Shown: piece by piece, positions 1 through 64,000 of the stretch
Numbering within the stretch: the first letter of the stretch is position 1
How the letters are laid out: every line of letters begins with the position of its first letter
From: an uncultured Pseudomonadales bacterium
GTDB taxonomy: Bacteria; Patescibacteriota; Microgenomatia; UBA1400; PJMF01
DNA length: 64,000 nt
Reading direction: 5' to 3'
Assembly (NCBI GenBank): GCA_964537665.1
Contig: CAZIBP010000001.1
Coordinates: forward strand, 11,972 to 75,971
The notes under the pieces: model-generated
The model's input: the letters and a program-made list of their open reading frames with translations, nothing else
Told to the model about the DNA's origin: nothing
Databases searched by the model: none
Program-made: the position numbers and the translations under genes

Positions 1-151
1 ACACTAAACCAATAATCAACATTTGCAAAAGAGGATTGAGAATAACCCATAAAAATCCCAACAATGTTCGCTTATAACGAGCTTTAATTTCTTTTTTAGT
101 TAAAAGATAAATAAAATCAAAATAATAGTGCCAATCCAAAGCTTGAGCCAT
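1..151 (-). CDS. ABC-2 type transporter permease (Wzm/TagG-like), N-terminal fragment running off the window edge
   Basis: Reverse-complement of 1..151 reads MAQALDWHYYFDFIYLLTKKEIKARYKRTLLGFLWVILNPLLQMLIIGLV. The (R/K)Y(K/R)xTxLGxxWxxLxPLL motif is typical of polysaccharide/teichoic-acid export ABC-2 permeases. Start ATG is the reverse-complement of 149..151. Confidence 0.5.
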   Translation of the reverse strand, partial: MAQALDWHYYFDFIYLLTKKEIKARYKRTLLGFLWVILNPLLQMLIIGLV

Positions 152-217
152 ACTCGACTAGGAGAATATCACACCTTAATACCCTCTTGCAAAGACAAAT
201 AAAAATATTTATTCTTA

Positions 218-1693
218 ATGTACAGCGCTATTTATTCTTCGTTCATGAACAATAATCCTAGAGATTTTCTACCAGCTAAATACAAAAAAGATCTACAAGA
301 AGAGACTGATGTTGTCACCGATCAAAATTCGACTGATTTAGATGTTAAGCAAGTCAATTCACTCTGGAGTGATTTGGCCAAAGAACCACCAGTTCCCCAA
401 TACAGAAACATCTCCGACACCAACCCAGACAAAGTAGTTAGCCCAGAACTGACCAAAATCGATCAACTTGCTGATATGCAGCAAAACATCGATCAAAATA
501 ATTTGACTGGTCAGAATGGTTTCACCTCAAAAAAGAAAGCTAATTCTAAGTTGGCCGGACTCTTGGTAGTCTTTTTTCTGGTCATTGGTGTCTTTGCCAG
601 CTATATGCTTAGCAGACAAAGTCAAGACAACCGACAACAGGCTTCTGGCGGAGAAAAGCTTTGTCTTGCAGATGATCCTTATTGTGTAAATGGTGAATGC
701 AAACCTGGATATAGCTTTGATGCTAGTGGAAAATGCGCACTTGGTGGTTCACTGGAAAATTGTGACCCAGCTCAGGGTGTTCATGAAATTGACGGCAAAT
801 GTTACCCCAAACAGTGTGAAAAAATTAACGGCATGATCATTTGTTCTGGCAACAGTGGTGGCGATCCATGTACTGAGGAATCTATGGGCGGCGACTGGTG
901 TGATTTACCAAATACCGCTCATCACGAAACATGTGAAGAAGTGGGCATGATTCGCTGTCAATGCGGCCCAAGTTGGTGGGTAATTGGTGATGCTCCTAGC
1001 TGTGACGCTCTTTGTGATGGAGCTGGCATTGAATGTCCCACTTGTAAACCCAGTGAGAAGCCAACCAAACCACCCAAAACCGGAACACCCACACCAACCC
1101 CCACTCCTTTAGCTTGCGGTGAATTTGGCTGCAAAGTTAATAGTGATTGTGGGGCAGGCTTAACTTGTCAGACCGTCAAAGTTGACAATAAAAATAAGAA
1201 AATTTGTGCTTTAGGCTCTAATCAATTGTTCTGTGCCGCCAACCCCACCACCAATAACTGTTGCAAGCCTCAATCTATGCCCGTTTGTTCCACCATCAAA
1301 ATACTCGACAAAGATCGCAATGAGATGACTGGTGACGATGATAAAAAACTCAAAACCGGTGACCAAATCTTCTTCCGTTGTAATGCCACCGGCAATAAAG
1401 ATGTTGACTTCAATTATGAATTTAGAATTTGGGTGCCAGGAAATAATTTCTGGATCAATCTCAGTAGAATCAACGATACTGTTGTAAGAAATATTTCTAA
1501 ACCATTCAAAATTGATGGGGCTGGCCACTACGTAGCTCAAGGACGTATTTGTTGGGGCAACGAATGCCAGGTTTGGGAAAAAGTCACTGGCGCCCCACCC
1601 ACCAACAACCAAAGGATTTCTTGTGTAAGAGATAGCGACTGTGCTGGGAACGAATTCTGCAACAAACAGTACTGTGAAACAAAACCAGATTAA
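218..1693 (+). CDS. Cys-rich membrane-anchored surface protein carrying one copy of an 8-Cys module shared with the next ORF
   Basis: 491-aa ORF with an N-terminal cytosolic stretch and a single TM (LAGLLVVFFLVIGVFASYML), followed by a large Cys-rich ectodomain. It carries a PT-rich linker (KPTKPPKTGTPTPTPTP) and the module ACGEFGCKVNSDCGAGLTCQ...NPTTNNCCKP. Confidence 0.6.
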   Translation: MYSAIYSSFMNNNPRDFLPAKYKKDLQEETDVVTDQNSTDLDVKQVNSLWSDLAKEPPVPQYRNISDTNPDKVVSPELTKIDQLADMQQNIDQNNLTGQNGFTSKKKANSKLAGLLVVFFLVIGVFASYMLSRQSQDNRQQASGGEKLCLADDPYCVNGECKPGYSFDASGKCALGGSLENCDPAQGVHEIDGKCYPKQCEKINGMIICSGNSGGDPCTEESMGGDWCDLPNTAHHETCEEVGMIRCQCGPSWWVIGDAPSCDALCDGAGIECPTCKPSEKPTKPPKTGTPTPTPTPLACGEFGCKVNSDCGAGLTCQTVKVDNKNKKICALGSNQLFCAANPTTNNCCKPQSMPVCSTIKILDKDRNEMTGDDDKKLKTGDQIFFRCNATGNKDVDFNYEFRIWVPGNNFWINLSRINDTVVRNISKPFKIDGAGHYVAQGRICWGNECQVWEKVTGAPPTNNQRISCVRDSDCAGNEFCNKQYCETKPD

Positions 1694-1704
1694 AAGATAG
1701 AAAA

Positions 1705-2871
1705 ATGAATATTAATCAAGATCAAGCACCAGCAAAATACCTTAAATCCAAACAAGGACTTAAGGCTGCCACCAACAAACCAAGTCTTAAAGTACTTGTG
1801 ATGCTGCTTGGTTTGTTAATTTTTATTGGTGGAGCTATTAGCGTTTTCTTGATTAGTCAAAAACAAACTACTGCCCCAGTTGCACCCACCGCACCTCAAT
1901 CTCAACCAGCCGCATACATTCAAAAAACTCAGACTTGTACCCTAGAATTTGATGTGACAAAACCAAGCAAACTAGCCTGTGGCGATCAAAGTTGTGCAAA
2001 CGATGACGATTGTGCCGGAGCCCTAATTTGTGTTGCTGCCAAAGACGGCAAGAAATATTGTGCTAGAGAAGCCTACAAAACCGCTTGTATTGATAGTCCC
2101 ACAAAAAAGAACTGCTGCACTCCTCCAGAACAAGAACTTATCGCTTGCGGAGAAAAAGGTTGCGCTAGCTCTGATGATTGTGAAGAAGGCTTAGTCTGTC
2201 TTGCCACTGGAGATGATGGTGAAAAATATTGTGCCAAAGAAATCTATCAAACTGCCTGTACTGCCAATCCCACAGTTAAAACTTGCTGCGAAGCTCCTGA
2301 AAAAGAACCTCTGGCCTGCGGCGAAAGTGATTGTGCTAAAACCGAAGACTGTAAAGAAGGCTTCGTTTGTATCACAACTTCTGCTGTCGATGACAACAAT
2401 AATCCTGTTAAATACTGTGCTGATGAAAAATACCTTGACGCATGCGTAGCTAATCCTAATGAAAAAAATTGCTGTCAAGCTCCACCCACCACGACTCCCA
2501 CCGATGAACCAACTGTGACTCCAACCGACGAGCCAACTGTAACTCCCACCGATGAACCAACTGTGACTCCAACCGACGAGCCAACTGTAACTCCCACTGC
2601 AACCGTTACTACAGTTATCACCACTGTCGGCTGCAATGACGACTGTAGCGCCAATGCTGACTGTGCCAATATTAGTCACATCTGTTACAACGGACAATGT
2701 CGTCTGGACGTTAATCCGACCGATAGCCAGTGTAAATTACCTAGTGGTGAAACCACTATTGTTCGTCCAGTCAAAGTTCCCACCCAAAGCGGCCCAGCTG
2801 AATGGGTAAACTACATCAAAGCTGGATTGGGTGCACTAGGAGTTGGTGCCTTGCTGCTCCTACTTTTGTAG
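1705..2871 (+). CDS. Cys-rich repeat surface protein with four copies of a ~57-aa 8-Cys module, a PTDEPTVT tandem repeat and a C-terminal hydrophobic tail
   Basis: 388-aa ORF with an N-terminal signal-anchor. Four repeats fit ACGxxxCAxxxDCxxGLxC(x8-12)KYCAxExYxxAC(x3)P(x3)NCCxxP. The PTDEPTVT unit occurs four times. It ends GLGALGVGALLLLLL. Confidence 0.6.
   Translation: MNINQDQAPAKYLKSKQGLKAATNKPSLKVLVMLLGLLIFIGGAISVFLISQKQTTAPVAPTAPQSQPAAYIQKTQTCTLEFDVTKPSKLACGDQSCANDDDCAGALICVAAKDGKKYCAREAYKTACIDSPTKKNCCTPPEQELIACGEKGCASSDDCEEGLVCLATGDDGEKYCAKEIYQTACTANPTVKTCCEAPEKEPLACGESDCAKTEDCKEGFVCITTSAVDDNNNPVKYCADEKYLDACVANPNEKNCCQAPPTTTPTDEPTVTPTDEPTVTPTDEPTVTPTDEPTVTPTATVTTVITTVGCNDDCSANADCANISHICYNGQCRLDVNPTDSQCKLPSGETTIVRPVKVPTQSGPAEWVNYIKAGLGALGVGALLLLLL
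2497..2592. repeat. Coding tandem repeat: four 24-nt units each encoding PTDEPTVT, in two alternating synonymous variants (A-B-A-B)
   Basis: cccaccgatgaaccaactgtgact / ccaaccgacgagccaactgtaact read directly in the sequence. It lies inside the 1705..2871 CDS. Confidence 0.8.
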
Positions 2872-2918
2872 AAATCTGCTAAAATCTATCTCTGGTTAGG
2901 AAATTAGAAAACGCACAA

Positions 2919-2995
2919 GCGTGTGTAGCTCAATTGGTCAGAGCTCCAAGCTTATACCTTGGTGGTTCTAGGTTCGAGTCCTAGCACACGCACCA
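2919..2995 (+). tRNA. tRNA-Ile with anticodon TAT (UAU, reads AUA), CCA encoded
   Basis: Manual cloverleaf fold: 7-bp acceptor GCGTGTG/CACACGC; D-stem GCTC/GAGC; anticodon stem CCAAG/CTTGG with loop CTTATAC (U33, anticodon T34-A35-T36, A37); T-arm CTAGG-TTCGAGT-CCTAG; discriminator A, then CCA. Confidence 0.7.
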
Positions 2996-3026
2996 CAATG
3001 AATTTGCCTTCTGTTAAAATAGAATT

Positions 3027-3446
3027 ATGCTCCGCAAGTTGTTTATCATTGTCATCACCCTGTTTATATTATTTGCTGTATATCAGTTTGCAAAAAAACA
3101 AGGCCTTTTGCCCAACCAAATTTTTTCCCAAATTGAAAATAAAATTCCAGATCAAATCACTTTGCCTTGGCAAAAAAATCAAAAGATTGAAGTTAATCAA
3201 ATTAATTTTAAAAAGGAAGATCTGGAAAAAATTGGTGCCAATGGACTCTCGCAGATTAAAATCCTGAGTCAAAAAGCCAAAGAATCTGGCGAACTAGCAA
3301 AAGATTTTATTGAGGAAGTAGTCAAAGTTGATGAAGACAAAGACAAAAATCTTTCAGAAAAAGCTTTTGAATATGGTAGATATATTTACTGCCAAGAGGT
3401 TGTCAAACAATATGAAGCTAGTGGCTCATCGAGCACTAACTTTTGA
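3027..3446 (+). CDS. Hypothetical small membrane-anchored protein
   Basis: 139-aa ORF with an N-terminal TM (LFIIVITLFILFAVYQF) and a charged C-terminal region. No recognisable motif. Confidence 0.4.
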   Translation: MLRKLFIIVITLFILFAVYQFAKKQGLLPNQIFSQIENKIPDQITLPWQKNQKIEVNQINFKKEDLEKIGANGLSQIKILSQKAKESGELAKDFIEEVVKVDEDKDKNLSEKAFEYGRYIYCQEVVKQYEASGSSSTNF

Positions 3447-3451
3447 AAAAT

Positions 3452-4450
3452 TTAAAATAAATGTTTATCTAAATATTTAGGTCGTTGGCCCACTCCAGAG
3501 GGAATAATTTTTTTGACATAAGACATTTCTTTCAAAACTTGCGCCACTGCAATTTCATATTTGGGCAAAGTTAAAACGTGGACGTTAAAACCAGTATTAA
3601 TGGTAAAATAAACTGGTATACCAGATTTTCTTAATTTTCTAACTGTTTGCATAACCGCAATTGTTCCTGGATAAAGTAATAAAATACTTGGTTGACTAGT
3701 CAATAAAATGCTGTGAAATTCCAAAGCTTCTGCCTCAACCAATTCTCCCAAAGTCTTAAAGTCATTTTGGTAAATAGCTTGTTTAACAGCAAATAACTTA
3801 TTTGCAATTTTGGCTTGACGTGCCAAGAAAAATGGGCTCGTTGCTGCCAATTCATGACCAGTGGTAGAACTCATGTCTTTTTTATCTTCTGAAACGATTG
3901 CCACTAAATCGCGAATTTCAAAATCTTGAGGATCAGCAAAACTCTGGGCATAAGATTGCTCAGAAGTGTCGGCATCCAACCACTCAACAAAACCGCCACA
4001 AACACAGCGACAAGCAGTTCCAGATCCTTTTCTGGCTAGAATTGAAAGTTCTTTTTCTGACAAGTCCAAACCAATGGCCTTACTAGCAGCTAGAGTTAGA
4101 GCAGCAAAACCAGATCCAGAGCTAGAAAGACCAGTACTCTTGGGAAAATTATTCTCCGAAACCACTTTGGCAAAAATAGTCTGACTCACAAGTCCTTTTT
4201 CTTTGGCCAAAGTTCTAATACGATTTAAGTGCTCCACCACGCGTGAAACCTCATCTTCTTCAATTTCACCATTAATTATTAATTCATCTTGAGTTAGATT
4301 TGCTAAAAACTCCACCGTGGTGATGGTATTTAGAGAATTCAAAATCATTGAAATACTACCATTAGCTGGCAAACGCAAAGTGTTATCCTTTTTGCCCCAA
4401 TATTTCACCAAAGCAATATCACTCCCCGCCTGCACCGTAATTTTTTGCAT
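3452..4450 (-). CDS. mvaD: Diphosphomevalonate decarboxylase (GHMP family)
   Basis: N-terminus ...DIALVKYWGKKD..., GLSSSGSGFAALTLAASKA GHMP motif, and ...TACRCVCGGFVEW..., all typical of MVD. Last gene of the mevalonate operon. Confidence 0.8.
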   Translation of the reverse strand: MQKITVQAGSDIALVKYWGKKDNTLRLPANGSISMILNSLNTITTVEFLANLTQDELIINGEIEEDEVSRVVEHLNRIRTLAKEKGLVSQTIFAKVVSENNFPKSTGLSSSGSGFAALTLAASKAIGLDLSEKELSILARKGSGTACRCVCGGFVEWLDADTSEQSYAQSFADPQDFEIRDLVAIVSEDKKDMSSTTGHELAATSPFFLARQAKIANKLFAVKQAIYQNDFKTLGELVEAEALEFHSILLTSQPSILLLYPGTIAVMQTVRKLRKSGIPVYFTINTGFNVHVLTLPKYEIAVAQVLKEMSYVKKIIPSGVGQRPKYLDKHLF

Positions 4451-4454
4451 AAAA

Positions 4455-5447
4455 TTATTTTTCCACTCTCACTCCGGGAGCATTCATTGTTACTTCAATA
4501 ATTTTACCACCGGCTTTTGTAATAGCTGCTGCGACCTTCAGTCTGTCATTGTGTCCCGTCAAAGCCAACATACAATCTCCACCACCAGCTCCCGAAAGCT
4601 TGGCCCCCATTGCTCCAGCAGCTTTACTAGCAACAATTAAATTCTCTAATTCAATGCTACTAACTCGCAACTGACGCAACAAGTTTTGGTTTTGATCCAT
4701 TAATGAACCCAAATGCGTCCAATCTTGAGATTTAAGGCTTCGTTTGGCCTGTTGGACAAGCAAGGTAATTTTTGTAAAAATATCCGTAGTAAAGTCTTGA
4801 TGTTGATTAGCTAAGTTTTGCACCATTCTAACTAAGGTGGCTGTATCAGCTTTTATACCTGTATAGCCAACTAAAAATGGCAAACTTTCCAATTCAATTT
4901 GTTCAATTAATTTATGATTTTTGGTATTTGCATTCAAAGGAGTAAAATAAATCGTTCCTCCCCAAATTGCCGCAGCAATGTCAAAACCAGAAGCCACTCC
5001 TTGCACCTCTAAAACCGTTTTATAGCAGAGCTGAAAGAGCTGATCATTAGTCATTGGCACTTCATAAAATTCACTCAGAGCCTTAGCAAAAGCGACTGTG
5101 CTGGCACTACTAGAACCCAAGCCGTAAGAAGATTTGAATTCGTTTTGACTACAAACGTGAATAGTTTTTTTCTGAGGATATTTTTCCAAAAAAAACTTAT
5201 AACAATTTTCAATAAAACTTACTTCTTTTGGCAAATCCTGATTACCAAGATCTTTAATATTTTTTGAGTAAGCTCGTAAACCAAGATCGGGAGCATCAAG
5301 AACAAAAAGTTCCTCCCCATTTTCTTCAATGGTAATTGATAAGCGACGATCAACAGCCGTTACGATGCAAGGATGACCAAAAACCACACTATGTTCACCA
5401 AAAAGCATAAGTTTGCCTGGTGCTGAAGTTCTAATTACTTTTTTCAT
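4455..5447 (-). CDS. GHMP kinase, mevalonate-kinase-like (mevalonate or phosphomevalonate kinase candidate)
   Basis: N-terminal SAPGKLMLFGEHSVVFG, GLGSSSAS ATP-binding motif, GVASGFD motif. 4-bp overlap with the upstream paralog. Confidence 0.65.
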   Translation of the reverse strand: MKKVIRTSAPGKLMLFGEHSVVFGHPCIVTAVDRRLSITIEENGEELFVLDAPDLGLRAYSKNIKDLGNQDLPKEVSFIENCYKFFLEKYPQKKTIHVCSQNEFKSSYGLGSSSASTVAFAKALSEFYEVPMTNDQLFQLCYKTVLEVQGVASGFDIAAAIWGGTIYFTPLNANTKNHKLIEQIELESLPFLVGYTGIKADTATLVRMVQNLANQHQDFTTDIFTKITLLVQQAKRSLKSQDWTHLGSLMDQNQNLLRQLRVSSIELENLIVASKAAGAMGAKLSGAGGGDCMLALTGHNDRLKVAAAITKAGGKIIEVTMNAPGVRVEK

Positions 5448-6307
5448 ATAATTCCCAATTTAGTTCTTAAAAAAGGCCAACCCCAATTTTGCAATTCTTT
5501 TTCAAAAGTTGGCGCGTCTTCATGAAAAGCTAAAATATAACCAGAACCAGTTGCTACTCCACCAGCTCCAGTAATTTTGCAAAAAGCACCCAGTTGTTGC
5601 AATTTCCTAATAATTTGCCTGGCAACATTTCCCACCACGCCAAGTTCCTCCAAAAAAAGTTGATTCTCATTTAATAAACCAGGATCAAAATGACCATTTT
5701 CTAAATCAATTAACATTTTTTGACTCAAATCGCCAATTTGGTGCAAAATTTTTTGATTTCTTACCTGACTAGCAACTTTTGCCACCATTTCTCCGGTTGA
5801 TTCTTTAGCTGCACCAGAATCGATTAGGAAAAAAACTCGTTTATTAAGCGCAGCTGTGGAGATTCTTGTGAATATGCCCCTTCTGAAGGCAATAAGTCCC
5901 TCATAAACTACAATGCTCGGATCAGCTCCGCTAGATTTACCATGAATAAAATTTTCTGCCTCTAGAACTAGCTTATAAAGTTGGTCCAAATTAAGTGGAT
6001 GATTACAAAAATGAGCTAATTCTTTCAAAACTGCTGCAGCAAAAGCTGCTGAAGAACCTAAGCCTGATTTTTCTTGCAAAGAAGATTCAACTTTTAGACC
6101 AAAAGAAGGCACTTTTTGATCAATTGCTTTGGCAAAAAGAGCAATGAGATGCTGTAGATATAAATCTTGTTGTTGATGATGATTCAAAACACCAACCCTG
6201 ATAGTTGCTTTAACGCCCAAATTTAAACTAGCCAAAATAGCAGTTTGCCCAGCAACAACACTGTGTTCACCAGTTAAAATAACTTTACCAGGTGCAAAAC
6301 TAGACAT
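5444..6307 (-). CDS. Mevalonate kinase (GHMP family)
   Basis: FAPGKVILTGEHSVVAG, GLGSSAAFAAA, and the HGKSSGADPS motif of mevalonate kinases. Confidence 0.7.
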   Translation of the reverse strand: MSSFAPGKVILTGEHSVVAGQTAILASLNLGVKATIRVGVLNHHQQQDLYLQHLIALFAKAIDQKVPSFGLKVESSLQEKSGLGSSAAFAAAVLKELAHFCNHPLNLDQLYKLVLEAENFIHGKSSGADPSIVVYEGLIAFRRGIFTRISTAALNKRVFFLIDSGAAKESTGEMVAKVASQVRNQKILHQIGDLSQKMLIDLENGHFDPGLLNENQLFLEELGVVGNVARQIIRKLQQLGAFCKITGAGGVATGSGYILAFHEDAPTFEKELQNWGWPFLRTKLGII

Positions 6308-6617
6308 GACTCGCCTTCAAGCCGTAGCAGATAACTTCCTGCTGGGCTTCTTTCTTAATTTTGCGCAACACTATTTCCACCTCATCACCAACCATAAATT
6401 CTTGATGAGCGGCTCCCATTAAGGAAATTCTCTCTTTATCTAGTTCTATCAATAAATAAGCATAAGGCAACAATTCCACCTGATCAGTCGCCGCCACTTC
6501 CATCATTGAAACAGCTAGTACTTTGCCTCTTTTACCCAAATATTTTGCCCAATTTTGATTAGATCGCCAATATTCTGTAATTTGCATAAAATCTTTCCAT
6601 CTAAACAAATAAATCAA
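6300..6617 (-). CDS. DUF35-type OB-fold protein, scaffold partner of archaeal thiolase/HMG-CoA synthase
   Basis: 105-aa ORF immediately downstream of the thiolase and HMG-CoA synthase genes. Size and operon position match the archaeal DUF35 component; identity from sequence alone is weak. Confidence 0.55.
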   Translation of the reverse strand: MIYLFRWKDFMQITEYWRSNQNWAKYLGKRGKVLAVSMMEVAATDQVELLPYAYLLIELDKERISLMGAAHQEFMVGDEVEIVLRKIKKEAQQEVICYGLKASHV

Positions 6618-6785
6618 AACTTAGTCCTTTAACAGGAGACCATTTACAGGAGCTGATTAATAAACATAAATAAACAATTATGTTTATAGACAGCGACTGC
6701 AATGAGTGCAGAAGAAGATTGTCAACTTAAACAAGCTAATAATTTTCGTCTAACGTGTCTCATGTTAAAGGACTAAGTTTTGATT
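6612..6785. repeat. 23-bp perfect inverted repeat (aatcaaaacttagtcctttaaca, 6612..6634, and its exact reverse complement, 6763..6785) flanking a 128-bp spacer
   Basis: Read directly. The arms overlap the stop of the thiolase gene and the start of the DUF35 gene. Confidence 0.75.
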
Positions 6786-7888
6786 CCTAATATATTAACC
6801 ACCGCAGTTGCCCCACTTCCACCAACATTGTGCGCGAGTGCTCGCTCAAATTGTCCAGATTCAATTAGGGCAGATAAGAAAGCAATCTGCTTGACACCGG
6901 TAGCTCCAACTGGATGCCCACAAGCTTTTAATCCACCAGATGGATTGATGACTACTTGACCTCCATAACTTGCCTGATGATTAGCAATTGCTGCTGCGGC
7001 TTGACCTTTAGCAAAAAAGCCCAAATCTTCTGCTGCCAAAATTTCTGCAATACTAAAACAATCATGGACCTCAATTGCTTGAATATCTTTTTGACTCAAA
7101 GCAGCCATTTTAAAAGCTTGTTTGGCTGCTTTGGTGGTTGCCGCCAATTGACCTAAATCCTGGCGATCTTGTAATGCTAGGGTGTCCTGACCATGTCCAA
7201 AACCGAGAATTTGCGTTTTGCGTGAAGATTTTTTGCTACTTAAAATCACTGCTGCCACACCATCACTAATTGGGGAGCAATCTAAAAGTCTAAGCGGTGA
7301 AGCCACCAAAGGAGAATTAGAAACTTCTTCCAAAGTGAATTTTTTGTGGAATTGAGCTTTGGGATTACTAAAAGCGTGTAAGTGATTTTTCACAACTACA
7401 CTCGATAATTGTTCGCGACTGGTGCCATAGCGATTCATGTGATAATTAGCCAAGATCGCATAAAGAGCTGGAAAAGTTGAACCATACTCTTTCTCTCGAC
7501 TAGCTGCAGTAGCCAAAATTGCACTAGTCTGACTACCTGCTACATCAGTCATTTTTTCCACCCCCAAAACCAAAACAGTCTGATATAGACCGCTAAGTAG
7601 AGCTTGCTGAGCTGCAATCACTGCCAAACCACCCGAAGCACAAGCTCCCTCAACACGCATTGCAGGAGGAAAATGTTCAAACTGCTCACTAACCAAAGCA
7701 CCTAAATGTCTTTGTTCATTAAAACTACCACCAGCTTTATTAGCGACAAAAATTGCATCAATTTCTTGAGATTTGATTGCTGAATCAGTCAAAACACCAG
7801 AGACTCCCTCCTGAACTAAATCGGTTAAACTTTTTGCCCAAAGTTCTCCAAACTGGCTAATGTAGCTACCAATTACTTTAATGTTCAT
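6773..7888 (-). CDS. Thiolase (acetyl-CoA C-acetyltransferase), archaeal-type short form
   Basis: 371 aa with the active-site region VEGACASGGLAVIAA and a C-terminal GHPVGATG motif typical of the thiolase fold. Overlaps the HMG-CoA synthase gene by 11 nt. Confidence 0.75.
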   Translation of the reverse strand: MNIKVIGSYISQFGELWAKSLTDLVQEGVSGVLTDSAIKSQEIDAIFVANKAGGSFNEQRHLGALVSEQFEHFPPAMRVEGACASGGLAVIAAQQALLSGLYQTVLVLGVEKMTDVAGSQTSAILATAASREKEYGSTFPALYAILANYHMNRYGTSREQLSSVVVKNHLHAFSNPKAQFHKKFTLEEVSNSPLVASPLRLLDCSPISDGVAAVILSSKKSSRKTQILGFGHGQDTLALQDRQDLGQLAATTKAAKQAFKMAALSQKDIQAIEVHDCFSIAEILAAEDLGFFAKGQAAAAIANHQASYGGQVVINPSGGLKACGHPVGATGVKQIAFLSALIESGQFERALAHNVGGSGATAVVNILGIKT

Positions 7889-8963
7889 TCTGATTCCTCA
7901 TCTTTTGATATTCTGCTAAATTAACGTTTTTTAATCCAGCAATCTGCTCAGCAATTAACTTAGTGTATTTTTTTCTCTGCTTGGTCAAGTGCGTAGTAGT
8001 CTCAAAAAGGAAAGCATCAGCTCCAGATCCAGAACCATATGAACAGACCAATATTTTGGCCTTTTCTGGAGCAGTGTCCAAAACAGCGCAAAGAGCCAAT
8101 AGTGAAGCTGCCGCATAAGTATTGCCAATTTCTTTAACAATTAATGAAGGAGCTAATTGTTTAGCGCTAAAACCCAATTGTTGAGCAACTTGTTGTGGAA
8201 ATTTAGCATTAGGAGTGTGAAAAACACAAAAATCTATATCTTGAGTCTGTAAATTGACTTCATTCATTAAGGCTCGAGTTGCCATACTAACATGTTTGAA
8301 ATAAGCTGGTTCACCAGTAAATCTACCAAAATGTTGTGGGTAGGATTCCTTCGGCTTTCGCCAAAAATCTGGAGTGTCTGTGGCAACTGATTTGGTTGCC
8401 AATAATCTAGCTATTAACTGATCACCATTAATATCACTACCAATGATGAAGGCGGCGGCGCCCGCCGCCGCCGTATACTCTAATGCATCTCCTGGACGAG
8501 CCTGAGCAGTATCTGCTCCGATTGCTAGTGTGTTTTTTGCCATCTGGGCTTGCACATAAGCAGCAGCAATTTGTAAAGATTGCGAGCCAGCTTTACAAGC
8601 AAATTGTAAATCCGCCATACTCAAAAAATTATTTAAACCCAATGCTTCTTTAACAACACTGCCTGATGGTTTAACAGCATAAGGATGGCTTTCACTCCCA
8701 ATAAAAAGAGCGCTAATGTTTTCAGCCAAACCATGATTATCTAAGAATCTATTAAGGGCAATTTTGCCAGCATCAGTAGCCAAAGTGATTGTATCTTCAT
8801 CTAAACTAGGGATGGTTTTTGCATAAACACCAAGTGATTTGACTAAATCACCACTCTTGGCTTGGCTCTGAGCAATGATGCTTGTGGCAACTTTTTGCTT
8901 TGGAATGGCTGCTCCGTAAGCAATAATCCCTACCTGATTTTTTTTATTTTCTAGATTTTGCAT
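7878..8963 (-). CDS. Hydroxymethylglutaryl-CoA synthase, archaeal-type short form
   Basis: 361 aa with a condensing-enzyme fold (GSESHPY..., FACKAGSQSL, HTPNAKFP resembling the archaeal HQPNxKF motif). Sits in an operon with thiolase and DUF35. Confidence 0.7.
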   Translation of the reverse strand: MQNLENKKNQVGIIAYGAAIPKQKVATSIIAQSQAKSGDLVKSLGVYAKTIPSLDEDTITLATDAGKIALNRFLDNHGLAENISALFIGSESHPYAVKPSGSVVKEALGLNNFLSMADLQFACKAGSQSLQIAAAYVQAQMAKNTLAIGADTAQARPGDALEYTAAAGAAAFIIGSDINGDQLIARLLATKSVATDTPDFWRKPKESYPQHFGRFTGEPAYFKHVSMATRALMNEVNLQTQDIDFCVFHTPNAKFPQQVAQQLGFSAKQLAPSLIVKEIGNTYAAASLLALCAVLDTAPEKAKILVCSYGSGSGADAFLFETTTHLTKQRKKYTKLIAEQIAGLKNVNLAEYQKMRNQNEH

Positions 8964-8968
8964 TTGAT

Positions 8969-10195
8969 TTACCTCGCTAAATGAGCATGAGCTGCTGCCA
9001 AACTATGATTACTAAGTGCTGCCAAACCAGAAATTTCAGCTGCCAACACTCCCACCGCCAAGATTGCTGCTAACTGGGTAGGACTTAGCGTTTTTTTTGT
9101 TTGGTGGATTAAATTGCGCAGCTCAAATTGGCTAGGTAAACTAGTACCACCACCCACACTCCCAAGTGGCAAATCAGGTAAATTAACAGCTAAATAAAGG
9201 TTTTTCTCACCGGAAGCCGCCAATTCTTCCTCCACAATGGTGCTGCCCTGGCTAGCTTCTGTGACGTGAGCCAAATCTTGACCTGTGGCCAAATAAAAAG
9301 CTGCCGCTACATTGGCAAATTGCATATTATTAGCAAAAGAGCCGGCCAAATTTGAACCAATTAAATTCTTGCTCACATGAGTTTTGAATAAGGTTTGAGA
9401 TTCTGTTTTAAGAGTTTGTTGTAAAACCACTTCATCTAAGAACACTTCTGCCTGAGCTGTATAAGCTCTGCCAAGCAATTGATTGATAAATGAAGCTTTT
9501 TTGTCTGTGCAGACATTACTAGAAATAGCTAACATTTCTATATTTGGATATTTGATCAGAAACTCCTCCCACAGTTTTTGCAAAGCAATTGTAACCATAT
9601 TCATCCCCATAGCTTCACCGCTAAAAAAGCTAAAACGCACATAAACCTGACGACCTCTGACAAAACTTTGTAAACAAAGAAATTGCAAATGAGAGCTGGT
9701 TTTCTCCGTAATCATTTTAATTTGCGAGAGTATTGCTTCTTTTTCAAGATAATCAGCAAAAGCAAAAGCTTGCTCGCCATTTTTAAAGGCAAAAACAGGT
9801 GCTCTGGTAATGCCAAAATTTTTGACAATAACATTTGCTCCGCCAGCTTGATTAATTGCTTTTAGACCCCTATTAACACTGGCTACTAAAGCCCCTTCAC
9901 TGGTGGCTAATGGAACAAAGTATTCTTCAGTTTGACCATGATTAATCCTCAATTTGACCGGACCAGCCAAACCCACTGGCACCGAAACTGCACCGATCAT
10001 ATTTTCACAGTTGTGTTGATTGGCTCGACTCAATTCTGGACTCACTGAAAAAAGATGTTGGCAATCTAGCTTGCGCCATTTTTTTTGCACCTCAGCTTGT
10101 CTTGCCGCAATGGCTTGCAAATCGCTTTGAGTTGATTTTTTTGCTTGAAAGAATGACATTACATATCTAATAGTCGCAAAAAAGAACAAAATCAC
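8969..10195 (-). CDS. HMG-CoA reductase (class I-like catalytic domain)
   Basis: ENMIGAVSVPVGLAGPVKLRINHGQTEEYFVPLATSEGALVASVNRG is a near-canonical HMGR signature. The true start may be an internal Met (MSFFQAKK). Confidence 0.85.
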   Translation of the reverse strand: MILFFFATIRYVMSFFQAKKSTQSDLQAIAARQAEVQKKWRKLDCQHLFSVSPELSRANQHNCENMIGAVSVPVGLAGPVKLRINHGQTEEYFVPLATSEGALVASVNRGLKAINQAGGANVIVKNFGITRAPVFAFKNGEQAFAFADYLEKEAILSQIKMITEKTSSHLQFLCLQSFVRGRQVYVRFSFFSGEAMGMNMVTIALQKLWEEFLIKYPNIEMLAISSNVCTDKKASFINQLLGRAYTAQAEVFLDEVVLQQTLKTESQTLFKTHVSKNLIGSNLAGSFANNMQFANVAAAFYLATGQDLAHVTEASQGSTIVEEELAASGEKNLYLAVNLPDLPLGSVGGGTSLPSQFELRNLIHQTKKTLSPTQLAAILAVGVLAAEISGLAALSNHSLAAAHAHLAR

Positions 10196-10233
10196 GCAAA
10201 ATTACCTCTTGGTGAAGCTGTTACAATGTAGCT

Positions 10234-11298
10234 ATGCTTAAAGAAATTCAGGAAGTTAAAAAAATTATTGACCCCTTTTTACTAGATTTTTTACAAGTAG
10301 AAGAAAAAAAGTTCCAAGATCAAGCCTTAAGTCAAGAGGCCTTCACCAAAATCAGAGAATTTGTTGTCTCTGGCAAAACTGTGCGCGGCGGCTTGTTTTT
10401 ATTGGCTGCCGAGAGCTTCAATCAAAACAAATATCAAAAATATAAAACAGATTTACTATGGCTAGCCGCCGCACTTGAATTGATTCATTCTGCTTTATTG
10501 ATTCACGACGACATAATTGACCAAGATCAAAAAAGGCGAGGTTTGGACTCAATTTGGCACCAATACGAAAAAATTGCTTTGAAAGAACAATATAGCAACC
10601 CAACTAATTTTGGCAAAAGCTTGGCAATTTGTCTTGGCAGCGTTGGTCTGTATTTGGCTAACCTTGCTATAGAAAAAGTTTCGCTTTTACCACATTTGAC
10701 ACAACAACAAATTAGACAACTCATTAACCAAGAGATTATCAAAACTTACTTTGCAGAAATGCTTGATTCTAAAATTACATCACAAAATGAAGTGCCTTCT
10801 CTGGATGAAGTTTTGGAAATGTATTTATTCAAGACTGCACGTTACACTTTCGTTTTACCTCTCCAATTAGCTGGTTTGGCTATTGGAACTGATGCGTCAC
10901 AAATAGAACAACTAATCAAAGTTGGCGAAAAACTTGGTTTAATCTTCCAAATCAAAGATGATCAAATTGGAATTTTTAGCCCTGAAGAGGTATCTGGAAA
11001 AAGCCAAGCTTCAGATATTAGAGAGGGTAAAAAAACTATTTTTTATCTCAATCTAATCAAACAAGCCAATTCTAAAGATAAAAAAATTATTCAAGATAAA
11101 TACGGTCAAAAGCAATTAAGCAAACAAGAAATAGAGCAAATTCAAGGATTTTTTGACCAATATGCAATGAAAGAAACTAATAGTTACTTAAATCAATTGG
11201 TTGAAGAAACCAAAATTTTAATTAAAACAGTTAAGGGTAAAAAAACTACTGATTTACTTGAGAAAATACTATTTTTCAATCTCGATAGAAAATTCTAG
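10234..11298 (+). CDS. Polyprenyl (isoprenyl) diphosphate synthase (GGPP/FPP synthase family)
   Basis: First aspartate-rich motif LLIHDDIIDQD and second motif FQIKDDQIG. Divergent from the mevalonate operon. Confidence 0.8.
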   Translation: MLKEIQEVKKIIDPFLLDFLQVEEKKFQDQALSQEAFTKIREFVVSGKTVRGGLFLLAAESFNQNKYQKYKTDLLWLAAALELIHSALLIHDDIIDQDQKRRGLDSIWHQYEKIALKEQYSNPTNFGKSLAICLGSVGLYLANLAIEKVSLLPHLTQQQIRQLINQEIIKTYFAEMLDSKITSQNEVPSLDEVLEMYLFKTARYTFVLPLQLAGLAIGTDASQIEQLIKVGEKLGLIFQIKDDQIGIFSPEEVSGKSQASDIREGKKTIFYLNLIKQANSKDKKIIQDKYGQKQLSKQEIEQIQGFFDQYAMKETNSYLNQLVEETKILIKTVKGKKTTDLLEKILFFNLDRKF

Positions 11299-12500
11299 CC
11301 TGAAACTTCATCTTTATGATCCTTAATCAAAAGGGTCAAAAGAACTCCAATTGCTGCTGCCACAAATAAGTTTTTCCAAGCAGCAATTAAAAAGTAAAAA
11401 ATTAAAACCACTAAAAGCCAAAAAACAATGGCCGCTAAACTATAAATCATCTCTCGATAAACGAAATAAGACAATGCTTCTTTGCCTTTACCTCTCATAA
11501 TCCAACTGCGATCAAAAAATAACCAATGAAAACTAGCTGTCACTTTATCGATGGCATTGAGAATAGTGATCGACCAAATATTAACAACAAAACCCCGCAA
11601 CAACCAAAAAATAGACAAAAATCCGCCGGAAACAAGGAATTGATTATGTCCTTTATTTTTATCAATAAATGATCCAGCTCCATAACTAATAAATAGCGCC
11701 AAAAATAGAGATAAACTGTAAAAATAACCTACTCCCTCCGTATTGCCTAGTAAAATAAACATGTAAAGCGTCCATAAGCTAATGCTTGCGTCGTTGAAAT
11801 AACGCCCAGAAAAACTAACTGCTAGGCGTCTGAAGCCAGGTTCCTTCAACCAAGTAGCAAATTCTTGTAACGAAACATTGTCTTGTACTTTAACATTGTC
11901 TAGAAGAATTGAAAAAATCACCCCACCAAGAATAATTACCAGACTAATCAAGAACAAAACTTCGTAACCCAAAGTAACAATGATCAGGCCACCAAAAGCT
12001 GGTGCTGTCATGGCTAATAAGTTGAGTAAAAAATTAATTAAACCTAAATTAGTGCCAATTTTCGTCTTGTAACTATTTTTACTTAAAAAATAATGATAAC
12101 TATTCCAAAAAAAATTAATCTGCAAACCATTAATAATTGCTGCACTTAAAACCAAATAAGGATTCTGTTTGGACAAGTAAAGAAACAAGATAAATAAACA
12201 ATAAAATAAATGACCTAGCAAAAAGCCATAGCTAATCCCATGTCTTATCAGAATCTTGGAGATTGGAATAGCAAAAATAAAACAAACTAAATAAGTAAGC
12301 AAGTAAAAAATTGCCACATTAAAAATTCCTTCTTGCAAACCAGATAAACCAAATCGACCCATAAAAGAAAACCTTAAATTAAAAAAATATAAGGGTAAAA
12401 AAAAGATCATTAATTGATTGGCCAGTTCACGAACTAAACGAATTGCGTAAAGATATTGAAGATTTTTCGTTTTCTGAAAAGCAAAGTGAAAAATAGGCAT
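11295..12500 (-). CDS. Polytopic integral membrane protein (possible transporter; family unresolved)
   Basis: 401 aa, hydrophobic throughout, with about 10-12 predicted TM segments. No diagnostic motif. Confidence 0.4.
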   Translation of the reverse strand: MPIFHFAFQKTKNLQYLYAIRLVRELANQLMIFFLPLYFFNLRFSFMGRFGLSGLQEGIFNVAIFYLLTYLVCFIFAIPISKILIRHGISYGFLLGHLFYCLFILFLYLSKQNPYLVLSAAIINGLQINFFWNSYHYFLSKNSYKTKIGTNLGLINFLLNLLAMTAPAFGGLIIVTLGYEVLFLISLVIILGGVIFSILLDNVKVQDNVSLQEFATWLKEPGFRRLAVSFSGRYFNDASISLWTLYMFILLGNTEGVGYFYSLSLFLALFISYGAGSFIDKNKGHNQFLVSGGFLSIFWLLRGFVVNIWSITILNAIDKVTASFHWLFFDRSWIMRGKGKEALSYFVYREMIYSLAAIVFWLLVVLIFYFLIAAWKNLFVAAAIGVLLTLLIKDHKDEVSG

Positions 12501-12503
12501 AGC

Positions 12504-13067
12504 TTAAATAAGATCTACTACCTGTTCCAAGACTTTTCCTAGTTCTTCCTGTTGCGATGGAGACAATTTCATTAACACATAATCGCTTGGGCTCATACTT
12601 CGTTCCCCTTTTCTAGAATCAACACCCAGTCGTAAATGCCAAAAGTTTTTATTTCCTAAGTGTTTATAAATAGAATTTAAGCCATTGTGAACTTTGGGGC
12701 CTTTGCCTTTTTGTAATTTAAATTGACCCAATTCTAAATCTAAGTCATCATGAGCGACAATCAAATGATGACCTTCATCTTCATGTAATAATTCATCGTA
12801 AAAATATGCCAAAAAATCTCTCAAGGTCTGTCCTGAATTATTCATAAAACTCATGGATTTAAATAAACAAACATCCTCAGCTACACCATTTTTGATGATT
12901 TCTGCTTTGACATATTCTGCTTGAAATTTTTTATCAAATTTCAATGTTAGATTAAATTTCTTGGCTAAAAAATCAATCAACATAAAGCCAGCATTATGTC
13001 GAGTTTGAGCGTATTCTTTACCAGGATTACCAAGTCCCATGATTATTTTCATATTTGAACTAGTCAA
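12504..13067 (-). CDS. pth: Peptidyl-tRNA hydrolase
   Basis: MKIIMGLGNPGKEYAQTRHNAGFMLIDFLA is the canonical Pth N-terminus. 187 aa. Confidence 0.85.
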   Translation of the reverse strand: MTSSNMKIIMGLGNPGKEYAQTRHNAGFMLIDFLAKKFNLTLKFDKKFQAEYVKAEIIKNGVAEDVCLFKSMSFMNNSGQTLRDFLAYFYDELLHEDEGHHLIVAHDDLDLELGQFKLQKGKGPKVHNGLNSIYKHLGNKNFWHLRLGVDSRKGERSMSPSDYVLMKLSPSQQEELGKVLEQVVDLI

Positions 13068-13087
13068 AAGTATATAATAGCCAACAA

Positions 13088-14200
13088 ATGAAAACTATTG
13101 GTATCTTCACTAGTGGTTATGGTCACGAAAGCATCGCGCTTGCTATTGCAGACAAAATTAAGCAAAAGGCTGCAGATCGATATCAAGTAAAAGTTTGTTT
13201 TGACCATCGTCACAATTTGAATGCTATTTATAATTCTGTTTATCGTTTTAGTCCTGGATCATTTGGAGCCTCATTCAAAATCATCGCTAATTTAACTAAA
13301 AATAACCAAATTCCTAGAAAACTGATTGAAACAAGCTTTACTTTGGGAGATGGTGGCAAAATTGCTAATTTTATTAAAAAAAATAAAATAGACATTTGTA
13401 TTAGCACTTATTTTATTAGCAATCCTTCTATAGAGGAAGTTATCGCCAAAAACAAACTTCCCTTTCTCAATATCATCACTGATCCAAGAACTATCCAACC
13501 TTTAAATTTGTCCCAAAAAGCAGACGTTAACTTTATTTTTGATCAAGTGAACAATACAAACGGTTTAATAAAAATCAAAAAATCAGGCTGGTTCGTGAGG
13601 AGCGAATTTGAACAAAAATATAGAAAAAATCTAGTGAGAGAGAAACTTAAAATTAATCAAAATCTGACTATTTTGGTGGTTTCTGGCTCAGAAGGGGCTA
13701 ACGCGGTGCTCAAAATTTTGCCAAGTATCATTAATTGCAGTCAAAAAGTCAATTTTATTATCGCTTGTGGTAAAAATAAATTCTTATACAACAATATTCT
13801 AGGTATCAAACAAAGCTTAAAAAAATTTAGCTCCTCTCAAGCAGAAATTATTCCGCTTGCCTACACTAAAAACCTACATCTTTATATGCAGGCTGCTGAT
13901 TTGGTCATTGGCAAAGCTGGACCAAACACTCTTTTTGAAAGTGTTGCTTGTGGAACACCTTTCTTTGCTATTACTCATATACATGGTCAAGAAGATGGTA
14001 ATCTTGATTTGATTAAAGACTACCATCTGGGAATAGTTGAGGAAAATACGCAAAGGGCCAACCAAAAATTAAGTAGATTAATTCAAAATCCACAAAAAAT
14101 CCAAGCATTTAAACAGGATATTCAGAAAATCAAAAAATATAACCAAAATTCAATTAATATTTTACTCAAAACAATAGACAATCTAGGCAATGTGAATTGA
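13088..14200 (+). CDS. Glycosyltransferase, GT28/MGDG-synthase/UgtP-like (diacylglycerol glycosyltransferase candidate)
   Basis: N-terminal GYGHES..A.A region and C-terminal GKAGPNTLFESVACGTPFF...HGQEDGN resemble the MurG/UgtP C-terminal fold. Confidence 0.55.
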   Translation: MKTIGIFTSGYGHESIALAIADKIKQKAADRYQVKVCFDHRHNLNAIYNSVYRFSPGSFGASFKIIANLTKNNQIPRKLIETSFTLGDGGKIANFIKKNKIDICISTYFISNPSIEEVIAKNKLPFLNIITDPRTIQPLNLSQKADVNFIFDQVNNTNGLIKIKKSGWFVRSEFEQKYRKNLVREKLKINQNLTILVVSGSEGANAVLKILPSIINCSQKVNFIIACGKNKFLYNNILGIKQSLKKFSSSQAEIIPLAYTKNLHLYMQAADLVIGKAGPNTLFESVACGTPFFAITHIHGQEDGNLDLIKDYHLGIVEENTQRANQKLSRLIQNPQKIQAFKQDIQKIKKYNQNSINILLKTIDNLGNVN

Positions 14201-16033
14201 CTTTAGCTCTTCGACTGTGGTGGCGTCTTCAAAACTCTTATCATGTCTAATTTTGACCAATCGTGGAAAACGCAAAGCCACTCCAGCGGAGTGAATTGGT
14301 GAAATACTTAATTCGTCAGCTGCAATTTCCAAAACCAAACTGGGATTCAACCAAAAATCTGGAAATAAATTTTTATCAACGTCGTAGATGAGAGGTTTTT
14401 GGTTATTTTTACTTAGATTTTGATCAGCTAAATTCTTCACTTCCCTGAACTGATCATCAGTCAAACCAGTACCAATTTTGGATAAACTCTTAACCACTAA
14501 ATTTCCATCATCATCTCGATCCAAAACTCCAACTAGCAAAGCCCCAATCCCAAAAGCCTGTCTTTTACCTTTGCCAACATAATAACCCAACATCAAACAG
14601 TCAATAGTATCAGAGAGTTTACCTTGACTACCTTCTTCTTCTTTAATTTTCACCCAGCGCCAAGATTTTCTACCAGCTACATATTTGGATTCCTTTTGTT
14701 TCATTACTGCTCCCTCCAAACCAAGTTTAAGCTGCGCTTCATGAAAAGCTTTCAGCTTAATTGGAGAAGAAATGAGCAAATATTCAGTTTTCTTGATAAA
14801 GTCACCGTCGTTCAAGATTTCTGCTAGTTTTTGTTTACGCTGTAGCAGTGTTTTTTCAACCAAAACTTGACTGTTTAGTAAAATCAAATCAAAAGCATAG
14901 AAACAAATAGGTAATTCTGCAGCTTTATCAGAAACACCATGTTTGCGTTTACGTTGAATCGTTTCTTGAAAAGGTAAAAATCCCCCAGTTTTTTTATCAA
15001 TCCCAATAGCCTCTGTGTCTAAAATACAATTCTCAACATCAAGGCAATCAACCACTTTTGCTAATTCTGGAAACATGTGAGTCACATCTTCAAGATTCCT
15101 GGTAAATGCTCTGTAAGGTAAACCACTATCAGCAAAATTACTCTTGTTAATGTGAATTTGCACTCTTAAGCCGTCATATTTTGGCTCTGCCACAACCTCA
15201 GTCATTTTTTCAATAATCTCAGCAGCACTGTTGAGACGCTGACAAAGCACCGGCAAAACCGGAATCCCAATTTCTACTTGATATGTTTTAAGCAATTCTT
15301 CACTACTTAGTTGTTGATGTTCTAATAAATAAGCTGCTGCCAATTTTCCTAAATCAGCTTTTTTGAAAAAGGCTTTTTCCAAATTGGCGCTATCTACTTT
15401 GCTTTGATTTTTGACAAAAGAAAGCGCATCAATCAAAGTCATGGTAGAAAAACCAAGTCGCATTTTGGACAAGATAATTCGGCTAATGTATTTGGCTGAT
15501 AAAGGATCGAGTTGCTGTAATAAACTAGACAACAAGGCAATCTTCTTATCTTGTGAACCAACTCCATTTGTTTGAGCAATTTCGCTTAAAAAGCGATGCA
15601 CTTCGACAACCGATAGTTGTTTAGATTTTTCATGAGCAAAATAAGTTGATAAAGTTTTAGCAAAAAGCTCACCAATATCACCAATTTTTTTGTAAGAAGT
15701 AGTCAATTCTTTTTCAAAAATTGTTTGATTGGGAAATAAATTACCATCAATGTTGGCAAAAAGACTATCAGTCTTGGCCACTGCCACTCCACCAGCTTGA
15801 ACACTGAGGTGAGCCAGAGTCTTGATTAACATTTTTTCAGACATTTGAAATTCAAGAGATAAATACGAAGGAACTAAACTGCCCTGCATTAAATAACTCG
15901 CCAAAACAATCTGCTTGGCTTGCTGATCTTTAATCAAATCTTTAAAAAGTTGGGCCAAAATTTCAGTAATTTTGAGACGAGCAGAAACTGATTCAATCTT
16001 TTGTAGATAAAGAGAAAAGTCACGAAAAAGCAT
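14183..16033 (-). CDS. ATP-dependent DNA ligase (archaeal/eukaryotic Lig type)
   Basis: Motif I EPKYDGLRVQIH (KxDG adenylation lysine), motif III ILDTEAIG, motif IV EGAVMKQKES. 616 aa. Confidence 0.8.
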   Translation of the reverse strand: MLFRDFSLYLQKIESVSARLKITEILAQLFKDLIKDQQAKQIVLASYLMQGSLVPSYLSLEFQMSEKMLIKTLAHLSVQAGGVAVAKTDSLFANIDGNLFPNQTIFEKELTTSYKKIGDIGELFAKTLSTYFAHEKSKQLSVVEVHRFLSEIAQTNGVGSQDKKIALLSSLLQQLDPLSAKYISRIILSKMRLGFSTMTLIDALSFVKNQSKVDSANLEKAFFKKADLGKLAAAYLLEHQQLSSEELLKTYQVEIGIPVLPVLCQRLNSAAEIIEKMTEVVAEPKYDGLRVQIHINKSNFADSGLPYRAFTRNLEDVTHMFPELAKVVDCLDVENCILDTEAIGIDKKTGGFLPFQETIQRKRKHGVSDKAAELPICFYAFDLILLNSQVLVEKTLLQRKQKLAEILNDGDFIKKTEYLLISSPIKLKAFHEAQLKLGLEGAVMKQKESKYVAGRKSWRWVKIKEEEGSQGKLSDTIDCLMLGYYVGKGKRQAFGIGALLVGVLDRDDDGNLVVKSLSKIGTGLTDDQFREVKNLADQNLSKNNQKPLIYDVDKNLFPDFWLNPSLVLEIAADELSISPIHSAGVALRFPRLVKIRHDKSFEDATTVEELKSIHIA

Positions 16034-16051
16034 GAGTCTATTCTAACAGTT

Positions 16052-17140
16052 TTAACTTAGCAAAGTGTAACTAACGCCTTTAGTAACACCATGTTTTTGT
16101 ACTACCCCTTTGGCAATTAAGTCTTTTAAGTCTCTTAAAATTGTGTCAACTGAAACGTTTGGCAAAGCTTTTTGCGCATCGTCTGAAGTCATTTGACCTT
16201 GATTCTGCAAAACCTCCAGGAGAATAATTTGTCTCTCTGATAAAGCCACTTGTTGACCCAACTCCCTTTGAATTTTAAGATCTTGAGAAAGCTTAAGCAC
16301 TTTTTGTTTCACTTTGTCTATTTCCAAAGCCAAACCATAAGTAAAATATTCCAGAAAATAAGTTAAGTCTTTATTGTCACTTTGTTGGACTGACAGAAGT
16401 GCTTGATAGTAAGCTTCCACATCACTGTCGAAATATTCTTCAAGGGAAAAGAAGCGTTTAAAATCATAACCAGCATCATAAAGCACTAATGTAGCAAAAG
16501 CCCTTGCCACTCGCCCATTACCTTCAACAAAAGGATGAATATATACTAGGTGATAATGAGTAATGGCAGCCTTAAAAATTGGATGAATCTCTTGAGCAGC
16601 TGAACTGTTTAGCCACAGAAAAAAATCCTCAATTAAAAACGGAATCTCCACAGAAACTGGCGGTCGGAAAACCACAGCACCATTAGCTGCACCCCTTACA
16701 ATAACTTGTTTTTCACGAAAAGTAGCTACTTGCTCATCAGATAACAACTTTTGCATTGTTAATTTATGTAAAACAAAAAGAGTCTCTAAATTTAATTCCG
16801 CTTTCTTACCAAAAGGACGTTGATCGATCCAGGCTATAACATTGCGGTAGTTAATCACTTCCTGGATATCTCTGTCTCTGGCAATAATGCCGGTTTGATC
16901 AACTACAACTTGAGGATTACTAGTATTCTTAAGCTGAATCACTTTACTAGCTTGATCAACAGTTAACTCATTTCCTTCAATATGAGTACCAAAATGAACA
17001 CTTCTAGTCATAGCTTCATCACGAAATTTAGCCTCCCAAGAAGGAACAAGAGCTGAATGGTCAATTAGGGCTTTGGCAGATTCAATTGAAGAAATGTAAG
17101 TGAGCAGATGATTGGTGATTTCAAACTTGGGCTGATACAT
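16052..17140 (-). CDS. Fic family protein (AMPylation/filamentation domain) with a possible C-terminal winged-helix
   Basis: Canonical Fic motif HPFVEGNGRVARAF. 362 aa. Confidence 0.85.
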   Translation of the reverse strand: MYQPKFEITNHLLTYISSIESAKALIDHSALVPSWEAKFRDEAMTRSVHFGTHIEGNELTVDQASKVIQLKNTSNPQVVVDQTGIIARDRDIQEVINYRNVIAWIDQRPFGKKAELNLETLFVLHKLTMQKLLSDEQVATFREKQVIVRGAANGAVVFRPPVSVEIPFLIEDFFLWLNSSAAQEIHPIFKAAITHYHLVYIHPFVEGNGRVARAFATLVLYDAGYDFKRFFSLEEYFDSDVEAYYQALLSVQQSDNKDLTYFLEYFTYGLALEIDKVKQKVLKLSQDLKIQRELGQQVALSERQIILLEVLQNQGQMTSDDAQKALPNVSVDTILRDLKDLIAKGVVQKHGVTKGVSYTLLS

Positions 17141-17150
17141 TTAGACCAAT

Positions 17151-17166
17151 TTTAAACTAGTTTAAA
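17151..17166. promoter_or_regulatory. Perfect 16-nt palindrome TTTAAACTAGTTTAAA 11 nt upstream of the Fic start codon, in the divergent Fic/nnr promoter region (candidate operator)
   Basis: Read directly; the sequence equals its own reverse complement. Confidence 0.3.
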
Positions 17167-17249
17167 CGATTTGGAAAGATTCTTGCAAAAAATACAATAA
17201 TTCACTATTTGTGCTGTCAATAAAACAAGAATCAGTTAAAATCTAAACC

Positions 17250-18065
17250 ATGAGCACCATCTCTTCTCATCAACTTAAAAGCTCACTGCAAAAACTTTAT
17301 TTACCAAAAACTAGCTCCCATAAAGGACAAAACGGTAAATTACTGATTATTGGTGGGAGCAAATTATTTCACGCAGCAAGCAAATGGAGTCTGGACATTG
17401 CCAGCAAAATAGTTGACATGGTCTTCTACTCTTCAGTGCCAAGTAATAATAAATTAATTAGAGAAGCTAAAGAAAATTTTTGGTCTGGAATAGTGATTGA
17501 ACGCAGACAAATTAAAAATTACATTGACGAAGCAGATACAATTCTGATTGGACCAGGAATGGACAGGTCGTTTTACACACAAAAACTGGTTAATAATTTG
17601 CTTAGAAAATATCCCAACAAAAAATGGGTTATCGATGCTGGAGCACTACAAATGCTTGACACTAAATTGCTTAACAAACAACATGTGATCACTCCTCATC
17701 ACCAAGAAATGGCCCTATTAGCTCAAAAAGATGAGTTGTTTGATGAAAACAATTATCAGGCAAATTGTTATTGTTTATTAAAAGGACCAACTGACAAGAT
17801 CTTTGCACCAAAACAAAAACAGGCTATTGAAGTTACTGGAGGTAACGCCGGATTAACTAAAGGAGGTACTGGTGATGTTTTGGCTGGACTATTAGCTGCT
17901 CTTTATTGCAAAAATGAAGCTCTAGACAGTTGTTTAGTTGCTAGTTTTGTCAATAAAAAAGCTGGAGAAGAACTTTATCAAAATCAGGGAATTTACTACA
18001 ACAGCAACGATTTGCTAAAAATGATCCCTCAAGTTCTGTGGAGATTACAAAACAATCAAATTTAA
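17250..18065 (+). CDS. ADP-dependent NAD(P)H-hydrate dehydratase (YjeF C-terminal / Nnr2-like carbohydrate-kinase fold)
   Basis: GKLLIIGGS...AASKWSLD... and GGNAGLTKGGTGDVLAGLLAAL match the YjeF_C signature. Confidence 0.7.
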   Translation: MSTISSHQLKSSLQKLYLPKTSSHKGQNGKLLIIGGSKLFHAASKWSLDIASKIVDMVFYSSVPSNNKLIREAKENFWSGIVIERRQIKNYIDEADTILIGPGMDRSFYTQKLVNNLLRKYPNKKWVIDAGALQMLDTKLLNKQHVITPHHQEMALLAQKDELFDENNYQANCYCLLKGPTDKIFAPKQKQAIEVTGGNAGLTKGGTGDVLAGLLAALYCKNEALDSCLVASFVNKKAGEELYQNQGIYYNSNDLLKMIPQVLWRLQNNQI

Positions 18066-19139
18066 ATTTGGAATTTGAACCTTCAGATCTGCTAAAACGT
18101 CAGCATCAGCTGTGGTTAAAATAGTTTGATAATTATCTAGCAAACCAAGCACCATATCCTTACTGTTCTCGTCCAACTCTGACAAAATATCGTCCAAAAG
18201 TAAAACTGGCTGATAACCTATTTTATCAGTCAAAAACTGTAATTCGGCTATTTTCAGCCACAACACTCCCAATCTTTGTTGACCCCTTGAACCATAAGCC
18301 AACAGGCTTAAATCGTTGATACCTTTTCGTTCTTCTGAAAATTTAAGCGAGAAATCATCCTTATGCGGACCAATTAGACTGTGACCCAATATAATTTCTT
18401 TGTCCAAATGTTCAAGTAATCTTTTTTGAGAAATCAAAGAAGGTTCATACAAAATATTTAGTTCAAATGGGAAAACAACTTCCCTAATAAAATGAATCAG
18501 CTTGGCCCGCTGTGCTTGTAAAATTTCACCAGTGCGAATTAGGTTGAGATTCCAGAAATTTAAAACCTCTCTATTTTCTTGACCTTCGCTCACTTTTTGC
18601 AACAAGCGATTTCTTCGTTTCAGGGTCTGCTCATATCTGCTCAAAGCCACTCTGTATTCATCAGAAACCATTGATAATGCTCCGTCTAGAAAACTACGAC
18701 GACGAGCTGGAGAACCTTCCACCAACCGCAAATCCTCTGGTCTAAAAACTACTGCCTTAAAAAACTCTAAAAAATCTTTTTTTCTACGTCTAATATCATT
18801 GACAGAAAATAAGCGATATTGAGTTCTTTTGCCTTGAACCACCCCTCTGGTCAACATTGCTTCTAGTTTTAACTCTTCGTTGCTTTCGTCATCCTTTACG
18901 TCTATGGAGTTATCTAAATCAATTAGGCCTTGAACTCGCCCTAAATCTGCTTCCAAACGAATCATTTCTTCAACTTTACCTGCTCTAAAACTATCCGCAC
19001 TTGCCAACAGATAGATCGCTTCAATGATTGATGTTTTGCCAATTCCATTAGCACCAAAAATCAAATTAGTCTTAGTAAAATTAAAGCTTGTTAAAGTAAA
19101 ATTACGAAAATTTTGGAGAGCTAGAGATTTAATCAACAT
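18045..19139 (-). CDS. recF: DNA replication and repair protein RecF
   Basis: N-terminus MLIKSLALQNFRNF...FGANGIGKTSIIEAIY (Walker A) and C-terminal LLLDDILSELD signature. 364 aa. Confidence 0.85.
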   Translation of the reverse strand: MLIKSLALQNFRNFTLTSFNFTKTNLIFGANGIGKTSIIEAIYLLASADSFRAGKVEEMIRLEADLGRVQGLIDLDNSIDVKDDESNEELKLEAMLTRGVVQGKRTQYRLFSVNDIRRRKKDFLEFFKAVVFRPEDLRLVEGSPARRRSFLDGALSMVSDEYRVALSRYEQTLKRRNRLLQKVSEGQENREVLNFWNLNLIRTGEILQAQRAKLIHFIREVVFPFELNILYEPSLISQKRLLEHLDKEIILGHSLIGPHKDDFSLKFSEERKGINDLSLLAYGSRGQQRLGVLWLKIAELQFLTDKIGYQPVLLLDDILSELDENSKDMVLGLLDNYQTILTTADADVLADLKVQIPNLNLIVL

Positions 19140-19142
19140 AAG

Positions 19143-19478
19143 CTAAGACTGAAGCTTGCTAAAAGCTCTGTTAAAACGAAACCAAAGATAAAAAAGAACT
19201 AATTGCCAATAAAAGCAAAAAAACAAAACTGTTTGATAAAAAAATCTAAACCAAAAAACCAAGTTATAAATTGATGTTATTAAACTAATTTCAAGTAATA
19301 AATCAAATCCTAAAACAATTAAGATCGGATAAAATATAAAAGGTAATAAAACTTTATTTTTAACCAAAAGTTGCATGCTGCGATACGGATGTAATAAAAG
19401 ACCAAGTAAAAGCTGACCGCTAGAATAAATTAGCGATTCCAAAATCAATAAAAATTTGTTTTGTTTGTTACCAAACAT
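19143..19478 (-). CDS. Hypothetical small membrane protein
   Basis: 111-aa ORF with 3 hydrophobic segments. Downstream of the sigma/anti-sigma-like pair. Confidence 0.3.
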   Translation of the reverse strand: MFGNKQNKFLLILESLIYSSGQLLLGLLLHPYRSMQLLVKNKVLLPFIFYPILIVLGFDLLLEISLITSIYNLVFWFRFFYQTVLFFCFYWQLVLFYLWFRFNRAFSKLQS

Positions 19479-19665
19479 AGTTAATAAGATTCATGATTAA
19501 AGCGGACAAAATAGCTAAAATTAAGAGGGACTGCCAAAGATGATTAGCCACAAAGTTAGCTAAATCGCTCAACTGATCTGGAACAAATTTGTCTTGTACC
19601 AAAAAGCTTTGTTCTTTGGCGGTATTTTTTAATAGCTTTAAAAAATTATCATCAATCATTTTCAC
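19468..19665 (-). CDS. Small C-terminally membrane-anchored protein, candidate anti-sigma factor
   Basis: 65 aa, overlaps the sigma factor stop. Soluble N-terminus plus C-terminal TM (LLILAILSALIMNLINYVW). Assignment is by position only. Confidence 0.3.
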   Translation of the reverse strand: MKMIDDNFLKLLKNTAKEQSFLVQDKFVPDQLSDLANFVANHLWQSLLILAILSALIMNLINYVW

Positions 19666-20218
19666 ATTCTAGTTTGAGCCATAAAGCCTTAAATTCTTTC
19701 CTGGCGCGAAACAGATCTGATTCAACTGATTTAATTGTTACATTCATTTCCAAAGCAATATCTTTGACTTTTTGGCAATCAACATATTTTTTAAGCAATA
19801 GCTCGCGATTTTTTTTGACCATTCTTTTTAACACTAGCGTTACTAATTCTGCAGAAGAAGCTGCATCTTTGTAATTTTGCTCGAACAAAAAGTCACTAAG
19901 AGGAATGGTTTGAATAAACTTCTTGGCGTACTGTTTGCGATAGTAATCAGCCACTTCATGACGCATCACGCTTTGCATCCAGGTCAATAAAGAAGATTTC
20001 CCCTTAAATAGATTTAATGTTTGTAAACAACTAATAAAAGTTTCCTGGACAATTTCAGCAGCAACACTCTGATTGGGTACTTTACTTAGAGCAATTTTTC
20101 TAAGTTGTGGGCGATACTTTTTAAACCAATATTCAACTGCCAACTCGTTGCCATTTTTCAGAGCTTCAATGAGCACTTCTTCCTGATTGAAACCAACAAA
20201 ACGAGTTAAATCTTGCAT
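19652..20218 (-). CDS. RNA polymerase sigma factor, sigma-70 ECF-type
   Basis: 188 aa. Region-2-like segment (...YRPQLRKIALSKV...ETFISCLQ) and region-4 HTH (VKDIALEMNVTIKSVESDLFRARKEFK). Confidence 0.7.
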   Translation of the reverse strand: MQDLTRFVGFNQEEVLIEALKNGNELAVEYWFKKYRPQLRKIALSKVPNQSVAAEIVQETFISCLQTLNLFKGKSSLLTWMQSVMRHEVADYYRKQYAKKFIQTIPLSDFLFEQNYKDAASSAELVTLVLKRMVKKNRELLLKKYVDCQKVKDIALEMNVTIKSVESDLFRARKEFKALWLKLECEND

Positions 20219-20301
20219 ATTATCTACATTGCTATTTTACACCAGATAACCATTTTAAAAACACTGCGGCTTTTATTTCGATATGAGTCTAGTTATAATA
20301 A

Positions 20302-20760
20302 TTGAAGATGAAACGTATTTTTTTCTTAGTTAGTCTTGTGTTATTTTTGCTTAGTTTAGGTTCTTCTATCCTAAGAACTGGTCAAGTTTATGCAGTAGAT
20401 GATGAAGGCGAAGGTGGTGGAAACGGAGGAGGCGGAGTGGAACTACAAAACCTAGAAACTGTAGGTATTCCCATCGGCAACAAATTGGTTCTAAAAAATG
20501 GCTCAGCAGTACAAGATGTTTTTAACAGCACTGATGATATGGTTAATTTAATCGTTAAAGTGCTTTTCGTCGGAGCAGGCTTTGTGTTATTTTTTATGAT
20601 TGTGGGAGCTGGTTTTGCTATGATTAAAGGAAGTGGAGACGACAAAAATAAGGCCAAAACCACCATGACTTCTGCTTTGGTTGGTTTTGTAATTATGTTT
20701 TCTGCTTATTGGATCGTGCAAATTATCCAGTTAATTACCGGTATTAATATGAATTTTTAA
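20302..20760 (+). CDS. TrbC/VirB2-like pilin paralog 1 (signal peptide, Gly-rich segment, TM-loop-TM core)
   Basis: Signal peptide, GEGGGNGGGG, and core FAMIKGSGDDKNKAKTTMTSALVGFVIMFSAYWIVQII matching the consensus shared by all seven paralogs. Confidence 0.6.
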   Translation: MKMKRIFFLVSLVLFLLSLGSSILRTGQVYAVDDEGEGGGNGGGGVELQNLETVGIPIGNKLVLKNGSAVQDVFNSTDDMVNLIVKVLFVGAGFVLFFMIVGAGFAMIKGSGDDKNKAKTTMTSALVGFVIMFSAYWIVQIIQLITGINMNF

Positions 20761-20805
20761 ACAAATGCACAAAATAGTTTATAATCAAAGATAGAAAAGA
20801 CAGAA

Positions 20806-21234
20806 ATGAAAAGAATTATCTTTAGCCTAATTTTTACCGTCTCCATGCTACTGCTTAACAATCAACTAGCAACGGCTCAAAGTGTCTTTGGCCCAATTGA
20901 AGCTCCAGCTGGAGTAGCTGAATTTAATAGCAAAGCTGGTGCAGGAGCCAATAACATCGGACTTTTAATCTTTGTTTCCAACATGATTAAAGTTATCACA
21001 ATTGTAGCCGGCATTTGGGTGCTATTTAATTTTGTTATTGCTGGCTTCACTTACATCACCGCCAATGGTGATAGCAGCGCTTACGCCAAGATTGGTGAAA
21101 AATTATCATTTAGTGTTTCTGGTTTGGTTTTGATTGTTGCTTCCTACACGATTGCCGGAATTATTAGTTTAATCGTTTTTGGCGATGCCACTTTCATTAT
21201 TAATCCAGATATACCAACAGCAATAGGACCATAA
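20806..21234 (+). CDS. TrbC/VirB2-like pilin paralog 2
   Basis: Signal peptide plus core FTYITANGDSSAYAKIGEKLSFSVSGLVLIVASYTIAG. Confidence 0.55.
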   Translation: MKRIIFSLIFTVSMLLLNNQLATAQSVFGPIEAPAGVAEFNSKAGAGANNIGLLIFVSNMIKVITIVAGIWVLFNFVIAGFTYITANGDSSAYAKIGEKLSFSVSGLVLIVASYTIAGIISLIVFGDATFIINPDIPTAIGP

Positions 21235-21235
21235 T

Positions 21236-21589
21236 ATGGCAGGAATTGGATCAATTGAACCGATTACAGAAGCAAGAGCACCAGAGTCGCTGGATGAAGT
21301 TGGTTTGACCACATCTCTGGAAACTTATGTTAGTGACATTATTGGCTTGATCACCGCACTTGCAGCTCTATTCTTTATTGTTTATTCATTCCTGGCAGCT
21401 TTTGAATGGGTCACTGCAGGTGGCGATAGTGGCAAAGTGGAAAAAGCCAAAAACAGATTTATTTGGGGTACTCTAGGATTAATCTTAATTGTAGCTAGTT
21501 ACTCAATTATTGGCTTAATTGGCAGCTTGGTAGGTATTCCTATTTTGAGTCCAGGCGAGCTAATTAAAACTCTAAACCCAGCAAATTAA
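21236..21589 (+). CDS. TrbC/VirB2-like pilin paralog 3
   Basis: Core FEWVTAGGDSGKVEKAKNRFIWGTLGLILIVASYSIIG. 2-nt spacing from the previous gene. Confidence 0.6.
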   Translation: MAGIGSIEPITEARAPESLDEVGLTTSLETYVSDIIGLITALAALFFIVYSFLAAFEWVTAGGDSGKVEKAKNRFIWGTLGLILIVASYSIIGLIGSLVGIPILSPGELIKTLNPAN

Positions 21590-21591
21590 TT

Positions 21592-22095
21592 ATGAAACTC
21601 AAATTAAACAAGCAAATCGTTTTAACTACCTTAGCTTCTCTGGTGATTTTCCTAACTTTAGCTGCCAATTCACAAGCCGCCATCACCAATCCAGTCATTG
21701 GTGATTTAGGTACTAGTGAGGGTGTGGAAGATGGCAGCAAATTTGTTAGTTATGCTGTTTACCTGTGGAAAGTAAGTATCAATTTGGGTGCATTGGCGGT
21801 AATTGCTTTTTTTCTGTGGGGAGCATTTGAATGGATTACTGCTGGATCAGATAGTAAAAAAACAGAAACTGCTCGCAGCAGAATGACCAACGCCGTAATT
21901 GGCTTAATTATTTTGGTTTCCTCATTTACTATCTTGAGTTTTGTTAGCAAAATTTTCTTCGGTGAAAATTTTGATTTGCTAAAATTAACTTTTCCCACCC
22001 AACTTGAGGAAGGAAGCTCTAGTTTAAACTCCAGTTTAAATACCAATGGAACTAATGCGACACCAACTACTCCAGCCTTAGGAACTAATCCTTAA
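21592..22095 (+). CDS. TrbC/VirB2-like pilin paralog 4 (with C-terminal Ser/Thr/Asn-rich tail)
   Basis: Core FEWITAGSDSKKTETARSRMTNAVIGLIILVSSFTI. Confidence 0.6.
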   Translation: MKLKLNKQIVLTTLASLVIFLTLAANSQAAITNPVIGDLGTSEGVEDGSKFVSYAVYLWKVSINLGALAVIAFFLWGAFEWITAGSDSKKTETARSRMTNAVIGLIILVSSFTILSFVSKIFFGENFDLLKLTFPTQLEEGSSSLNSSLNTNGTNATPTTPALGTNP

Positions 22096-22103
22096 TAAAT
22101 AAT

Positions 22104-22442
22104 ATGTCAAAACAACTCGCTATTACTTTAGATATTGCCGGAGAAGCCAACACTCAAGGCATACAAGGTGCTCAATATCATTCTAATAGCGATGGCGGCT
22201 TCGGAATTTTCTTTGGTAACATCATCAGTGCCGCCATGACCATTGCTGCTATTTTGGTTTTGGCTTTTTTGGTGCTAGGAGCAATTGAATGGATCACCTC
22301 TGCTGGAGATAAAAGCAAAATGGAGAGTGCTAGAAATAAAATTAGCAATGCCATCATTGGTCTAATCATCTTATCCGCCACTACAGCAGTTTTCTTGTTG
22401 TTGGAACAATTTTTAGGAATAGATGTTTTGACTTTTAATTAA
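22104..22442 (+). CDS. TrbC/VirB2-like pilin paralog 5
   Basis: Core IEWITSAGDKSKMESARNKISNAIIGLIILSATTAVF. Confidence 0.6.
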   Translation: MSKQLAITLDIAGEANTQGIQGAQYHSNSDGGFGIFFGNIISAAMTIAAILVLAFLVLGAIEWITSAGDKSKMESARNKISNAIIGLIILSATTAVFLLLEQFLGIDVLTFN

Positions 22443-22486
22443 AATTTGACTAAACTTGATATAATATATAAATAAGGAGTTATCAT

Positions 22487-22891
22487 ATGAAATCATTGAA
22501 GAAATTTGTCTTAGCTAGCGGAACCGCTCTAAGTGGCTTAGTTGCCAGCGCAAGTTCTGTCTTAGCAGCAGTAAATATCGAGAGAATTGATACTGGTAAA
22601 GGCTATGCCACTAATTTTGGTACTATGTTTAGTTCTATGCTAAACGTGGTGATGTTAATCGCTGCTCTCTTAGTCTTTGCTTACATGATTTGGGGCGGCA
22701 TCGAATGGATCACTTCAGGTGGAGATAAAAGTAAAGCAGAAAGTGCTAGAAACAAACTCACTGCTGCTATTATTGGTTTGGTAATTATTGCTGCTTCATA
22801 CGCCGTAGTGACACTAATCGTTCAATTCTTGGGCTTTAGTGACTTCAATGACGTCTTTACTAATGTCGGAGATATCAATAATCCTCGATAA
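22487..22891 (+). CDS. TrbC/VirB2-like pilin paralog 6
   Basis: Signal peptide plus core IEWITSGGDKSKAESARNKLTAAIIGLVIIAASYAVV. Confidence 0.6.
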   Translation: MKSLKKFVLASGTALSGLVASASSVLAAVNIERIDTGKGYATNFGTMFSSMLNVVMLIAALLVFAYMIWGGIEWITSGGDKSKAESARNKLTAAIIGLVIIAASYAVVTLIVQFLGFSDFNDVFTNVGDINNPR

Positions 22892-22910
22892 TTTTTTTAC
22901 AACTTTTAAA

Positions 22911-22937
22911 AACCCGCTTGAAAAGGCGGGTTTTTTT
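22911..22937 (+). terminator. Rho-independent terminator after pilin paralog 6
   Basis: aacccgc-ttgaaaag-gcgggtt hairpin followed by ttttttt. Confidence 0.6.
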
Positions 22938-23030
22938 GCGCCCGGAATTTATTGATGGTGGGTCCGAAGTGGAAACGAAGGACGAGATGGTTTTGATTTT
23001 GAGGTAAAAAGGTTATAATCTAGAAAACAA

Positions 23031-23393
23031 ATGCAAATCATCAAGCAAGCTTACGCACAAACTCAAGAGTGGACAAGTATTAGTCCTGGCTGCGTTAATG
23101 CTGAAGTCGCCACTATACAAGGTTTTGGTTGTCTTTTAGCCAATGTTTTATCGGTGGCGCTAACCCTACTTGGAATTGTGGGTTTTGTGATGATTATTTA
23201 TGCCGCCTTTAACATGATGGTGATGGGTGGCAACAGCCAAGCTACTGAAAAATCAAAAAACACCATCACCTTTGCCGTAATTGGCATTATCCTCGCTCTT
23301 TCTTCTTTCATCATTATCAATCTAATTGCAGATTTCACCGGCGTAAGTACCATTAAAGACTTTTCTATTCCGGGATCAGGTAAAAATTGGTAA
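23031..23393 (+). CDS. TrbC/VirB2-like pilin paralog 7 (more divergent)
   Basis: Core MMVMGGNSQATEKSKNTITFAVIGIILALSSFIIIN. Own promoter-like aggttataat upstream. Confidence 0.5.
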   Translation: MQIIKQAYAQTQEWTSISPGCVNAEVATIQGFGCLLANVLSVALTLLGIVGFVMIIYAAFNMMVMGGNSQATEKSKNTITFAVIGIILALSSFIIINLIADFTGVSTIKDFSIPGSGKNW

Positions 23394-23402
23394 GATAAAA
23401 AA

Positions 23403-24080
23403 TTATTTACCAAACCTTCTCTGTCTACTTGCATAATCTTCCAAAGCTTTATTAAATTCAGCTTCATCAAAATCAGGCATCAAAACATCGGTGAAATATA
23501 ATTCAGAGTAAACTGACTGCCAAGTGAGAAAACCAGATAGGCGCTTTTCTCCACCCGGTCTAATCAATAAGTCTGGATCTGGCAGATCAACCAACTTCTT
23601 AGTATCTAAGAATTTTTCAAAGTTAGCTCCACCCTGCCTAACAGCCCGAATCAATTCATCTCGCCCACCATAATTTAGGGCAAAAGTAACAGTTAATTCT
23701 TGATTTTTCTCTGTTTCATTGAGCCAAAAATTCACCCCATCTTGGATGTCTTTTGGGAAACGACTTAAATTACCAATGATTGCCACCCTGACACCTTTTT
23801 TGTGAAGTCTCTCTGCGCTAGTAGCGAAAGTTTCTCTAAAAAGATCCATAATTCCAGAGACTTCTTCTTCTGGTCTTTGCCAATTTTCCGTACTAAAAGC
23901 CCACAAGGTTAAATATTTTATACCCTTTAAAATACAGAAGTCTGCCAAGCGCTCAATCATTTCTTCTGCCACTTTGCGATGACCCTTAATAATTGCTAAA
24001 CCATTTCGTCTGGCCCAACGACGATTACCATCCATGATGATGGCAACATGTGTTGGAATTGTGTTCTGAGTTTTTGCCAT
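23403..24080 (-). CDS. uppS: Undecaprenyl diphosphate synthase (isoprenyl transferase)
   Basis: HVAIIMDGNRRWARRNGL and ...ERLHKKGVRVAIIGN... are canonical for cis-prenyltransferase. 225 aa. Confidence 0.9.
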   Translation of the reverse strand: MAKTQNTIPTHVAIIMDGNRRWARRNGLAIIKGHRKVAEEMIERLADFCILKGIKYLTLWAFSTENWQRPEEEVSGIMDLFRETFATSAERLHKKGVRVAIIGNLSRFPKDIQDGVNFWLNETEKNQELTVTFALNYGGRDELIRAVRQGGANFEKFLDTKKLVDLPDPDLLIRPGGEKRLSGFLTWQSVYSELYFTDVLMPDFDEAEFNKALEDYASRQRRFGK

Positions 24081-24089
24081 TTTTTACCA

Positions 24090-24662
24090 TTAATTTAATA
24101 ATAATTGGTCAATTTTCTTGACAATCTCCACGTTGTCTAGAAACAAATTAAACCATGTAGTAAGCTTACGTTCTCCCACTTTTTTGTCCTTAACCATCAT
24201 CCAATCTAGCCAAACAAAATTTAAAACCTCTTGTGGATTGGGGGTTATTTTTAATTGTAAAAATTGCTTTTCGTCTAAAACAGTCACAAATAGATGATCA
24301 ATCTCATTTTCTGAGAAACCATCACCGCAAGCTACTTGATAATCAAAAACCATAATCTTATCTAATGACCAGTTATCTAACCAGTTAATTCCCAATTCTT
24401 CAAAGAGACGTCTTTTCAGACAAGATTGATGATTTTCACCTGGAACAAGGTTGGCACATAAGGTATTAGCCCATTGTAAACTGCCCACAATTTTTTCACG
24501 ACTTCGTTGTTGTAATAAAATTTCAAAAGCACCGTCACTTTTTTGGTGAAACAAAAATAAAGACACAGCCTGGTGTTTTTGGCCATTGCCGCGATGAGCA
24601 GTTAGAAGATCAGTTTGGCCAATTATCTCGTCTTGATCATTAACTAAGTTTACTTGTCGCAT
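24090..24662 (-). CDS. idi: Isopentenyl-diphosphate delta-isomerase, type 1 (Nudix-like)
   Basis: HQAVSLFLF, LLQQRSREKIVGSLQWANTLC, RRLFEELGI match IDI-1 signature blocks (HRAFSVFLFN / QRS..K..PG.W.N.C / RRL.EELGI). Confidence 0.7.
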   Translation of the reverse strand: MRQVNLVNDQDEIIGQTDLLTAHRGNGQKHQAVSLFLFHQKSDGAFEILLQQRSREKIVGSLQWANTLCANLVPGENHQSCLKRRLFEELGINWLDNWSLDKIMVFDYQVACGDGFSENEIDHLFVTVLDEKQFLQLKITPNPQEVLNFVWLDWMMVKDKKVGERKLTTWFNLFLDNVEIVKKIDQLLLN

Positions 24663-24736
24663 ATTTAGGAAGCTATTCTACTATGAGTCTATGGCTAATG
24701 TTATAATTAATCTCATCTACAAGGCAAAAAATAAAA

Positions 24737-26980
24737 ATGTTAAATTCACAATATCAAGCTAAAGACCACGAAGACCAAATTTATAAATTGTGGTTAACTC
24801 ATGATTGCTTTAATCCAGACAGCGAAATCAATCAGAATCTAAGACAACAAACACAAAACAATCGAGAAAAATTTTCAATCATTATGCCACCACCAAATGC
24901 AAATGATCCTCTGCATGTGGGACATGCTATGTTCGTGACTCTTGAGGATATCATGATTCGTTTTGCCCGCATGCAAGGCAAGGATACAGTTTGGATTCCA
25001 GGCACTGATCATGCCGGCATTGAAACTCAATTTGTATTTGAAAAAAAACTCAAAAAAGCTGGTCAAAGTCGTTTTAATTTTGATCGCGAAAGCCTTTTTC
25101 AAATGATTTGGGATTATGTTAATGAAAATTCTGCTATTGCTGTCGCACAAATTAAAAAACTTGGAGCAAGTGCTGACTGGAGTCGCTACAAGTTTACCCT
25201 CGATCAAGATATTGTTAAATCAGTGATTGAAACTTTTGTCCAAATGAACAAAGACAACTTGGTTTATCGCGCCAATCGTCTAGTCAATTTTTGTCCCAAA
25301 TGTGGCACCGCCTTTAGCAATCTTGAGGTGGATCATCAAGAACAAGAGACTGCTCTTTATTATATTAAATATGGCCCCTTTGTTTTGGCAACCACCAGAC
25401 CAGAAACAAAATTTGGTGACACTGGCTTGGCAGTTCATCCCACAGACAAACGCTATCAACAATATATTGGTCAGGAAGTTGAGGTTGAAGGCTTAAATGG
25501 TAAATTTAAACTCAAGGTTATTGCCGATGAATTTGTTGATAAAGAGTTTGGCACTGGAGTAGTAAAAATTACTCCTTATCACGATTTTAATGACTTTGCA
25601 GCTTGGCAAAGACATAAAGATGAATTACCAGAGCCAATTCAAGTAATTGACTTTGAAGGTCGTTTGACAGCCGTTGCTGGCAAATATGCTCATTTAAAAG
25701 TTGCTATTGCTAGAGAACAAATCGTTAAAGACTTAGCCCAAAAAGGTTTGTTAGTTAAAGTAGAAAAAAATTATCACAATAATCTTAGTGTCTGTTATCG
25801 TTGTAACAACCCAATCGAACCTCTACCTCTTCCTCAGTTTTACATTAAAGTTAAAACTCTTACTCAGACAGTCTTAGAAAAACTAGATAAAAAAGAAATC
25901 AAAATTCATGGAGCTGGTCACGACAAAATTCTACGTCATTGGCTTGAAACTCTGGAAGATTGGAATATTAGCCGTCAAATCGTTTGGGGAATTCGCCTGC
26001 CAGTTTGGTATAAAATTAGTGAAAATGAAGATGCTCAAATTACCTTCATCAATCAAGATAAAGAGCGTATTTCTGGAGAACTAATAACCCTATTAAAACA
26101 ATTCTCAATTGCAGAAATTAGAAAAGGTTTACAAAATATTAATCCTCGTATTACTGCCCCATATCTAGTCAGTCAAGAAAATCCTGGTGAAGAATATCTA
26201 CAAGAAACCGACACTTTTGACACTTGGTTTTCTTCCAGCCAATGGCCAGTAGTAACTCTGATGAACAACCAATCAGGTGACTTTGAAAGATTCTACCCCA
26301 CTAGCACTATGGAAACTTCTTATGATATCTTGATGTTTTGGGTAATGAGAATGCTGATGATGGGCATCTATAAAACTGGACAAACTCCTTTTAAAAATGT
26401 TTATCTACATGGACTCATTAGAGACGCTAAAGGCCAGAAGATGAGTAAGAGTAAGGGCAACGTAGTCAATCCAATGGAAATCAGTGAAAAATACGGCACA
26501 GACGCCCTCAGAATGGCTCTTGTCATCCGCTCCTCAGCTGGTTTAGACAAATCAGTTAGTGAAGGTGATTTCAAAGCCATGCGCAATTTTAGTAACAAAC
26601 TGTGGAATGCTAGTCGCTTTATTCTGATGAGCAAAACAGCAAAGGAAAATAAAACAAGTTCAAGTTGCTCTGGCGATGAGGATTTTACAAAAAAGCTACA
26701 AACAATTACTAAGGATGTGAGCAAAAACTTAACATCACTAAAACTGGGAATTGCAGCCGACACTCTTTATAATGAATTTTGGCACTGGTTCTGTGATCAA
26801 TGTATAGAAGAATCAAAAAAAGGATTGATAAATCAAGATTTAATGTTTGATGGTTTACTCACATTTTTAAAACTACTCCACCCCTTCATCCCATTTGTCA
26901 CCGAAAGTATTTGGCAGGAGTTGGTGAAGCAAAATTTAGTCAAGGAAAAAGTTTTGATTAGTAGTACTTGGCCAAATTAA
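24737..26980 (+). CDS. valS: Valyl-tRNA synthetase (short form lacking the long C-terminal coiled-coil)
   Basis: PPPNANDPLHVGHAM (HIGH), WIPGTDHAGIETQ, KMSKSKGNVV (KMSKS). 747 aa. Confidence 0.8.
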   Translation: MLNSQYQAKDHEDQIYKLWLTHDCFNPDSEINQNLRQQTQNNREKFSIIMPPPNANDPLHVGHAMFVTLEDIMIRFARMQGKDTVWIPGTDHAGIETQFVFEKKLKKAGQSRFNFDRESLFQMIWDYVNENSAIAVAQIKKLGASADWSRYKFTLDQDIVKSVIETFVQMNKDNLVYRANRLVNFCPKCGTAFSNLEVDHQEQETALYYIKYGPFVLATTRPETKFGDTGLAVHPTDKRYQQYIGQEVEVEGLNGKFKLKVIADEFVDKEFGTGVVKITPYHDFNDFAAWQRHKDELPEPIQVIDFEGRLTAVAGKYAHLKVAIAREQIVKDLAQKGLLVKVEKNYHNNLSVCYRCNNPIEPLPLPQFYIKVKTLTQTVLEKLDKKEIKIHGAGHDKILRHWLETLEDWNISRQIVWGIRLPVWYKISENEDAQITFINQDKERISGELITLLKQFSIAEIRKGLQNINPRITAPYLVSQENPGEEYLQETDTFDTWFSSSQWPVVTLMNNQSGDFERFYPTSTMETSYDILMFWVMRMLMMGIYKTGQTPFKNVYLHGLIRDAKGQKMSKSKGNVVNPMEISEKYGTDALRMALVIRSSAGLDKSVSEGDFKAMRNFSNKLWNASRFILMSKTAKENKTSSSCSGDEDFTKKLQTITKDVSKNLTSLKLGIAADTLYNEFWHWFCDQCIEESKKGLINQDLMFDGLLTFLKLLHPFIPFVTESIWQELVKQNLVKEKVLISSTWPN

Positions 26981-27438
26981 GTTATAATTTTTCTGTGCTA
27001 ACTAACTTATTTTTTTATTTAAGACTAGCAGGCTTATGTTTACGATTAATCTCTAATTTAGTAGTCTTTACCCTACTCTTTGTTTTTGCCAAATTAAATC
27101 AGCAAAAACTTCTAAATATTATTTTAATTTTATTTATTATCTTGGTTTGGCTAAGTAATATTTTTCTATTCAGACAGAAAAATACCGCGCAAATTATTGT
27201 TGAAAAAGCTTACCTTGAGGAAATGAGTCAACAAAATAATTTTAAGACACAACAATTCTTACTAAATAAAACAGAACTAAATGAAAAAATATTAAATCAA
27301 GAAAAATTAGTTAATCAAGGAATTAAAAACCTTCAACTTTTTCTCAACTTGGCAAATCTACATTCAATTTCAAAAAATCAAGCATCAGTAAAAAAATATC
27401 TGGAGCAAGCTATTTTGATTAATCCTGAAATCAGGTAA
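26968..27438 (+). CDS. Hypothetical membrane protein
   Basis: 156 aa, 2-3 TM segments, then a Gln/Asn/Lys-rich helical region. Confidence 0.3.
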   Translation: MAKLSYNFSVLTNLFFYLRLAGLCLRLISNLVVFTLLFVFAKLNQQKLLNIILILFIILVWLSNIFLFRQKNTAQIIVEKAYLEEMSQQNNFKTQQFLLNKTELNEKILNQEKLVNQGIKNLQLFLNLANLHSISKNQASVKKYLEQAILINPEIR

Positions 27439-27443
27439 CTTGG

Positions 27444-28106
27444 TTAAGCCTTATCAGAAACTTCTTCGGTGGTTAGATCTGCCTTTTTCTCACCAATGAG
27501 TTCTGGCTCAACAATTTCTGTACTAACTTCTTCCTCAACCTCTTCAGCTTTTTCTTGAACTAAAGCAATTACAAGCTCATTAGCTTGTTCTTCTTCGGCT
27601 AATACTAAAGTAACTTTACTTGAATCAAATTCTAAATTAGCTAGAGTAAATTGATCGCCAATTGCTTTAAATTGACTCTGATCAATAATAAATTTTTCTG
27701 GCAAGTCTGTTGGTAAAGCTTCTACTTCAACACTATCCTTAACTAAAACTAGAACTCCGTTATCCACATTTAATTCACCACTTATCTCAACAGAAATTTC
27801 AGCCTTGATCTTTTGAGTTAAGTTAATTTTTCGAAAAACCACGTGGAGAACATTTTTTCCATAGACATCATACTGAACCTCATCAATCAAGACTGGGAAC
27901 TCACTCTTTTCGCCTTCAACTTGTAAATAAATAATTGCATTGTCACTTAAATTACGAGTTAATTTGAGGAAAGTAAGATTGTTTACTTCCAAAGATAAAG
28001 AATCTTTGCCAGATTGATACATGTTGGCGGGAATAATTCCAGCACGGCGTAATTGATTGTTTTTTTTAGCTTGTCGTTTTGCGACTTTTAGTGTGTTTTT
28101 TTCCAT
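27444..28106 (-). CDS. rplY: 50S ribosomal protein L25 / general stress protein Ctc
   Basis: N-terminus LKVAKRQAKKNNQLRRAGIIPANMY... plus acidic C-terminal tail. 220 aa. Confidence 0.75.
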   Translation of the reverse strand: MEKNTLKVAKRQAKKNNQLRRAGIIPANMYQSGKDSLSLEVNNLTFLKLTRNLSDNAIIYLQVEGEKSEFPVLIDEVQYDVYGKNVLHVVFRKINLTQKIKAEISVEISGELNVDNGVLVLVKDSVEVEALPTDLPEKFIIDQSQFKAIGDQFTLANLEFDSSKVTLVLAEEEQANELVIALVQEKAEEVEEEVSTEIVEPELIGEKKADLTTEEVSDKA

Positions 28107-28299
28107 ACGAAGCGTTTATTTTAACATAAAAGTTATTTTCTTAAAAGCCACATATAAATTAGCAGTTTAAATATTTTTTTATTAACAAACTAGATCAAAC
28201 TAAAAAGAGTTAATTAAAAATAAAAATTTAAAAAAAGGTTGATGGACAAATAAAATCTAAGTAAACCAAAATAAAGCACGTGGAAAAAAATAATTAATT

Positions 28300-31149
28300 T
28301 CAATTATTAAATTTAATGGCAAATAAGAAGTGATCTTGATTATTGTTTTTAAATCTAATAATTTTATCTTGATAAACAGCTTGAGGAGCAATTAACTGGG
28401 GTTTTAGTTTTTCATCAAAAACAATATTGTAATTAGTTTCTTTAGCAAAAATGCCAGCTTGTTTTTGATCAAAAAAGACATATGAAAATGGCAATTCCAT
28501 TTGATTCGTTACTAAATAAGTAATGGTTAACTCAAGCTTACTCTGCTTGGGTATTAAAAAAGGAACAATTATTTCTTTGGCAAAATCCCCTTCTTTGATC
28601 GTAACTTTTTGCAGGTCTAGCTGACGGCCATTAATTTCAACTTTCTCCAAGTTTGCCTGATTATTTAGATAAAACTTGAGATAACTACGATAAAAACCAG
28701 CTTCGTTATTTTCTCCTCTAGAGAGGTTTTCGTAAATAATTTTACGTTTGTGACGAATAAATTCTTGACTAATTCCAATATTATGTTCGATTGTTTCTCT
28801 GAGATAGGCGTTACTTTTATTTAAGCCAATGTTATTCTCTACTTGAAAAAAGTAGTCCAATAAACAATTTTCTTGTTTGAATTCAGCCGGACAAACTGGC
28901 TTGATTATTTGACCGCTCCAAGAATTAATTTCAAGAATCCGTTCTAAATCAGGATTACTACTTTCCAAGAAAATTTCTCTTTGGTTTAAATGCTTAAGCC
29001 ACAAATCACCAACAAACAAAAATTGTTCTGCATTTAATTTTAATAGGTTCTCAAGTAGATAATCAGCTTGGTTTTTTATTTCCAAATGATTATTATTAAA
29101 AATTCTATATAACTCATCAATTGTTTTAGTATTTAAAGCAATAACTAAATCAATTTTTAGACCAGTCGCCTGTTCAATAAACCACTTAGTTTCATGGCTT
29201 GTTTTGAAAAAATCTGCCCACCAATTACTATCTCGTAAATGAAATGTCTTCTGGTTTAAAAATTCAGCAATCTCTGAATCAGAGTCTTTATGACCATAAA
29301 CTCTGGCGTCTAATTCATCGACATTAAAAGTTTGTTTATCAACTAGTACTGCCTGATCAAAACTCAAGATAATTGCTTGGGTTAATAATCCTCCAGTAGC
29401 CCTCAATTCATTACTATCTTGGATCAAAATTAAAAAATTAACCCTACCAGATTGTAAAATAAAATCTTTAAATACTTCAATAAATCTTCTTAATTGCAAA
29501 AAGTTTTTGAGTTCTTCTCTACTTTGATCGAGAGCTTTTTGCCAAATATTCTTTTCGGTTTCTTCATATAAATCTAAATTTAGTGAACTTAAATAAGCGT
29601 TAAATGCCTTTTGAGCTTCAATTTTTTGATCTAACACTGGCAATAAATCATTGTAAAAATAACTCATTTCTGCACCACCAGTAAAAGTTTTTAGATATAA
29701 ATTATAGATTAGTTGATTGCTTTTAGCCTTATTTTTAAAAAGAGATAATAAAGAATCATTTAAAGTCTTGATGTCATGTGCTTGAGTTAAGGATTCTTCC
29801 AAAAGAATCTTTTGATATTGCTGAAGTTGAAATACAAATAGCTTATATATTCCTGATTTATCAATCTTTTCAATGTTTTGACCTTCATTTTTGACCGAGT
29901 TTAAAAGTTGTTTTTGTAATTCTTTTTGACTCAAGTTAAAAAGAAGCAGGAGAGTGAGAAGAATTAAACCAACACTAAAACCAAACACTCCTAAGTAAAA
30001 AAGGATTTTACGCTTTTTACTTTTTAAAATAATTTTTTTACCTTCATCTAGATTTTTTTCCTGACGCAAAATTTTTTCTTGATTTCTTTGAGTGGAGAAG
30101 AGTTGTTCAATTTTATTAAGCAATTCAAAACTAAAATTTGCCTCCTTAGCCGTTTGATTTAACTTTTTTTGGGCTTGTTTAAACAAAACTGGGGATTGAT
30201 GCAAAACTGATAAATGATTAATGTTTTTAACTATCTTTGGTTTGAGGCTTTTTTGTTTTTTTTCTAAAAATTCCATCGCTAAAGCTTTTTTTAATTCCAG
30301 TTCTGATGGGGCAATTTCCGCTATCTCTTGGTTAAATTTATTAATTTCTCTAATTCTTTGATCCAACAGATTCTCAATTTTAACTTTTTTATTACTAACC
30401 AAACTAAATTCTTCAAAAAGCTGTTCTTTTTTTTCTTCAGCAAGCAACTTGATTACCGAAAGTTTTTTTTGAAAATACTGTTCATATAAATAGAGGATAT
30501 CTTTAACTATTTTTTCAGAAGAAATTGCCTGGCCATTAATTATATATTTAGCCAAGCTATGAGGTTTAATTAAATAACTTTTAATTAACTGAAAGAAGCT
30601 TTTTTCATCTTGAAAATAAAACTTAGATTGAGGATCGAATAGATAGCCTTGTTTAATTGCGGAAAAAAGCAAGAGTAGAGGATAGTTAATATTTTTATTA
30701 TTCTCAATGAGAAGATCTTTGGCTAAAAAAACCAAAGATTGACTGAAGTGATTAAAAAAATCATTTAAAAAAGTTAAATGATCATTTAGATAAGATTGAT
30801 ACTTCAAATTAAAATCGTCTAATATTTCTAAAGAAGTACTAACAGTTGAAATCAAAACAATTGGAATCATCTCTGTTTGTTTTTGGTTTAAATGATCAAA
30901 AAAGGCAAAAACTCTTTGATAAACTTCAGTTGAAACAGAATTAAACCCATAAATGAAAATTATTTTATGAACTCTTTTTTGCTGAAGATCAACTTTTTCT
31001 TGATCTAAAAAAAAATCTTGATCAAGGTTGATTAATTTAACTCGAAAAGAATTATCCTCTAATGTATTTACAACCAGATTGGTTAGAGCTAAATTTAACT
31101 CAGAAACCACCAAAACAATCGGCGAATCATCTTCCAATTGATAAAGCAT
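28300..31149 (-). CDS. Large membrane-associated hypothetical protein (DUF4012-like)
   Basis: 949 aa, internal TM (YLGVFGFSVGLILLTLLLLF), and a C-terminal region with LRATGGLLTQAIILSFD... reminiscent of DUF4012 proteins. Confidence 0.4.
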   Translation of the reverse strand: MLYQLEDDSPIVLVVSELNLALTNLVVNTLEDNSFRVKLINLDQDFFLDQEKVDLQQKRVHKIIFIYGFNSVSTEVYQRVFAFFDHLNQKQTEMIPIVLISTVSTSLEILDDFNLKYQSYLNDHLTFLNDFFNHFSQSLVFLAKDLLIENNKNINYPLLLLFSAIKQGYLFDPQSKFYFQDEKSFFQLIKSYLIKPHSLAKYIINGQAISSEKIVKDILYLYEQYFQKKLSVIKLLAEEKKEQLFEEFSLVSNKKVKIENLLDQRIREINKFNQEIAEIAPSELELKKALAMEFLEKKQKSLKPKIVKNINHLSVLHQSPVLFKQAQKKLNQTAKEANFSFELLNKIEQLFSTQRNQEKILRQEKNLDEGKKIILKSKKRKILFYLGVFGFSVGLILLTLLLLFNLSQKELQKQLLNSVKNEGQNIEKIDKSGIYKLFVFQLQQYQKILLEESLTQAHDIKTLNDSLLSLFKNKAKSNQLIYNLYLKTFTGGAEMSYFYNDLLPVLDQKIEAQKAFNAYLSSLNLDLYEETEKNIWQKALDQSREELKNFLQLRRFIEVFKDFILQSGRVNFLILIQDSNELRATGGLLTQAIILSFDQAVLVDKQTFNVDELDARVYGHKDSDSEIAEFLNQKTFHLRDSNWWADFFKTSHETKWFIEQATGLKIDLVIALNTKTIDELYRIFNNNHLEIKNQADYLLENLLKLNAEQFLFVGDLWLKHLNQREIFLESSNPDLERILEINSWSGQIIKPVCPAEFKQENCLLDYFFQVENNIGLNKSNAYLRETIEHNIGISQEFIRHKRKIIYENLSRGENNEAGFYRSYLKFYLNNQANLEKVEINGRQLDLQKVTIKEGDFAKEIIVPFLIPKQSKLELTITYLVTNQMELPFSYVFFDQKQAGIFAKETNYNIVFDEKLKPQLIAPQAVYQDKIIRFKNNNQDHFLFAIKFNN

Positions 31150-31178
31150 TTAAATCATTTTAGAACAAAATTAAAGCT

Positions 31179-31601
31179 TTAGACATCGTGCATGTCCATC
31201 GCTTGATTGGCTAATAAATCAGCTGTCTGATTTTGTGATCTTGGAATATGAACAATCTCGTAGGAACAATGGGGGAGAAGATCTAAGATTTGCCAATTTT
31301 TCAATGCTAGTTCTCTTAATCTAATCTCTTTAATTTGCCAATTTTTATTCATTTGTTCCACCACTAATTTAGAGTCAAGTTTAAAAATAATTTTAGTAGG
31401 ATTTTTTAGATAATTCTGTAAATACTTTAAAGCTAAATTGAGAGCTAAATATTCAGCTTCATTATTAGTTTTTATGCCAAGAGATTGATATCCTCGATAA
31501 ATTTCTTGGTTTTCTGCATCAATTATATAAATTCCTGCTCCAGCAACACCTGGATTTCCTCTTGATCCACCATCAGTAAAAACAGTTATTTTTTCTTGCA
31601 T
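31179..31601 (-). CDS. rnhA: Ribonuclease HI
   Basis: ITVFTDGGSRGNPGVAGAGIYI...NNEAEYLALNLAL...HIPRSQNQTADLLAN. 140 aa. Confidence 0.85.
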   Translation of the reverse strand: MQEKITVFTDGGSRGNPGVAGAGIYIIDAENQEIYRGYQSLGIKTNNEAEYLALNLALKYLQNYLKNPTKIIFKLDSKLVVEQMNKNWQIKEIRLRELALKNWQILDLLPHCSYEIVHIPRSQNQTADLLANQAMDMHDV

Positions 31602-31635
31602 AATTCCAGATTTATTAACGCAAACTCTGGTAGAA

Positions 31636-32094
31636 TTAAGATTCTTTTAATCTAATAATCAAAACCCGCTCTTCAGCTCTGTCTTCAGAAACACTTTCCA
31701 ACTTGGATAATTCAGTCATTTCCGCTAAAGCACTATGAATAAGATAGCGCTCATAAGAATTAAGATCATGAATTTCGGCCGGTTCACCGGTTTGCAAAAC
31801 TCTATGAGCTATTCCTATCGCTTTTTCTTTGAGTCGAGCTTCTAGTTCGGCACGATAATTATTTATATCAAGCATTATTCTTTTGTCTAAAAATTCATCT
31901 TTAAAAGAAAGTTTGGTCAGTAGTTCAATCGCCTCTAGAGTTTCACCATGATTGCCAATTAAAAGAGCAGCGTCATCTGAAGAAACAGTAATCGAAATTT
32001 TTAATCGATTCTCTAATTCTTCCAAAAGAATTTCAAAATCTTCTTCTACTCCGAGATGTTTAATTAATTTTTCTAGATATTCTTGTATTTTCAT
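31636..32094 (-). CDS. jag: Jag-like KH/R3H RNA-binding protein (YidC-associated)
   Basis: 152 aa directly downstream of yidC, with an R3H-like C-terminus (...YERYLIHSAL...). Confidence 0.55.
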   Translation of the reverse strand: MKIQEYLEKLIKHLGVEEDFEILLEELENRLKISITVSSDDAALLIGNHGETLEAIELLTKLSFKDEFLDKRIMLDINNYRAELEARLKEKAIGIAHRVLQTGEPAEIHDLNSYERYLIHSALAEMTELSKLESVSEDRAEERVLIIRLKES

Positions 32095-32096
32095 TT

Positions 32097-33050
32097 TTAC
32101 TTTCTATTTTTTTTGTTTTTCTTTGGTTTTGTCGCACGCTTGTTTTTAGGTTTAATTGGATTGCTATTACCGTCTAAATTTTTTAATACCCCAACTAATG
32201 ATTGATTATCAGTGTTTTTTTGAAAAAGGCTTTTTTTCTTCAGATGAATCTTCTTCGGAATTAAAGTTAGAGTTTTATTTGAAGAAATATTAATATATTT
32301 GCCTTTCATTGGCCCAAAATTAGCAATATACCTATTCCAATAAGTGGCTAATCCGCCCAAACCTGAAACAAAATATTGAGTAATAATTGTAATAATTGTT
32401 CCCACAACCCAATAAAGAGCTAAACCTGAAGGTAGCTTTAAAGCGATAAACGTGGTCATAATCGGCATGAGAAAAATCATTTGCTGCTGCATGGTTGCCG
32501 CCATTTCAGCAATATCCTCTTCTTTTTTATTAGCTTCTTGGACAGTTTTAATTTTTGAATTATTATCAATTACGTCTCTGGTTTGAGCAGCTGGAGAAAT
32601 CATCAATGACAATAAAAACTGAGTTAAACCAGCAATGACTGGTAAAACATAAGTAGGATCATGTTGAGCCAAATTAAGCCATAAAAAATTAAGATTGGAA
32701 AAAGTTGGATCATCAAAAAGACGAATAATGCTCTGATATAAAACAATTAAAATAAAAAGTTGTAAAAGCTGAGGTAAACAGCCGGCTAGAGGATTGATAT
32801 TATAACTTTTATAAAGTTGAGCTTGAGCTAAAGCTAAAGCTTGTTTATCATTTTTATGTTTTTCTTTAAGTTTTTTTAACTCTGGTTGAAGCTCTTGAAT
32901 TTTTTTACTGGATTTAATACTAGGCAGCGTGAGAGGTAATAAAACTGATCGAATCAAAATGGTAAAAACAATAATGGTTACTCCAAGATTACTAAAAATT
33001 GAATCTAAAAAAACCAAAATTGTTGAAAAAAAATTAATAAAAAAATTCAT
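32097..33050 (-). CDS. yidC: Membrane protein insertase YidC (short monoderm form)
   Basis: ...MIFLMPIMTTFIALKLPSGLALYWVVGTIITIITQYF... conserved YidC C-terminal TM core, with a basic C-terminal tail. 317 aa. Confidence 0.8.
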   Translation of the reverse strand: MNFFINFFSTILVFLDSIFSNLGVTIIVFTILIRSVLLPLTLPSIKSSKKIQELQPELKKLKEKHKNDKQALALAQAQLYKSYNINPLAGCLPQLLQLFILIVLYQSIIRLFDDPTFSNLNFLWLNLAQHDPTYVLPVIAGLTQFLLSLMISPAAQTRDVIDNNSKIKTVQEANKKEEDIAEMAATMQQQMIFLMPIMTTFIALKLPSGLALYWVVGTIITIITQYFVSGLGGLATYWNRYIANFGPMKGKYINISSNKTLTLIPKKIHLKKKSLFQKNTDNQSLVGVLKNLDGNSNPIKPKNKRATKPKKNKKNRK

Positions 33051-33057
33051 TTAATTC

Positions 33058-33249
33058 CTAAAAAAGATGATGACAATTAATACTTCGCCAAAAACCTTGT
33101 AATAACCCGACAATTGTACCATTTTTTTTAATTTGTATAAGAGTGTAGTGACTACAACTAAGATTCTTTTGACAAGTAAAAGAAAAACCAAATAAGGAAA
33201 ATAAAAGATTATGTTTGAAAGTGGCTAGAAACTTATAAATTTTTAGCAT
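33058..33249 (-). CDS. yidD: Membrane protein insertion efficiency factor YidD-like
   Basis: 63 aa with a Cys/His-containing motif (C..LSCSHY...G...G...INCHH), located between rnpA and yidC as in the canonical operon. Confidence 0.5.
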   Translation of the reverse strand: MLKIYKFLATFKHNLLFSLFGFSFTCQKNLSCSHYTLIQIKKNGTIVGLLQGFWRSINCHHLF

Positions 33250-33601
33250 TTTTTATTATTTGGTCTAATAAGATAAAAAAATCGTGCTTTAGTTTTTCTT
33301 TGTCTTCAATAAATTTTCTTTTTAAAACAATTGCTAGATCTATTTTTTTATTTAAAAGATTATCGTTCTCATTTTTATTTTTCTCTATCAAAAAAGAAAA
33401 CATTAAACGTTTATAAAAATTCCTTTTTGCTGCTTTATTTATCGCTGCTTTGGGAGATATACAAGTAACTTTTAGATAATCTTTATTGTTGCGAAAATAA
33501 GCCAAAAAATATCTTGAGGATAAAAATAAAGATCTATCTCGATTAAAAATCAAAGCATTATCTCTTAAAGAGAGATTGAAACGATATTTTTTGGCTAACA
33601 T
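33233..33601 (-). CDS. rnpA: Ribonuclease P protein component
   Basis: 122 aa, basic. MLAKKYRFNLSLRDN...AAINKAAKRNFYKRLMF resembles RnpA. Immediately downstream of rpmH. Confidence 0.7.
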   Translation of the reverse strand: MLAKKYRFNLSLRDNALIFNRDRSLFLSSRYFLAYFRNNKDYLKVTCISPKAAINKAAKRNFYKRLMFSFLIEKNKNENDNLLNKKIDLAIVLKRKFIEDKEKLKHDFFILLDQIIKNAKNL

Positions 33602-33620
33602 TTATTTAAATATTCTAGAT

Positions 33621-33767
33621 TTACCAATGTTTGGCAACAGCTAGTTTTTTGCGACCTTTAGCTCGACGTCTTTTAATGACAATCTGACCAGTTAAAGTCT
33701 GCATTCTCTTTAAGAATCCGTGCATGCGCATTCTTTTTTTCTTTTTTGGGTTCCATGTTCTTTTCAT
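33621..33767 (-). CDS. rpmH: 50S ribosomal protein L34 (missing from the supplied ORF track because it is under 60 aa)
   Basis: Reverse-complement translation [48 protein letters not shown] (48 aa) is canonical L34. Start is the reverse-complement of 33765..33767; stop TAA at 33621..33623. Confidence 0.9.
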
Positions 33768-33782
33768 AAGTTAGAGATTATA

Positions 33783-34889
33783 TCATGTAACTCTAAAAGG
33801 CATAGCGATATAAAAATAATCCGCTCTTTTTTTATCCTTAAAAATCGCTGGTTTTAGGCTTTCATTCATTCCAAAAACCAAAATCTCTGGCTTAACCGCA
33901 TTGATAAAATCAATTAAATAATTAACATTAAAAGCAATTTCTCCACTTTCGCCAGATGGATTATTAATTTCAATCTCTCCAGTATATTCTCCAAAAGATG
34001 GAGAAAATGAGTTAATTTTCATTTTATCTTTATCTAAAGTGATTTTAACAATATTTGAAACTTCTCTTGAAAAAATTGCTGCTCTTTTAAGTTGAATTAA
34101 AAATTCCTCACTTTCAAACTCTATCATGAGAGAGAAATTTGGAGGAATGATTTTCTCATATGGAGGATAATCTCCTTCAATTAGTCGCACGTACATTTCC
34201 ACATTACTTAATTTAAATAGCAATTGTTTTAATTCGTCTGAAACTAAAATTTCTACTAAAAGAGCCTCTGTTTGATGAGCAATTCGATAAAGTTCCTCGA
34301 GAGCTTTGGCTGGAATTAGAATTGTTTTTTCTTGATTCGAATTAATCTCGCTTAGAAAAAGATTGCTTAAACGAAAACCATCTGTTGCCACTACCTCTAA
34401 ACCAGTTTGCTTAAATTTCAATAATAAAGCTGTTAAGACTGGACGGCTTTGATCTATACCTGCACAAAAAGTAACTAAATTCTTAATTTTTTCCAAGTTT
34501 GGCAAACTTAAATGAAAAGAATCTCCTACAACTTGTGGAAAATTTGGAAATTCATCACTTTTCTGACAAGACAATTTACTCACTGTTTTATTTTGAGTAA
34601 TAATCAGAGAATTTTCCTTTAATTCTAATTTAACTTTACCTGTTTCTAAGGAATTAATTAGACTTTTGAATAATTCACCATTTACAATTAAATCTCCCTC
34701 TTCCTCTGTTTCTACTATTAGTTCTGTTTTAATACCTAGATATAAATCAGTAGCTGATAAAGTTAGAATATTTTCTTTCACTCGCAAAAGAATCGAAGAC
34801 AAAATAGTTATTTGTGGTTTACTGGGAATTACTTTCTGTAAATAATTTAGCGAGTTTTTTAGATTTTCTTGTAAAACACTTAATTTCAT
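33783..34889 (-). CDS. dnaN: DNA polymerase III beta sliding clamp
   Basis: MKLSVLQENLKNSLNYLQKVIPSKPQITILSSILL... typical DnaN N-terminus. 368 aa, three-domain size. Confidence 0.85.
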   Translation of the reverse strand: MKLSVLQENLKNSLNYLQKVIPSKPQITILSSILLRVKENILTLSATDLYLGIKTELIVETEEEGDLIVNGELFKSLINSLETGKVKLELKENSLIITQNKTVSKLSCQKSDEFPNFPQVVGDSFHLSLPNLEKIKNLVTFCAGIDQSRPVLTALLLKFKQTGLEVVATDGFRLSNLFLSEINSNQEKTILIPAKALEELYRIAHQTEALLVEILVSDELKQLLFKLSNVEMYVRLIEGDYPPYEKIIPPNFSLMIEFESEEFLIQLKRAAIFSREVSNIVKITLDKDKMKINSFSPSFGEYTGEIEINNPSGESGEIAFNVNYLIDFINAVKPEILVFGMNESLKPAIFKDKKRADYFYIAMPFRVT

Positions 34890-35117
34890 ATTTCTTTTTA
34901 TTTAATTATATATTTTTAGTAGTTGTAGTAGTAGTCTCTGTGTGTAAGTTAATATTCTGTCGACTTCGATCTGGTATTTCATTAATAATGACTGCGTAAA
35001 AACGATCTTATTTTGTTGATTATTTTGTTAATTATGGTGAATTTCTGTCTAAAAATAAATAAAGTTTTTCACAGTCCTATAAAGTTCTTAGTTTTTTGTT
35101 AACAAGCTTTTCACTTC

Positions 35118-35149
35118 TTTTCCACCATTTTTTCCACAATTGTGGAAAA
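35118..35149. promoter_or_regulatory. Cluster of DnaA-box-like sites (TTTTCCACC, and TTTTCCACA/TGTGGAAAA as a head-to-head palindrome) in the dnaA-dnaN intergenic region; candidate oriC element
   Basis: ttttccacc at 35118..35126; ttttccaca at 35130..35138; tgtggaaaa at 35141..35149. One mismatch from the TTATCCACA consensus. An AT-rich intergenic region of about 300 bp surrounds it. Another TTTTCCACA lies at 36842..36850, upstream of dnaA. Confidence 0.5.
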
Positions 35150-35196
35150 AGTAATTGATAATTTGTTTAAAAAACATAAATAGATTGCTATATAGG

Positions 35197-36753
35197 TCAA
35201 TTTGAGATAGCAATTAAGGACATTTTCATAGCAGAAACATCCTGTTGAATGTTTTGATTTAGAATTAAATCTTGCTCAATCTTTTTAACCGCATGAATTA
35301 CACTGCTATGATCTCTTCCAGCAAACCATTGGCCGATTTCTTCAAGAGGAATTTGTAATTCATTGCGTAATAAATACATTGCAATATGTCTAGCCTTAAC
35401 TAGTTCTTTACTGCGCCTTTTTCCTCTAACAGCACTTTGTTTAATTCGATAATGATTAGCGACGGTTTTAATAATATCTTGAGGTTTAGCTTTAATGAAT
35501 TTTTGTTGGTTTTGCTTTATTTCAGATTGTAGAATCTTATCAATTAATTCAACATTTAAGCTTAAATTTTGCAACTCCACAGCTGATCTGATCTTTTTAA
35601 TAATTCCTTCAATCCTTCGAGCACTGTCTACTTGACTAGCAATTTTTTGTGCTAGTTCAATTGGAACATCTAATTTATTAGTTTGTGCTTTTAATAATAA
35701 AATTGCCGTTCTTAGTTCAAAAGTAGGTTGTTGGATATCAATCATTAAGCCAGCCTCAAAACGAGATCTCAAGCGGTCTTCTAAGAGGCTTATTTCTTGT
35801 GGAGGGCGATCTGAAGTTAGAATAATTTGTGAGTTAATTGCAGTTAAAGCATTAAAGGTGTGAAAAAATTCTTCCTGAACTGCGGTTTTGCCAGCGATAA
35901 ACTGAATATCATCAAGGAGGAGTAGATTTGTCTTGCGATATTTGTTTTTCAATTGAAGGGTATTATGACTTTTAATTGCTCTTACAATTTCATTAGTAAA
36001 TTGCTCACCAGAAGCATAAATAATCTCTGCGTCAGGATTCTTTTGTAATAAATGGTGGGCCACAGCATGAATTAAATGTGTTTTTCCCACTCCAACACCT
36101 CCATATAAGAAAAGGGGATTATAGCTAATACCAGGATTATTGGCGACAGCGGTGGCAGCAGCATGAGCCATTTCGTTGCTAGATGAAACAGCAAAGCTCT
36201 CAAAGGTGTAATCTTGACGCAAACCAATTTGTTGGGCTCTAACCTTTAATCTATCAAAAGTGTTGCTGCTGATATTGGCTTGAGAAAAAAGTTCTTCAAC
36301 AGTTGGAGAAGATCTAACACTTTCCCTAATAGAAAAACCCTTGTTATCTATTAAATTACTTCTGAATTGATCATAGTTTTGTTGATTAATTTCTTTTTTA
36401 GAGTCGTTGTTAATCGGTTCTTGATTTTCAATTTTTATTTGACCGGTTTTTTTGTCTAGATTTTGTTTTAGGTCGGTTACAATAAATTCGATCTCTAATG
36501 GTTTGTTAATATATTTTTCTAAAGCGGTTTTAATTTGAGAATATAAATTTGTTCGCAGGTTGGTGACATGAAATGCGGTCATACAACTAATTGTTGCAAC
36601 AGCTTTTTGATTATCTTCAATCTTAATTGAAGTGAGAGGGCTAGGAACGATCCAGGTATTAAAAAATGCAGGGCTAAGGCTGGCTTCCAAATCTAGTTTT
36701 GTCATTTGCCAAACCTGCTTAATTGTTTCAGCATCATAGACCTGCTCTGACAT
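35197..36753 (-). CDS. dnaA: Chromosomal replication initiator protein DnaA
   Basis: Walker A GGVGVGKTHLIHAV, sensor/box VII regions, and C-terminal DNA-binding domain (...KELVKARHIAMYL...). 518 aa. Confidence 0.9.
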   Translation of the reverse strand: MSEQVYDAETIKQVWQMTKLDLEASLSPAFFNTWIVPSPLTSIKIEDNQKAVATISCMTAFHVTNLRTNLYSQIKTALEKYINKPLEIEFIVTDLKQNLDKKTGQIKIENQEPINNDSKKEINQQNYDQFRSNLIDNKGFSIRESVRSSPTVEELFSQANISSNTFDRLKVRAQQIGLRQDYTFESFAVSSSNEMAHAAATAVANNPGISYNPLFLYGGVGVGKTHLIHAVAHHLLQKNPDAEIIYASGEQFTNEIVRAIKSHNTLQLKNKYRKTNLLLLDDIQFIAGKTAVQEEFFHTFNALTAINSQIILTSDRPPQEISLLEDRLRSRFEAGLMIDIQQPTFELRTAILLLKAQTNKLDVPIELAQKIASQVDSARRIEGIIKKIRSAVELQNLSLNVELIDKILQSEIKQNQQKFIKAKPQDIIKTVANHYRIKQSAVRGKRRSKELVKARHIAMYLLRNELQIPLEEIGQWFAGRDHSSVIHAVKKIEQDLILNQNIQQDVSAMKMSLIAISN

Positions 36754-36883
36754 TTTTTGTCTTTCTTTTGAAATAAAACTAACTGGGGCAGTTGTTCTTC
36801 TTAACTAAACCAAAAAAAATACTGCTTACTTATACACAAAGTTTTCCACAAAAAACAAGAGGCAGTTTTGTAATTTAGTTAAT

Positions 36884-39091
36884 TTATTTTGGTGGTTGAT
36901 AGTCGTTTATACTATAAATCCCGTGTTGATCTGGTTTAACTTCTTTTGAAGTTGCTAATTTTTCTTTTTGATCTGTTTCTTCAAAAACTGTTTTGATTTT
37001 ATAATCATTATCTCTATTATCCAATTCTTGGTCTGGATTAAAAGTAAGACGATCGGTTTTTAGGGCAGTTTCTGCATTTTGTTTAGCATTCTTAAGTGGA
37101 TCTTGATTGAGATCAATTTCTTTATTTTCCCATCTGGAAGCTAATTGTTCAGTATCTTTTTTGGTATTTTTAAAGTCGGTGTTATTAATTAATCGTTGTT
37201 TGCGCAGCTCTCTACTTTTTTTATATTCTTCATAGCTGGCTGTTCTTGGCTTTGAGGCAGCATTTAAAGCTTGATTAATTTCTTTATCATCTTTTTTACG
37301 TAGGATCTCTTCTGGATTAGTTGTAATGACACTGTGTTCTTGGGGTGAAGCAATCACTCTTAAGGCGACATGATTCTGACCAGCGAAGAAAATTCCTTCT
37401 CCCACATCTGAGGAGACTAATAATTGACGTTCACCCTCAGATAAATAAAAAGTTTGAGTGAGAATTGGCACTGAAGCAGTCGACTGCTTCATTAAAAATT
37501 GAATGGAAGCATTAGACACAATTGCTTTGCCATAGTCATTGTGGAGAAAGTCTTCTACGTCTTGAGTAATTGTGGTGATACCAAGATAATATTTGCGCGC
37601 TCTTTTAACCATTGAGTAAACAAAGGCAGCACTATCAGGATGCATCATAAAATACCAAGCCTCATCAATTACCAAGATACGTCTTTTAAGATTTTTCTTA
37701 ACTCTTGTCCAAATAAAATCCAAGATGACATACATGGCAATTGGGCGAAGTGATTCTTCCATTTCCTTGACCGAAAAAACAGTAAATTGAGAATGAATGT
37801 CAATATTGGAAGCTTGATCAAAAATTCCGCGAAAAGAGCCAGTGATAAATTTTTCTAAACGAGCAGCAATATCATCACTTTCATCTTGTTCCATACCAAT
37901 TAGAGCCTTATAGAGGTCTTCCATTAATGGTGGAGTATTTTTTTGGGTAGCTGGATCTGGAGTAATTCCTTTAGCTTTATAGGCAGCAATAATTGAACGA
38001 TCAAGTAAAGCTTCTTGTTGTGGGGTCATTTCACCCAGCATAACCTTGAGAAGTCCATGAATAGAGAGTATTTTTTGTCCCAATTCGTTTTCTCCCTCTT
38101 CATAAATGTTGGACAAATCAAAGGGATTAATTTTAGCCTCTGAGCCAAAAGTAAAATTAATGTATTCTCCACCAACCATTTTGCATAATTCTTCATACTC
38201 ATGTTCTGGGTCAAGTACAATGACTTCAGCATCAAACATCAGCTGTCGCAGAACTTCTAGCTTAACAGTATATGATTTGCCAGCACCAGATTTGGCAAAA
38301 ATTACCATATTGGCGTTTTCCATTTTGAAGCGATCAAAGATAACTAGAGAGTCATTATGTTCGTTGATGCCATAAACAATGCCGGTTTCCATAGTTAATT
38401 CGGAAGAGGTGAAAGGAAAAGTGGTAGCTAGGGAAGTGGTGTCCATATTTCTAGTCACAGAAAGACGATCGACACCCATTGGTAAGGTGGTTTTAAAACC
38501 CTCATCCATTTGTAGGGCAGATTTTTTGGAAACAATCATTAAGGCGCCTAAAGTGCTTTGGATGCTTTTGGTGATTTTATCTAACATTTCCTTGCTATCA
38601 GCTCGAACCGTCACATATAAGCCAAATTGAAAAAATCTTTCAGAACCGGCAGCTAACTGCTCTCGCATCGTTCTTGCGTCACTTAATTTGATTTCTGTAT
38701 TAATGTTGCTAATTTTTCCAGATCTAATATCGGAAGTAATTTCAGCTTCCATTTCTGTAATTTTGCGCTTTAGATTATCGAGAATATCGCCGGTATCTGA
38801 TGGAAAAACAAACATCGAAATATTGGCTTGTTGAGGGTAGTTGATGAGTGGTGAAAGCCAGTTGGCTGGGACAGCACGAGGATAGCCAGCAATAAATAAA
38901 GTGCGAGTGTAGGTGGAGTTAATTTTTTGGTAAGTGAAATCGACCTCAATTGCTTCTGGAGCAATAATATCTTGAATCGTTACTAAACCACGAGAAAATT
39001 CGCTTAGTTTCTCTTGAGTATATTGTTCAACATTGATTTTATTTTGATCAGTTGAAGTGATGGTTTTTTTCTTAGCAAAAAGATTAAGCAT
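36884..39091 (-). CDS. VirB4/TrbE/PrgJ-like type IV secretion ATPase
   Basis: Walker A VIFAKSGAGKSYTV, Walker B RRILVIDEAWYFM. 735 aa with the domain order of VirB4-family ATPases. Confidence 0.7.
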   Translation of the reverse strand: MLNLFAKKKTITSTDQNKINVEQYTQEKLSEFSRGLVTIQDIIAPEAIEVDFTYQKINSTYTRTLFIAGYPRAVPANWLSPLINYPQQANISMFVFPSDTGDILDNLKRKITEMEAEITSDIRSGKISNINTEIKLSDARTMREQLAAGSERFFQFGLYVTVRADSKEMLDKITKSIQSTLGALMIVSKKSALQMDEGFKTTLPMGVDRLSVTRNMDTTSLATTFPFTSSELTMETGIVYGINEHNDSLVIFDRFKMENANMVIFAKSGAGKSYTVKLEVLRQLMFDAEVIVLDPEHEYEELCKMVGGEYINFTFGSEAKINPFDLSNIYEEGENELGQKILSIHGLLKVMLGEMTPQQEALLDRSIIAAYKAKGITPDPATQKNTPPLMEDLYKALIGMEQDESDDIAARLEKFITGSFRGIFDQASNIDIHSQFTVFSVKEMEESLRPIAMYVILDFIWTRVKKNLKRRILVIDEAWYFMMHPDSAAFVYSMVKRARKYYLGITTITQDVEDFLHNDYGKAIVSNASIQFLMKQSTASVPILTQTFYLSEGERQLLVSSDVGEGIFFAGQNHVALRVIASPQEHSVITTNPEEILRKKDDKEINQALNAASKPRTASYEEYKKSRELRKQRLINNTDFKNTKKDTEQLASRWENKEIDLNQDPLKNAKQNAETALKTDRLTFNPDQELDNRDNDYKIKTVFEETDQKEKLATSKEVKPDQHGIYSINDYQPPK

Positions 39092-39092
39092 A

Positions 39093-40466
39093 TTATGCTT
39101 GGGTTTTTATTGTTTGATCCGATGGTAATTCTTGATTTAAAATTGGTTCTTGAGCTTGTTCTTCAAATTTATTTTGTAAAGGGGTGATATCCTCCCCAAA
39201 TCCTTCTACTAAGTTGCTGTCAGTCGAATTATCAATTGTTAGATTATTATTAGTGGTGTTGACAGAATTAGCGCTAAGTAAGTTTGGATCTAAATTTAAA
39301 TCAAGCTCTGGCGACTGACTATTAACTACCGGATTTTCTTGATTTGGAAGTTCTGGTGGAACTGATATTGGTGACGAAATAGGTTCCGGAATAGCATTAA
39401 CTGGTTCAGGTACAGTATTTATTGGCGTTGTTTCAATAATTGGCGGCATGTCTATTTCACTAGTGATTTCATTAGCTGTTGCCGCTTTTGCTAGATTTTC
39501 AATTTGAGGGTTGTCTGTTGTGTTGTTTAAATTTGGTTCTGGATAAATAACTGTTTGGGTCGGTTCGTTACTTAAAATCTCTTCAGCACTAGGATTGGTG
39601 GTGATCGGTGAAGACAATTCTGGTTGGTTAATATCTTGCGTAGCTGTAGTAATATTTTCGCTAGCGGCTATGAGAGTATCTTCATTATTTGAAATCGGGC
39701 TGGCAGCGGGGGTTGCTGTTATTTGATCTTGAATTAGAGGGCTTTGTTGGTTGCTTGTTTGATTATTTAGTTGCATAAATTTTCCTCCAAAACTGGCCCT
39801 GACTAGGGGAGTTGTATAATTTTCGCTGCTACTGATTTCTTGTCCTTCAGCAGCTTCAGGATTGTAATTGATATAGAAATTTTGAATAATCTCTTGAGTG
39901 GTTAATTGTCTGGTAAAAAGTCCCAAACGGTTAAATTGAGCAGTTAAATGATCTCGACGTGGCTCCAAAATGTTGGTGGCTTTTTCCAGCAAAATACTTT
40001 TTTCAACACTAGTAATGTCAAAGGCAGTTTTGCCAGGTAAAACTCCAGATGGAGTAATTAATCCCATTTCTCCAGGACTAGCCGGAACAATAATATAGAA
40101 TCTTTTTTGCAAAACATTTCTTTCTTTGATTAGAGTTGCCACGAAATCTCGATATTGTTTAATTAAAGTTGCTTTGCGATCTGAACTAGCTTTCTGGACT
40201 TGCTCTTCGAGAAGTCTTAAATATTTAGTAGCATCTTTAGTTTGAGACTGAATATTAATTTGAATTGGGTAGTTGAGAGAATTAAGCAGCGAACCATAGG
40301 TAAAAATTACGGCATCCTGTTCTTGCTCAGCCAATAAACTAAAATTCATTGTGCCAATTTGTAGAATAACTGAAGCGGTACCGTCTTTTAACAGAACCAT
40401 GTCATTGACGATGTCATAGACATCAAGAAATTCTTGCGTGGTGGAACTAATCACTTTATCGCTCAT
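39093..40466 (-). CDS. Hypothetical protein with a long Pro/Asn/Thr/Ser-rich low-complexity C-terminus, between the PrgI-like and VirB4-like genes
   Basis: 457 aa. N-terminal ~230 aa globular, C-terminal half low-complexity (PxxP-rich, ...PEPVNAIPEPISSPISVPPELP...). 1-nt gap to the VirB4-like gene. Confidence 0.4.
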   Translation of the reverse strand: MSDKVISSTTQEFLDVYDIVNDMVLLKDGTASVILQIGTMNFSLLAEQEQDAVIFTYGSLLNSLNYPIQINIQSQTKDATKYLRLLEEQVQKASSDRKATLIKQYRDFVATLIKERNVLQKRFYIIVPASPGEMGLITPSGVLPGKTAFDITSVEKSILLEKATNILEPRRDHLTAQFNRLGLFTRQLTTQEIIQNFYINYNPEAAEGQEISSSENYTTPLVRASFGGKFMQLNNQTSNQQSPLIQDQITATPAASPISNNEDTLIAASENITTATQDINQPELSSPITTNPSAEEILSNEPTQTVIYPEPNLNNTTDNPQIENLAKAATANEITSEIDMPPIIETTPINTVPEPVNAIPEPISSPISVPPELPNQENPVVNSQSPELDLNLDPNLLSANSVNTTNNNLTIDNSTDSNLVEGFGEDITPLQNKFEEQAQEPILNQELPSDQTIKTQA

Positions 40467-40475
40467 GAACTGATT

Positions 40476-41345
40476 CTAGTTTACTAAATTTTGAGGCTTG
40501 ATTACAAGGGGACCTAGTATTTCACCCTTTAATTCTATTTGCGAGCTTGGATATTTGTATTCATTTTTTTCTACCAAGACAAAATAAATTCCATTACTGA
40601 GAGGTTTATTGACCTGAAAATTACCAGCTTCATCGCTTTTCATTATTCTCAAGCTCTGACCTTTCTGATCCTTAATTTCCACAATGGCGTTGACAACAGC
40701 TATGCCGTGTTGATCTAAAACCAAGCCAAAAACTTGATTGGGCAGATGATCGCCATTAGTGATAAAAGTTTGAGGGGTGTTTAATTTTCTAACTCTGGTT
40801 TGTAAACTGGGTTTTTCTTGTTTTTTTAATTCAATTTCAACATCTGTTGACCTGACCTGAACCTTGTCATATTCGCCTAAAATATTACTAATTTTTTGAT
40901 TTTCTTGCAGGTCAAATTGATCAACTCTCTCATCAGAGGGGATGCTTTTTAGATATTCAAAAATTCTTTGTTTGCGTGCGGGGTTTAAATTAACATCTGG
41001 AGCAAAAAAATCACTTTGTGTGCTGCTAATCTTATAATTAAAAAGATCAGGAATTTTGTTGGCTTTTTTCCAGAAAAACTTAGTTGGTTTATAGATGTTT
41101 TTAAAGAAAGTCTTAATCCAATGATCAAGCGGTCTTTCTTCAATTGGCACAAAAGCCACCATTGCCCCAAAACCAACAGTAATAAAAACTAAAGGCCATT
41201 TGATAATTCCGATTAAGTTGGTCTTAAAAATTGCGAAAGCAATTACCACTGCCACAGCAATCTCGGCAAATTGTTTGAGAGTCATGCTACCTATAAGGTG
41301 AAACTTATAGTTGGTGATGTCTTGAGGAATAGGATGTTGTTTCAT
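40476..41345 (-). CDS. PrgI/VirB3-like two-TM membrane protein fused to a C-terminal carboxypeptidase-regulatory-like (Ig-like) domain
   Basis: The N-terminal ~90 aa has two TMs (FAEIAVAVVIAFAIF / WPLVFITVGFGAMVAFVPI) and sits immediately before the VirB4-like gene, as PrgI does. The C-terminus GLVLDQHGIAVVNAIVEIKDQKGQSLRIMKSDEAGNFQ resembles the CarboxypepD_reg fold. Confidence 0.45.
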   Translation of the reverse strand: MKQHPIPQDITNYKFHLIGSMTLKQFAEIAVAVVIAFAIFKTNLIGIIKWPLVFITVGFGAMVAFVPIEERPLDHWIKTFFKNIYKPTKFFWKKANKIPDLFNYKISSTQSDFFAPDVNLNPARKQRIFEYLKSIPSDERVDQFDLQENQKISNILGEYDKVQVRSTDVEIELKKQEKPSLQTRVRKLNTPQTFITNGDHLPNQVFGLVLDQHGIAVVNAIVEIKDQKGQSLRIMKSDEAGNFQVNKPLSNGIYFVLVEKNEYKYPSSQIELKGEILGPLVIKPQNLVN

Positions 41346-41405
41346 CTTTTAATACTTGTTTCCTAATTAGTTTAGCAGGTTTCACTAATTTCTTGTCAAA
41401 GCAAA

Positions 41406-42401
41406 CTATTTTTCTAAAGCAGTGTTAACTGCTGGAGTAATAATTTGAGCTTGAATGTTGATGCCAGCGGCGTTAGTTAATTTTGCTTGAAACTTATAAA
41501 ATGGATAGACAATTTTTAAACTCTCATCAAGACGATAATCGACTGAAACATCGTACAAATCAGCCTCATTAATCCAATTTAAATCAATCACCTCAACCAA
41601 CTGGCTTTTGGCATCAATGATGGAAGCTTTACCATTTTTAATATTTCTAACCGCTTGATCAAGGCTAATGGTTGGCAAATCTTTAATTGGTGCAAAATTG
41701 TAGAAAAAATCTTTAAAAACCACTCTTTCTACTTGATAGTTGTTGTTAATCTTGCAAAAAAATGGGTAGCTGTTCTCATTTTGATAAAACACAGGATAAC
41801 CGTCCAATTGGTAGCTAAGTGGTACTTGGATGTAGTTGGCTCGAGCTAATTCTGTTTCTGTTTGTTCTGATCTGCCGCTTAAAAAAACCAGATGATCTTT
41901 TTGTGCAATTAAAATTAAATTAACACTATATTTTGAATAAAAATTAAGACAGCTCTTAATTGCTTCGCTTGGAATCATTTGAACTTGATTTGTGGCCTGA
42001 CTGGTATCAAGATCAAAAGCATAGCGGTTTTCATAGGTGTTTTTATTTAAAATGTAAGCTCCTTTTGCCCAATAATTTTCCAGTGAGCCAACATTTTCAA
42101 GCTTATACTCATCGATCATTTTTTGTGCTAATTCACTGGATAAATCTAGAGTTCCGTTAATTTTGTAGATCTTCATTTTTTCTGGTAATGAAATTTCTTC
42201 ACCAGAAAAAGAGATTTTTTTGAAAGTGCTTTTACTTTGATCATAGTTATTAACCACAAAGTCAGTTTGAATAACTTTTTCTTGTTGTGGAGTAATAATG
42301 GTTAAAATGGCGGAAATAAGTAGAGCAAATACGACAAAAACAACTAAAAGAGGAATAACTTTTATTTCTTTTTTAACTTTATTTTTTTGGCTTTGATTCA
42401 T
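41406..42401 (-). CDS. Bitopic membrane-anchored extracytoplasmic protein (possible VirB8/PrgL-like component; no motif support)
   Basis: 331 aa with a single N-terminal TM (VIPLLVVFVVFALLISAILTIITP). The remainder is predicted extracellular. Confidence 0.35.
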   Translation of the reverse strand: MNQSQKNKVKKEIKVIPLLVVFVVFALLISAILTIITPQQEKVIQTDFVVNNYDQSKSTFKKISFSGEEISLPEKMKIYKINGTLDLSSELAQKMIDEYKLENVGSLENYWAKGAYILNKNTYENRYAFDLDTSQATNQVQMIPSEAIKSCLNFYSKYSVNLILIAQKDHLVFLSGRSEQTETELARANYIQVPLSYQLDGYPVFYQNENSYPFFCKINNNYQVERVVFKDFFYNFAPIKDLPTISLDQAVRNIKNGKASIIDAKSQLVEVIDLNWINEADLYDVSVDYRLDESLKIVYPFYKFQAKLTNAAGINIQAQIITPAVNTALEK

Positions 42402-42404
42402 ATT

Positions 42405-45400
42405 TTATTCATAACAAGTGGTGACGTTGTCGCCATTTTTGGGGGGATAGTTCCCATTATCTGCTTCAGGTACCAGAGTTTCAAGAATGGAAAAATTTCT
42501 AGAACTTGGACTGTAAAAAGCTCCATTAAAATCTACTTCATAATGAAGATGTTTGCCGGTTGAATTGCCGCGATTACCCATTAGACCGATAGCAAAGCCC
42601 TCGTCAACATTCATACATGAATTAGGTTGGCTGAGTTGAGAATTGGCTGATTCAAAGTGCGCAAAAAGTAATTTGCGACTGGTACCATTATCATCAAAAG
42701 TGAGAATAAAATAACAACCATAACCAGTGTCACTACACTTAATAAAACAGAGACTGCCAGGAAAAGTGGTATAAACCATACGAACAACATCATCGGGTCC
42801 ATCACTATCGGTAATATCGTAAGCATCAGCGTAACCTCCAGATTCTGGAGGACGATGTGAAGCATCATCATCAGGAATACCCTGTCCAAAAGGCAATTGA
42901 CTAATGTTACCAGTGGTTGGCCAGCAGCCAGCTCCAGCACTACACTCACCCAGACAAACTCTGGCCGCAGTAATGACATTATCAGTGCCAGACATGTAAG
43001 AGTTTTGGTAATAAAAATTAACTTCGATAGTGTTAAGAATGGCAGTGTGGTTGTAGTCGGAACTTAGATTGTCTAAAGTGTAAGTGAAAGTTAGGCTGCT
43101 GCCTGCCTCAATAATAATATTTTCACTACTACCAGATGGAATTGGTGTGGTGGGATTGGGATTGCCCACGCCTAGTGTGGGGGTTGTTGTGGGACTAAGA
43201 GAAGTATTGCTCAGTCCTCCTTGCTGACCAATAATTCCCTTGAAGTATTCAAAGTCTAAAACCTTTTCCGTTGGAATATTGGGTGGAGATTGACCTGCGT
43301 CTTCCCACGCCTTTTTACTTTGTTTAAATTTAATAGTGTCTTCAATGTTGGTGATTTGCAGCGAAAAATCTTCCTTGGGCTTGATAGTGACGGTGTATTC
43401 AATGGAGACGGGAAAAGATGGATTTTCACATTTAGTGCCATTGCTTTCTGGGCTAGGGCAACCGCTTTTAATCACGGCTGTTTTACTAATTTCGGCATAT
43501 TTGGAAGTTTTTTCAACACTATTGATGCCGGCAGCATTTGGATCATTGAAAGGGAAGTCGGTCAAAAAAGCTGAATTTAAACTAGTTTGATAAACATACA
43601 TAAAAATGGTGCTAGCCCCAACGGTGGCAATTACAGCTTGACCGGCAGTAATCATCGCTCCAGAAGAAATACCACTAGTCAGAGTTTTAAGGCCCTGTGC
43701 TGCTTGGGTGGTAGCGACTTGGTTTTGAGTAGCTTGTGCTGTTAGTCCCTGCTTGCCAAAACCACCAATTCCTTCGCTGATCTGATTAATTGCTTTACCT
43801 CCACCAGTGAAAAAATCCTTAATTCCACCCCAAGCGTTACGCAAAAAAATTGCCGCAGGAGCCAAGATCAGTAATAATGGCAACATGGAGCCAAGCGCCG
43901 CCAAAATTCCCAAACCAAGCAACCAAGGCCAATTTTTCTTGATAAATTCAAGAACTTTTTCCAGGCCCATTTCTATTAGTTTTTCTTTGAGTTGTTTGAC
44001 AAGTGGAACTGCTGCTTCAGCAGCTCGCAGAGCTTCTCCCCAGCCACCAGCCGCATCAAGAGCTAGATAAAGCCCTTCACTTAGGGCTTTGGTGGCTAGT
44101 TTTTTGCTCTGCTGACCCAGAGCACTGTCCATAAAATCAGTGCTCTGATAATTACTATTTGAGGCAAAAGCTTGCTGAGCCCAACCATCTCCATTCTGAT
44201 AAAAGGCATTGTTTCTAGCAAAGTTGGTGGCGCGCTCAAAAATACTAGTCCCAAGCGTTTCATTAGCTTGGAGCATATAGAAATCCATGGGATTAATTTG
44301 AGGAAGGACTTGGGTTTGGAAAATTTGGATACTATATTCTTGAATAGTATAGCCAGGCAAATAAAAATCAAAATATACTTTGAGAGTTTTTTGCTGCTCT
44401 GCTTCGCTCATCTTGGCCAATTGTTCTTCTAGGTTTTTTTTGATGAGGTCTTGTTGTTGGCCAATAAATTGGTTGACTTCAGCTCCATCCACTTTGGCAT
44501 TAGCTGAGCCAGCTAATTTTTCTGCAATTTCTCTGCCGCCATAAGTGAGATTGAGAGTGCCTAAATTGCGTAATTGAGCAATTTTTTGAGGATTTTTGCT
44601 AATTTCTTTAAGTAATTGTTGGGCTTCTTCCGGAGTGTATTTTTCTTGGGCAAATTCTTGGCGAATTTCACTAGCCCAGATAATCCTTTTTCTTTTCCAG
44701 TAAAAAATAATTAAGTTGGCTAACTCTTCTCGATGATTATTAAACTCAGAACGTTCGATGCTAGTGCCAAAAATATTAACAAATCTGTTGTAATCAAAGT
44801 TTTTTGGATCAGGAATCAGGTATTCTGGAGGCAAACCTTGTTGAATGAAGACTTCGATCAAAGGTCGAACGTTATCGGTGATTAATTTAATTTTAAAATT
44901 ATCTTGATTACCAATAATTTGGCGAATTTTCTCTCCAAAAATTTGTTCCAGTCGTCCTTCATCTTGGACAATATTTAATTCTGATTCGATTTTCCTAGCA
45001 AAGTCTTGATTACTTTGACCTTCATCTTGTTTTTGCTGCAGAATTGCTTGGGCCTGAGCAGTGTTAGTGGAGTTTTCCTTGTCATTTTTGATGCGAGGAC
45101 TAAGTTTGTCGTTTGTGAGTTTTTCTTTTTCGTTGGCTTTAATTTTCGCTGCTGCCTTTTGACCATCTTTGGCAATTTCGCGAACGCTATCATTAAGCAA
45201 CTTAAGACCATGAACATCCATAAGCAAGCCGAGTGCGGCTTGATTGCTAAAATTAATACGCTTAGATTGCTCTCTAATTAAACTGTCCAAAGAGAATTGA
45301 CCGCTTAGAAGTAGGTTTTCCACCTGTAAAAAAGCTCGATCCATTAGTTGACGTCGCACATCAAGGGGTAGCTGATCAAAAGTAACCTGAGTACCCGGTG

Positions 45401-46235
45401 GCAAGCCAATTTTGGCTAGAGAAGCCTCATTAAAATATCTATTAAGAGCTTGATTGATGGTGATGATGGAGAGTGATTGGAGGTAAAGTCGAGACTGAGG
45501 ATCAAGCTCTGAGATTTTAATGGGGGTTGTGTCAGTGTTAGGCTCTTGAGTTTTTTTTGGCTCGCGACTTTGACTGGATTCAGCTTCGCCACCACCTCTC
45601 TCTGTTTCTTGAGGCTTTTTTTGACCTGGAAAAAGTCCAGCCAGGCCTAGTCCGCCAGTACTAGTGGAGGTGACACTTGGCGTTGTTTCCGCAATTTCCT
45701 CCTCAATTTTTTCTTCTGGAGCAATACTTGGTGCCAAGATTAAATAAATTAATTTAATGCGTTCAACAATCCTTCTCGAATAATCTATGTACTCAATTCT
45801 TTGTAGGTCTTCAATGCTAACCTTATCACCTGCTGGTTCCACACCCACTAATTTAAAAGTGCTTTCCAGTCGGTCTAATTCTTGTCTTTGAGTTGAGCTG
45901 ATGGAAATGTTGTTGCTACTTAAAGAAGTGCGGATTTGTTCAACAAAATTAACCAAGTCAGACAAAAACAAAAAAGGCACTTTGCCTCTGGGTGGGGCAA
46001 TACCATTTAAAATGTCAGCAGCAGTGCTAAGATCAAATTCGCCGCCATAACTAAAGCCTTCAATCGCAAAATCACCTTTGACTTTTTTGTCTCCTGCTGC
46101 TTCAGCATAAAAATTGCTAATCCAGCCAGCACTTCTCTGGAGAATTTCACGAATTTGAGCGGCACTGAGACTCTCAACGCCGGCTAGTTTCTTCAGTTCG
46201 ATTCGAGTTTTTTGATTAATTGCTTCTGCTGCCAT
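42405..46235 (-). CDS. Giant membrane protein with a C-terminal M23 (LytM-type) metallopeptidase domain; candidate cell-wall hydrolase of the T4SS-like apparatus
   Basis: 1276 aa. Central TM cluster (NWPWLLGLGILAALGSMLPLLLILAPAAIFL; AMITAGQAVIATVGASTIFMYVY). C-terminal KLLFAHFES ... GNRGNSTGKHLHYEV matches the M23 blocks (xLYAHLS / GSTGxSTGPHLHFE). Confidence 0.65.
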   Translation of the reverse strand: MAAEAINQKTRIELKKLAGVESLSAAQIREILQRSAGWISNFYAEAAGDKKVKGDFAIEGFSYGGEFDLSTAADILNGIAPPRGKVPFLFLSDLVNFVEQIRTSLSSNNISISSTQRQELDRLESTFKLVGVEPAGDKVSIEDLQRIEYIDYSRRIVERIKLIYLILAPSIAPEEKIEEEIAETTPSVTSTSTGGLGLAGLFPGQKKPQETERGGGEAESSQSREPKKTQEPNTDTTPIKISELDPQSRLYLQSLSIITINQALNRYFNEASLAKIGLPPGTQVTFDQLPLDVRRQLMDRAFLQVENLLLSGQFSLDSLIREQSKRINFSNQAALGLLMDVHGLKLLNDSVREIAKDGQKAAAKIKANEKEKLTNDKLSPRIKNDKENSTNTAQAQAILQQKQDEGQSNQDFARKIESELNIVQDEGRLEQIFGEKIRQIIGNQDNFKIKLITDNVRPLIEVFIQQGLPPEYLIPDPKNFDYNRFVNIFGTSIERSEFNNHREELANLIIFYWKRKRIIWASEIRQEFAQEKYTPEEAQQLLKEISKNPQKIAQLRNLGTLNLTYGGREIAEKLAGSANAKVDGAEVNQFIGQQQDLIKKNLEEQLAKMSEAEQQKTLKVYFDFYLPGYTIQEYSIQIFQTQVLPQINPMDFYMLQANETLGTSIFERATNFARNNAFYQNGDGWAQQAFASNSNYQSTDFMDSALGQQSKKLATKALSEGLYLALDAAGGWGEALRAAEAAVPLVKQLKEKLIEMGLEKVLEFIKKNWPWLLGLGILAALGSMLPLLLILAPAAIFLRNAWGGIKDFFTGGGKAINQISEGIGGFGKQGLTAQATQNQVATTQAAQGLKTLTSGISSGAMITAGQAVIATVGASTIFMYVYQTSLNSAFLTDFPFNDPNAAGINSVEKTSKYAEISKTAVIKSGCPSPESNGTKCENPSFPVSIEYTVTIKPKEDFSLQITNIEDTIKFKQSKKAWEDAGQSPPNIPTEKVLDFEYFKGIIGQQGGLSNTSLSPTTTPTLGVGNPNPTTPIPSGSSENIIIEAGSSLTFTYTLDNLSSDYNHTAILNTIEVNFYYQNSYMSGTDNVITAARVCLGECSAGAGCWPTTGNISQLPFGQGIPDDDASHRPPESGGYADAYDITDSDGPDDVVRMVYTTFPGSLCFIKCSDTGYGCYFILTFDDNGTSRKLLFAHFESANSQLSQPNSCMNVDEGFAIGLMGNRGNSTGKHLHYEVDFNGAFYSPSSRNFSILETLVPEADNGNYPPKNGDNVTTCYE

Positions 46236-46297
46236 CCATTTTTATTATAACTGGCGGCCAATTAGCTTGAAAGAGTGGGAATAAAATACTGCAGAAA

Positions 46298-49126
46298 TTG
46301 GTTCTTTTAGATCAAAAATGGTATAATAACAGTGTATCTAAAGATAGAAGACTTATGATTAAACCAGGTCAAGAAAATCCAGTTGAAAATGAACAAGGCT
46401 TTGAAACTGCTGATAGTTGGATTGCCAGAAAAGAAGAAGAACTCCAAGAATTAATTATCGAGATAGAAACACAACTGAGCTTAGACGGAATTAGTAAAGG
46501 TCAAAAACACAATAAAGATAAGGAAATAGAGTTAACTTTTAATGCTGGAGCAAAAGCAATCATTTTAGAATTGGAAAAAAGAAAAAGAAAAGCTCCAGTA
46601 GATGTTCCAAAGTATGAAGCTTTCAGGTTAAGTATTTTTACTTTAAGAGAAAAGTTTTTTAAGGATTGGGGAGTGGCTGTTGATAAAAATGAAGAGGTTT
46701 TGAATGTTGGTAAAATGACTCTTCGTGAAGTTGCCGACTATGTCTTAGAAAAAGAACTTGTTTTTTGGACTGGTGAACATGATGGCTGGACAGATGAGAA
46801 TGACCGAAGAGTAGTCGATGCTTTGGTCCAAAGATTATGGAAAGACAAAGACAAGATTTCTGGATTGACCAAAGATGCTATACCTGGAGAGAAAAGAACT
46901 GATGGCTCACCACATTACTTTGCAGATTTAGACGTCAGAGAGATAGTCAGTGATTTACAGATATTAGGTTTATTTGGGATTCTGAATGAAAAAGGTGCTG
47001 AAAGAAAAGATGACGGCGTAGCAGAAGGTAGGATAACTCAACTAGAATCTGCAATGGCTACTTTGCAAATTTCCAAAGAAAGGCTTAATGAAACTACCCT
47101 AGCTCACCCTAGAACTGGTTTGGTGCTATACGAGATGCTAAGAAGAATGAAAGATCAGCCAGCTTTGAGGGATGGTAAGACGCCGGTTTTAAACGAAGGA
47201 AAATTGCCACCTGGTTTTGGAAGAGCTCCGGTTAACGATAGAATAGTTCAGAGAGGAAGTACGAAGATTGTCTTATATGGAGATAGATATAAAGAAAGTT
47301 TTGACGAATCTGGAAACGTGACTAGTCGTGAAGTTGTTGAATATACTCCTCTGGAAGCTGGAGATACGCTAATTATAGATTATTCCCAAACAACCGATGG
47401 TTTTGTTAGAAAAGCCTTGCCAGACAGAGTTGTTGAGAGAAATGGAATGGATGTTTTGTTAGTGGGAGACAGACTAAATAAAATAGTGAATAAGGATGGA
47501 AAAGAGATTGGTGCAAGATGGTATGATCCAGATCAAGCTCTTCCAACTGATACTAATTTGTATCAATTTGATCCTAGATTTTCTTACGAAACTTTAGCCA
47601 GTGACACTGGTAAGGATACTTTAAAGAAGTATGCAGCACACCTTTTATCTTTGATAGAGGAGCAAAGATTGGAAGAAAAAGATGCTAAAGATCAAAGTAG
47701 AGTTTTAGATTGGTCAAAAATTCACTTTAAAGAATTAATTGGTTTTAAATTTCCAGATCCAAGTGATGAAAAATTTGGTAAGGGAGATATTAGAAGATTA
47801 GAAATGTATGCTAGATACTTATTTTTTTGTTTTCCTTTCCTTACTAATATCTTAGCTATTAGACAAGAGAGAACACAGACTCCTTCTCATGGTTTTAACA
47901 ATAAGGACATTCCTTTTGTTTGGATTTTTAACATGCTTGGATTTATTTCTCATAAATCACAAAGATATGCAAACTCAGACAATGCTTACTACTACATGCT
48001 TAAGTTTTTTAAACCACTAAGAGAGGGAGCATATGGTGCTGGAGGTGAAGCGAGAAGATTAAATGCGGTGAGAGATTTGATTATTAAATACGATAAAGTT
48101 TTTAGTGATGATCAGGATAATGTTTCAGTTATCCCCAATATGCCCTATGGCTCATCAGTTTTTCACACAGCGCTCAGCATGTTGTCTTTGGCTCCTGGTG
48201 ATACCTCTGCTTTGAGCGGTAGAGCTGAGTTATATGATGGGACTATCCTAGATGGAACACCAGACAAGCCTGTTTTTCTTAGTTTAGGTGGAGTAAGAGC
48301 TCCAAAAAGAAAAGAGCCATATAATTTTAGTTTGCTTTACACTTCAATTAGAGCTTGGGATACTCTCACAACAGGTTCTTTACAATCCTTGCCTGGAAAT
48401 TTAACAATCGCTTCTATTGCTGAGGGTGGTGGAAAGGATAAATCTTTTATATCTCAGAAATATGGAGACAACGTTGGTCAGGCCAAGATGAGTGACACGA
48501 GAACAAGAGAAAAGGATAAGATTCCGAGCCTCAAGGAATTTAATCATTTGAAATTAGCTGCTAATTTAATTTGGGATACTGTACAAAGAATTTTCAGAGA
48601 ATACCCGGCAAATAGTATTGAGGCAAGAATTAAACTTTACGAAGAGCTTGAAAAAGGTTTTAGACATACTGCTGAGGTTGGTGGTTTATCTGCTGGTGAT
48701 TCAGCTGAAGTTCTAACTTGGGTTTTGGATAAAATGTCCAAACCAGATAGAGACGGCAAATTATATGGTAAAGGAGTTGGTGGATTTGCCGGCATGAACC
48801 CTTGTTTGGCATATAGAGAGGCAACAATTGATGGTAAGAGGGGTAAAGAAGTTTTTGAATATGTTGAGGCTCTTTGGAACTACAAACACTCTGATGCTGA
48901 AGGAAAGGTTACTAAACCATTTCCTTTCAAACTAGTTGCCGGAACCAGTGGTACTGGTTATGTTGCTATAAACAAACAATTTGTGAAGCATGCTTTTGAT
49001 CCCGATCCAGAAATAGAAGAATATAAAGGTATGCTTTATGGTTATAAGATGGAAAAGGGCGAAAAGAAAAAAGCAAGATTGCCAGAGCCTATTGCTAGAA
49101 TTAACCTAGATAAGCACGAAGACTAA
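46298..49126 (+). CDS. Large (942 aa) soluble hypothetical protein, opposite strand, embedded in the T4SS-like cluster
   Basis: No TM, no nucleotide-binding or known catalytic motif recognisable by eye. Divergently transcribed from the M23 giant gene across a 62-bp gap. Confidence 0.5.
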   Translation: MVLLDQKWYNNSVSKDRRLMIKPGQENPVENEQGFETADSWIARKEEELQELIIEIETQLSLDGISKGQKHNKDKEIELTFNAGAKAIILELEKRKRKAPVDVPKYEAFRLSIFTLREKFFKDWGVAVDKNEEVLNVGKMTLREVADYVLEKELVFWTGEHDGWTDENDRRVVDALVQRLWKDKDKISGLTKDAIPGEKRTDGSPHYFADLDVREIVSDLQILGLFGILNEKGAERKDDGVAEGRITQLESAMATLQISKERLNETTLAHPRTGLVLYEMLRRMKDQPALRDGKTPVLNEGKLPPGFGRAPVNDRIVQRGSTKIVLYGDRYKESFDESGNVTSREVVEYTPLEAGDTLIIDYSQTTDGFVRKALPDRVVERNGMDVLLVGDRLNKIVNKDGKEIGARWYDPDQALPTDTNLYQFDPRFSYETLASDTGKDTLKKYAAHLLSLIEEQRLEEKDAKDQSRVLDWSKIHFKELIGFKFPDPSDEKFGKGDIRRLEMYARYLFFCFPFLTNILAIRQERTQTPSHGFNNKDIPFVWIFNMLGFISHKSQRYANSDNAYYYMLKFFKPLREGAYGAGGEARRLNAVRDLIIKYDKVFSDDQDNVSVIPNMPYGSSVFHTALSMLSLAPGDTSALSGRAELYDGTILDGTPDKPVFLSLGGVRAPKRKEPYNFSLLYTSIRAWDTLTTGSLQSLPGNLTIASIAEGGGKDKSFISQKYGDNVGQAKMSDTRTREKDKIPSLKEFNHLKLAANLIWDTVQRIFREYPANSIEARIKLYEELEKGFRHTAEVGGLSAGDSAEVLTWVLDKMSKPDRDGKLYGKGVGGFAGMNPCLAYREATIDGKRGKEVFEYVEALWNYKHSDAEGKVTKPFPFKLVAGTSGTGYVAINKQFVKHAFDPDPEIEEYKGMLYGYKMEKGEKKKARLPEPIARINLDKHED

Positions 49127-49192
49127 ATCCTCGACTAAATTTGTGTAAAGAAAATCTATCCTACTTTGATTTGTTTAGAAAGAACGTGCGAT

Positions 49193-50866
49193 TTATTTTT
49201 TGCTTTTATTGAAATAGTCGCCCATCATGGTAGTGAGATCTTCTGGATCAAAAGCTCTTCCCTCAGCGATTCTATCTAGTTGTATTCTGACCTTCTTGCC
49301 AGATTCAAAACCTTTTTGTAATCCACCTGCCCCATTTTCCATGCCTCTTGTTTTGCTTCCAGTGACACCACCAAAGGCAATTGGAGTTTCATCATCACCA
49401 GTTCTAGAATATCCTTGCCAACCAGCCTTGACGGCTTTCAGTAAGCTTTCATCTGGGTTATCTTTTCTAAATGCTGCTCCAGCTCTTACTCCACCATAAG
49501 CACCTTGTAATCCAGCACCAATTAGAGGAGCAGTGATTGTGCCTTCTTTAATTCTACCCATTGCATCTTTAGCCAACTGTCCAAAAATACCTTCGTCTAC
49601 GCCCATAGCTTTTTTGACTTGCTGCATAATTTCTGGAATAACTAACAAGACACCAATGCCAAGAATGACCGGAACAATGGCGCCTTGTCCTTGACCCATT
49701 AAAAATGGCGGCATAAAACCACCACCAAAAGAAGCATCCAAAGCTTGGCCGGTACCCTGCATGCTGCGAATTGGTGCAGTTAACATGCGTTGCACTAGGA
49801 CACAAAGTAAGACTACTGGCCAAAGGATTAAGTTGCCGACAAGATCTTTGATCCATTTACCAAAAACATTTTTACCTGGAAAAGCTCCAAGCATCAAAAT
49901 AATTGGCGAAAAAATAATTTGGATCAAAACTGCCACGTAAGTTTTGACCAACTCAAAAAATACCTTAAAAGTGGCGAAAAGAATGGCAATGCCAATAATG
50001 ACCGTGCCAAGTAAACTAGACATCCAAGCTAAAGCTTCACCCACAAAACCAATATTTAGCGCATCTTCCATGAATTGTTCGATCGCGTTCTGGGTGGTAC
50101 CAGTGGTGCCCTTAAACATTAAGCCCACTAGGCCAAAAATATTACGAGTGACGATATCTGGACCTTCAGTGAAAAAGCCAGCCAACATGTACATCACCAC
50201 ATACATCAGATCAATCATAAAGCCAGCAATGGCGTAGGAAAAAGTAACTGCCAGCATAGCGATGATAATATTGGGAATGGCTTGCTGAGCAGTGATGGCG
50301 GCTTGGCCAACTTTGGTTCTAAACATGATCATAAAACCAATGACCAAGAAGGCGACTACAAAAAATAGATAAGCGAGATTGCGAAAAGCTTTCCAGGTTT
50401 CTAAGATTGGATCGAGGGCTGAAAAACCTAAGCCTTGAGCTTGTGCCTCTGGGATAATTTTCGCCGATTTCATCACATCTGCCACATAAGAGCGAGCACT
50501 GGCTGGTGGGGTGTAAAGAGCTACGATGCCTTTGTTTACATCCCCAAGCACTCCATAACCGATCTGTTTCTCTAGGGCTTTTCTCTCACTAGTGGTCATG
50601 CTACCGTCATTAGGAATGGCGGCCATACCGATGGCGTGCAGGTTGATATTGGTGAAAGTGTTGGACAAACTCTCGGCATCAAACTTTTCTTTGTCGGCAT
50701 TTTTGCTGGAAAAAGCAGTCACACTTTTATCAGTTGACTCATTGGTGAAAATGCCAGCTAGCCAATCAAGAATTCCGACTGCTCGCGCAGGTTTAACTGA
50801 CGTCAAAAAACAAGCCAAAACCAAAGACAAAATCAACAATAGGCGAGAAGTTTTCTGCTGTATCAT
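49193..50866 (-). CDS. VirB6/TrbL/PrgH-like polytopic membrane protein (inferred)
   Basis: 557 aa. Signal peptide, then at least 6 long hydrophobic segments (e.g. ALAWMSSLLGTVIIGIAILFATFKVFFELVKTYVAVLIQIIFSPIILMLGAF) and a Gly-rich C-terminal tail; architecture typical of VirB6-family proteins. Confidence 0.45.
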   Translation of the reverse strand: MIQQKTSRLLLILSLVLACFLTSVKPARAVGILDWLAGIFTNESTDKSVTAFSSKNADKEKFDAESLSNTFTNINLHAIGMAAIPNDGSMTTSERKALEKQIGYGVLGDVNKGIVALYTPPASARSYVADVMKSAKIIPEAQAQGLGFSALDPILETWKAFRNLAYLFFVVAFLVIGFMIMFRTKVGQAAITAQQAIPNIIIAMLAVTFSYAIAGFMIDLMYVVMYMLAGFFTEGPDIVTRNIFGLVGLMFKGTTGTTQNAIEQFMEDALNIGFVGEALAWMSSLLGTVIIGIAILFATFKVFFELVKTYVAVLIQIIFSPIILMLGAFPGKNVFGKWIKDLVGNLILWPVVLLCVLVQRMLTAPIRSMQGTGQALDASFGGGFMPPFLMGQGQGAIVPVILGIGVLLVIPEIMQQVKKAMGVDEGIFGQLAKDAMGRIKEGTITAPLIGAGLQGAYGGVRAGAAFRKDNPDESLLKAVKAGWQGYSRTGDDETPIAFGGVTGSKTRGMENGAGGLQKGFESGKKVRIQLDRIAEGRAFDPEDLTTMMGDYFNKSKK

Positions 50867-50963
50867 AAGACAAGTATATTTTAGAATAAGTAAGGAGAAC
50901 TTGCAAAAGAAAAATTAAGCTCAGTCTTGACAAGTTTCTTTAAAACATTTAAAACAATCATAA

Positions 50964-51788
50964 ATGATCGATCATGCACAAACTGATAAATTCAGGGACA
51001 TTCTAGAGCTTAGCAAAAATACACTGTTGATTTTTAAGGAGAGTAAAGATCTTGATTTATTTCTTGCCAGTTATTGTTTATTTTCCTTTCTAGTGAGAGA
51101 AAAAGAAATTCGTCTTTTAACTCCCAAATTTAAACTAAAACTTCCCAAGTCATTAACAGATTTAATCGACCTTAAAAAGATTGAGACAGAACTGGGTAAA
51201 GAAAATTTATTGATTAGTTTTCCTTACCTTGAAGAGCAAGTCGACAAAGTTTCTTACTATATTGGTGAACACGATCAGCGTTTTTATCTCACTATCAAAC
51301 CAAAAAGTGGTGTAGCGGCAATTGATAGTTCTAAAGTGGAATTTTCTTATGCCGGAACCCAAGCTGATTTGTTAATTCTATGTGGAGTGGAGGATTTGGA
51401 AAAATTGGAACAGCTCTATTTTGCTTATGAGGATTTGTATAAAACCAATAATAATCATGTGGTGACCCTCAATCACTTTATTCCAGATTTTGGCACTCTC
51501 AACTTAGATATTTCAGGAGCTAGTTCTTATTGTGAGGCGGTTTACTATTTGCTCAAAGATTTGGGAGAAGATAAACAAGATTTTTTGGCCAAAAGTGATT
51601 TACCAACCTTACTACTTTATGGGATTGAATATAGTAGTCGTGGTTTACAATCTATGGACACCACAGCGAGCACTTTCCTCAGCGTGGCAGAATTACTAAA
51701 GCTTGGTGCTACTCGGCTTTTTAAATTAGATTTGCCAGCAAACGTAAAAACTATTGGGCAGCAGCCCCAGATTCATTCAATAAAATAG
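50964..51788 (+). CDS. Hypothetical protein (possibly a degenerate DHH/NrnA-like fold)
   Basis: 274 aa, soluble. Weak resemblance to DHH phosphoesterases, but the DHH catalytic residues are not evident. Confidence 0.3.
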   Translation: MIDHAQTDKFRDILELSKNTLLIFKESKDLDLFLASYCLFSFLVREKEIRLLTPKFKLKLPKSLTDLIDLKKIETELGKENLLISFPYLEEQVDKVSYYIGEHDQRFYLTIKPKSGVAAIDSSKVEFSYAGTQADLLILCGVEDLEKLEQLYFAYEDLYKTNNNHVVTLNHFIPDFGTLNLDISGASSYCEAVYYLLKDLGEDKQDFLAKSDLPTLLLYGIEYSSRGLQSMDTTASTFLSVAELLKLGATRLFKLDLPANVKTIGQQPQIHSIK

Positions 51789-54678
51789 CGGTGGTGATTG
51801 AGCCTGGTCGATTATATTCAGGATATTTATTGCCGTTACTTAAACTCTGACACATGTTTGATCCAGCGTAGCAATAGGAAGCAGCATCGGTCAGCAATTG
51901 TTCTTTGTAAGCGTCGTCAAAGCCATATTCAGCTTGTGATTGATCGAGGCTTTTTCTTAATTCTTGCATGGCAAAATCAGTTGGTTCGCTAGTGCAGTTA
52001 AATTCCACATAGTCCAGACAATAGATTAGATCCATGTCGCTGTGACGTTCGTCAATCCAGCCAAGCGGGTGAGGATGATCCTCAGCGGTAAATTGAGCCT
52101 CACATTTACCTCCATCACGCCATCTGGTATCTCTGAGTTCGCCTTCTTTATCTGTGCTACAGTTCATATTGCCTGGTCCGTTGTAAGCACCAATGGCTTC
52201 AGTTAAATCTTCATAGGGAATATTTTCTTTATTGAAGGACCCTGGCCAGAAACTCAAAAGATGTTCCATGGCAGTTTTGGCATCTTCTTTGAGCGAACCA
52301 CCTCTGAGAGCATTGCCATCCCAGACAGAACCATTTGGATCTAGGCCAGCTTCTGTCCAGTGGATGCCGGCCACCACCTCACAAGGAATGCCGGTTTCTT
52401 CTTCTGCATATTCATAGGCTTCGATTAGTTCGTCGGTAATCTTGGGAGCAATGTCTGCGGTAAACATGTCTTTGGCGTACTGAGGGATTCCGCTGGTAGG
52501 TGGTAAACCGGTGACATTTTTGAAAGCTTCTCCTTTACAGAAACTTTGGTCTTGCTTGCCTTCTGGATCACCGCTACAGCGACCCAGAAACATGTCTTCG
52601 ACTCTTTGACAAGAAACAATGTAGTCGTAAGTTTGACTGAAAGTATTGCGTAGTTTTTGCTGAATTTTGCGCACCATAAAGCCTAGTCCAAAGTCAGGAA
52701 TTAGCAGCTCACCTTTACTCGAGCTTTCTTCTTTGCTGGCTGTATCACTAAAGCCAAAACCAAAGGCGTATTTGGTACATTCCTCAACGATTTCGCCATC
52801 TTCATTTTCAACTTCAGTACATTCATCTAGTGGATGAATTTCATCGGCGGCACTGATGCCAAAATTAACATCTTTGATAGTGTAGTACTTGGGAATCGCC
52901 CCTTGTTTGCTGGTGCCATCGTCATTGGTCATGTCCTCAATAATGTTGGTTCTAACTAGTTCGAAGAAATCCTCTTCATTCCAAAAAATACTCAAGGCTT
53001 TATTAACGTCTTTAACATTTTCACCAATTGGCAAAACTAAATAAGCATTAACAATCATGGGTGGATCAAGTGGAGGAGGGTCTTCATCAATGACCAATTT
53101 CCACTCAAAATCATTCACATGTAGCGAATATAGCTCATCAACAATTGCTTTGTTCATTTGTTCTCTATAGCTATATTCTTTCATTTCTTTTGCAGCAGGG
53201 GTAAAAAGGTCGCCAGCTCTTTCCCAATTTAAATCTTCTTGATTAAAAACAAACTCAATCCCGCTAGCAGTGGCTTGTCTTTCGTTCAAATTAAGGTTAA
53301 AGCTAGACATGTCAATTTCTTCTCCAGTTTCAGTGCTGGTGTTTTCTATCACTCTAAGAGTGTCGTTGCGACAGGTTATAGACGTTCCATTGATGATGCT
53401 GATCAGCGTTCTTTCTAGTGGCTTCAGACATTTTGGATAGGGACAACCGATGACTGGTTTGGTGGGAGCTAAGGCTGATTGATAAAGCAACTCTCGTTTA
53501 TCAGCTTGATCTTTGAGGTCTTTGTCATTTTGTTCTTTGGGTTGTATGACCATCTTTGTCAATTCCAAAGTGTCGATATTACCAGCAATTCTAGATTTGT
53601 TGGTGCCAAAATCAGGAATTTTGAAGGCAATAAAAGTGGGAGCCTCCACTTGGGAATCTACTTGTGGATCTGCTTGGAGAAAGTAAAACTTGTCTCCTTC
53701 ATCGTATTTGCCTGGATCTTGAGTGGGAACTAAAACCAAAAATGCCAAGCGATATAAAGTATCAAAATCAATGCCAATGCGATTAACTCCCTCTCTTAGT
53801 TTGGCAATCTGATCTAGATCAACGTCGGGTGGAGCATAACTGGTATTACTAACACTACTGTCTCCACCAGTGATGTCAAGGCAAACCTGTTGATAAAGCT
53901 GATCGTCTGCAAGCTCTGGTCTAATTGCTTGAAACCAATCCAGCAGTTCAACTAGATTAAAATTAACGTCCACCACGTGTTCGGTTGATTTAAGATCTTT
54001 AATTTCAGCATCAGTCACAACTCTACTGCTACCTTCTTCGTCAACAGCAATTTTGAACTCGTACTTTTTGTCGATGGTGCATTCATCAGTCACTTCGTCA
54101 CAAATTTGTTTAGCAGCTAAAAGATTTTGAGCTTTAGCCAGACATTGTTGATAGGAGGACAGAACTCTTTTGCTAACCCCAGCAGAATTTAACATGTAAC
54201 TGTCATGAAGGGTTTGATAGTTGGCTCCAAACATGCCCTCTAGTGAACTGTTTTTAATTGTTTCTTCTTTATTTTCCAAACCACGGAACATGGGAATTCT
54301 AGCTTTACTTAAATCAGTGACGTAGGGCGCAATGCCACTAAAAACAGTTGGATTGAGGCCATTGTAGAAACTTTCTTCTGGGGGAATGCTGTCACTAAAA
54401 AATTTGTTGATATCTCCCAGTAATTTTTTATCAATTGCCCACTGCATGGCAGCACAATGTGCCTCATATCCTTGATCTTTAATCATGGTGGGCAAAAGAT
54501 CTTCCCAACCATAACTGTTACCGTCTGGCAGAAACATTGGCATCAGGGTGAACTGATTAACTACATCGCTAGTTGCGGTGTCACTGCTTTGAGCTTTGAC
54601 TTCTAGCTTTGTGGAAATTAGCAATAAAGCAGAACAGAACACACCCACAATCGCTTTTTTTGAAAATCGAGTAAACAC
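51751..54678 (-). CDS. Large (975 aa) secreted hypothetical protein
   Basis: N-terminal signal peptide (AIVGVFCSALLLISTKLEVKAQS). Many Cys, acidic. C-terminal region ...GIPCEVVAGIHWTEAGLDPNGSVWDGNALRGG... of unknown family. Confidence 0.5.
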   Translation of the reverse strand: MFTRFSKKAIVGVFCSALLLISTKLEVKAQSSDTATSDVVNQFTLMPMFLPDGNSYGWEDLLPTMIKDQGYEAHCAAMQWAIDKKLLGDINKFFSDSIPPEESFYNGLNPTVFSGIAPYVTDLSKARIPMFRGLENKEETIKNSSLEGMFGANYQTLHDSYMLNSAGVSKRVLSSYQQCLAKAQNLLAAKQICDEVTDECTIDKKYEFKIAVDEEGSSRVVTDAEIKDLKSTEHVVDVNFNLVELLDWFQAIRPELADDQLYQQVCLDITGGDSSVSNTSYAPPDVDLDQIAKLREGVNRIGIDFDTLYRLAFLVLVPTQDPGKYDEGDKFYFLQADPQVDSQVEAPTFIAFKIPDFGTNKSRIAGNIDTLELTKMVIQPKEQNDKDLKDQADKRELLYQSALAPTKPVIGCPYPKCLKPLERTLISIINGTSITCRNDTLRVIENTSTETGEEIDMSSFNLNLNERQATASGIEFVFNQEDLNWERAGDLFTPAAKEMKEYSYREQMNKAIVDELYSLHVNDFEWKLVIDEDPPPLDPPMIVNAYLVLPIGENVKDVNKALSIFWNEEDFFELVRTNIIEDMTNDDGTSKQGAIPKYYTIKDVNFGISAADEIHPLDECTEVENEDGEIVEECTKYAFGFGFSDTASKEESSSKGELLIPDFGLGFMVRKIQQKLRNTFSQTYDYIVSCQRVEDMFLGRCSGDPEGKQDQSFCKGEAFKNVTGLPPTSGIPQYAKDMFTADIAPKITDELIEAYEYAEEETGIPCEVVAGIHWTEAGLDPNGSVWDGNALRGGSLKEDAKTAMEHLLSFWPGSFNKENIPYEDLTEAIGAYNGPGNMNCSTDKEGELRDTRWRDGGKCEAQFTAEDHPHPLGWIDERHSDMDLIYCLDYVEFNCTSEPTDFAMQELRKSLDQSQAEYGFDDAYKEQLLTDAASYCYAGSNMCQSLSNGNKYPEYNRPGSITTAILLNESGAAAQ

Positions 54679-54705
54679 GAGTTAATTATACTAATAATCA
54701 GTAGA

Positions 54706-64000: not shown

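Follow-up and report, generated by a model that had tools for sequence, protein, structure and literature searches.

Our analyses have identified, within the window (the whole 64-kb stretch of DNA that was analysed), a real, single-copy gene at 46355..49126 for a soluble protein of an undescribed family, and have placed it in the chromosomal T4SS locus that lies near oriC in Microgenomates-group (Woesebacteria-like) Patescibacteria. The gene occupies a fixed slot between the gene for an M23 "giant" and that for a ~560-aa polytopic membrane protein, in the opposite orientation, and it is referred to below as the slot gene. Judged from identities between related loci, it is hypervariable, and the rest of the locus is conserved. 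We tentatively read its product as a cargo protein or effector enzyme that is dedicated to this T4SS and is diversifying, a reading to which we give somewhat less than an even chance.

The Patescibacteria account for a large share of bacterial diversity. In Southlakia, the one species open to genetic manipulation, the T4SS is essential for epibiotic growth, and for Patescibacterial T4SSs no recognisable relaxase or locus-encoded coupling protein is evident and the substrate is unknown (PMC10633639, PMC12102498, PMC12857230). The slot family offers a concrete, testable candidate for the T4SS cargo or a specificity determinant in Microgenomates, its credentials being a fixed position, a cytoplasmic product, a confidently predicted structure that is unmatched, the fastest divergence of any gene of the locus, invariant polar residues and a tail motif.

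Gene content of the T4SS locus

The surroundings of the slot gene had been read from the sequence as a T4SS-like cluster, and this context is borne out by the presence around it of VirB4, TrsD, PrgI, the M23 giant and two T4SS pilins. The genes of the locus are as follows.

36884..42401, minus strand: core T4SS genes, for a VirB4 ATPase part (735 aa), a TrsD/VirB4-N-like protein (457 aa), a PrgI/VirB3-like protein (289 aa) and a bitopic protein (331 aa)
42405..46235, minus strand: the 1276-aa M23 giant, divergent neighbour of the slot gene (Pfam M23 at the C-terminus, TM segment 772-790, syntenic homologs)
49193..50866, minus strand: 557-aa polytopic membrane protein, convergent neighbour (signal-like N-terminus plus some six more hydrophobic segments)
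50964..51788, plus strand: 274-aa soluble DHH-like protein (Pfam DHH, PDB profile matches, homologs)
51751..56306, minus strand: gene for a 975-aa protein whose N-terminus is signal-like, then a pair of T4SS (VirB2-like) pilin genes

The 1276-aa giant is a VirB1-like wall hydrolase, the 557-aa polytopic protein is 57-80% identical among close relatives, and VirB4 is weakly similar to the archaeal DNA importers CedB and CedD. No T4CP (VirD4-like receptor) is encoded in the 64-kb window. The slot protein is not, as had been supposed, the only large cytoplasmic protein of the cluster: the C-terminal VirB4 part (735 aa) and TrsD (457 aa) are also free of TM segments, and in the giant the first TM segment is preceded by ~770 residues.

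The locus matches the description of the Southlakia epibionticum ML1 locus (SEML1_0006-0019) and of the loci surveyed by Quinonero-Coronel et al. (2025). The Patescibacterial T4SS so described is chromosomal and MPF-FATA-like, with VirB4 and TrsD, PrgI, an M23 giant and arrays of VirB2-like pilins and without a relaxase, and it adjoins dnaA and dnaN in Microgenomatia and Paceibacteria (Southlakia paper; Quinonero-Coronel et al., 2025). In the Southlakia locus as tabulated, compared here by description only, all non-pilin genes lie on one strand, unlike in the present locus, and neither the slot gene nor the DHH-like gene has a counterpart. The slot family is not described in the Southlakia paper or in the survey of Quinonero-Coronel et al. 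(2025), and our literature search found no other description of it.

The 274-aa neighbour had been considered similarly unassignable, which holds in part: it has 203 homologs, some of which carry the JGI label "nanoRNase/pAp phosphatase", and a weak, consistent similarity to the DHH family. Its match to Pfam DHH (E=5.4e-4, 20.7 bits) lies under the 28.1 cut-off, and its top four PDB profile matches are all DHH-family proteins (E 0.16-0.66). A DxD-like "DLD" and additional Asp residues are conserved, and there is no conserved His at the DHH position. This weak but consistent similarity suggests a widespread, degenerate DHH-like protein.

The slot gene and its predicted product

The sequence-only reading assigned the gene a 942-codon ORF at 46298..49126 on the plus strand. 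The frame is indeed uninterrupted from the TTG at 46298, but the start codon is most likely not this TTG but the ATG at 46355, giving a product of 923 aa. This is the length of an identical protein in the database, and a similar "MI..P" N-terminus opens the homolog P0004. A perfect extended -10 element, TGGTATAAT, lies 3' of the TTG, which itself falls within a putative -35 hexamer. This promoter was spotted by eye; the consensus promoter/terminator scan was uninformative at the slot gene and overlooked it because the -35 matches the consensus at 3/6 positions only. A TATAAT or extended -10 also stands just 5' of the ATG in 6 of the 10 relatives examined (L004, L010, L012, L014, L015 and L016). 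The gene is transcribed divergently from the M23 giant gene, as originally described, and with the start at 46355 the gap between them is therefore 119 bp and not 62 bp. The gene and the regions of its product are as follows.

46298..46327, plus strand: putative slot-gene promoter (-35-like TTGGTT at 46298-46303, 18-nt spacer, extended -10 TGGTATAAT at 46319-46327)
46355..49126 including the stop codon, plus strand: slot gene, for the 923-aa soluble protein (ORF, identical database protein, family and synteny, AF2)
46409..46666, plus strand: N-terminal three-helix bundle, residues 19-104, the sole part with structural matches
47240..47566, plus strand: beta-rich insertion domain, residues 296-404 (AF2 strands, internal repeat)
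47567..49123, plus strand: conserved alpha/beta core, residues 405-923, with no relative among the structures searched

A chance ORF is ruled out by the conserved family and the confident predicted fold. Recent foreign acquisition is likewise ruled out, since neither GC (0.369) nor GC3 (0.253) departs from the genome values; plasmid and phage sequences gave zero tblastn matches with the slot protein, and a mobile-element origin is therefore unsupported.

The initial description of the product as soluble and free of TM segments agrees with its hydropathy (maximum KD19 = 1.41), and it has no signal peptide, both features being judged from hydropathy alone. Walker A and Walker B motifs are both absent, and an ATPase or T4CP is accordingly ruled out. 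The protein had also been called motif-less, and it has no match in Pfam, NCBIfam, PHROGs, PADLOC or PDB sequences; even at E<=10, a Pfam run on 24 family members returned scattered single matches only, and the PDB sequence and profile searches gave none below E=0.1. No housekeeping enzyme was matched in Pfam, NCBIfam, the PDB sequence and profile searches or the fold searches.

The AF2 model is confident (pLDDT 87.2, pTM 0.82) when built on 24 divergent sequences, whereas a 5-sequence alignment gave a pLDDT of only 44.9. With this model, the best E-values were 0.81 in Foldseek against the PDB and 0.19 in the BFVD search, and among these solved and viral structures only the N-terminal three-helix bundle finds matches. 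The modelled core is probably a new fold. The N-terminal region differs in length across the family. In the insertion domain a repeat, DR[IV]V.R.G...L.GDR, occurs at residues 294-311 and 356-374, and large parts of this domain are absent from many members (alignment occupancy 0.19-0.69 over residues 281-400). The last residues form a low-confidence C-terminal tail (pLDDT ~54).

Family, synteny and divergence

The label of orphan proved wrong: the protein has relatives at 17-62% identity, which form with it a highly divergent, undescribed family. Four database homologs are 50-62% identical to it, 25 clusters (at 50% identity) match the slot profile among 1.84 billion representatives searched, and additional divergent members were found in syntenic loci. 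With the 24-sequence alignment as query, a word-indexed homolog search returned just the five close members, a GTDB genome scan yielded 2 loci only, and of two metagenome scans the first yielded none and the second L007.

Far from being absent from syntenic clusters, a slot-family member is present in 12 of the 13 T4SS loci sampled, all of which come from Microgenomates/Woesebacteria-like Patescibacteria. The fixed slot holds even where the slot proteins are only 17-25% identical. Gene-by-gene colinearity is seen in L001, L004, L007, L010, L011, L012, L014, L015 and L016 and also in L008 and L009, which are partial loci. There is one copy per locus, and the family is confined to T4SS loci, with none elsewhere in the DNA examined.

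Within this conserved framework the slot gene stands apart. Where two closely related loci share 45-80% identity in their flanking T4SS genes, the slot protein reaches at most ~32% outside its own subtype or is replaced. L004 and L012, for example, share 68% identity in the giant, 71% in the polytopic protein, 75% in the DHH-like protein and 71% in the secreted protein, but their slot proteins are 30% identical over 47% of their length. The polytopic protein of L008 is 67% identical to that of the window and its slot protein 26%; in L014 the DHH-like protein is 72% identical, and the slot protein is found by profile only (E=3e-35). In L013 the slot holds non-homologous genes for 355-aa and 824-aa proteins while the remaining locus is intact, and in L011 and L014 extra small genes have been added at the slot. 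A random-cargo hotspot is ruled out by the recurrence of the same family in 12 of the 13 slots.

Despite this divergence, nine residues (G255, Y411, G419, T507, H512, R537, G708, K711 and P857) remain invariant even at 17-18% identity. The conservation map shows the N-terminus as the most variable part and a conserved core in the C-terminal half. The core holds the following motifs.

47585..47614, plus strand: Y411-x2-L-x4-G419-[RK] (YETLASDTGK), with Y411 and G419 invariant across 23 sequences, the most distant at 17% identity
47825..47890, plus strand: F-x-FPFLT...Q..T507-x-T509-x-x-H512, with T507 and H512 invariant
47963..47968, plus strand: R537-Y538 (RYG/RYA motif), with R537 invariant
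48476..48490, plus strand: G708-x-A-K711-M712, with G708 and K711 invariant
49088..49105, plus strand: C-terminal tail motif P912-x-x-R915-x-[GN] (PIARIN), 12 residues from the C-terminus, near the tail end

In the tail motif P912 is conserved at 87% and R915 at 96% across the family, and most members have a P-x-x-R-x-G-like motif at a distance of 12-17 residues from the C-terminus; it corresponds to no characterised T4SS signal type. The flexible tail is often Lys-rich. A Lys/Arg-rich extreme C-terminus was set aside as a shared signal, as its enrichment is only weak (6/16 slot-encoded proteins vs ~10% of background ORFs), and sequences of the window's own subtype end in an acidic stretch (KHED).

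Possible roles of the slot protein

A substrate or effector, a structural component and a regulatory scaffold had all been proposed for this protein, and the new evidence leans, short of proof, to the first. The slot protein is a good cargo candidate because of its fixed position in the locus and its divergence, which is far faster than that of its neighbours; such a hypervariable slot amid a conserved locus, discordant with the apparatus genes, is typical of effectors. The retention of a position-fixed C-terminal tail motif, the encoding within a T4SS locus with co-inheritance in 12 of 13 loci, and a cytoplasmic product lacking a Sec signal or TM segment are in keeping with this. As dedicated cargo of the Microgenomates T4SS, the protein would be synthesised in the cytoplasm, recognised through the motif of its flexible tail by the VirB4/TrsD-PrgI-membrane complex and then exported, to end up on or in the host bacterium. 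There a putative conserved Tyr/Thr/His/Arg/Lys pocket may bind or act on an anionic substrate, working without metal-binding acidic residues, and the surface of the protein would diversify through host-driven selection.

Several observations weigh against a cargo. The window lacks a T4CP; single-copy, position-fixed orthologs that keep an invariant site at deep divergence are rare among classic effectors, and the same combination also suits a part of the apparatus or a factor in its assembly; the tail motif is unlike known T4SS signals, with an acidic end in the window's own subtype; weak constraint, and not host-driven selection, could underlie the fast divergence; and the essential T4SS locus of Southlakia has, by its gene table, no gene at a comparable position. 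A fuller version of the cargo reading, which we consider distinctly unlikely as a whole, would make the slot protein the long-sought substrate of the Patescibacterial T4SS, itself essential, and a translocated enzyme of unseen fold with a Tyr/Thr/His/Arg/Lys active site, whose deeply divergent, recombining alleles set the host range of Microgenomates episymbionts.

Two groups of T4SS effectors offer points of comparison. CagA of the Helicobacter pylori cag T4SS resembles the slot protein in being large, soluble, locus-encoded and fast-evolving. It is a soluble protein of ~1000 aa or more encoded within the cag locus, polymorphic between strains and apparently the single main cargo of its system; it is not known to have sequence relatives beyond its family or structural relatives of its fold. 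CagA, however, is not known to be an enzyme or to carry a set of invariant polar residues; it varies mainly in the EPIYA repeats at its C-terminus, and it needs the coupling protein Cagbeta and the chaperone CagF and targets eukaryotic cells. PDB searches show no sequence or structural similarity between it and the slot protein. The bacteria-killing X-Tfes (Xanthomonas-type), which are delivered by a T4SS into other bacteria and recognised via a C-terminal element, are likewise cytoplasmic and diverse between strains, with a conserved C-terminal element. They combine a conserved C-terminal domain of ~120 aa (XVIPCD), bound by VirD4, with variable N-terminal toxin domains from known enzyme families, have adjacent immunity genes and usually occur in several copies per genome. 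The slot protein, in contrast, has a conserved core of ~500 aa and a short tail and is present once per locus, with no apparent VirD4 or immunity gene.

The serious rival to a cargo, although we rate it as rather unlikely, is a cytoplasmic T4SS apparatus or assembly component that stays in the producer cell. With its tail and core it might dock onto VirB4/TrsD or, in the giant, onto the cytoplasmic domain of ~770 residues, and it might gate, energise or recruit substrates in place of the missing coupling protein. T4CPs (VirD4, PcfC, TcpA) are cytoplasm-facing substrate handlers, a role that is unfilled in the window's cluster; they combine N-terminal TM segments with a Walker A/B NTPase domain, and the slot protein has neither and matches no T4CP profile. 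Constant position and orientation in 12 of 13 loci despite deep divergence, a single copy in each locus, the absence of a T4CP, and invariant residues with a conserved tail that would fit a conserved binding partner all speak for such a component. However, the slot protein diverges far faster than, and out of step with, all candidate partners (45-80% vs <=30% identity), L013 carries unrelated genes in the slot of an otherwise intact locus, no NTPase motif is present, and the protein resembles no known T4SS component in sequence (Pfam, NCBIfam) or fold (PDB); the known apparatus families (VirB1-B11, Prg, Trs, Con) gave neither a sequence nor a PDB fold match.

It is very unlikely that the slot gene is unrelated to secretion and instead encodes a cytoplasmic regulator or scaffold, or is a defence-type gene, that evolves fast and happens to sit in a permissive hotspot between genes of the T4SS locus. 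Its own promoter-like element and opposite orientation, the swapping (L013) or supplementing with small genes (L011, L014) of the slot content and the lack of a link to any T4SS family would agree with such a role, but the recurrence of one family in 12 of 13 loci, its confinement to these T4SS loci in the DNA examined, the absence of PADLOC, PHROGs, plasmid or phage matches and a base composition equal to that of the genome argue against it.

Least credible, and likewise very unlikely, is a new kind of enzyme that processes DNA or other nucleic acids, with a function like that of a relaxase or DNA pilot protein, whose invariant Tyr/His/Arg/Lys would perform phosphoryl chemistry without a metal and which might partner the degenerate DHH (RecJ/NrnA-like) neighbour in DNA or nucleotide transfer via the T4SS. 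Y411, T507, H512, R537 and K711 are invariant with no invariant acidic residue, the size is typical of relaxases and the location cytoplasmic, the DHH-like neighbour is conserved in the locus, and VirB4 shows its weak similarity to CedB and CedD. Yet neither profile nor fold searches matched HUH/3H, Rep_trans, tyrosine-recombinase or nuclease families, the catalytic His motif is missing from the DHH-like neighbour, and a DNA-processing enzyme would not be expected to be hypervariable or to be replaced outright, as in L013. With Y411 N-terminal to the other invariant residues, the residue order fits no known pentad. A relaxase proper is ruled out by the lack of a fit to HUH/3H, Rep_trans or PD-(D/E)XK catalytic motifs, of a profile match in any of the 24 members and of a fold match, and by the single invariant His. 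A polymorphic toxin is contradicted by the variable N-terminus and conserved C-terminal half, the opposite of the toxin layout with its conserved N-terminal trafficking region and swappable C-terminal toxin domain, and by adjacent genes that are conserved T4SS membrane genes and not immunity genes.

If the slot protein is an apparatus part instead of a cargo, it would still represent a new class of T4SS component, and the slot gene is also usable as a typing marker for Microgenomates T4SS loci.

The T4SS locus and the start of the slot gene

The gene analysed here (46355..49126, + strand, 923 aa), referred to as the slot gene, lies within a T4SS-like cluster, as the sequence-only reading had proposed, and is surrounded by genes for VirB4, TrsD, PrgI, an M23 giant protein and VirB2-like pilins. 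The window is chromosomal and adjoins the replication origin, with the following gene order:

yidC, dnaN and dnaA
36884-40466 (-), first of two genes: VirB4 ATPase part, 735 aa
36884-40466 (-), second of two genes: TrsD/VirB4-N-like protein, 457 aa
40476-41345 (-): PrgI/VirB3-like protein, 289 aa
bitopic protein, 331 aa
42405-46235 (-): M23 giant, 1276 aa
46355-49126 (+): slot gene
49193-50866 (-): polytopic membrane protein, 557 aa
50964-51788 (+): DHH-like protein, 274 aa
51751-56306 (-), first part: 975-aa protein with a signal-like N-terminus
51751-56306 (-), second part: two VirB2-like pilins
SpoIID, tRNA-Arg and VanW

This organization agrees with the chromosomal MPF-FATA-like T4SS of Patescibacteria, which adjoins dnaA and dnaN in Microgenomatia and Paceibacteria (PMC12102498), and close homologs of the 274-aa neighbour carry the NCBI label 'Candidatus Woesebacteria' (Microgenomates group, Patescibacteria). 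The related locus L003 (CAZEEV010000002.1, GCA_964511345.1) is a typical Patescibacterial dnaA-adjacent T4SS, 55-88% identical to the window gene by gene, and its label 'uncultured Pseudomonadales bacterium' therefore looks wrong. The division of VirB4 into a TrsD/VirB4-N-like gene and a CagE/TraG P-loop part is kept in relatives, and the ATPase part weakly resembles CedB and CedD, two DNA importers of archaea. In locus L010 (1058-3367), which comes from a distant relative, a RecF/SMC_N-like gene adjoins the TrsD-like gene in place of the ATPase part, so that the ATPase gene must be located elsewhere in that genome. The PrgI/VirB3-like protein bears a C-terminal CarboxypepD_reg-like (Ig-like) domain, also found in L001, L004 and L007. 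Positions 28001-36000, spanning a 949-aa DUF4012 protein and the yidC, dnaN and dnaA region, are markedly low in GC (0.28-0.30 vs 0.37 for the whole window), a pattern that would fit AT-rich DNA around the origin.

The + strand frame 46298-49126 is open as originally read, but its proposed start, TTG at 46298, is improbable: an identical 923-aa database protein starts at ATG 46355, the N-terminus of the homolog P0004 resembles that of the slot protein ('MI..P...QGFETAD'), and an extended -10 element without mismatches, TGGTATAAT, occurs downstream of the TTG at 46319-46327. This element follows TTGGTT (46298-46303) by 18 bases, a spacing that places the TTG within a putative -35 hexamer. TATAAT or TGnTA(T/A)AAT-type elements are also present directly 5' of the ATG in six relatives. 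With the ATG start, the divergent gap to the giant gene is 119 bp instead of 62 bp. The base composition of this slot allele is ordinary (GC 0.369, GC3 0.253). The protein contains no hydrophobic segment and neither Walker A nor Walker B, in keeping with its earlier description, and its N-terminus is not signal-like. It is not, however, the only large cytoplasmic protein of the cluster, since VirB4-C (735 aa) and TrsD (457 aa) also lack TM segments and the giant has ~770 residues ahead of its first TM segment.

Conservation of the slot and divergence of its occupants

Every compared locus with sufficient context (viz. L001/L003, L004, L007, L010, and L011) shares one layout, consisting of the giant (-), the slot gene (+), a polytopic protein of ~560 aa (-), a DHH-like protein of ~300 aa (+) and a ~1000-1400 aa protein (-) followed by pilins. 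L007 is colinear with the window in gene-by-gene BLAST, and the short contigs L008 and L009 contain the expected flanking genes. Five further loci, L012-L016, were obtained by probing with homologs of the better-conserved 274-aa gene. With a family profile, the slot gene is recognized in 12 of the 13 loci, among them L014 (E=3e-35) and L016 (E=2e-61), both missed by BLAST with the window protein; the gene is thus present in syntenic clusters of relatives. There is one copy per locus, and no second family copy outside the slot was found in the locus sequences examined.

The exception is L013, a Woesebacteria-labelled relative, in which 355-aa and 824-aa genes (4527-8180, + strand) occupy the slot while all flanking T4SS genes are kept. 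These two genes show no detectable relationship to the family (hmmsearch --max E>9, hhalign probability <1%, family motifs absent) and no detectable similarity to Pfam. Small additional + strand genes occur directly 5' of the slot gene in L011 (3317-5091), L014 (3521-4339) and L007 (8459-9172). The extra gene of L011 (410 aa) shares 33% identity with the N-terminal part of the adjoining slot protein, which suggests a partial duplication, and a weak match of the L007 237-aa ORF to the family's N-terminal region suggests a split gene.

The divergence of the slot is discordant with that of its flanks. Among seven close loci (the window, L001, L004, L012, L013, L014, and L015), full-length identities are 58-80% for the polytopic protein, 57-77% for the DHH-like protein, 44-68% for the giant and 53-71% for the 975-aa protein. 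The slot protein is 53-62% identical only within window/L001/L004; all other pairs show at most ~32% identity over partial length, or none detectable. The pair with the most similar flanks, L004 and L012 (68, 71, 75 and 71%), has slot proteins 30% identical over 47% of their length, and between L008 and the window the polytopic protein is 67% identical and the slot protein 26%. By these identities, close relatives carry between them five or more deeply divergent types of slot gene, besides one replacement.

The 274-aa neighbour, previously regarded as unassignable, is soluble and allows some assignment, yet its Pfam DHH match is below the family cut-off. Its homologs number at least 203, and JGI names some of them 'nanoRNase/pAp phosphatase'; its best four matches in a PDB profile search are all DHH-family but weak (E 0.16-0.66), and it has no conserved DHH histidine. 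From its sequence it appears to be a degenerate DHH-like protein, and it belongs to the constant gene set of this type of T4SS locus. The 3' ends of its gene and of the convergent 975-aa gene overlap by 38 bp (51751-51788), and like overlaps of ~30-40 bp occur in L001, L002, L012, L013, L014, and L015.

The slot-protein family, its invariant residues and predicted structure

The sequence-only reading was largely right about this gene, except in calling it an orphan. A word-indexed search recovers four relatives at 50-62% identity, and a profile compared exhaustively with 1.84 billion representatives matches 25 clusters, most of 1000-1250 aa and aligned to residues ~200-923. Pfam searches with 24 family members gave scattered noise even at E<=10, and the slot protein has no match in NCBIfam, PHROGs or PADLOC, in the PDB by sequence or profile, or among plasmids or phages. 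The family is absent from two published accounts of Patescibacterial T4SS, and the Southlakia T4SS locus, by its gene table, has no counterpart. Neither this family nor its apparent fold or allelic behaviour has been described. Soluble partners encoded within, and dedicated to, a T4SS locus are already known.

In a 23-sequence alignment including the most divergent members (17-18% identity), nine residues are invariant (G255, Y411, G419, T507, H512, R537, G708, K711, and P857) and others are at least 90% conserved (A223, L230, P252, L414, F493, L496, T509, Y538, G561, G629, M712, G777, and R915). Short motifs hold the invariant residues (viz. Y..L....G[RK], FPFLT...Q..T.T..H, RYG, and G.AKM). 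No acidic residue is invariant in this alignment, D585 being 87% conserved. Most members carry a P-x-x-R-x-G motif 12-17 residues before the C-terminus, which the model places close to the end of a low-confidence tail; the residues after it are polar and often Lys-rich, and Lys/Arg-rich ends occur in ~10% of background ORFs.

AlphaFold with a 5-sequence alignment gave an unusable model (pLDDT 44.9), and a 24-sequence alignment was used instead (pLDDT 87.2, pTM 0.82; five models spanning 83.8-87.2). The predicted parts are:

residues 19-104: three-helix bundle
residues 123-270: helical region
residues 296-404: beta-rich insertion with an internal DR[IV]V.R.G...L.GDR repeat
residues 405-923: large alpha/beta core

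The beta-rich insertion is mostly missing from many family members. Foldseek of the whole model against the PDB (best E=0.81) and a search of BFVD (best E=0.19) leave ~800 residues, confidently modelled, apparently without a detectable solved relative.

Possible roles of the slot protein, and other genes of the window

Our analyses demonstrate a real, cytoplasmic, position-fixed and T4SS-locus-specific family with a confident but unmatched structure, in which extreme, discordant divergence accompanies a small set of invariant polar residues and a C-terminal tail motif at a near-fixed position. In the Microgenomates T4SS locus the slot itself is conserved and the protein filling it is hypervariable and without a structural match; the gene is of more interest than an orphan would be. 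We infer, tentatively, that this combination of features fits best a dedicated T4SS cargo, a reading that also draws on the Patescibacterial T4SS itself, a system with no known substrate, relaxase or locus-encoded coupling protein (PMC10633639, PMC12102498, PMC12857230). The conserved tail and core would then serve recognition and activity, and the remainder of the protein could diversify at the host interface.

The main rival, a component with an apparatus, docking or gating role that stays in the cell, is possible but rather doubtful: the fixed position and single copy of the slot gene would suit such a part, but its divergence is uncoupled from every candidate partner, it has been replaced in L013 with the other locus genes intact, and it carries no NTPase motif. 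A function outside the T4SS is improbable for the slot protein. A new nucleic-acid-processing enzyme, functionally relaxase-like, is highly improbable, for although the invariant Tyr/His/Arg/Lys residues, the lack of an invariant acidic residue and the DHH-like neighbour point that way, neither motifs nor profiles nor folds back it.

Elsewhere in the window, a mevalonate-pathway cluster (3452-10195, - strand; viz. diphosphomevalonate decarboxylase-like protein, GHMP kinase, thiolase, and HMG-CoA reductase) is notable for a reduced Patescibacterial genome. At 14183-17140 (-), a 616-aa ATP-dependent DNA ligase of archaeal/eukaryotic type adjoins a Fic/DOC-domain protein (362 aa), and a RecF/SMC_N-like gene follows this pair at 18045-19139. 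At 2919-2995 (+), ARAGORN predicts a tRNA-Ile whose anticodon is UAU (tat), and the presence of a tRNA is confirmed by Rfam; AUA is usually read in bacteria by a lysidine-modified CAU tRNA, and AUA decoding here may therefore be tilS-independent.

Follow-up and report, generated by a model that had tools for sequence, protein, structure and literature searches.

A predicted wall-opening enzyme encoded in the chromosomal T4SS cluster of a Microgenomatia-type Patescibacterium

The gene and its place in a T4SS cluster

The window analysed here, a stretch of DNA of 64,000 nucleotides, carries a T4SS gene cluster on its minus strand, and the 975-aa protein that is the subject of this study is encoded within that cluster. 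The gene lies among the following neighbours:

36884..46235, minus strand: remaining T4SS core (Pfam matches), on the same strand as the 975-aa ORF and made up of the next five genes
36884-39091, minus strand: VirB4-like ATPase
39093-40466, minus strand: 457-aa TraC/TrsD-like protein
40476-41345, minus strand: PrgI/VirB3-like protein
41406-42401, minus strand: 331-aa single-TM protein
42405-46235, minus strand: 1276-aa protein with a C-terminal Peptidase_M23
49193..50866, minus strand: 557-aa polytopic membrane protein (signal peptide and ~6 TM), downstream of the 975-aa ORF
51751..54678, minus strand: whole ORF of the exported (predicted), acidic, Cys-rich, two-module protein, 975 aa plus stop, with 56 homologue clusters
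54706..55437, minus strand: 243-aa pilin fusion, upstream (PF18895, E 1.1e-8)
55434..56306, minus strand: second pilin fusion, 290 aa with 10 Cys, upstream (PF18895, E 1.3e-7)

The ORF at 51751-54678 comprises 975 codons and a stop, and its GTG start agrees with the homologues, which open with MFNRFSKK at the aligned position. The original prediction had placed a 975-aa ORF at exactly these coordinates, which translation of the minus strand confirms; it had left the strand unstated, and the plus-strand frame over the same interval contains stops throughout and offers no reading frame. Judged by sequence conservation the ORF is not a chance one, because 56 clusters of full-length or near-full-length homologues were found (37-71% identity) and 491 proteins match the family profile in an exhaustive search (E<=1e-3), about 160 of which, when examined, carry the C-terminal domain. 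A scan for promoters and terminators around the gene gave counts at background level.

The gene stands directly downstream, with a gap of 27 nt, of the two T4SS_pilin (PF18895) fusion genes. The 243-aa fusion combines a signal peptide, a Cys-rich extracellular domain (12 Cys) and a VirB2-like TM hairpin. The 557-aa protein on the other side gave no HMM match, and it is called VirB6-like solely from its topology and position; with that reading of the term, the position first proposed for the gene, between a VirB6-like gene and the pilin-fusion genes, is borne out. Wall-metabolism genes (SpoIID, VanW/PG_binding_4 and M23) lie nearby, and the whole region adjoins dnaA/dnaN among core genes. A neighbouring gene encodes a 274-aa DHH-like protein that lacks a signal peptide.

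The acidic and Cys-rich character attributed to the protein was found in full. Asp and Glu make up 16.9% of its residues against 9.0% for Lys and Arg (net charge -77, pI 4.37), and it contains 21 Cys (2.15%), which ranks it third in Asp plus Glu (median 11.4%) and fifth in Cys (median 0.6%) among the 47 ORFs of the window. In an alignment of 48 homologues, 18 of the 20 mature Cys are invariant, and C620 and C634 are each kept in 40. The features within the ORF are the following:

54592..54678, minus strand: signal peptide, aa 1-29 (VFTRFSKKAIVGVFCSALLLISTKLEVKA then Q), of Sec type, cleavage motif V-x-A, assigned by sequence rules
52537..54561, minus strand: N-terminal module, aa ~40-714, with three sub-modules (~45-210, ~265-455, ~480-700)
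52639..52704, minus strand: conserved linker motif, aa 659-680 (LIPDFGLGFMVRKIQQKLRNTF), immediately preceding the predicted catalytic domain
51754..52536, minus strand: C-terminal lysozyme-like (GH23-like) domain, aa 715-975, predicted catalytic domain
52333..52395, minus strand: Motif I, aa 762-782 (TGIPCEVVAGIHWTEAGLDPN), holding the invariant His773 and Glu776 (codon 52351-52353), the predicted catalytic residue
52168..52185, minus strand: YNGPGN, aa 832-837, counterpart of SLT motif III (A-Y-N-x-G-x-G)
51829..51993, minus strand: helical insert specific to the family, aa 896-950, containing C936/C943

The signal peptide has an n-region with K7K8, a hydrophobic core at aa 9-27, which is the sole TM-like window of the protein, and a c-region reading V-K-A before the cut and Q after it. 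Most of the 48 homologues show this n/h/AxA-type layout too, in agreement with the clear signal peptide claimed originally. By the heuristic of a conserved Sec-type signal and invariant Cys, the protein appears to be exported to the wall compartment. Two modes of anchoring were considered and rejected: for a lipoprotein there is no lipobox, and C15 occurs in just 5 of the 48 homologues; for a sortase substrate, neither an LPXTG-like motif, on reading the translation, nor a C-terminal TM segment was found.

The N-terminal module is CPR-specific and lacks a recognisable fold, and searches of Pfam, NCBIfam and PHROGs gave no match to it. It holds 12 mature Cys, mostly invariant. The linker at aa 659-680 has an AF2 pLDDT <50 although it is highly conserved, and two architectures that are otherwise unrelated have motifs resembling it ahead of a lysozyme-like domain. 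Apart from this linker, profile-profile comparison showed the module to be unrelated to the N-terminal regions of other proteins with the C-terminal domain.

The predicted lysozyme-like domain

The original prediction had singled out a C-terminal region of about 200 aa and of unknown family. Such a region does exist, but it now measures 261 aa, including an insert of 55 aa. Its family gave no sequence match in Pfam, NCBIfam, PHROGs or PDB. Neither the whole protein nor either module matched Pfam, NCBIfam or PHROGs; Pfam gave nothing on the window protein even at E<=1, SLT families and CHAP included; and phmmer/hmmsearch against PDB returned no match with the single sequence, the family profile or the domain profile (profile E<=10). 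The motif (I/V)xAGIHWTEAG reported for this region lies at aa 768-778 of the 975-aa protein, where it reads VVAGIHWTEAG.

A Glu at the end of a helix, just before a beta-hairpin, is the hallmark catalytic position of lysozyme-like enzymes. In our predicted models, E776 closes the helix 766-777, and a beta-bridge pair then occurs at ~783/790. On these models the C-terminal domain appears to adopt the alpha+beta fold of lysozymes, in which two lobes flank a substrate groove, and the putative catalytic Glu would lie where a helix ends C-terminally, ahead of a beta-hairpin. The lysozyme/transglycosylase-like fold for which a check had been proposed is thus predicted. All of the unique aligned sequences (158/158) carry both E776 and H773. 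We infer that E776 is the equivalent of the catalytic Glu from secondary structure and a statistically insignificant alignment. In that alignment, the best local profile match to residues 50-70 of E. coli MltE, which is ungapped, E776 falls on E64, the residue mutated in PDB 4hjy ('MltE-E64Q'); at an hhalign probability of 0.8%, it serves as a consistency check only. A strict regular expression derived from the MltE/query pair was dropped, as it matches only 32 of 120 MltE homologues.

Family 1 lytic transglycosylases and g-type lysozymes (CAZy GH23; Pfam SLT PF01464) include MltE/EmtA and Slt70 of E. coli, MltF of P. aeruginosa and goose-type lysozyme. Like these enzymes, the 975-aa protein has an invariant Glu at a predicted helix end that precedes a beta-hairpin, and it shares with MltE an ungapped motif-I-like stretch, G-[IV]-x3-[LV]-[IV]-x-[AG]-I-x3-E-x-G-x-[ND]-P-N. 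It also has a motif-III-like Y-N-G-x-G-N. The family form of the latter is (A/R)-Y-N-G-x-G-N, its equivalent in MltE is S-Y-A-N-G-A-G, and N833, G834, G836 and N837 are kept in 156-159 of 161 sequences. On the other hand, similarity to GH23 enzymes is not significant by sequence or profile (identity 8-17%). The Glu of motif I and the G-x-[ND]-P-N are retained, whereas the Ser that follows the catalytic Glu is replaced by Ala/Gly; neither the canonical E-S nor G-L-M-Q is present in the domain. Unlike GH23 enzymes, the protein has an invariant His, placed three positions ahead of the Glu, together with a 55-aa helical insert, three to four disulfides and the additional residues D867, D876, H879 and D889, which are also invariant or nearly so across ~160 diverse sequences. 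The insert (aa 896-950) forms helices at 901-946 in the models, is less conserved (0.45) and is missing from distant members in the domain alignment.

Comparison with the SLT_3 region by hhalign gave probabilities of 0.2-34% with the catalytic cores unmatched, and the SLT_3-region profile had no match in PDB. The C-terminal domain is probably a new, previously unannotated sequence family within a known fold. It defines a lysozyme-like domain family with a predicted catalytic residue.

Relatives, architectures and gene order

Every domain carrier that could be placed taxonomically belongs to a CPR lineage, and the closest relatives of the 975-aa protein come from Pacebacteria/Microgenomates MAGs. 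A second homology search with the domain profile added only 27 proteins, short and unannotated. Since phage genomes, plasmids and IMG/VR viral contigs hold no relative of the domain, an origin from a phage endolysin or a plasmid was rejected.

The two modules occur in several combinations. Among 43 proteins that share the N-terminal module, SLT_3 replaces the C-terminal domain in 18, carrying the classical AESGG...GLFQIN motifs, and GH5/cellulase-like domains are found in three; in P0087 the module is fused to pilin. Among 62 relatives with the C-terminal domain, five are fused to T4SS_pilin, the two forming a single ORF in 10 of 55 genome loci, and one to GH5. In the pilin-fused relatives the catalytic domain stands N-terminal to the T4SS pilin hairpin, which lends indirect support to the pilus association originally suggested. 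The C-terminal domain is also fused to CHAP in P0092 and to Peptidase_M23 in another relative. The architectures therefore combine the C-terminal domain, the N-terminal module, SLT_3, CHAP, M23, GH5 and T4SS pilin. SLT families were not found by Pfam among 48 homologues, a local SLT_3-region HMM found nothing over the window, and the window holds no other lysozyme-like ORF of either type.

The Patescibacteria PF18896 SLT_3 proteins share with the window protein the three-part N-terminal module, the linker motif and the overall architecture, in the order signal peptide, N-module and C-terminal lysozyme-like domain. Their catalytic domain belongs to a different sequence family, with cores unmatched in hhalign, and AESGG and GLFQIN are absent from the window protein.

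Gene order is conserved as well. A T4SS marker lies within 10 kb (<=10 kb) of the domain gene in 49 of 55 genome loci, pilin genes lie upstream in 44, and a VirB6-like gene follows immediately downstream on the same strand in 45. The order of the T4SS core genes is kept in L001, L002 and in L004-L058. Because homologues are conserved and synteny is fixed in 49/55 genomes, we can rule out that the protein is a lineage-specific filler, the outcome that would have spoken against the original prediction.

This distribution bears on two readings that we consider very improbable, to about the same degree. One is a housekeeping autolysin for growth or division that sits beside T4SS genes by chance, as the nearby SpoIID, VanW/PG_binding_4 and M23 genes and the adjoining dnaA/dnaN could suggest. 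However, the slot between pilin and VirB6-like genes is kept in the distant loci L026-L057, which have neither the N-terminal module nor SpoIID/VanW neighbours; the domain is physically fused to T4SS pilin in relatives, and it was found neither outside CPR T4SS-bearing lineages nor in phages, plasmids or viral contigs. The other is a secreted effector or toxin, exported or injected by the T4SS in a two-step, pertussis-toxin-like route (Sec, then T4SS). In a monoderm, Sec alone already puts the protein outside the membrane, and an adjacent immunity gene is absent. Moreover, the strict single-copy operon slot in 45-49 of 55 genomes differs from the variable, cargo-like distribution typical of effectors, and fusions to the pilin membrane hairpin in relatives are incompatible with free translocation.

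Also improbable, if somewhat less so, is the reading of the protein as an accessory with a structural or adhesive role at the pilus or T4SS. The C-terminal domain would then be a glycan-binding pseudo-enzyme and the N-terminal module the functional part, for instance as a VirB5-like tip adhesin. The module is large, conserved, Cys-rich and of unassigned fold, and conserved low-confidence segments (aa 128-169, 643-682) resemble interaction surfaces. In addition, VirB5 in classical operons sits between the pilins and VirB6, the slot that this gene occupies. Nevertheless, E776, H773, N833, N837, D867, H879 and D889 are invariant or nearly so in ~160 sequences, an enzyme-like pattern, whereas in pseudo-enzymes the catalytic residue is usually missing from some lineages. 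The exchange for a classical SLT_3 among relatives argues that catalysis is selected, and no adhesin-like fold was found.

Proposed role in opening the wall

We favour, with somewhat better than even confidence, the reading of the 975-aa protein as the predicted wall-opening enzyme of a chromosomal T4SS/pilus in a Microgenomatia-type Patescibacterium, an ultrasmall bacterium. Of the roles first put forward (effector, adhesin or wall-modifying enzyme), the model-based evidence points to the last; no adhesin fold was found, and nothing speaks for translocation as an effector. According to this proposal, the protein would be exported by Sec and its signal peptide cut after VKA29, as the sequence suggests. 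It would then fold outside the membrane with up to ten disulfides, to judge from the 18 invariant Cys. The 261-aa, very diverged GH23-like domain would cleave peptidoglycan glycan strands with Glu776 as general acid, either as a lytic transglycosylase or as a hydrolytic muramidase, both of which fit; here fold and residue position come from the predicted model, and the chemistry is what we infer. Finally, the ~670-aa N-terminal module and the linker motif would hold the enzyme at the T4SS/pilus and prevent its diffusion. Such tethering is suggested by the fixed slot between pilin and VirB6-like genes and by relatives in which either module is fused to a VirB2-like pilin.

Gram-positive VirB1-like hydrolases include TraG of pIP501 (SLT+CHAP), PrgK of pCF10 (LytM+muramidase+CHAP), Orf14 of Tn916 and CD419/CTn1-Orf17. 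The predicted glycan-strand-cleaving enzyme is probably analogous in function to VirB1 and to the PrgK/TraG-type hydrolases of Gram-positive systems. As for VirB1-type hydrolases, the gene belongs to a T4SS cluster of monoderm (MPF-FATA-like) type, and the product is predicted to be an exported enzyme of lysozyme fold. The fusions of domain relatives to CHAP (P0092) and M23, and the separate M23 protein in the window cluster, extend this likeness; SLT+CHAP is an architecture of the Gram-positive enzymes (PMC12857230). Unlike VirB1-type hydrolases, the protein shows no detectable sequence homology to them, as judged by the Pfam SLT families and CHAP, and a ~670-aa CPR-specific N-terminal module precedes its enzyme domain. 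The Gram-positive hydrolases are usually membrane-anchored, whereas the signal peptide of the 975-aa protein appears to be cleavable. In addition, the window cluster has VirB2-like pilins, which are missing from Gram-positive systems (PMC12857230, PMC12102498). EtgA (T3SS), FlgJ (flagella), phage tail-tip lysins and T7 gp16 serve other machines and have no sequence relationship to the protein.

Parsimony points to the cell's own wall as the target; the enzyme would open it to let the T4SS channel or pilus through. A ~670-aa extra module and the GH5 and pilin fusions of relatives exceed the needs of such a self-wall 'hole puncher'. The main rival is a host-directed, pilus-borne lysin, which is possible and which we regard as doubtful. 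Borne along the VirB2-like pilus or at its tip, the enzyme would digest host wall or surface polysaccharide and so give an attached epibiont a way to take up nutrients or DNA or to deliver effectors, in the manner of phage tail-tip lysins and depolymerases. The fusion of the catalytic domain to a T4SS pilin hairpin, as one ORF in 10/55 loci, and that of the N-terminal module to pilin (P0087) would suit this role, and so would heavy disulfide stabilisation, which fits an exposed extracellular life; GH5/cellulase-like domains (3/43 and 1/62) would be superfluous in a self-wall enzyme. However, the window protein is a separate polypeptide without a pilin hairpin, no gene next to its own encodes an exported, immunity-like protein (the 274-aa DHH-like neighbour lacks a signal peptide), and all of the supporting evidence fits a self-wall role near the pilus base equally well.

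The same observations allow a tentative view of the VirB2-like T4SS pilus of Microgenomatia and related CPR as a wall-piercing organelle that displays glycosidase 'cargo' on its filament. On this view, the enzyme would be carried either pilin-fused (10/55 genomes) or, as in the window, docked as a separate 106-kDa protein, and would digest the wall of the host where the two cells touch. The function of the Patescibacteria T4SS is itself unknown (PMC11665869). If the view were true, it would give this growth-essential system a mechanism, namely breaching the host envelope enzymatically so that material can be taken up or delivered. Fusion of an enzyme domain to a T4SS pilin is not described in PMC12102498, PMC12857230 or PMC11665869, within a literature coverage that was not systematic, and the pilin fusions raise the question of whether CPR T4SS pili carry enzymes.

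Surveys find homologues of VirB1 and VirB6 hard to identify, above all in Microgenomatia (PMC12102498). A conserved, large 'hypothetical' gene between pilin and VirB6-like genes is now assigned a predicted wall-cleaving role, and the domain profile would allow hundreds of proteins now called hypothetical to be annotated as predicted T4SS-associated glycosidases.

Coding sequence, export signal and conservation

The open reading frame at 51751-54678 has the coordinates and the 975 codons of the original prediction, and it lies on the minus strand; the plus-strand frame across this interval is riddled with stops. Its GTG start codon is confirmed by the aligned homologues, since these begin M-F-N-R-F-S-K-K at that position. 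The signal peptide proposed earlier has a Sec layout, with K7K8, a hydrophobic core at aa 9-27 and V-K-A followed by Q. This core is the sole TM-like segment of the protein, and most of the 48 homologues share the Sec-type layout. Judging from its sequence, the protein is thus probably exported by the Sec route.

The reported acidity and abundance of Cys were both borne out. Asp and Glu make up 16.9% of the residues versus 9.0% for Lys and Arg (net charge -77, mature pI 4.37), and the protein ranks third in Asp plus Glu among the 47 ORFs of the window. Its 21 Cys amount to 2.15% of the residues, compared with a median of 0.6% in the window. Eighteen of the 20 mature Cys are invariant across the 48 homologues, while C620 and C634 are each found in 40. 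This pattern resembles the signature of extracytoplasmic disulfides.

A word-indexed search yielded 56 full-length or near-full-length clusters with 37-71% identity, and searching exhaustively with the family's HMM profile (E<=1e-3) matched 491 proteins. Hence, the protein is not a lineage-specific filler. We regard the finding as real and biologically meaningful. The named homologues belong to MAGs of Pacebacteria and Woesebacteria (Microgenomates). A domain-profile scan, using one genome per GTDB species, located the C-terminal domain at 55 loci from Pacebacteria, Woesebacteria, Collierbacteria, WWE3, Dojkabacteria and Microgenomates MAGs. Searches of phage genomes, plasmids and IMG/VR contigs did not recover it. 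Many of the CPR-cluster MAG records among these loci (L004-L058) are titled "uncultured Pseudomonadales/Gammaproteobacteria bacterium", and the Pacebacteria-like genome CP011212.1 is labelled "candidate division TM6"; these titles are evidently wrong taxonomic labels.

Modules, predicted fold and putative active site

Exhaustive profile searching revealed two independent modules. The N-terminal one spans profile positions ~7-700 (sub-stretches ~aa 45-210, 265-455 and 480-700) and is present in many proteins of ~850-1400 aa without the window's C-terminal domain; no structural or sequence relative of this ~670-aa module was detected outside the CPR family. The second module (profile positions ~700-875) occurs in many other architectures. 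According to a Pfam scan, 18 of 43 N-module proteins terminate in PF18896 SLT_3 ("lysozyme like domain"). These SLT_3 regions carry AESGGNP...GLFQIN, which are textbook lytic-transglycosylase motifs, and showed no similarity to the window's C-terminal domain in a profile-profile comparison. A common N-terminal scaffold therefore bears two unrelated-looking lysozyme-type domains depending on the lineage, which points to domain replacement and argues that the window's C-terminal domain fills the same role as SLT_3. No other ORF of the window has either lysozyme-type domain.

The full-length AF2 model was of medium quality (pLDDT 74.7), with the C-terminal 250 residues near 90. When the domain was modelled alone (aa 715-975) from an alignment of 35 diverse sequences, the pLDDT was 96.6 and the pTM 0.92. 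The C-terminal motif noticed earlier, VVAGIHWTEAG, is located at aa 768-778. Among 161 unique domain sequences, three of which are fragments without the Y755-E776 part, Y755, P765, H773 and E776 are invariant. Moreover, N833, G834, G836, N837, N839 and C840 are almost invariant, and D867, D876, H879, M882 and D889 are kept wherever the stretch holding them is present. In the model, E776 stands at the end of helix 766-777, with a short pair of beta-bridges after it. The shared signature of the lysozyme superfamily is a catalytic Glu that closes a helix at its C-terminus, before a beta-hairpin, and E776 is the predicted catalytic residue here.

Profile comparison with the E. coli lytic transglycosylase MltE gave a statistically worthless hit (probability 0.8%), whose top local alignment, ungapped between MltE 50-70 and GIPCEVVAGIHWTEAGLDPN of the query, places E776 on the catalytic E64. 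This is the residue mutated in PDB 4hjy ("MltE-E64Q"). Further along, Y-N-G-P-G-N (aa 832-837) resembles the A-Y-N-x-G-x-G motif, which in MltE reads S-Y-A-N-G-A-G. Unlike SLT lytic transglycosylases, however, the domain has no G-L-M-Q, and its Glu is followed by Ala/Gly instead of Ser. On these grounds, we treat it as a new sequence family whose predicted fold is GH23-like, outside Pfam SLT and SLT_3. It may be a lytic transglycosylase or a hydrolase, as the extra invariant Asp and His residues fit both.

The original prediction had left a secreted effector, an adhesin and a wall-modifying enzyme as candidates. Of these, a non-catalytic adhesin is a minor alternative, against which the invariance of the active-site residues speaks.

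The surrounding T4SS gene cluster

As had been noticed, the gene sits between the pilin-fusion genes and the VirB6-like gene, 27 nt downstream of the former.

Genes around the 975-aa ORF (window coordinates)
58328-60148, minus strand: VanW+PG_binding_4 gene flanking the pilin genes, then SBP and CofD genes
56382-58085, plus strand: SpoIID-domain gene flanking the pilin genes
55434-56306, minus strand: pilin fusion (T4SS_pilin, PF18895) with a Cys-rich extracellular domain, 10 Cys
54706-55437, minus strand: pilin fusion (T4SS_pilin, PF18895) with a Cys-rich extracellular domain, 12 Cys
50964-51788, plus strand: convergent DHH-like 274-aa gene, cytoplasmic product; weak sub-threshold DHH hit (E 5e-4)
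49193-50866, minus strand: VirB6-like 557-aa polytopic membrane protein, downstream of the 975-aa ORF
46298-49126, plus strand: 942-aa gene, highly charged product (D+E 15.7%, K+R 15.0%), no family match
42405-46235, minus strand: 1276-aa protein with a single TM segment (aa 772-790) and a C-terminal Peptidase_M23
After the M23 gene, minus strand: 331-aa single-TM protein, PrgI/VirB3-like, 457-aa TraC/TrsD-like, VirB4, then dnaA and dnaN

Both pilin genes, which overlap by 4 nt, encode a signal peptide, an extracellular domain of 170-210 aa without a Pfam match and a C-terminal VirB2-like hairpin. The DHH-like gene overlaps the 3' end of the 975-aa ORF by 38 nt; only the close family (L001-L023) keeps it at this position, and distant T4SS loci lack it. 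The 1276-aa protein, predicted from its M23 domain to be a second wall hydrolase of the cluster, and the 942-aa protein are both kept in related loci. The block of SpoIID, VanW+PG_binding_4, SBP and CofD genes (56382-60148 onward) is syntenic in all close relatives.

This gene order is repeated around homologues on long contigs. When six-frame ORFs of the 55 loci were searched with the window's proteins, at least one T4SS marker was found within 10 kb in 49 loci. Pilin genes lie upstream in 44, the VirB6-like gene comes next on the same strand in 45, and the C-terminal domain and a pilin share one ORF in 10. The gene slot persists in L026-L057 despite the absence of the N-module, the DHH-like gene and the SpoIID/VanW neighbours. 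A housekeeping autolysin is hard to reconcile with this T4SS-specific synteny and represents a minor alternative. No T4SS marker was detected with the window's proteins in the other six loci (L024, L032, L033, L050, L056 and L058), which include WWE3, Dojkabacteria and one Saccharibacteria-labelled MAG. Partners that have diverged too far, contigs of insufficient length, or use of the domain outside T4SS clusters in these genomes would each explain this.

Quinonero-Coronel et al. (2025; PMC12102498) described the T4SS of Patescibacteria as a relative of the monoderm MPF-FATA class with arrays of VirB2-like pilins, which are abundant in Microgenomatia. It often adjoins dnaA and is mostly devoid of relaxases (PMC12102498). 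The cluster in the window abuts dnaA (35197-36753) and dnaN (33783-34889), both on the minus strand, with yidC further on; thus, it lies beside the replication origin, as reported for these loci (PMC12102498).

Fusion architectures and proposed role

Both modules occur fused to T4SS pilins in relatives. In the relative P0087, the N-module is followed by a T4SS pilin. Among 62 C-domain proteins, Pfam scanning identified five T4SS_pilin fusions and single fusions to Peptidase_M23, CHAP and GH5. The domain is directly N-terminal to the pilin hairpin in five relatives (P0136, P0145, P0154, P0161 and P0146). A translocated effector, which would leave the cell through the T4SS, is a minor possibility in view of these pilin fusions and the structural gene slot.

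Altogether, we favour, with moderate confidence, a Sec-exported, disulfide-stabilised enzyme that is associated with the T4SS or its pilus, cleaves glycan strands and serves as a functional analogue of VirB1. The catalytic domain would represent a new, very diverged GH23-like family. The N-terminal module and a linker would probably dock the enzyme to the apparatus. We observed the ORF with its conservation and modularity, the synteny, the invariant residues and, in the models, the fold; export, disulfide bonds, E776 catalysis, docking and the wall that is attacked are inferred.

52639-52704, minus strand: linker motif (aa 659-680, LIPDFGLGFMVRKIQQKLRNTF), ~25-30 aa, just upstream of the lysozyme-like domain

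The conserved form of the motif in the family is (L)IPDFGLGFMVRKIQQKLR; SLT_3 proteins have LYIPGAKLGWMIRKLQExLRE, and proteins whose N-termini are unrelated have FPHIGGISEYFLKGIQTALRPKGYG. The motif is also found in the relatives P0094/P0097/P0098 and P0131-P0158. It is conserved, yet of low confidence in the AF2 model, and may be a docking or processing element. Two segments have pLDDT values below 50. The first, aa 128-169 (54172-54297, minus strand), has a conservation of 0.68 versus a protein average of 0.60, with R132, G133, K142, S145, G148, F150 and G151 invariant; it probably forms a loop for interaction or for substrate and is not simply disordered. The second, aa 643-682 (mean conservation 0.56), runs into the linker stretch of strong conservation at aa 659-714. 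As both combine low pLDDT with conservation, the latter through this overlap, they are candidate interaction surfaces.

In the main alternative, the enzyme would be exposed on the pilus and would attack the wall of the host. A perspective described the role of the T4SS as unknown and mentioned the proposal that lytic transglycosylases attack the host envelope (PMC11665869). The pilin fusions, the GH5 fusions, which also occur in three of the 43 N-module proteins, and the size of the extra N-terminal module would suit such a role. However, all these data fit an action on the cell's own wall equally well, and we consider this reading the less likely one. Southlakia epibionticum requires its T4SS genes for growth as an epibiont (PMC10633639), among them those for a peptidase and a lysozyme homologue beside virB4 (PMC12102498). 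Gram-positive VirB1-like hydrolases fall into SLT+CHAP or LytM+muramidase+CHAP domain classes (PMC12857230, a 2025 review). The principle of a wall hydrolase associated with a secretion system is well known, and what is new is the domain family and its unusual fusion relatives. In a non-systematic look at the T4SS literature, we found no description of the family, the C-terminal domain or the pilin-lysozyme fusions. Our finding adds a missing entry to the inventory of components of this important but enigmatic T4SS and provides a sharp, testable hypothesis.

Elsewhere in the window, two adjacent plus-strand ORFs (218-1693 and 1705-2871) have an extremely high Cys content (6.7% and 8.0%) and gave no Pfam match. 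Each contains a TM segment, repeated Cys-rich ACGxxxCxxxxDCxxGxxC... modules and linkers rich in Pro and Thr with TPTDEPTV repeats; they are probably surface proteins. In addition, this bacterial window encodes a three-domain ATP-dependent DNA ligase of the archaeal/eukaryotic type (DNA_ligase_A_N/M/C) at 14183-16033 on the minus strand.
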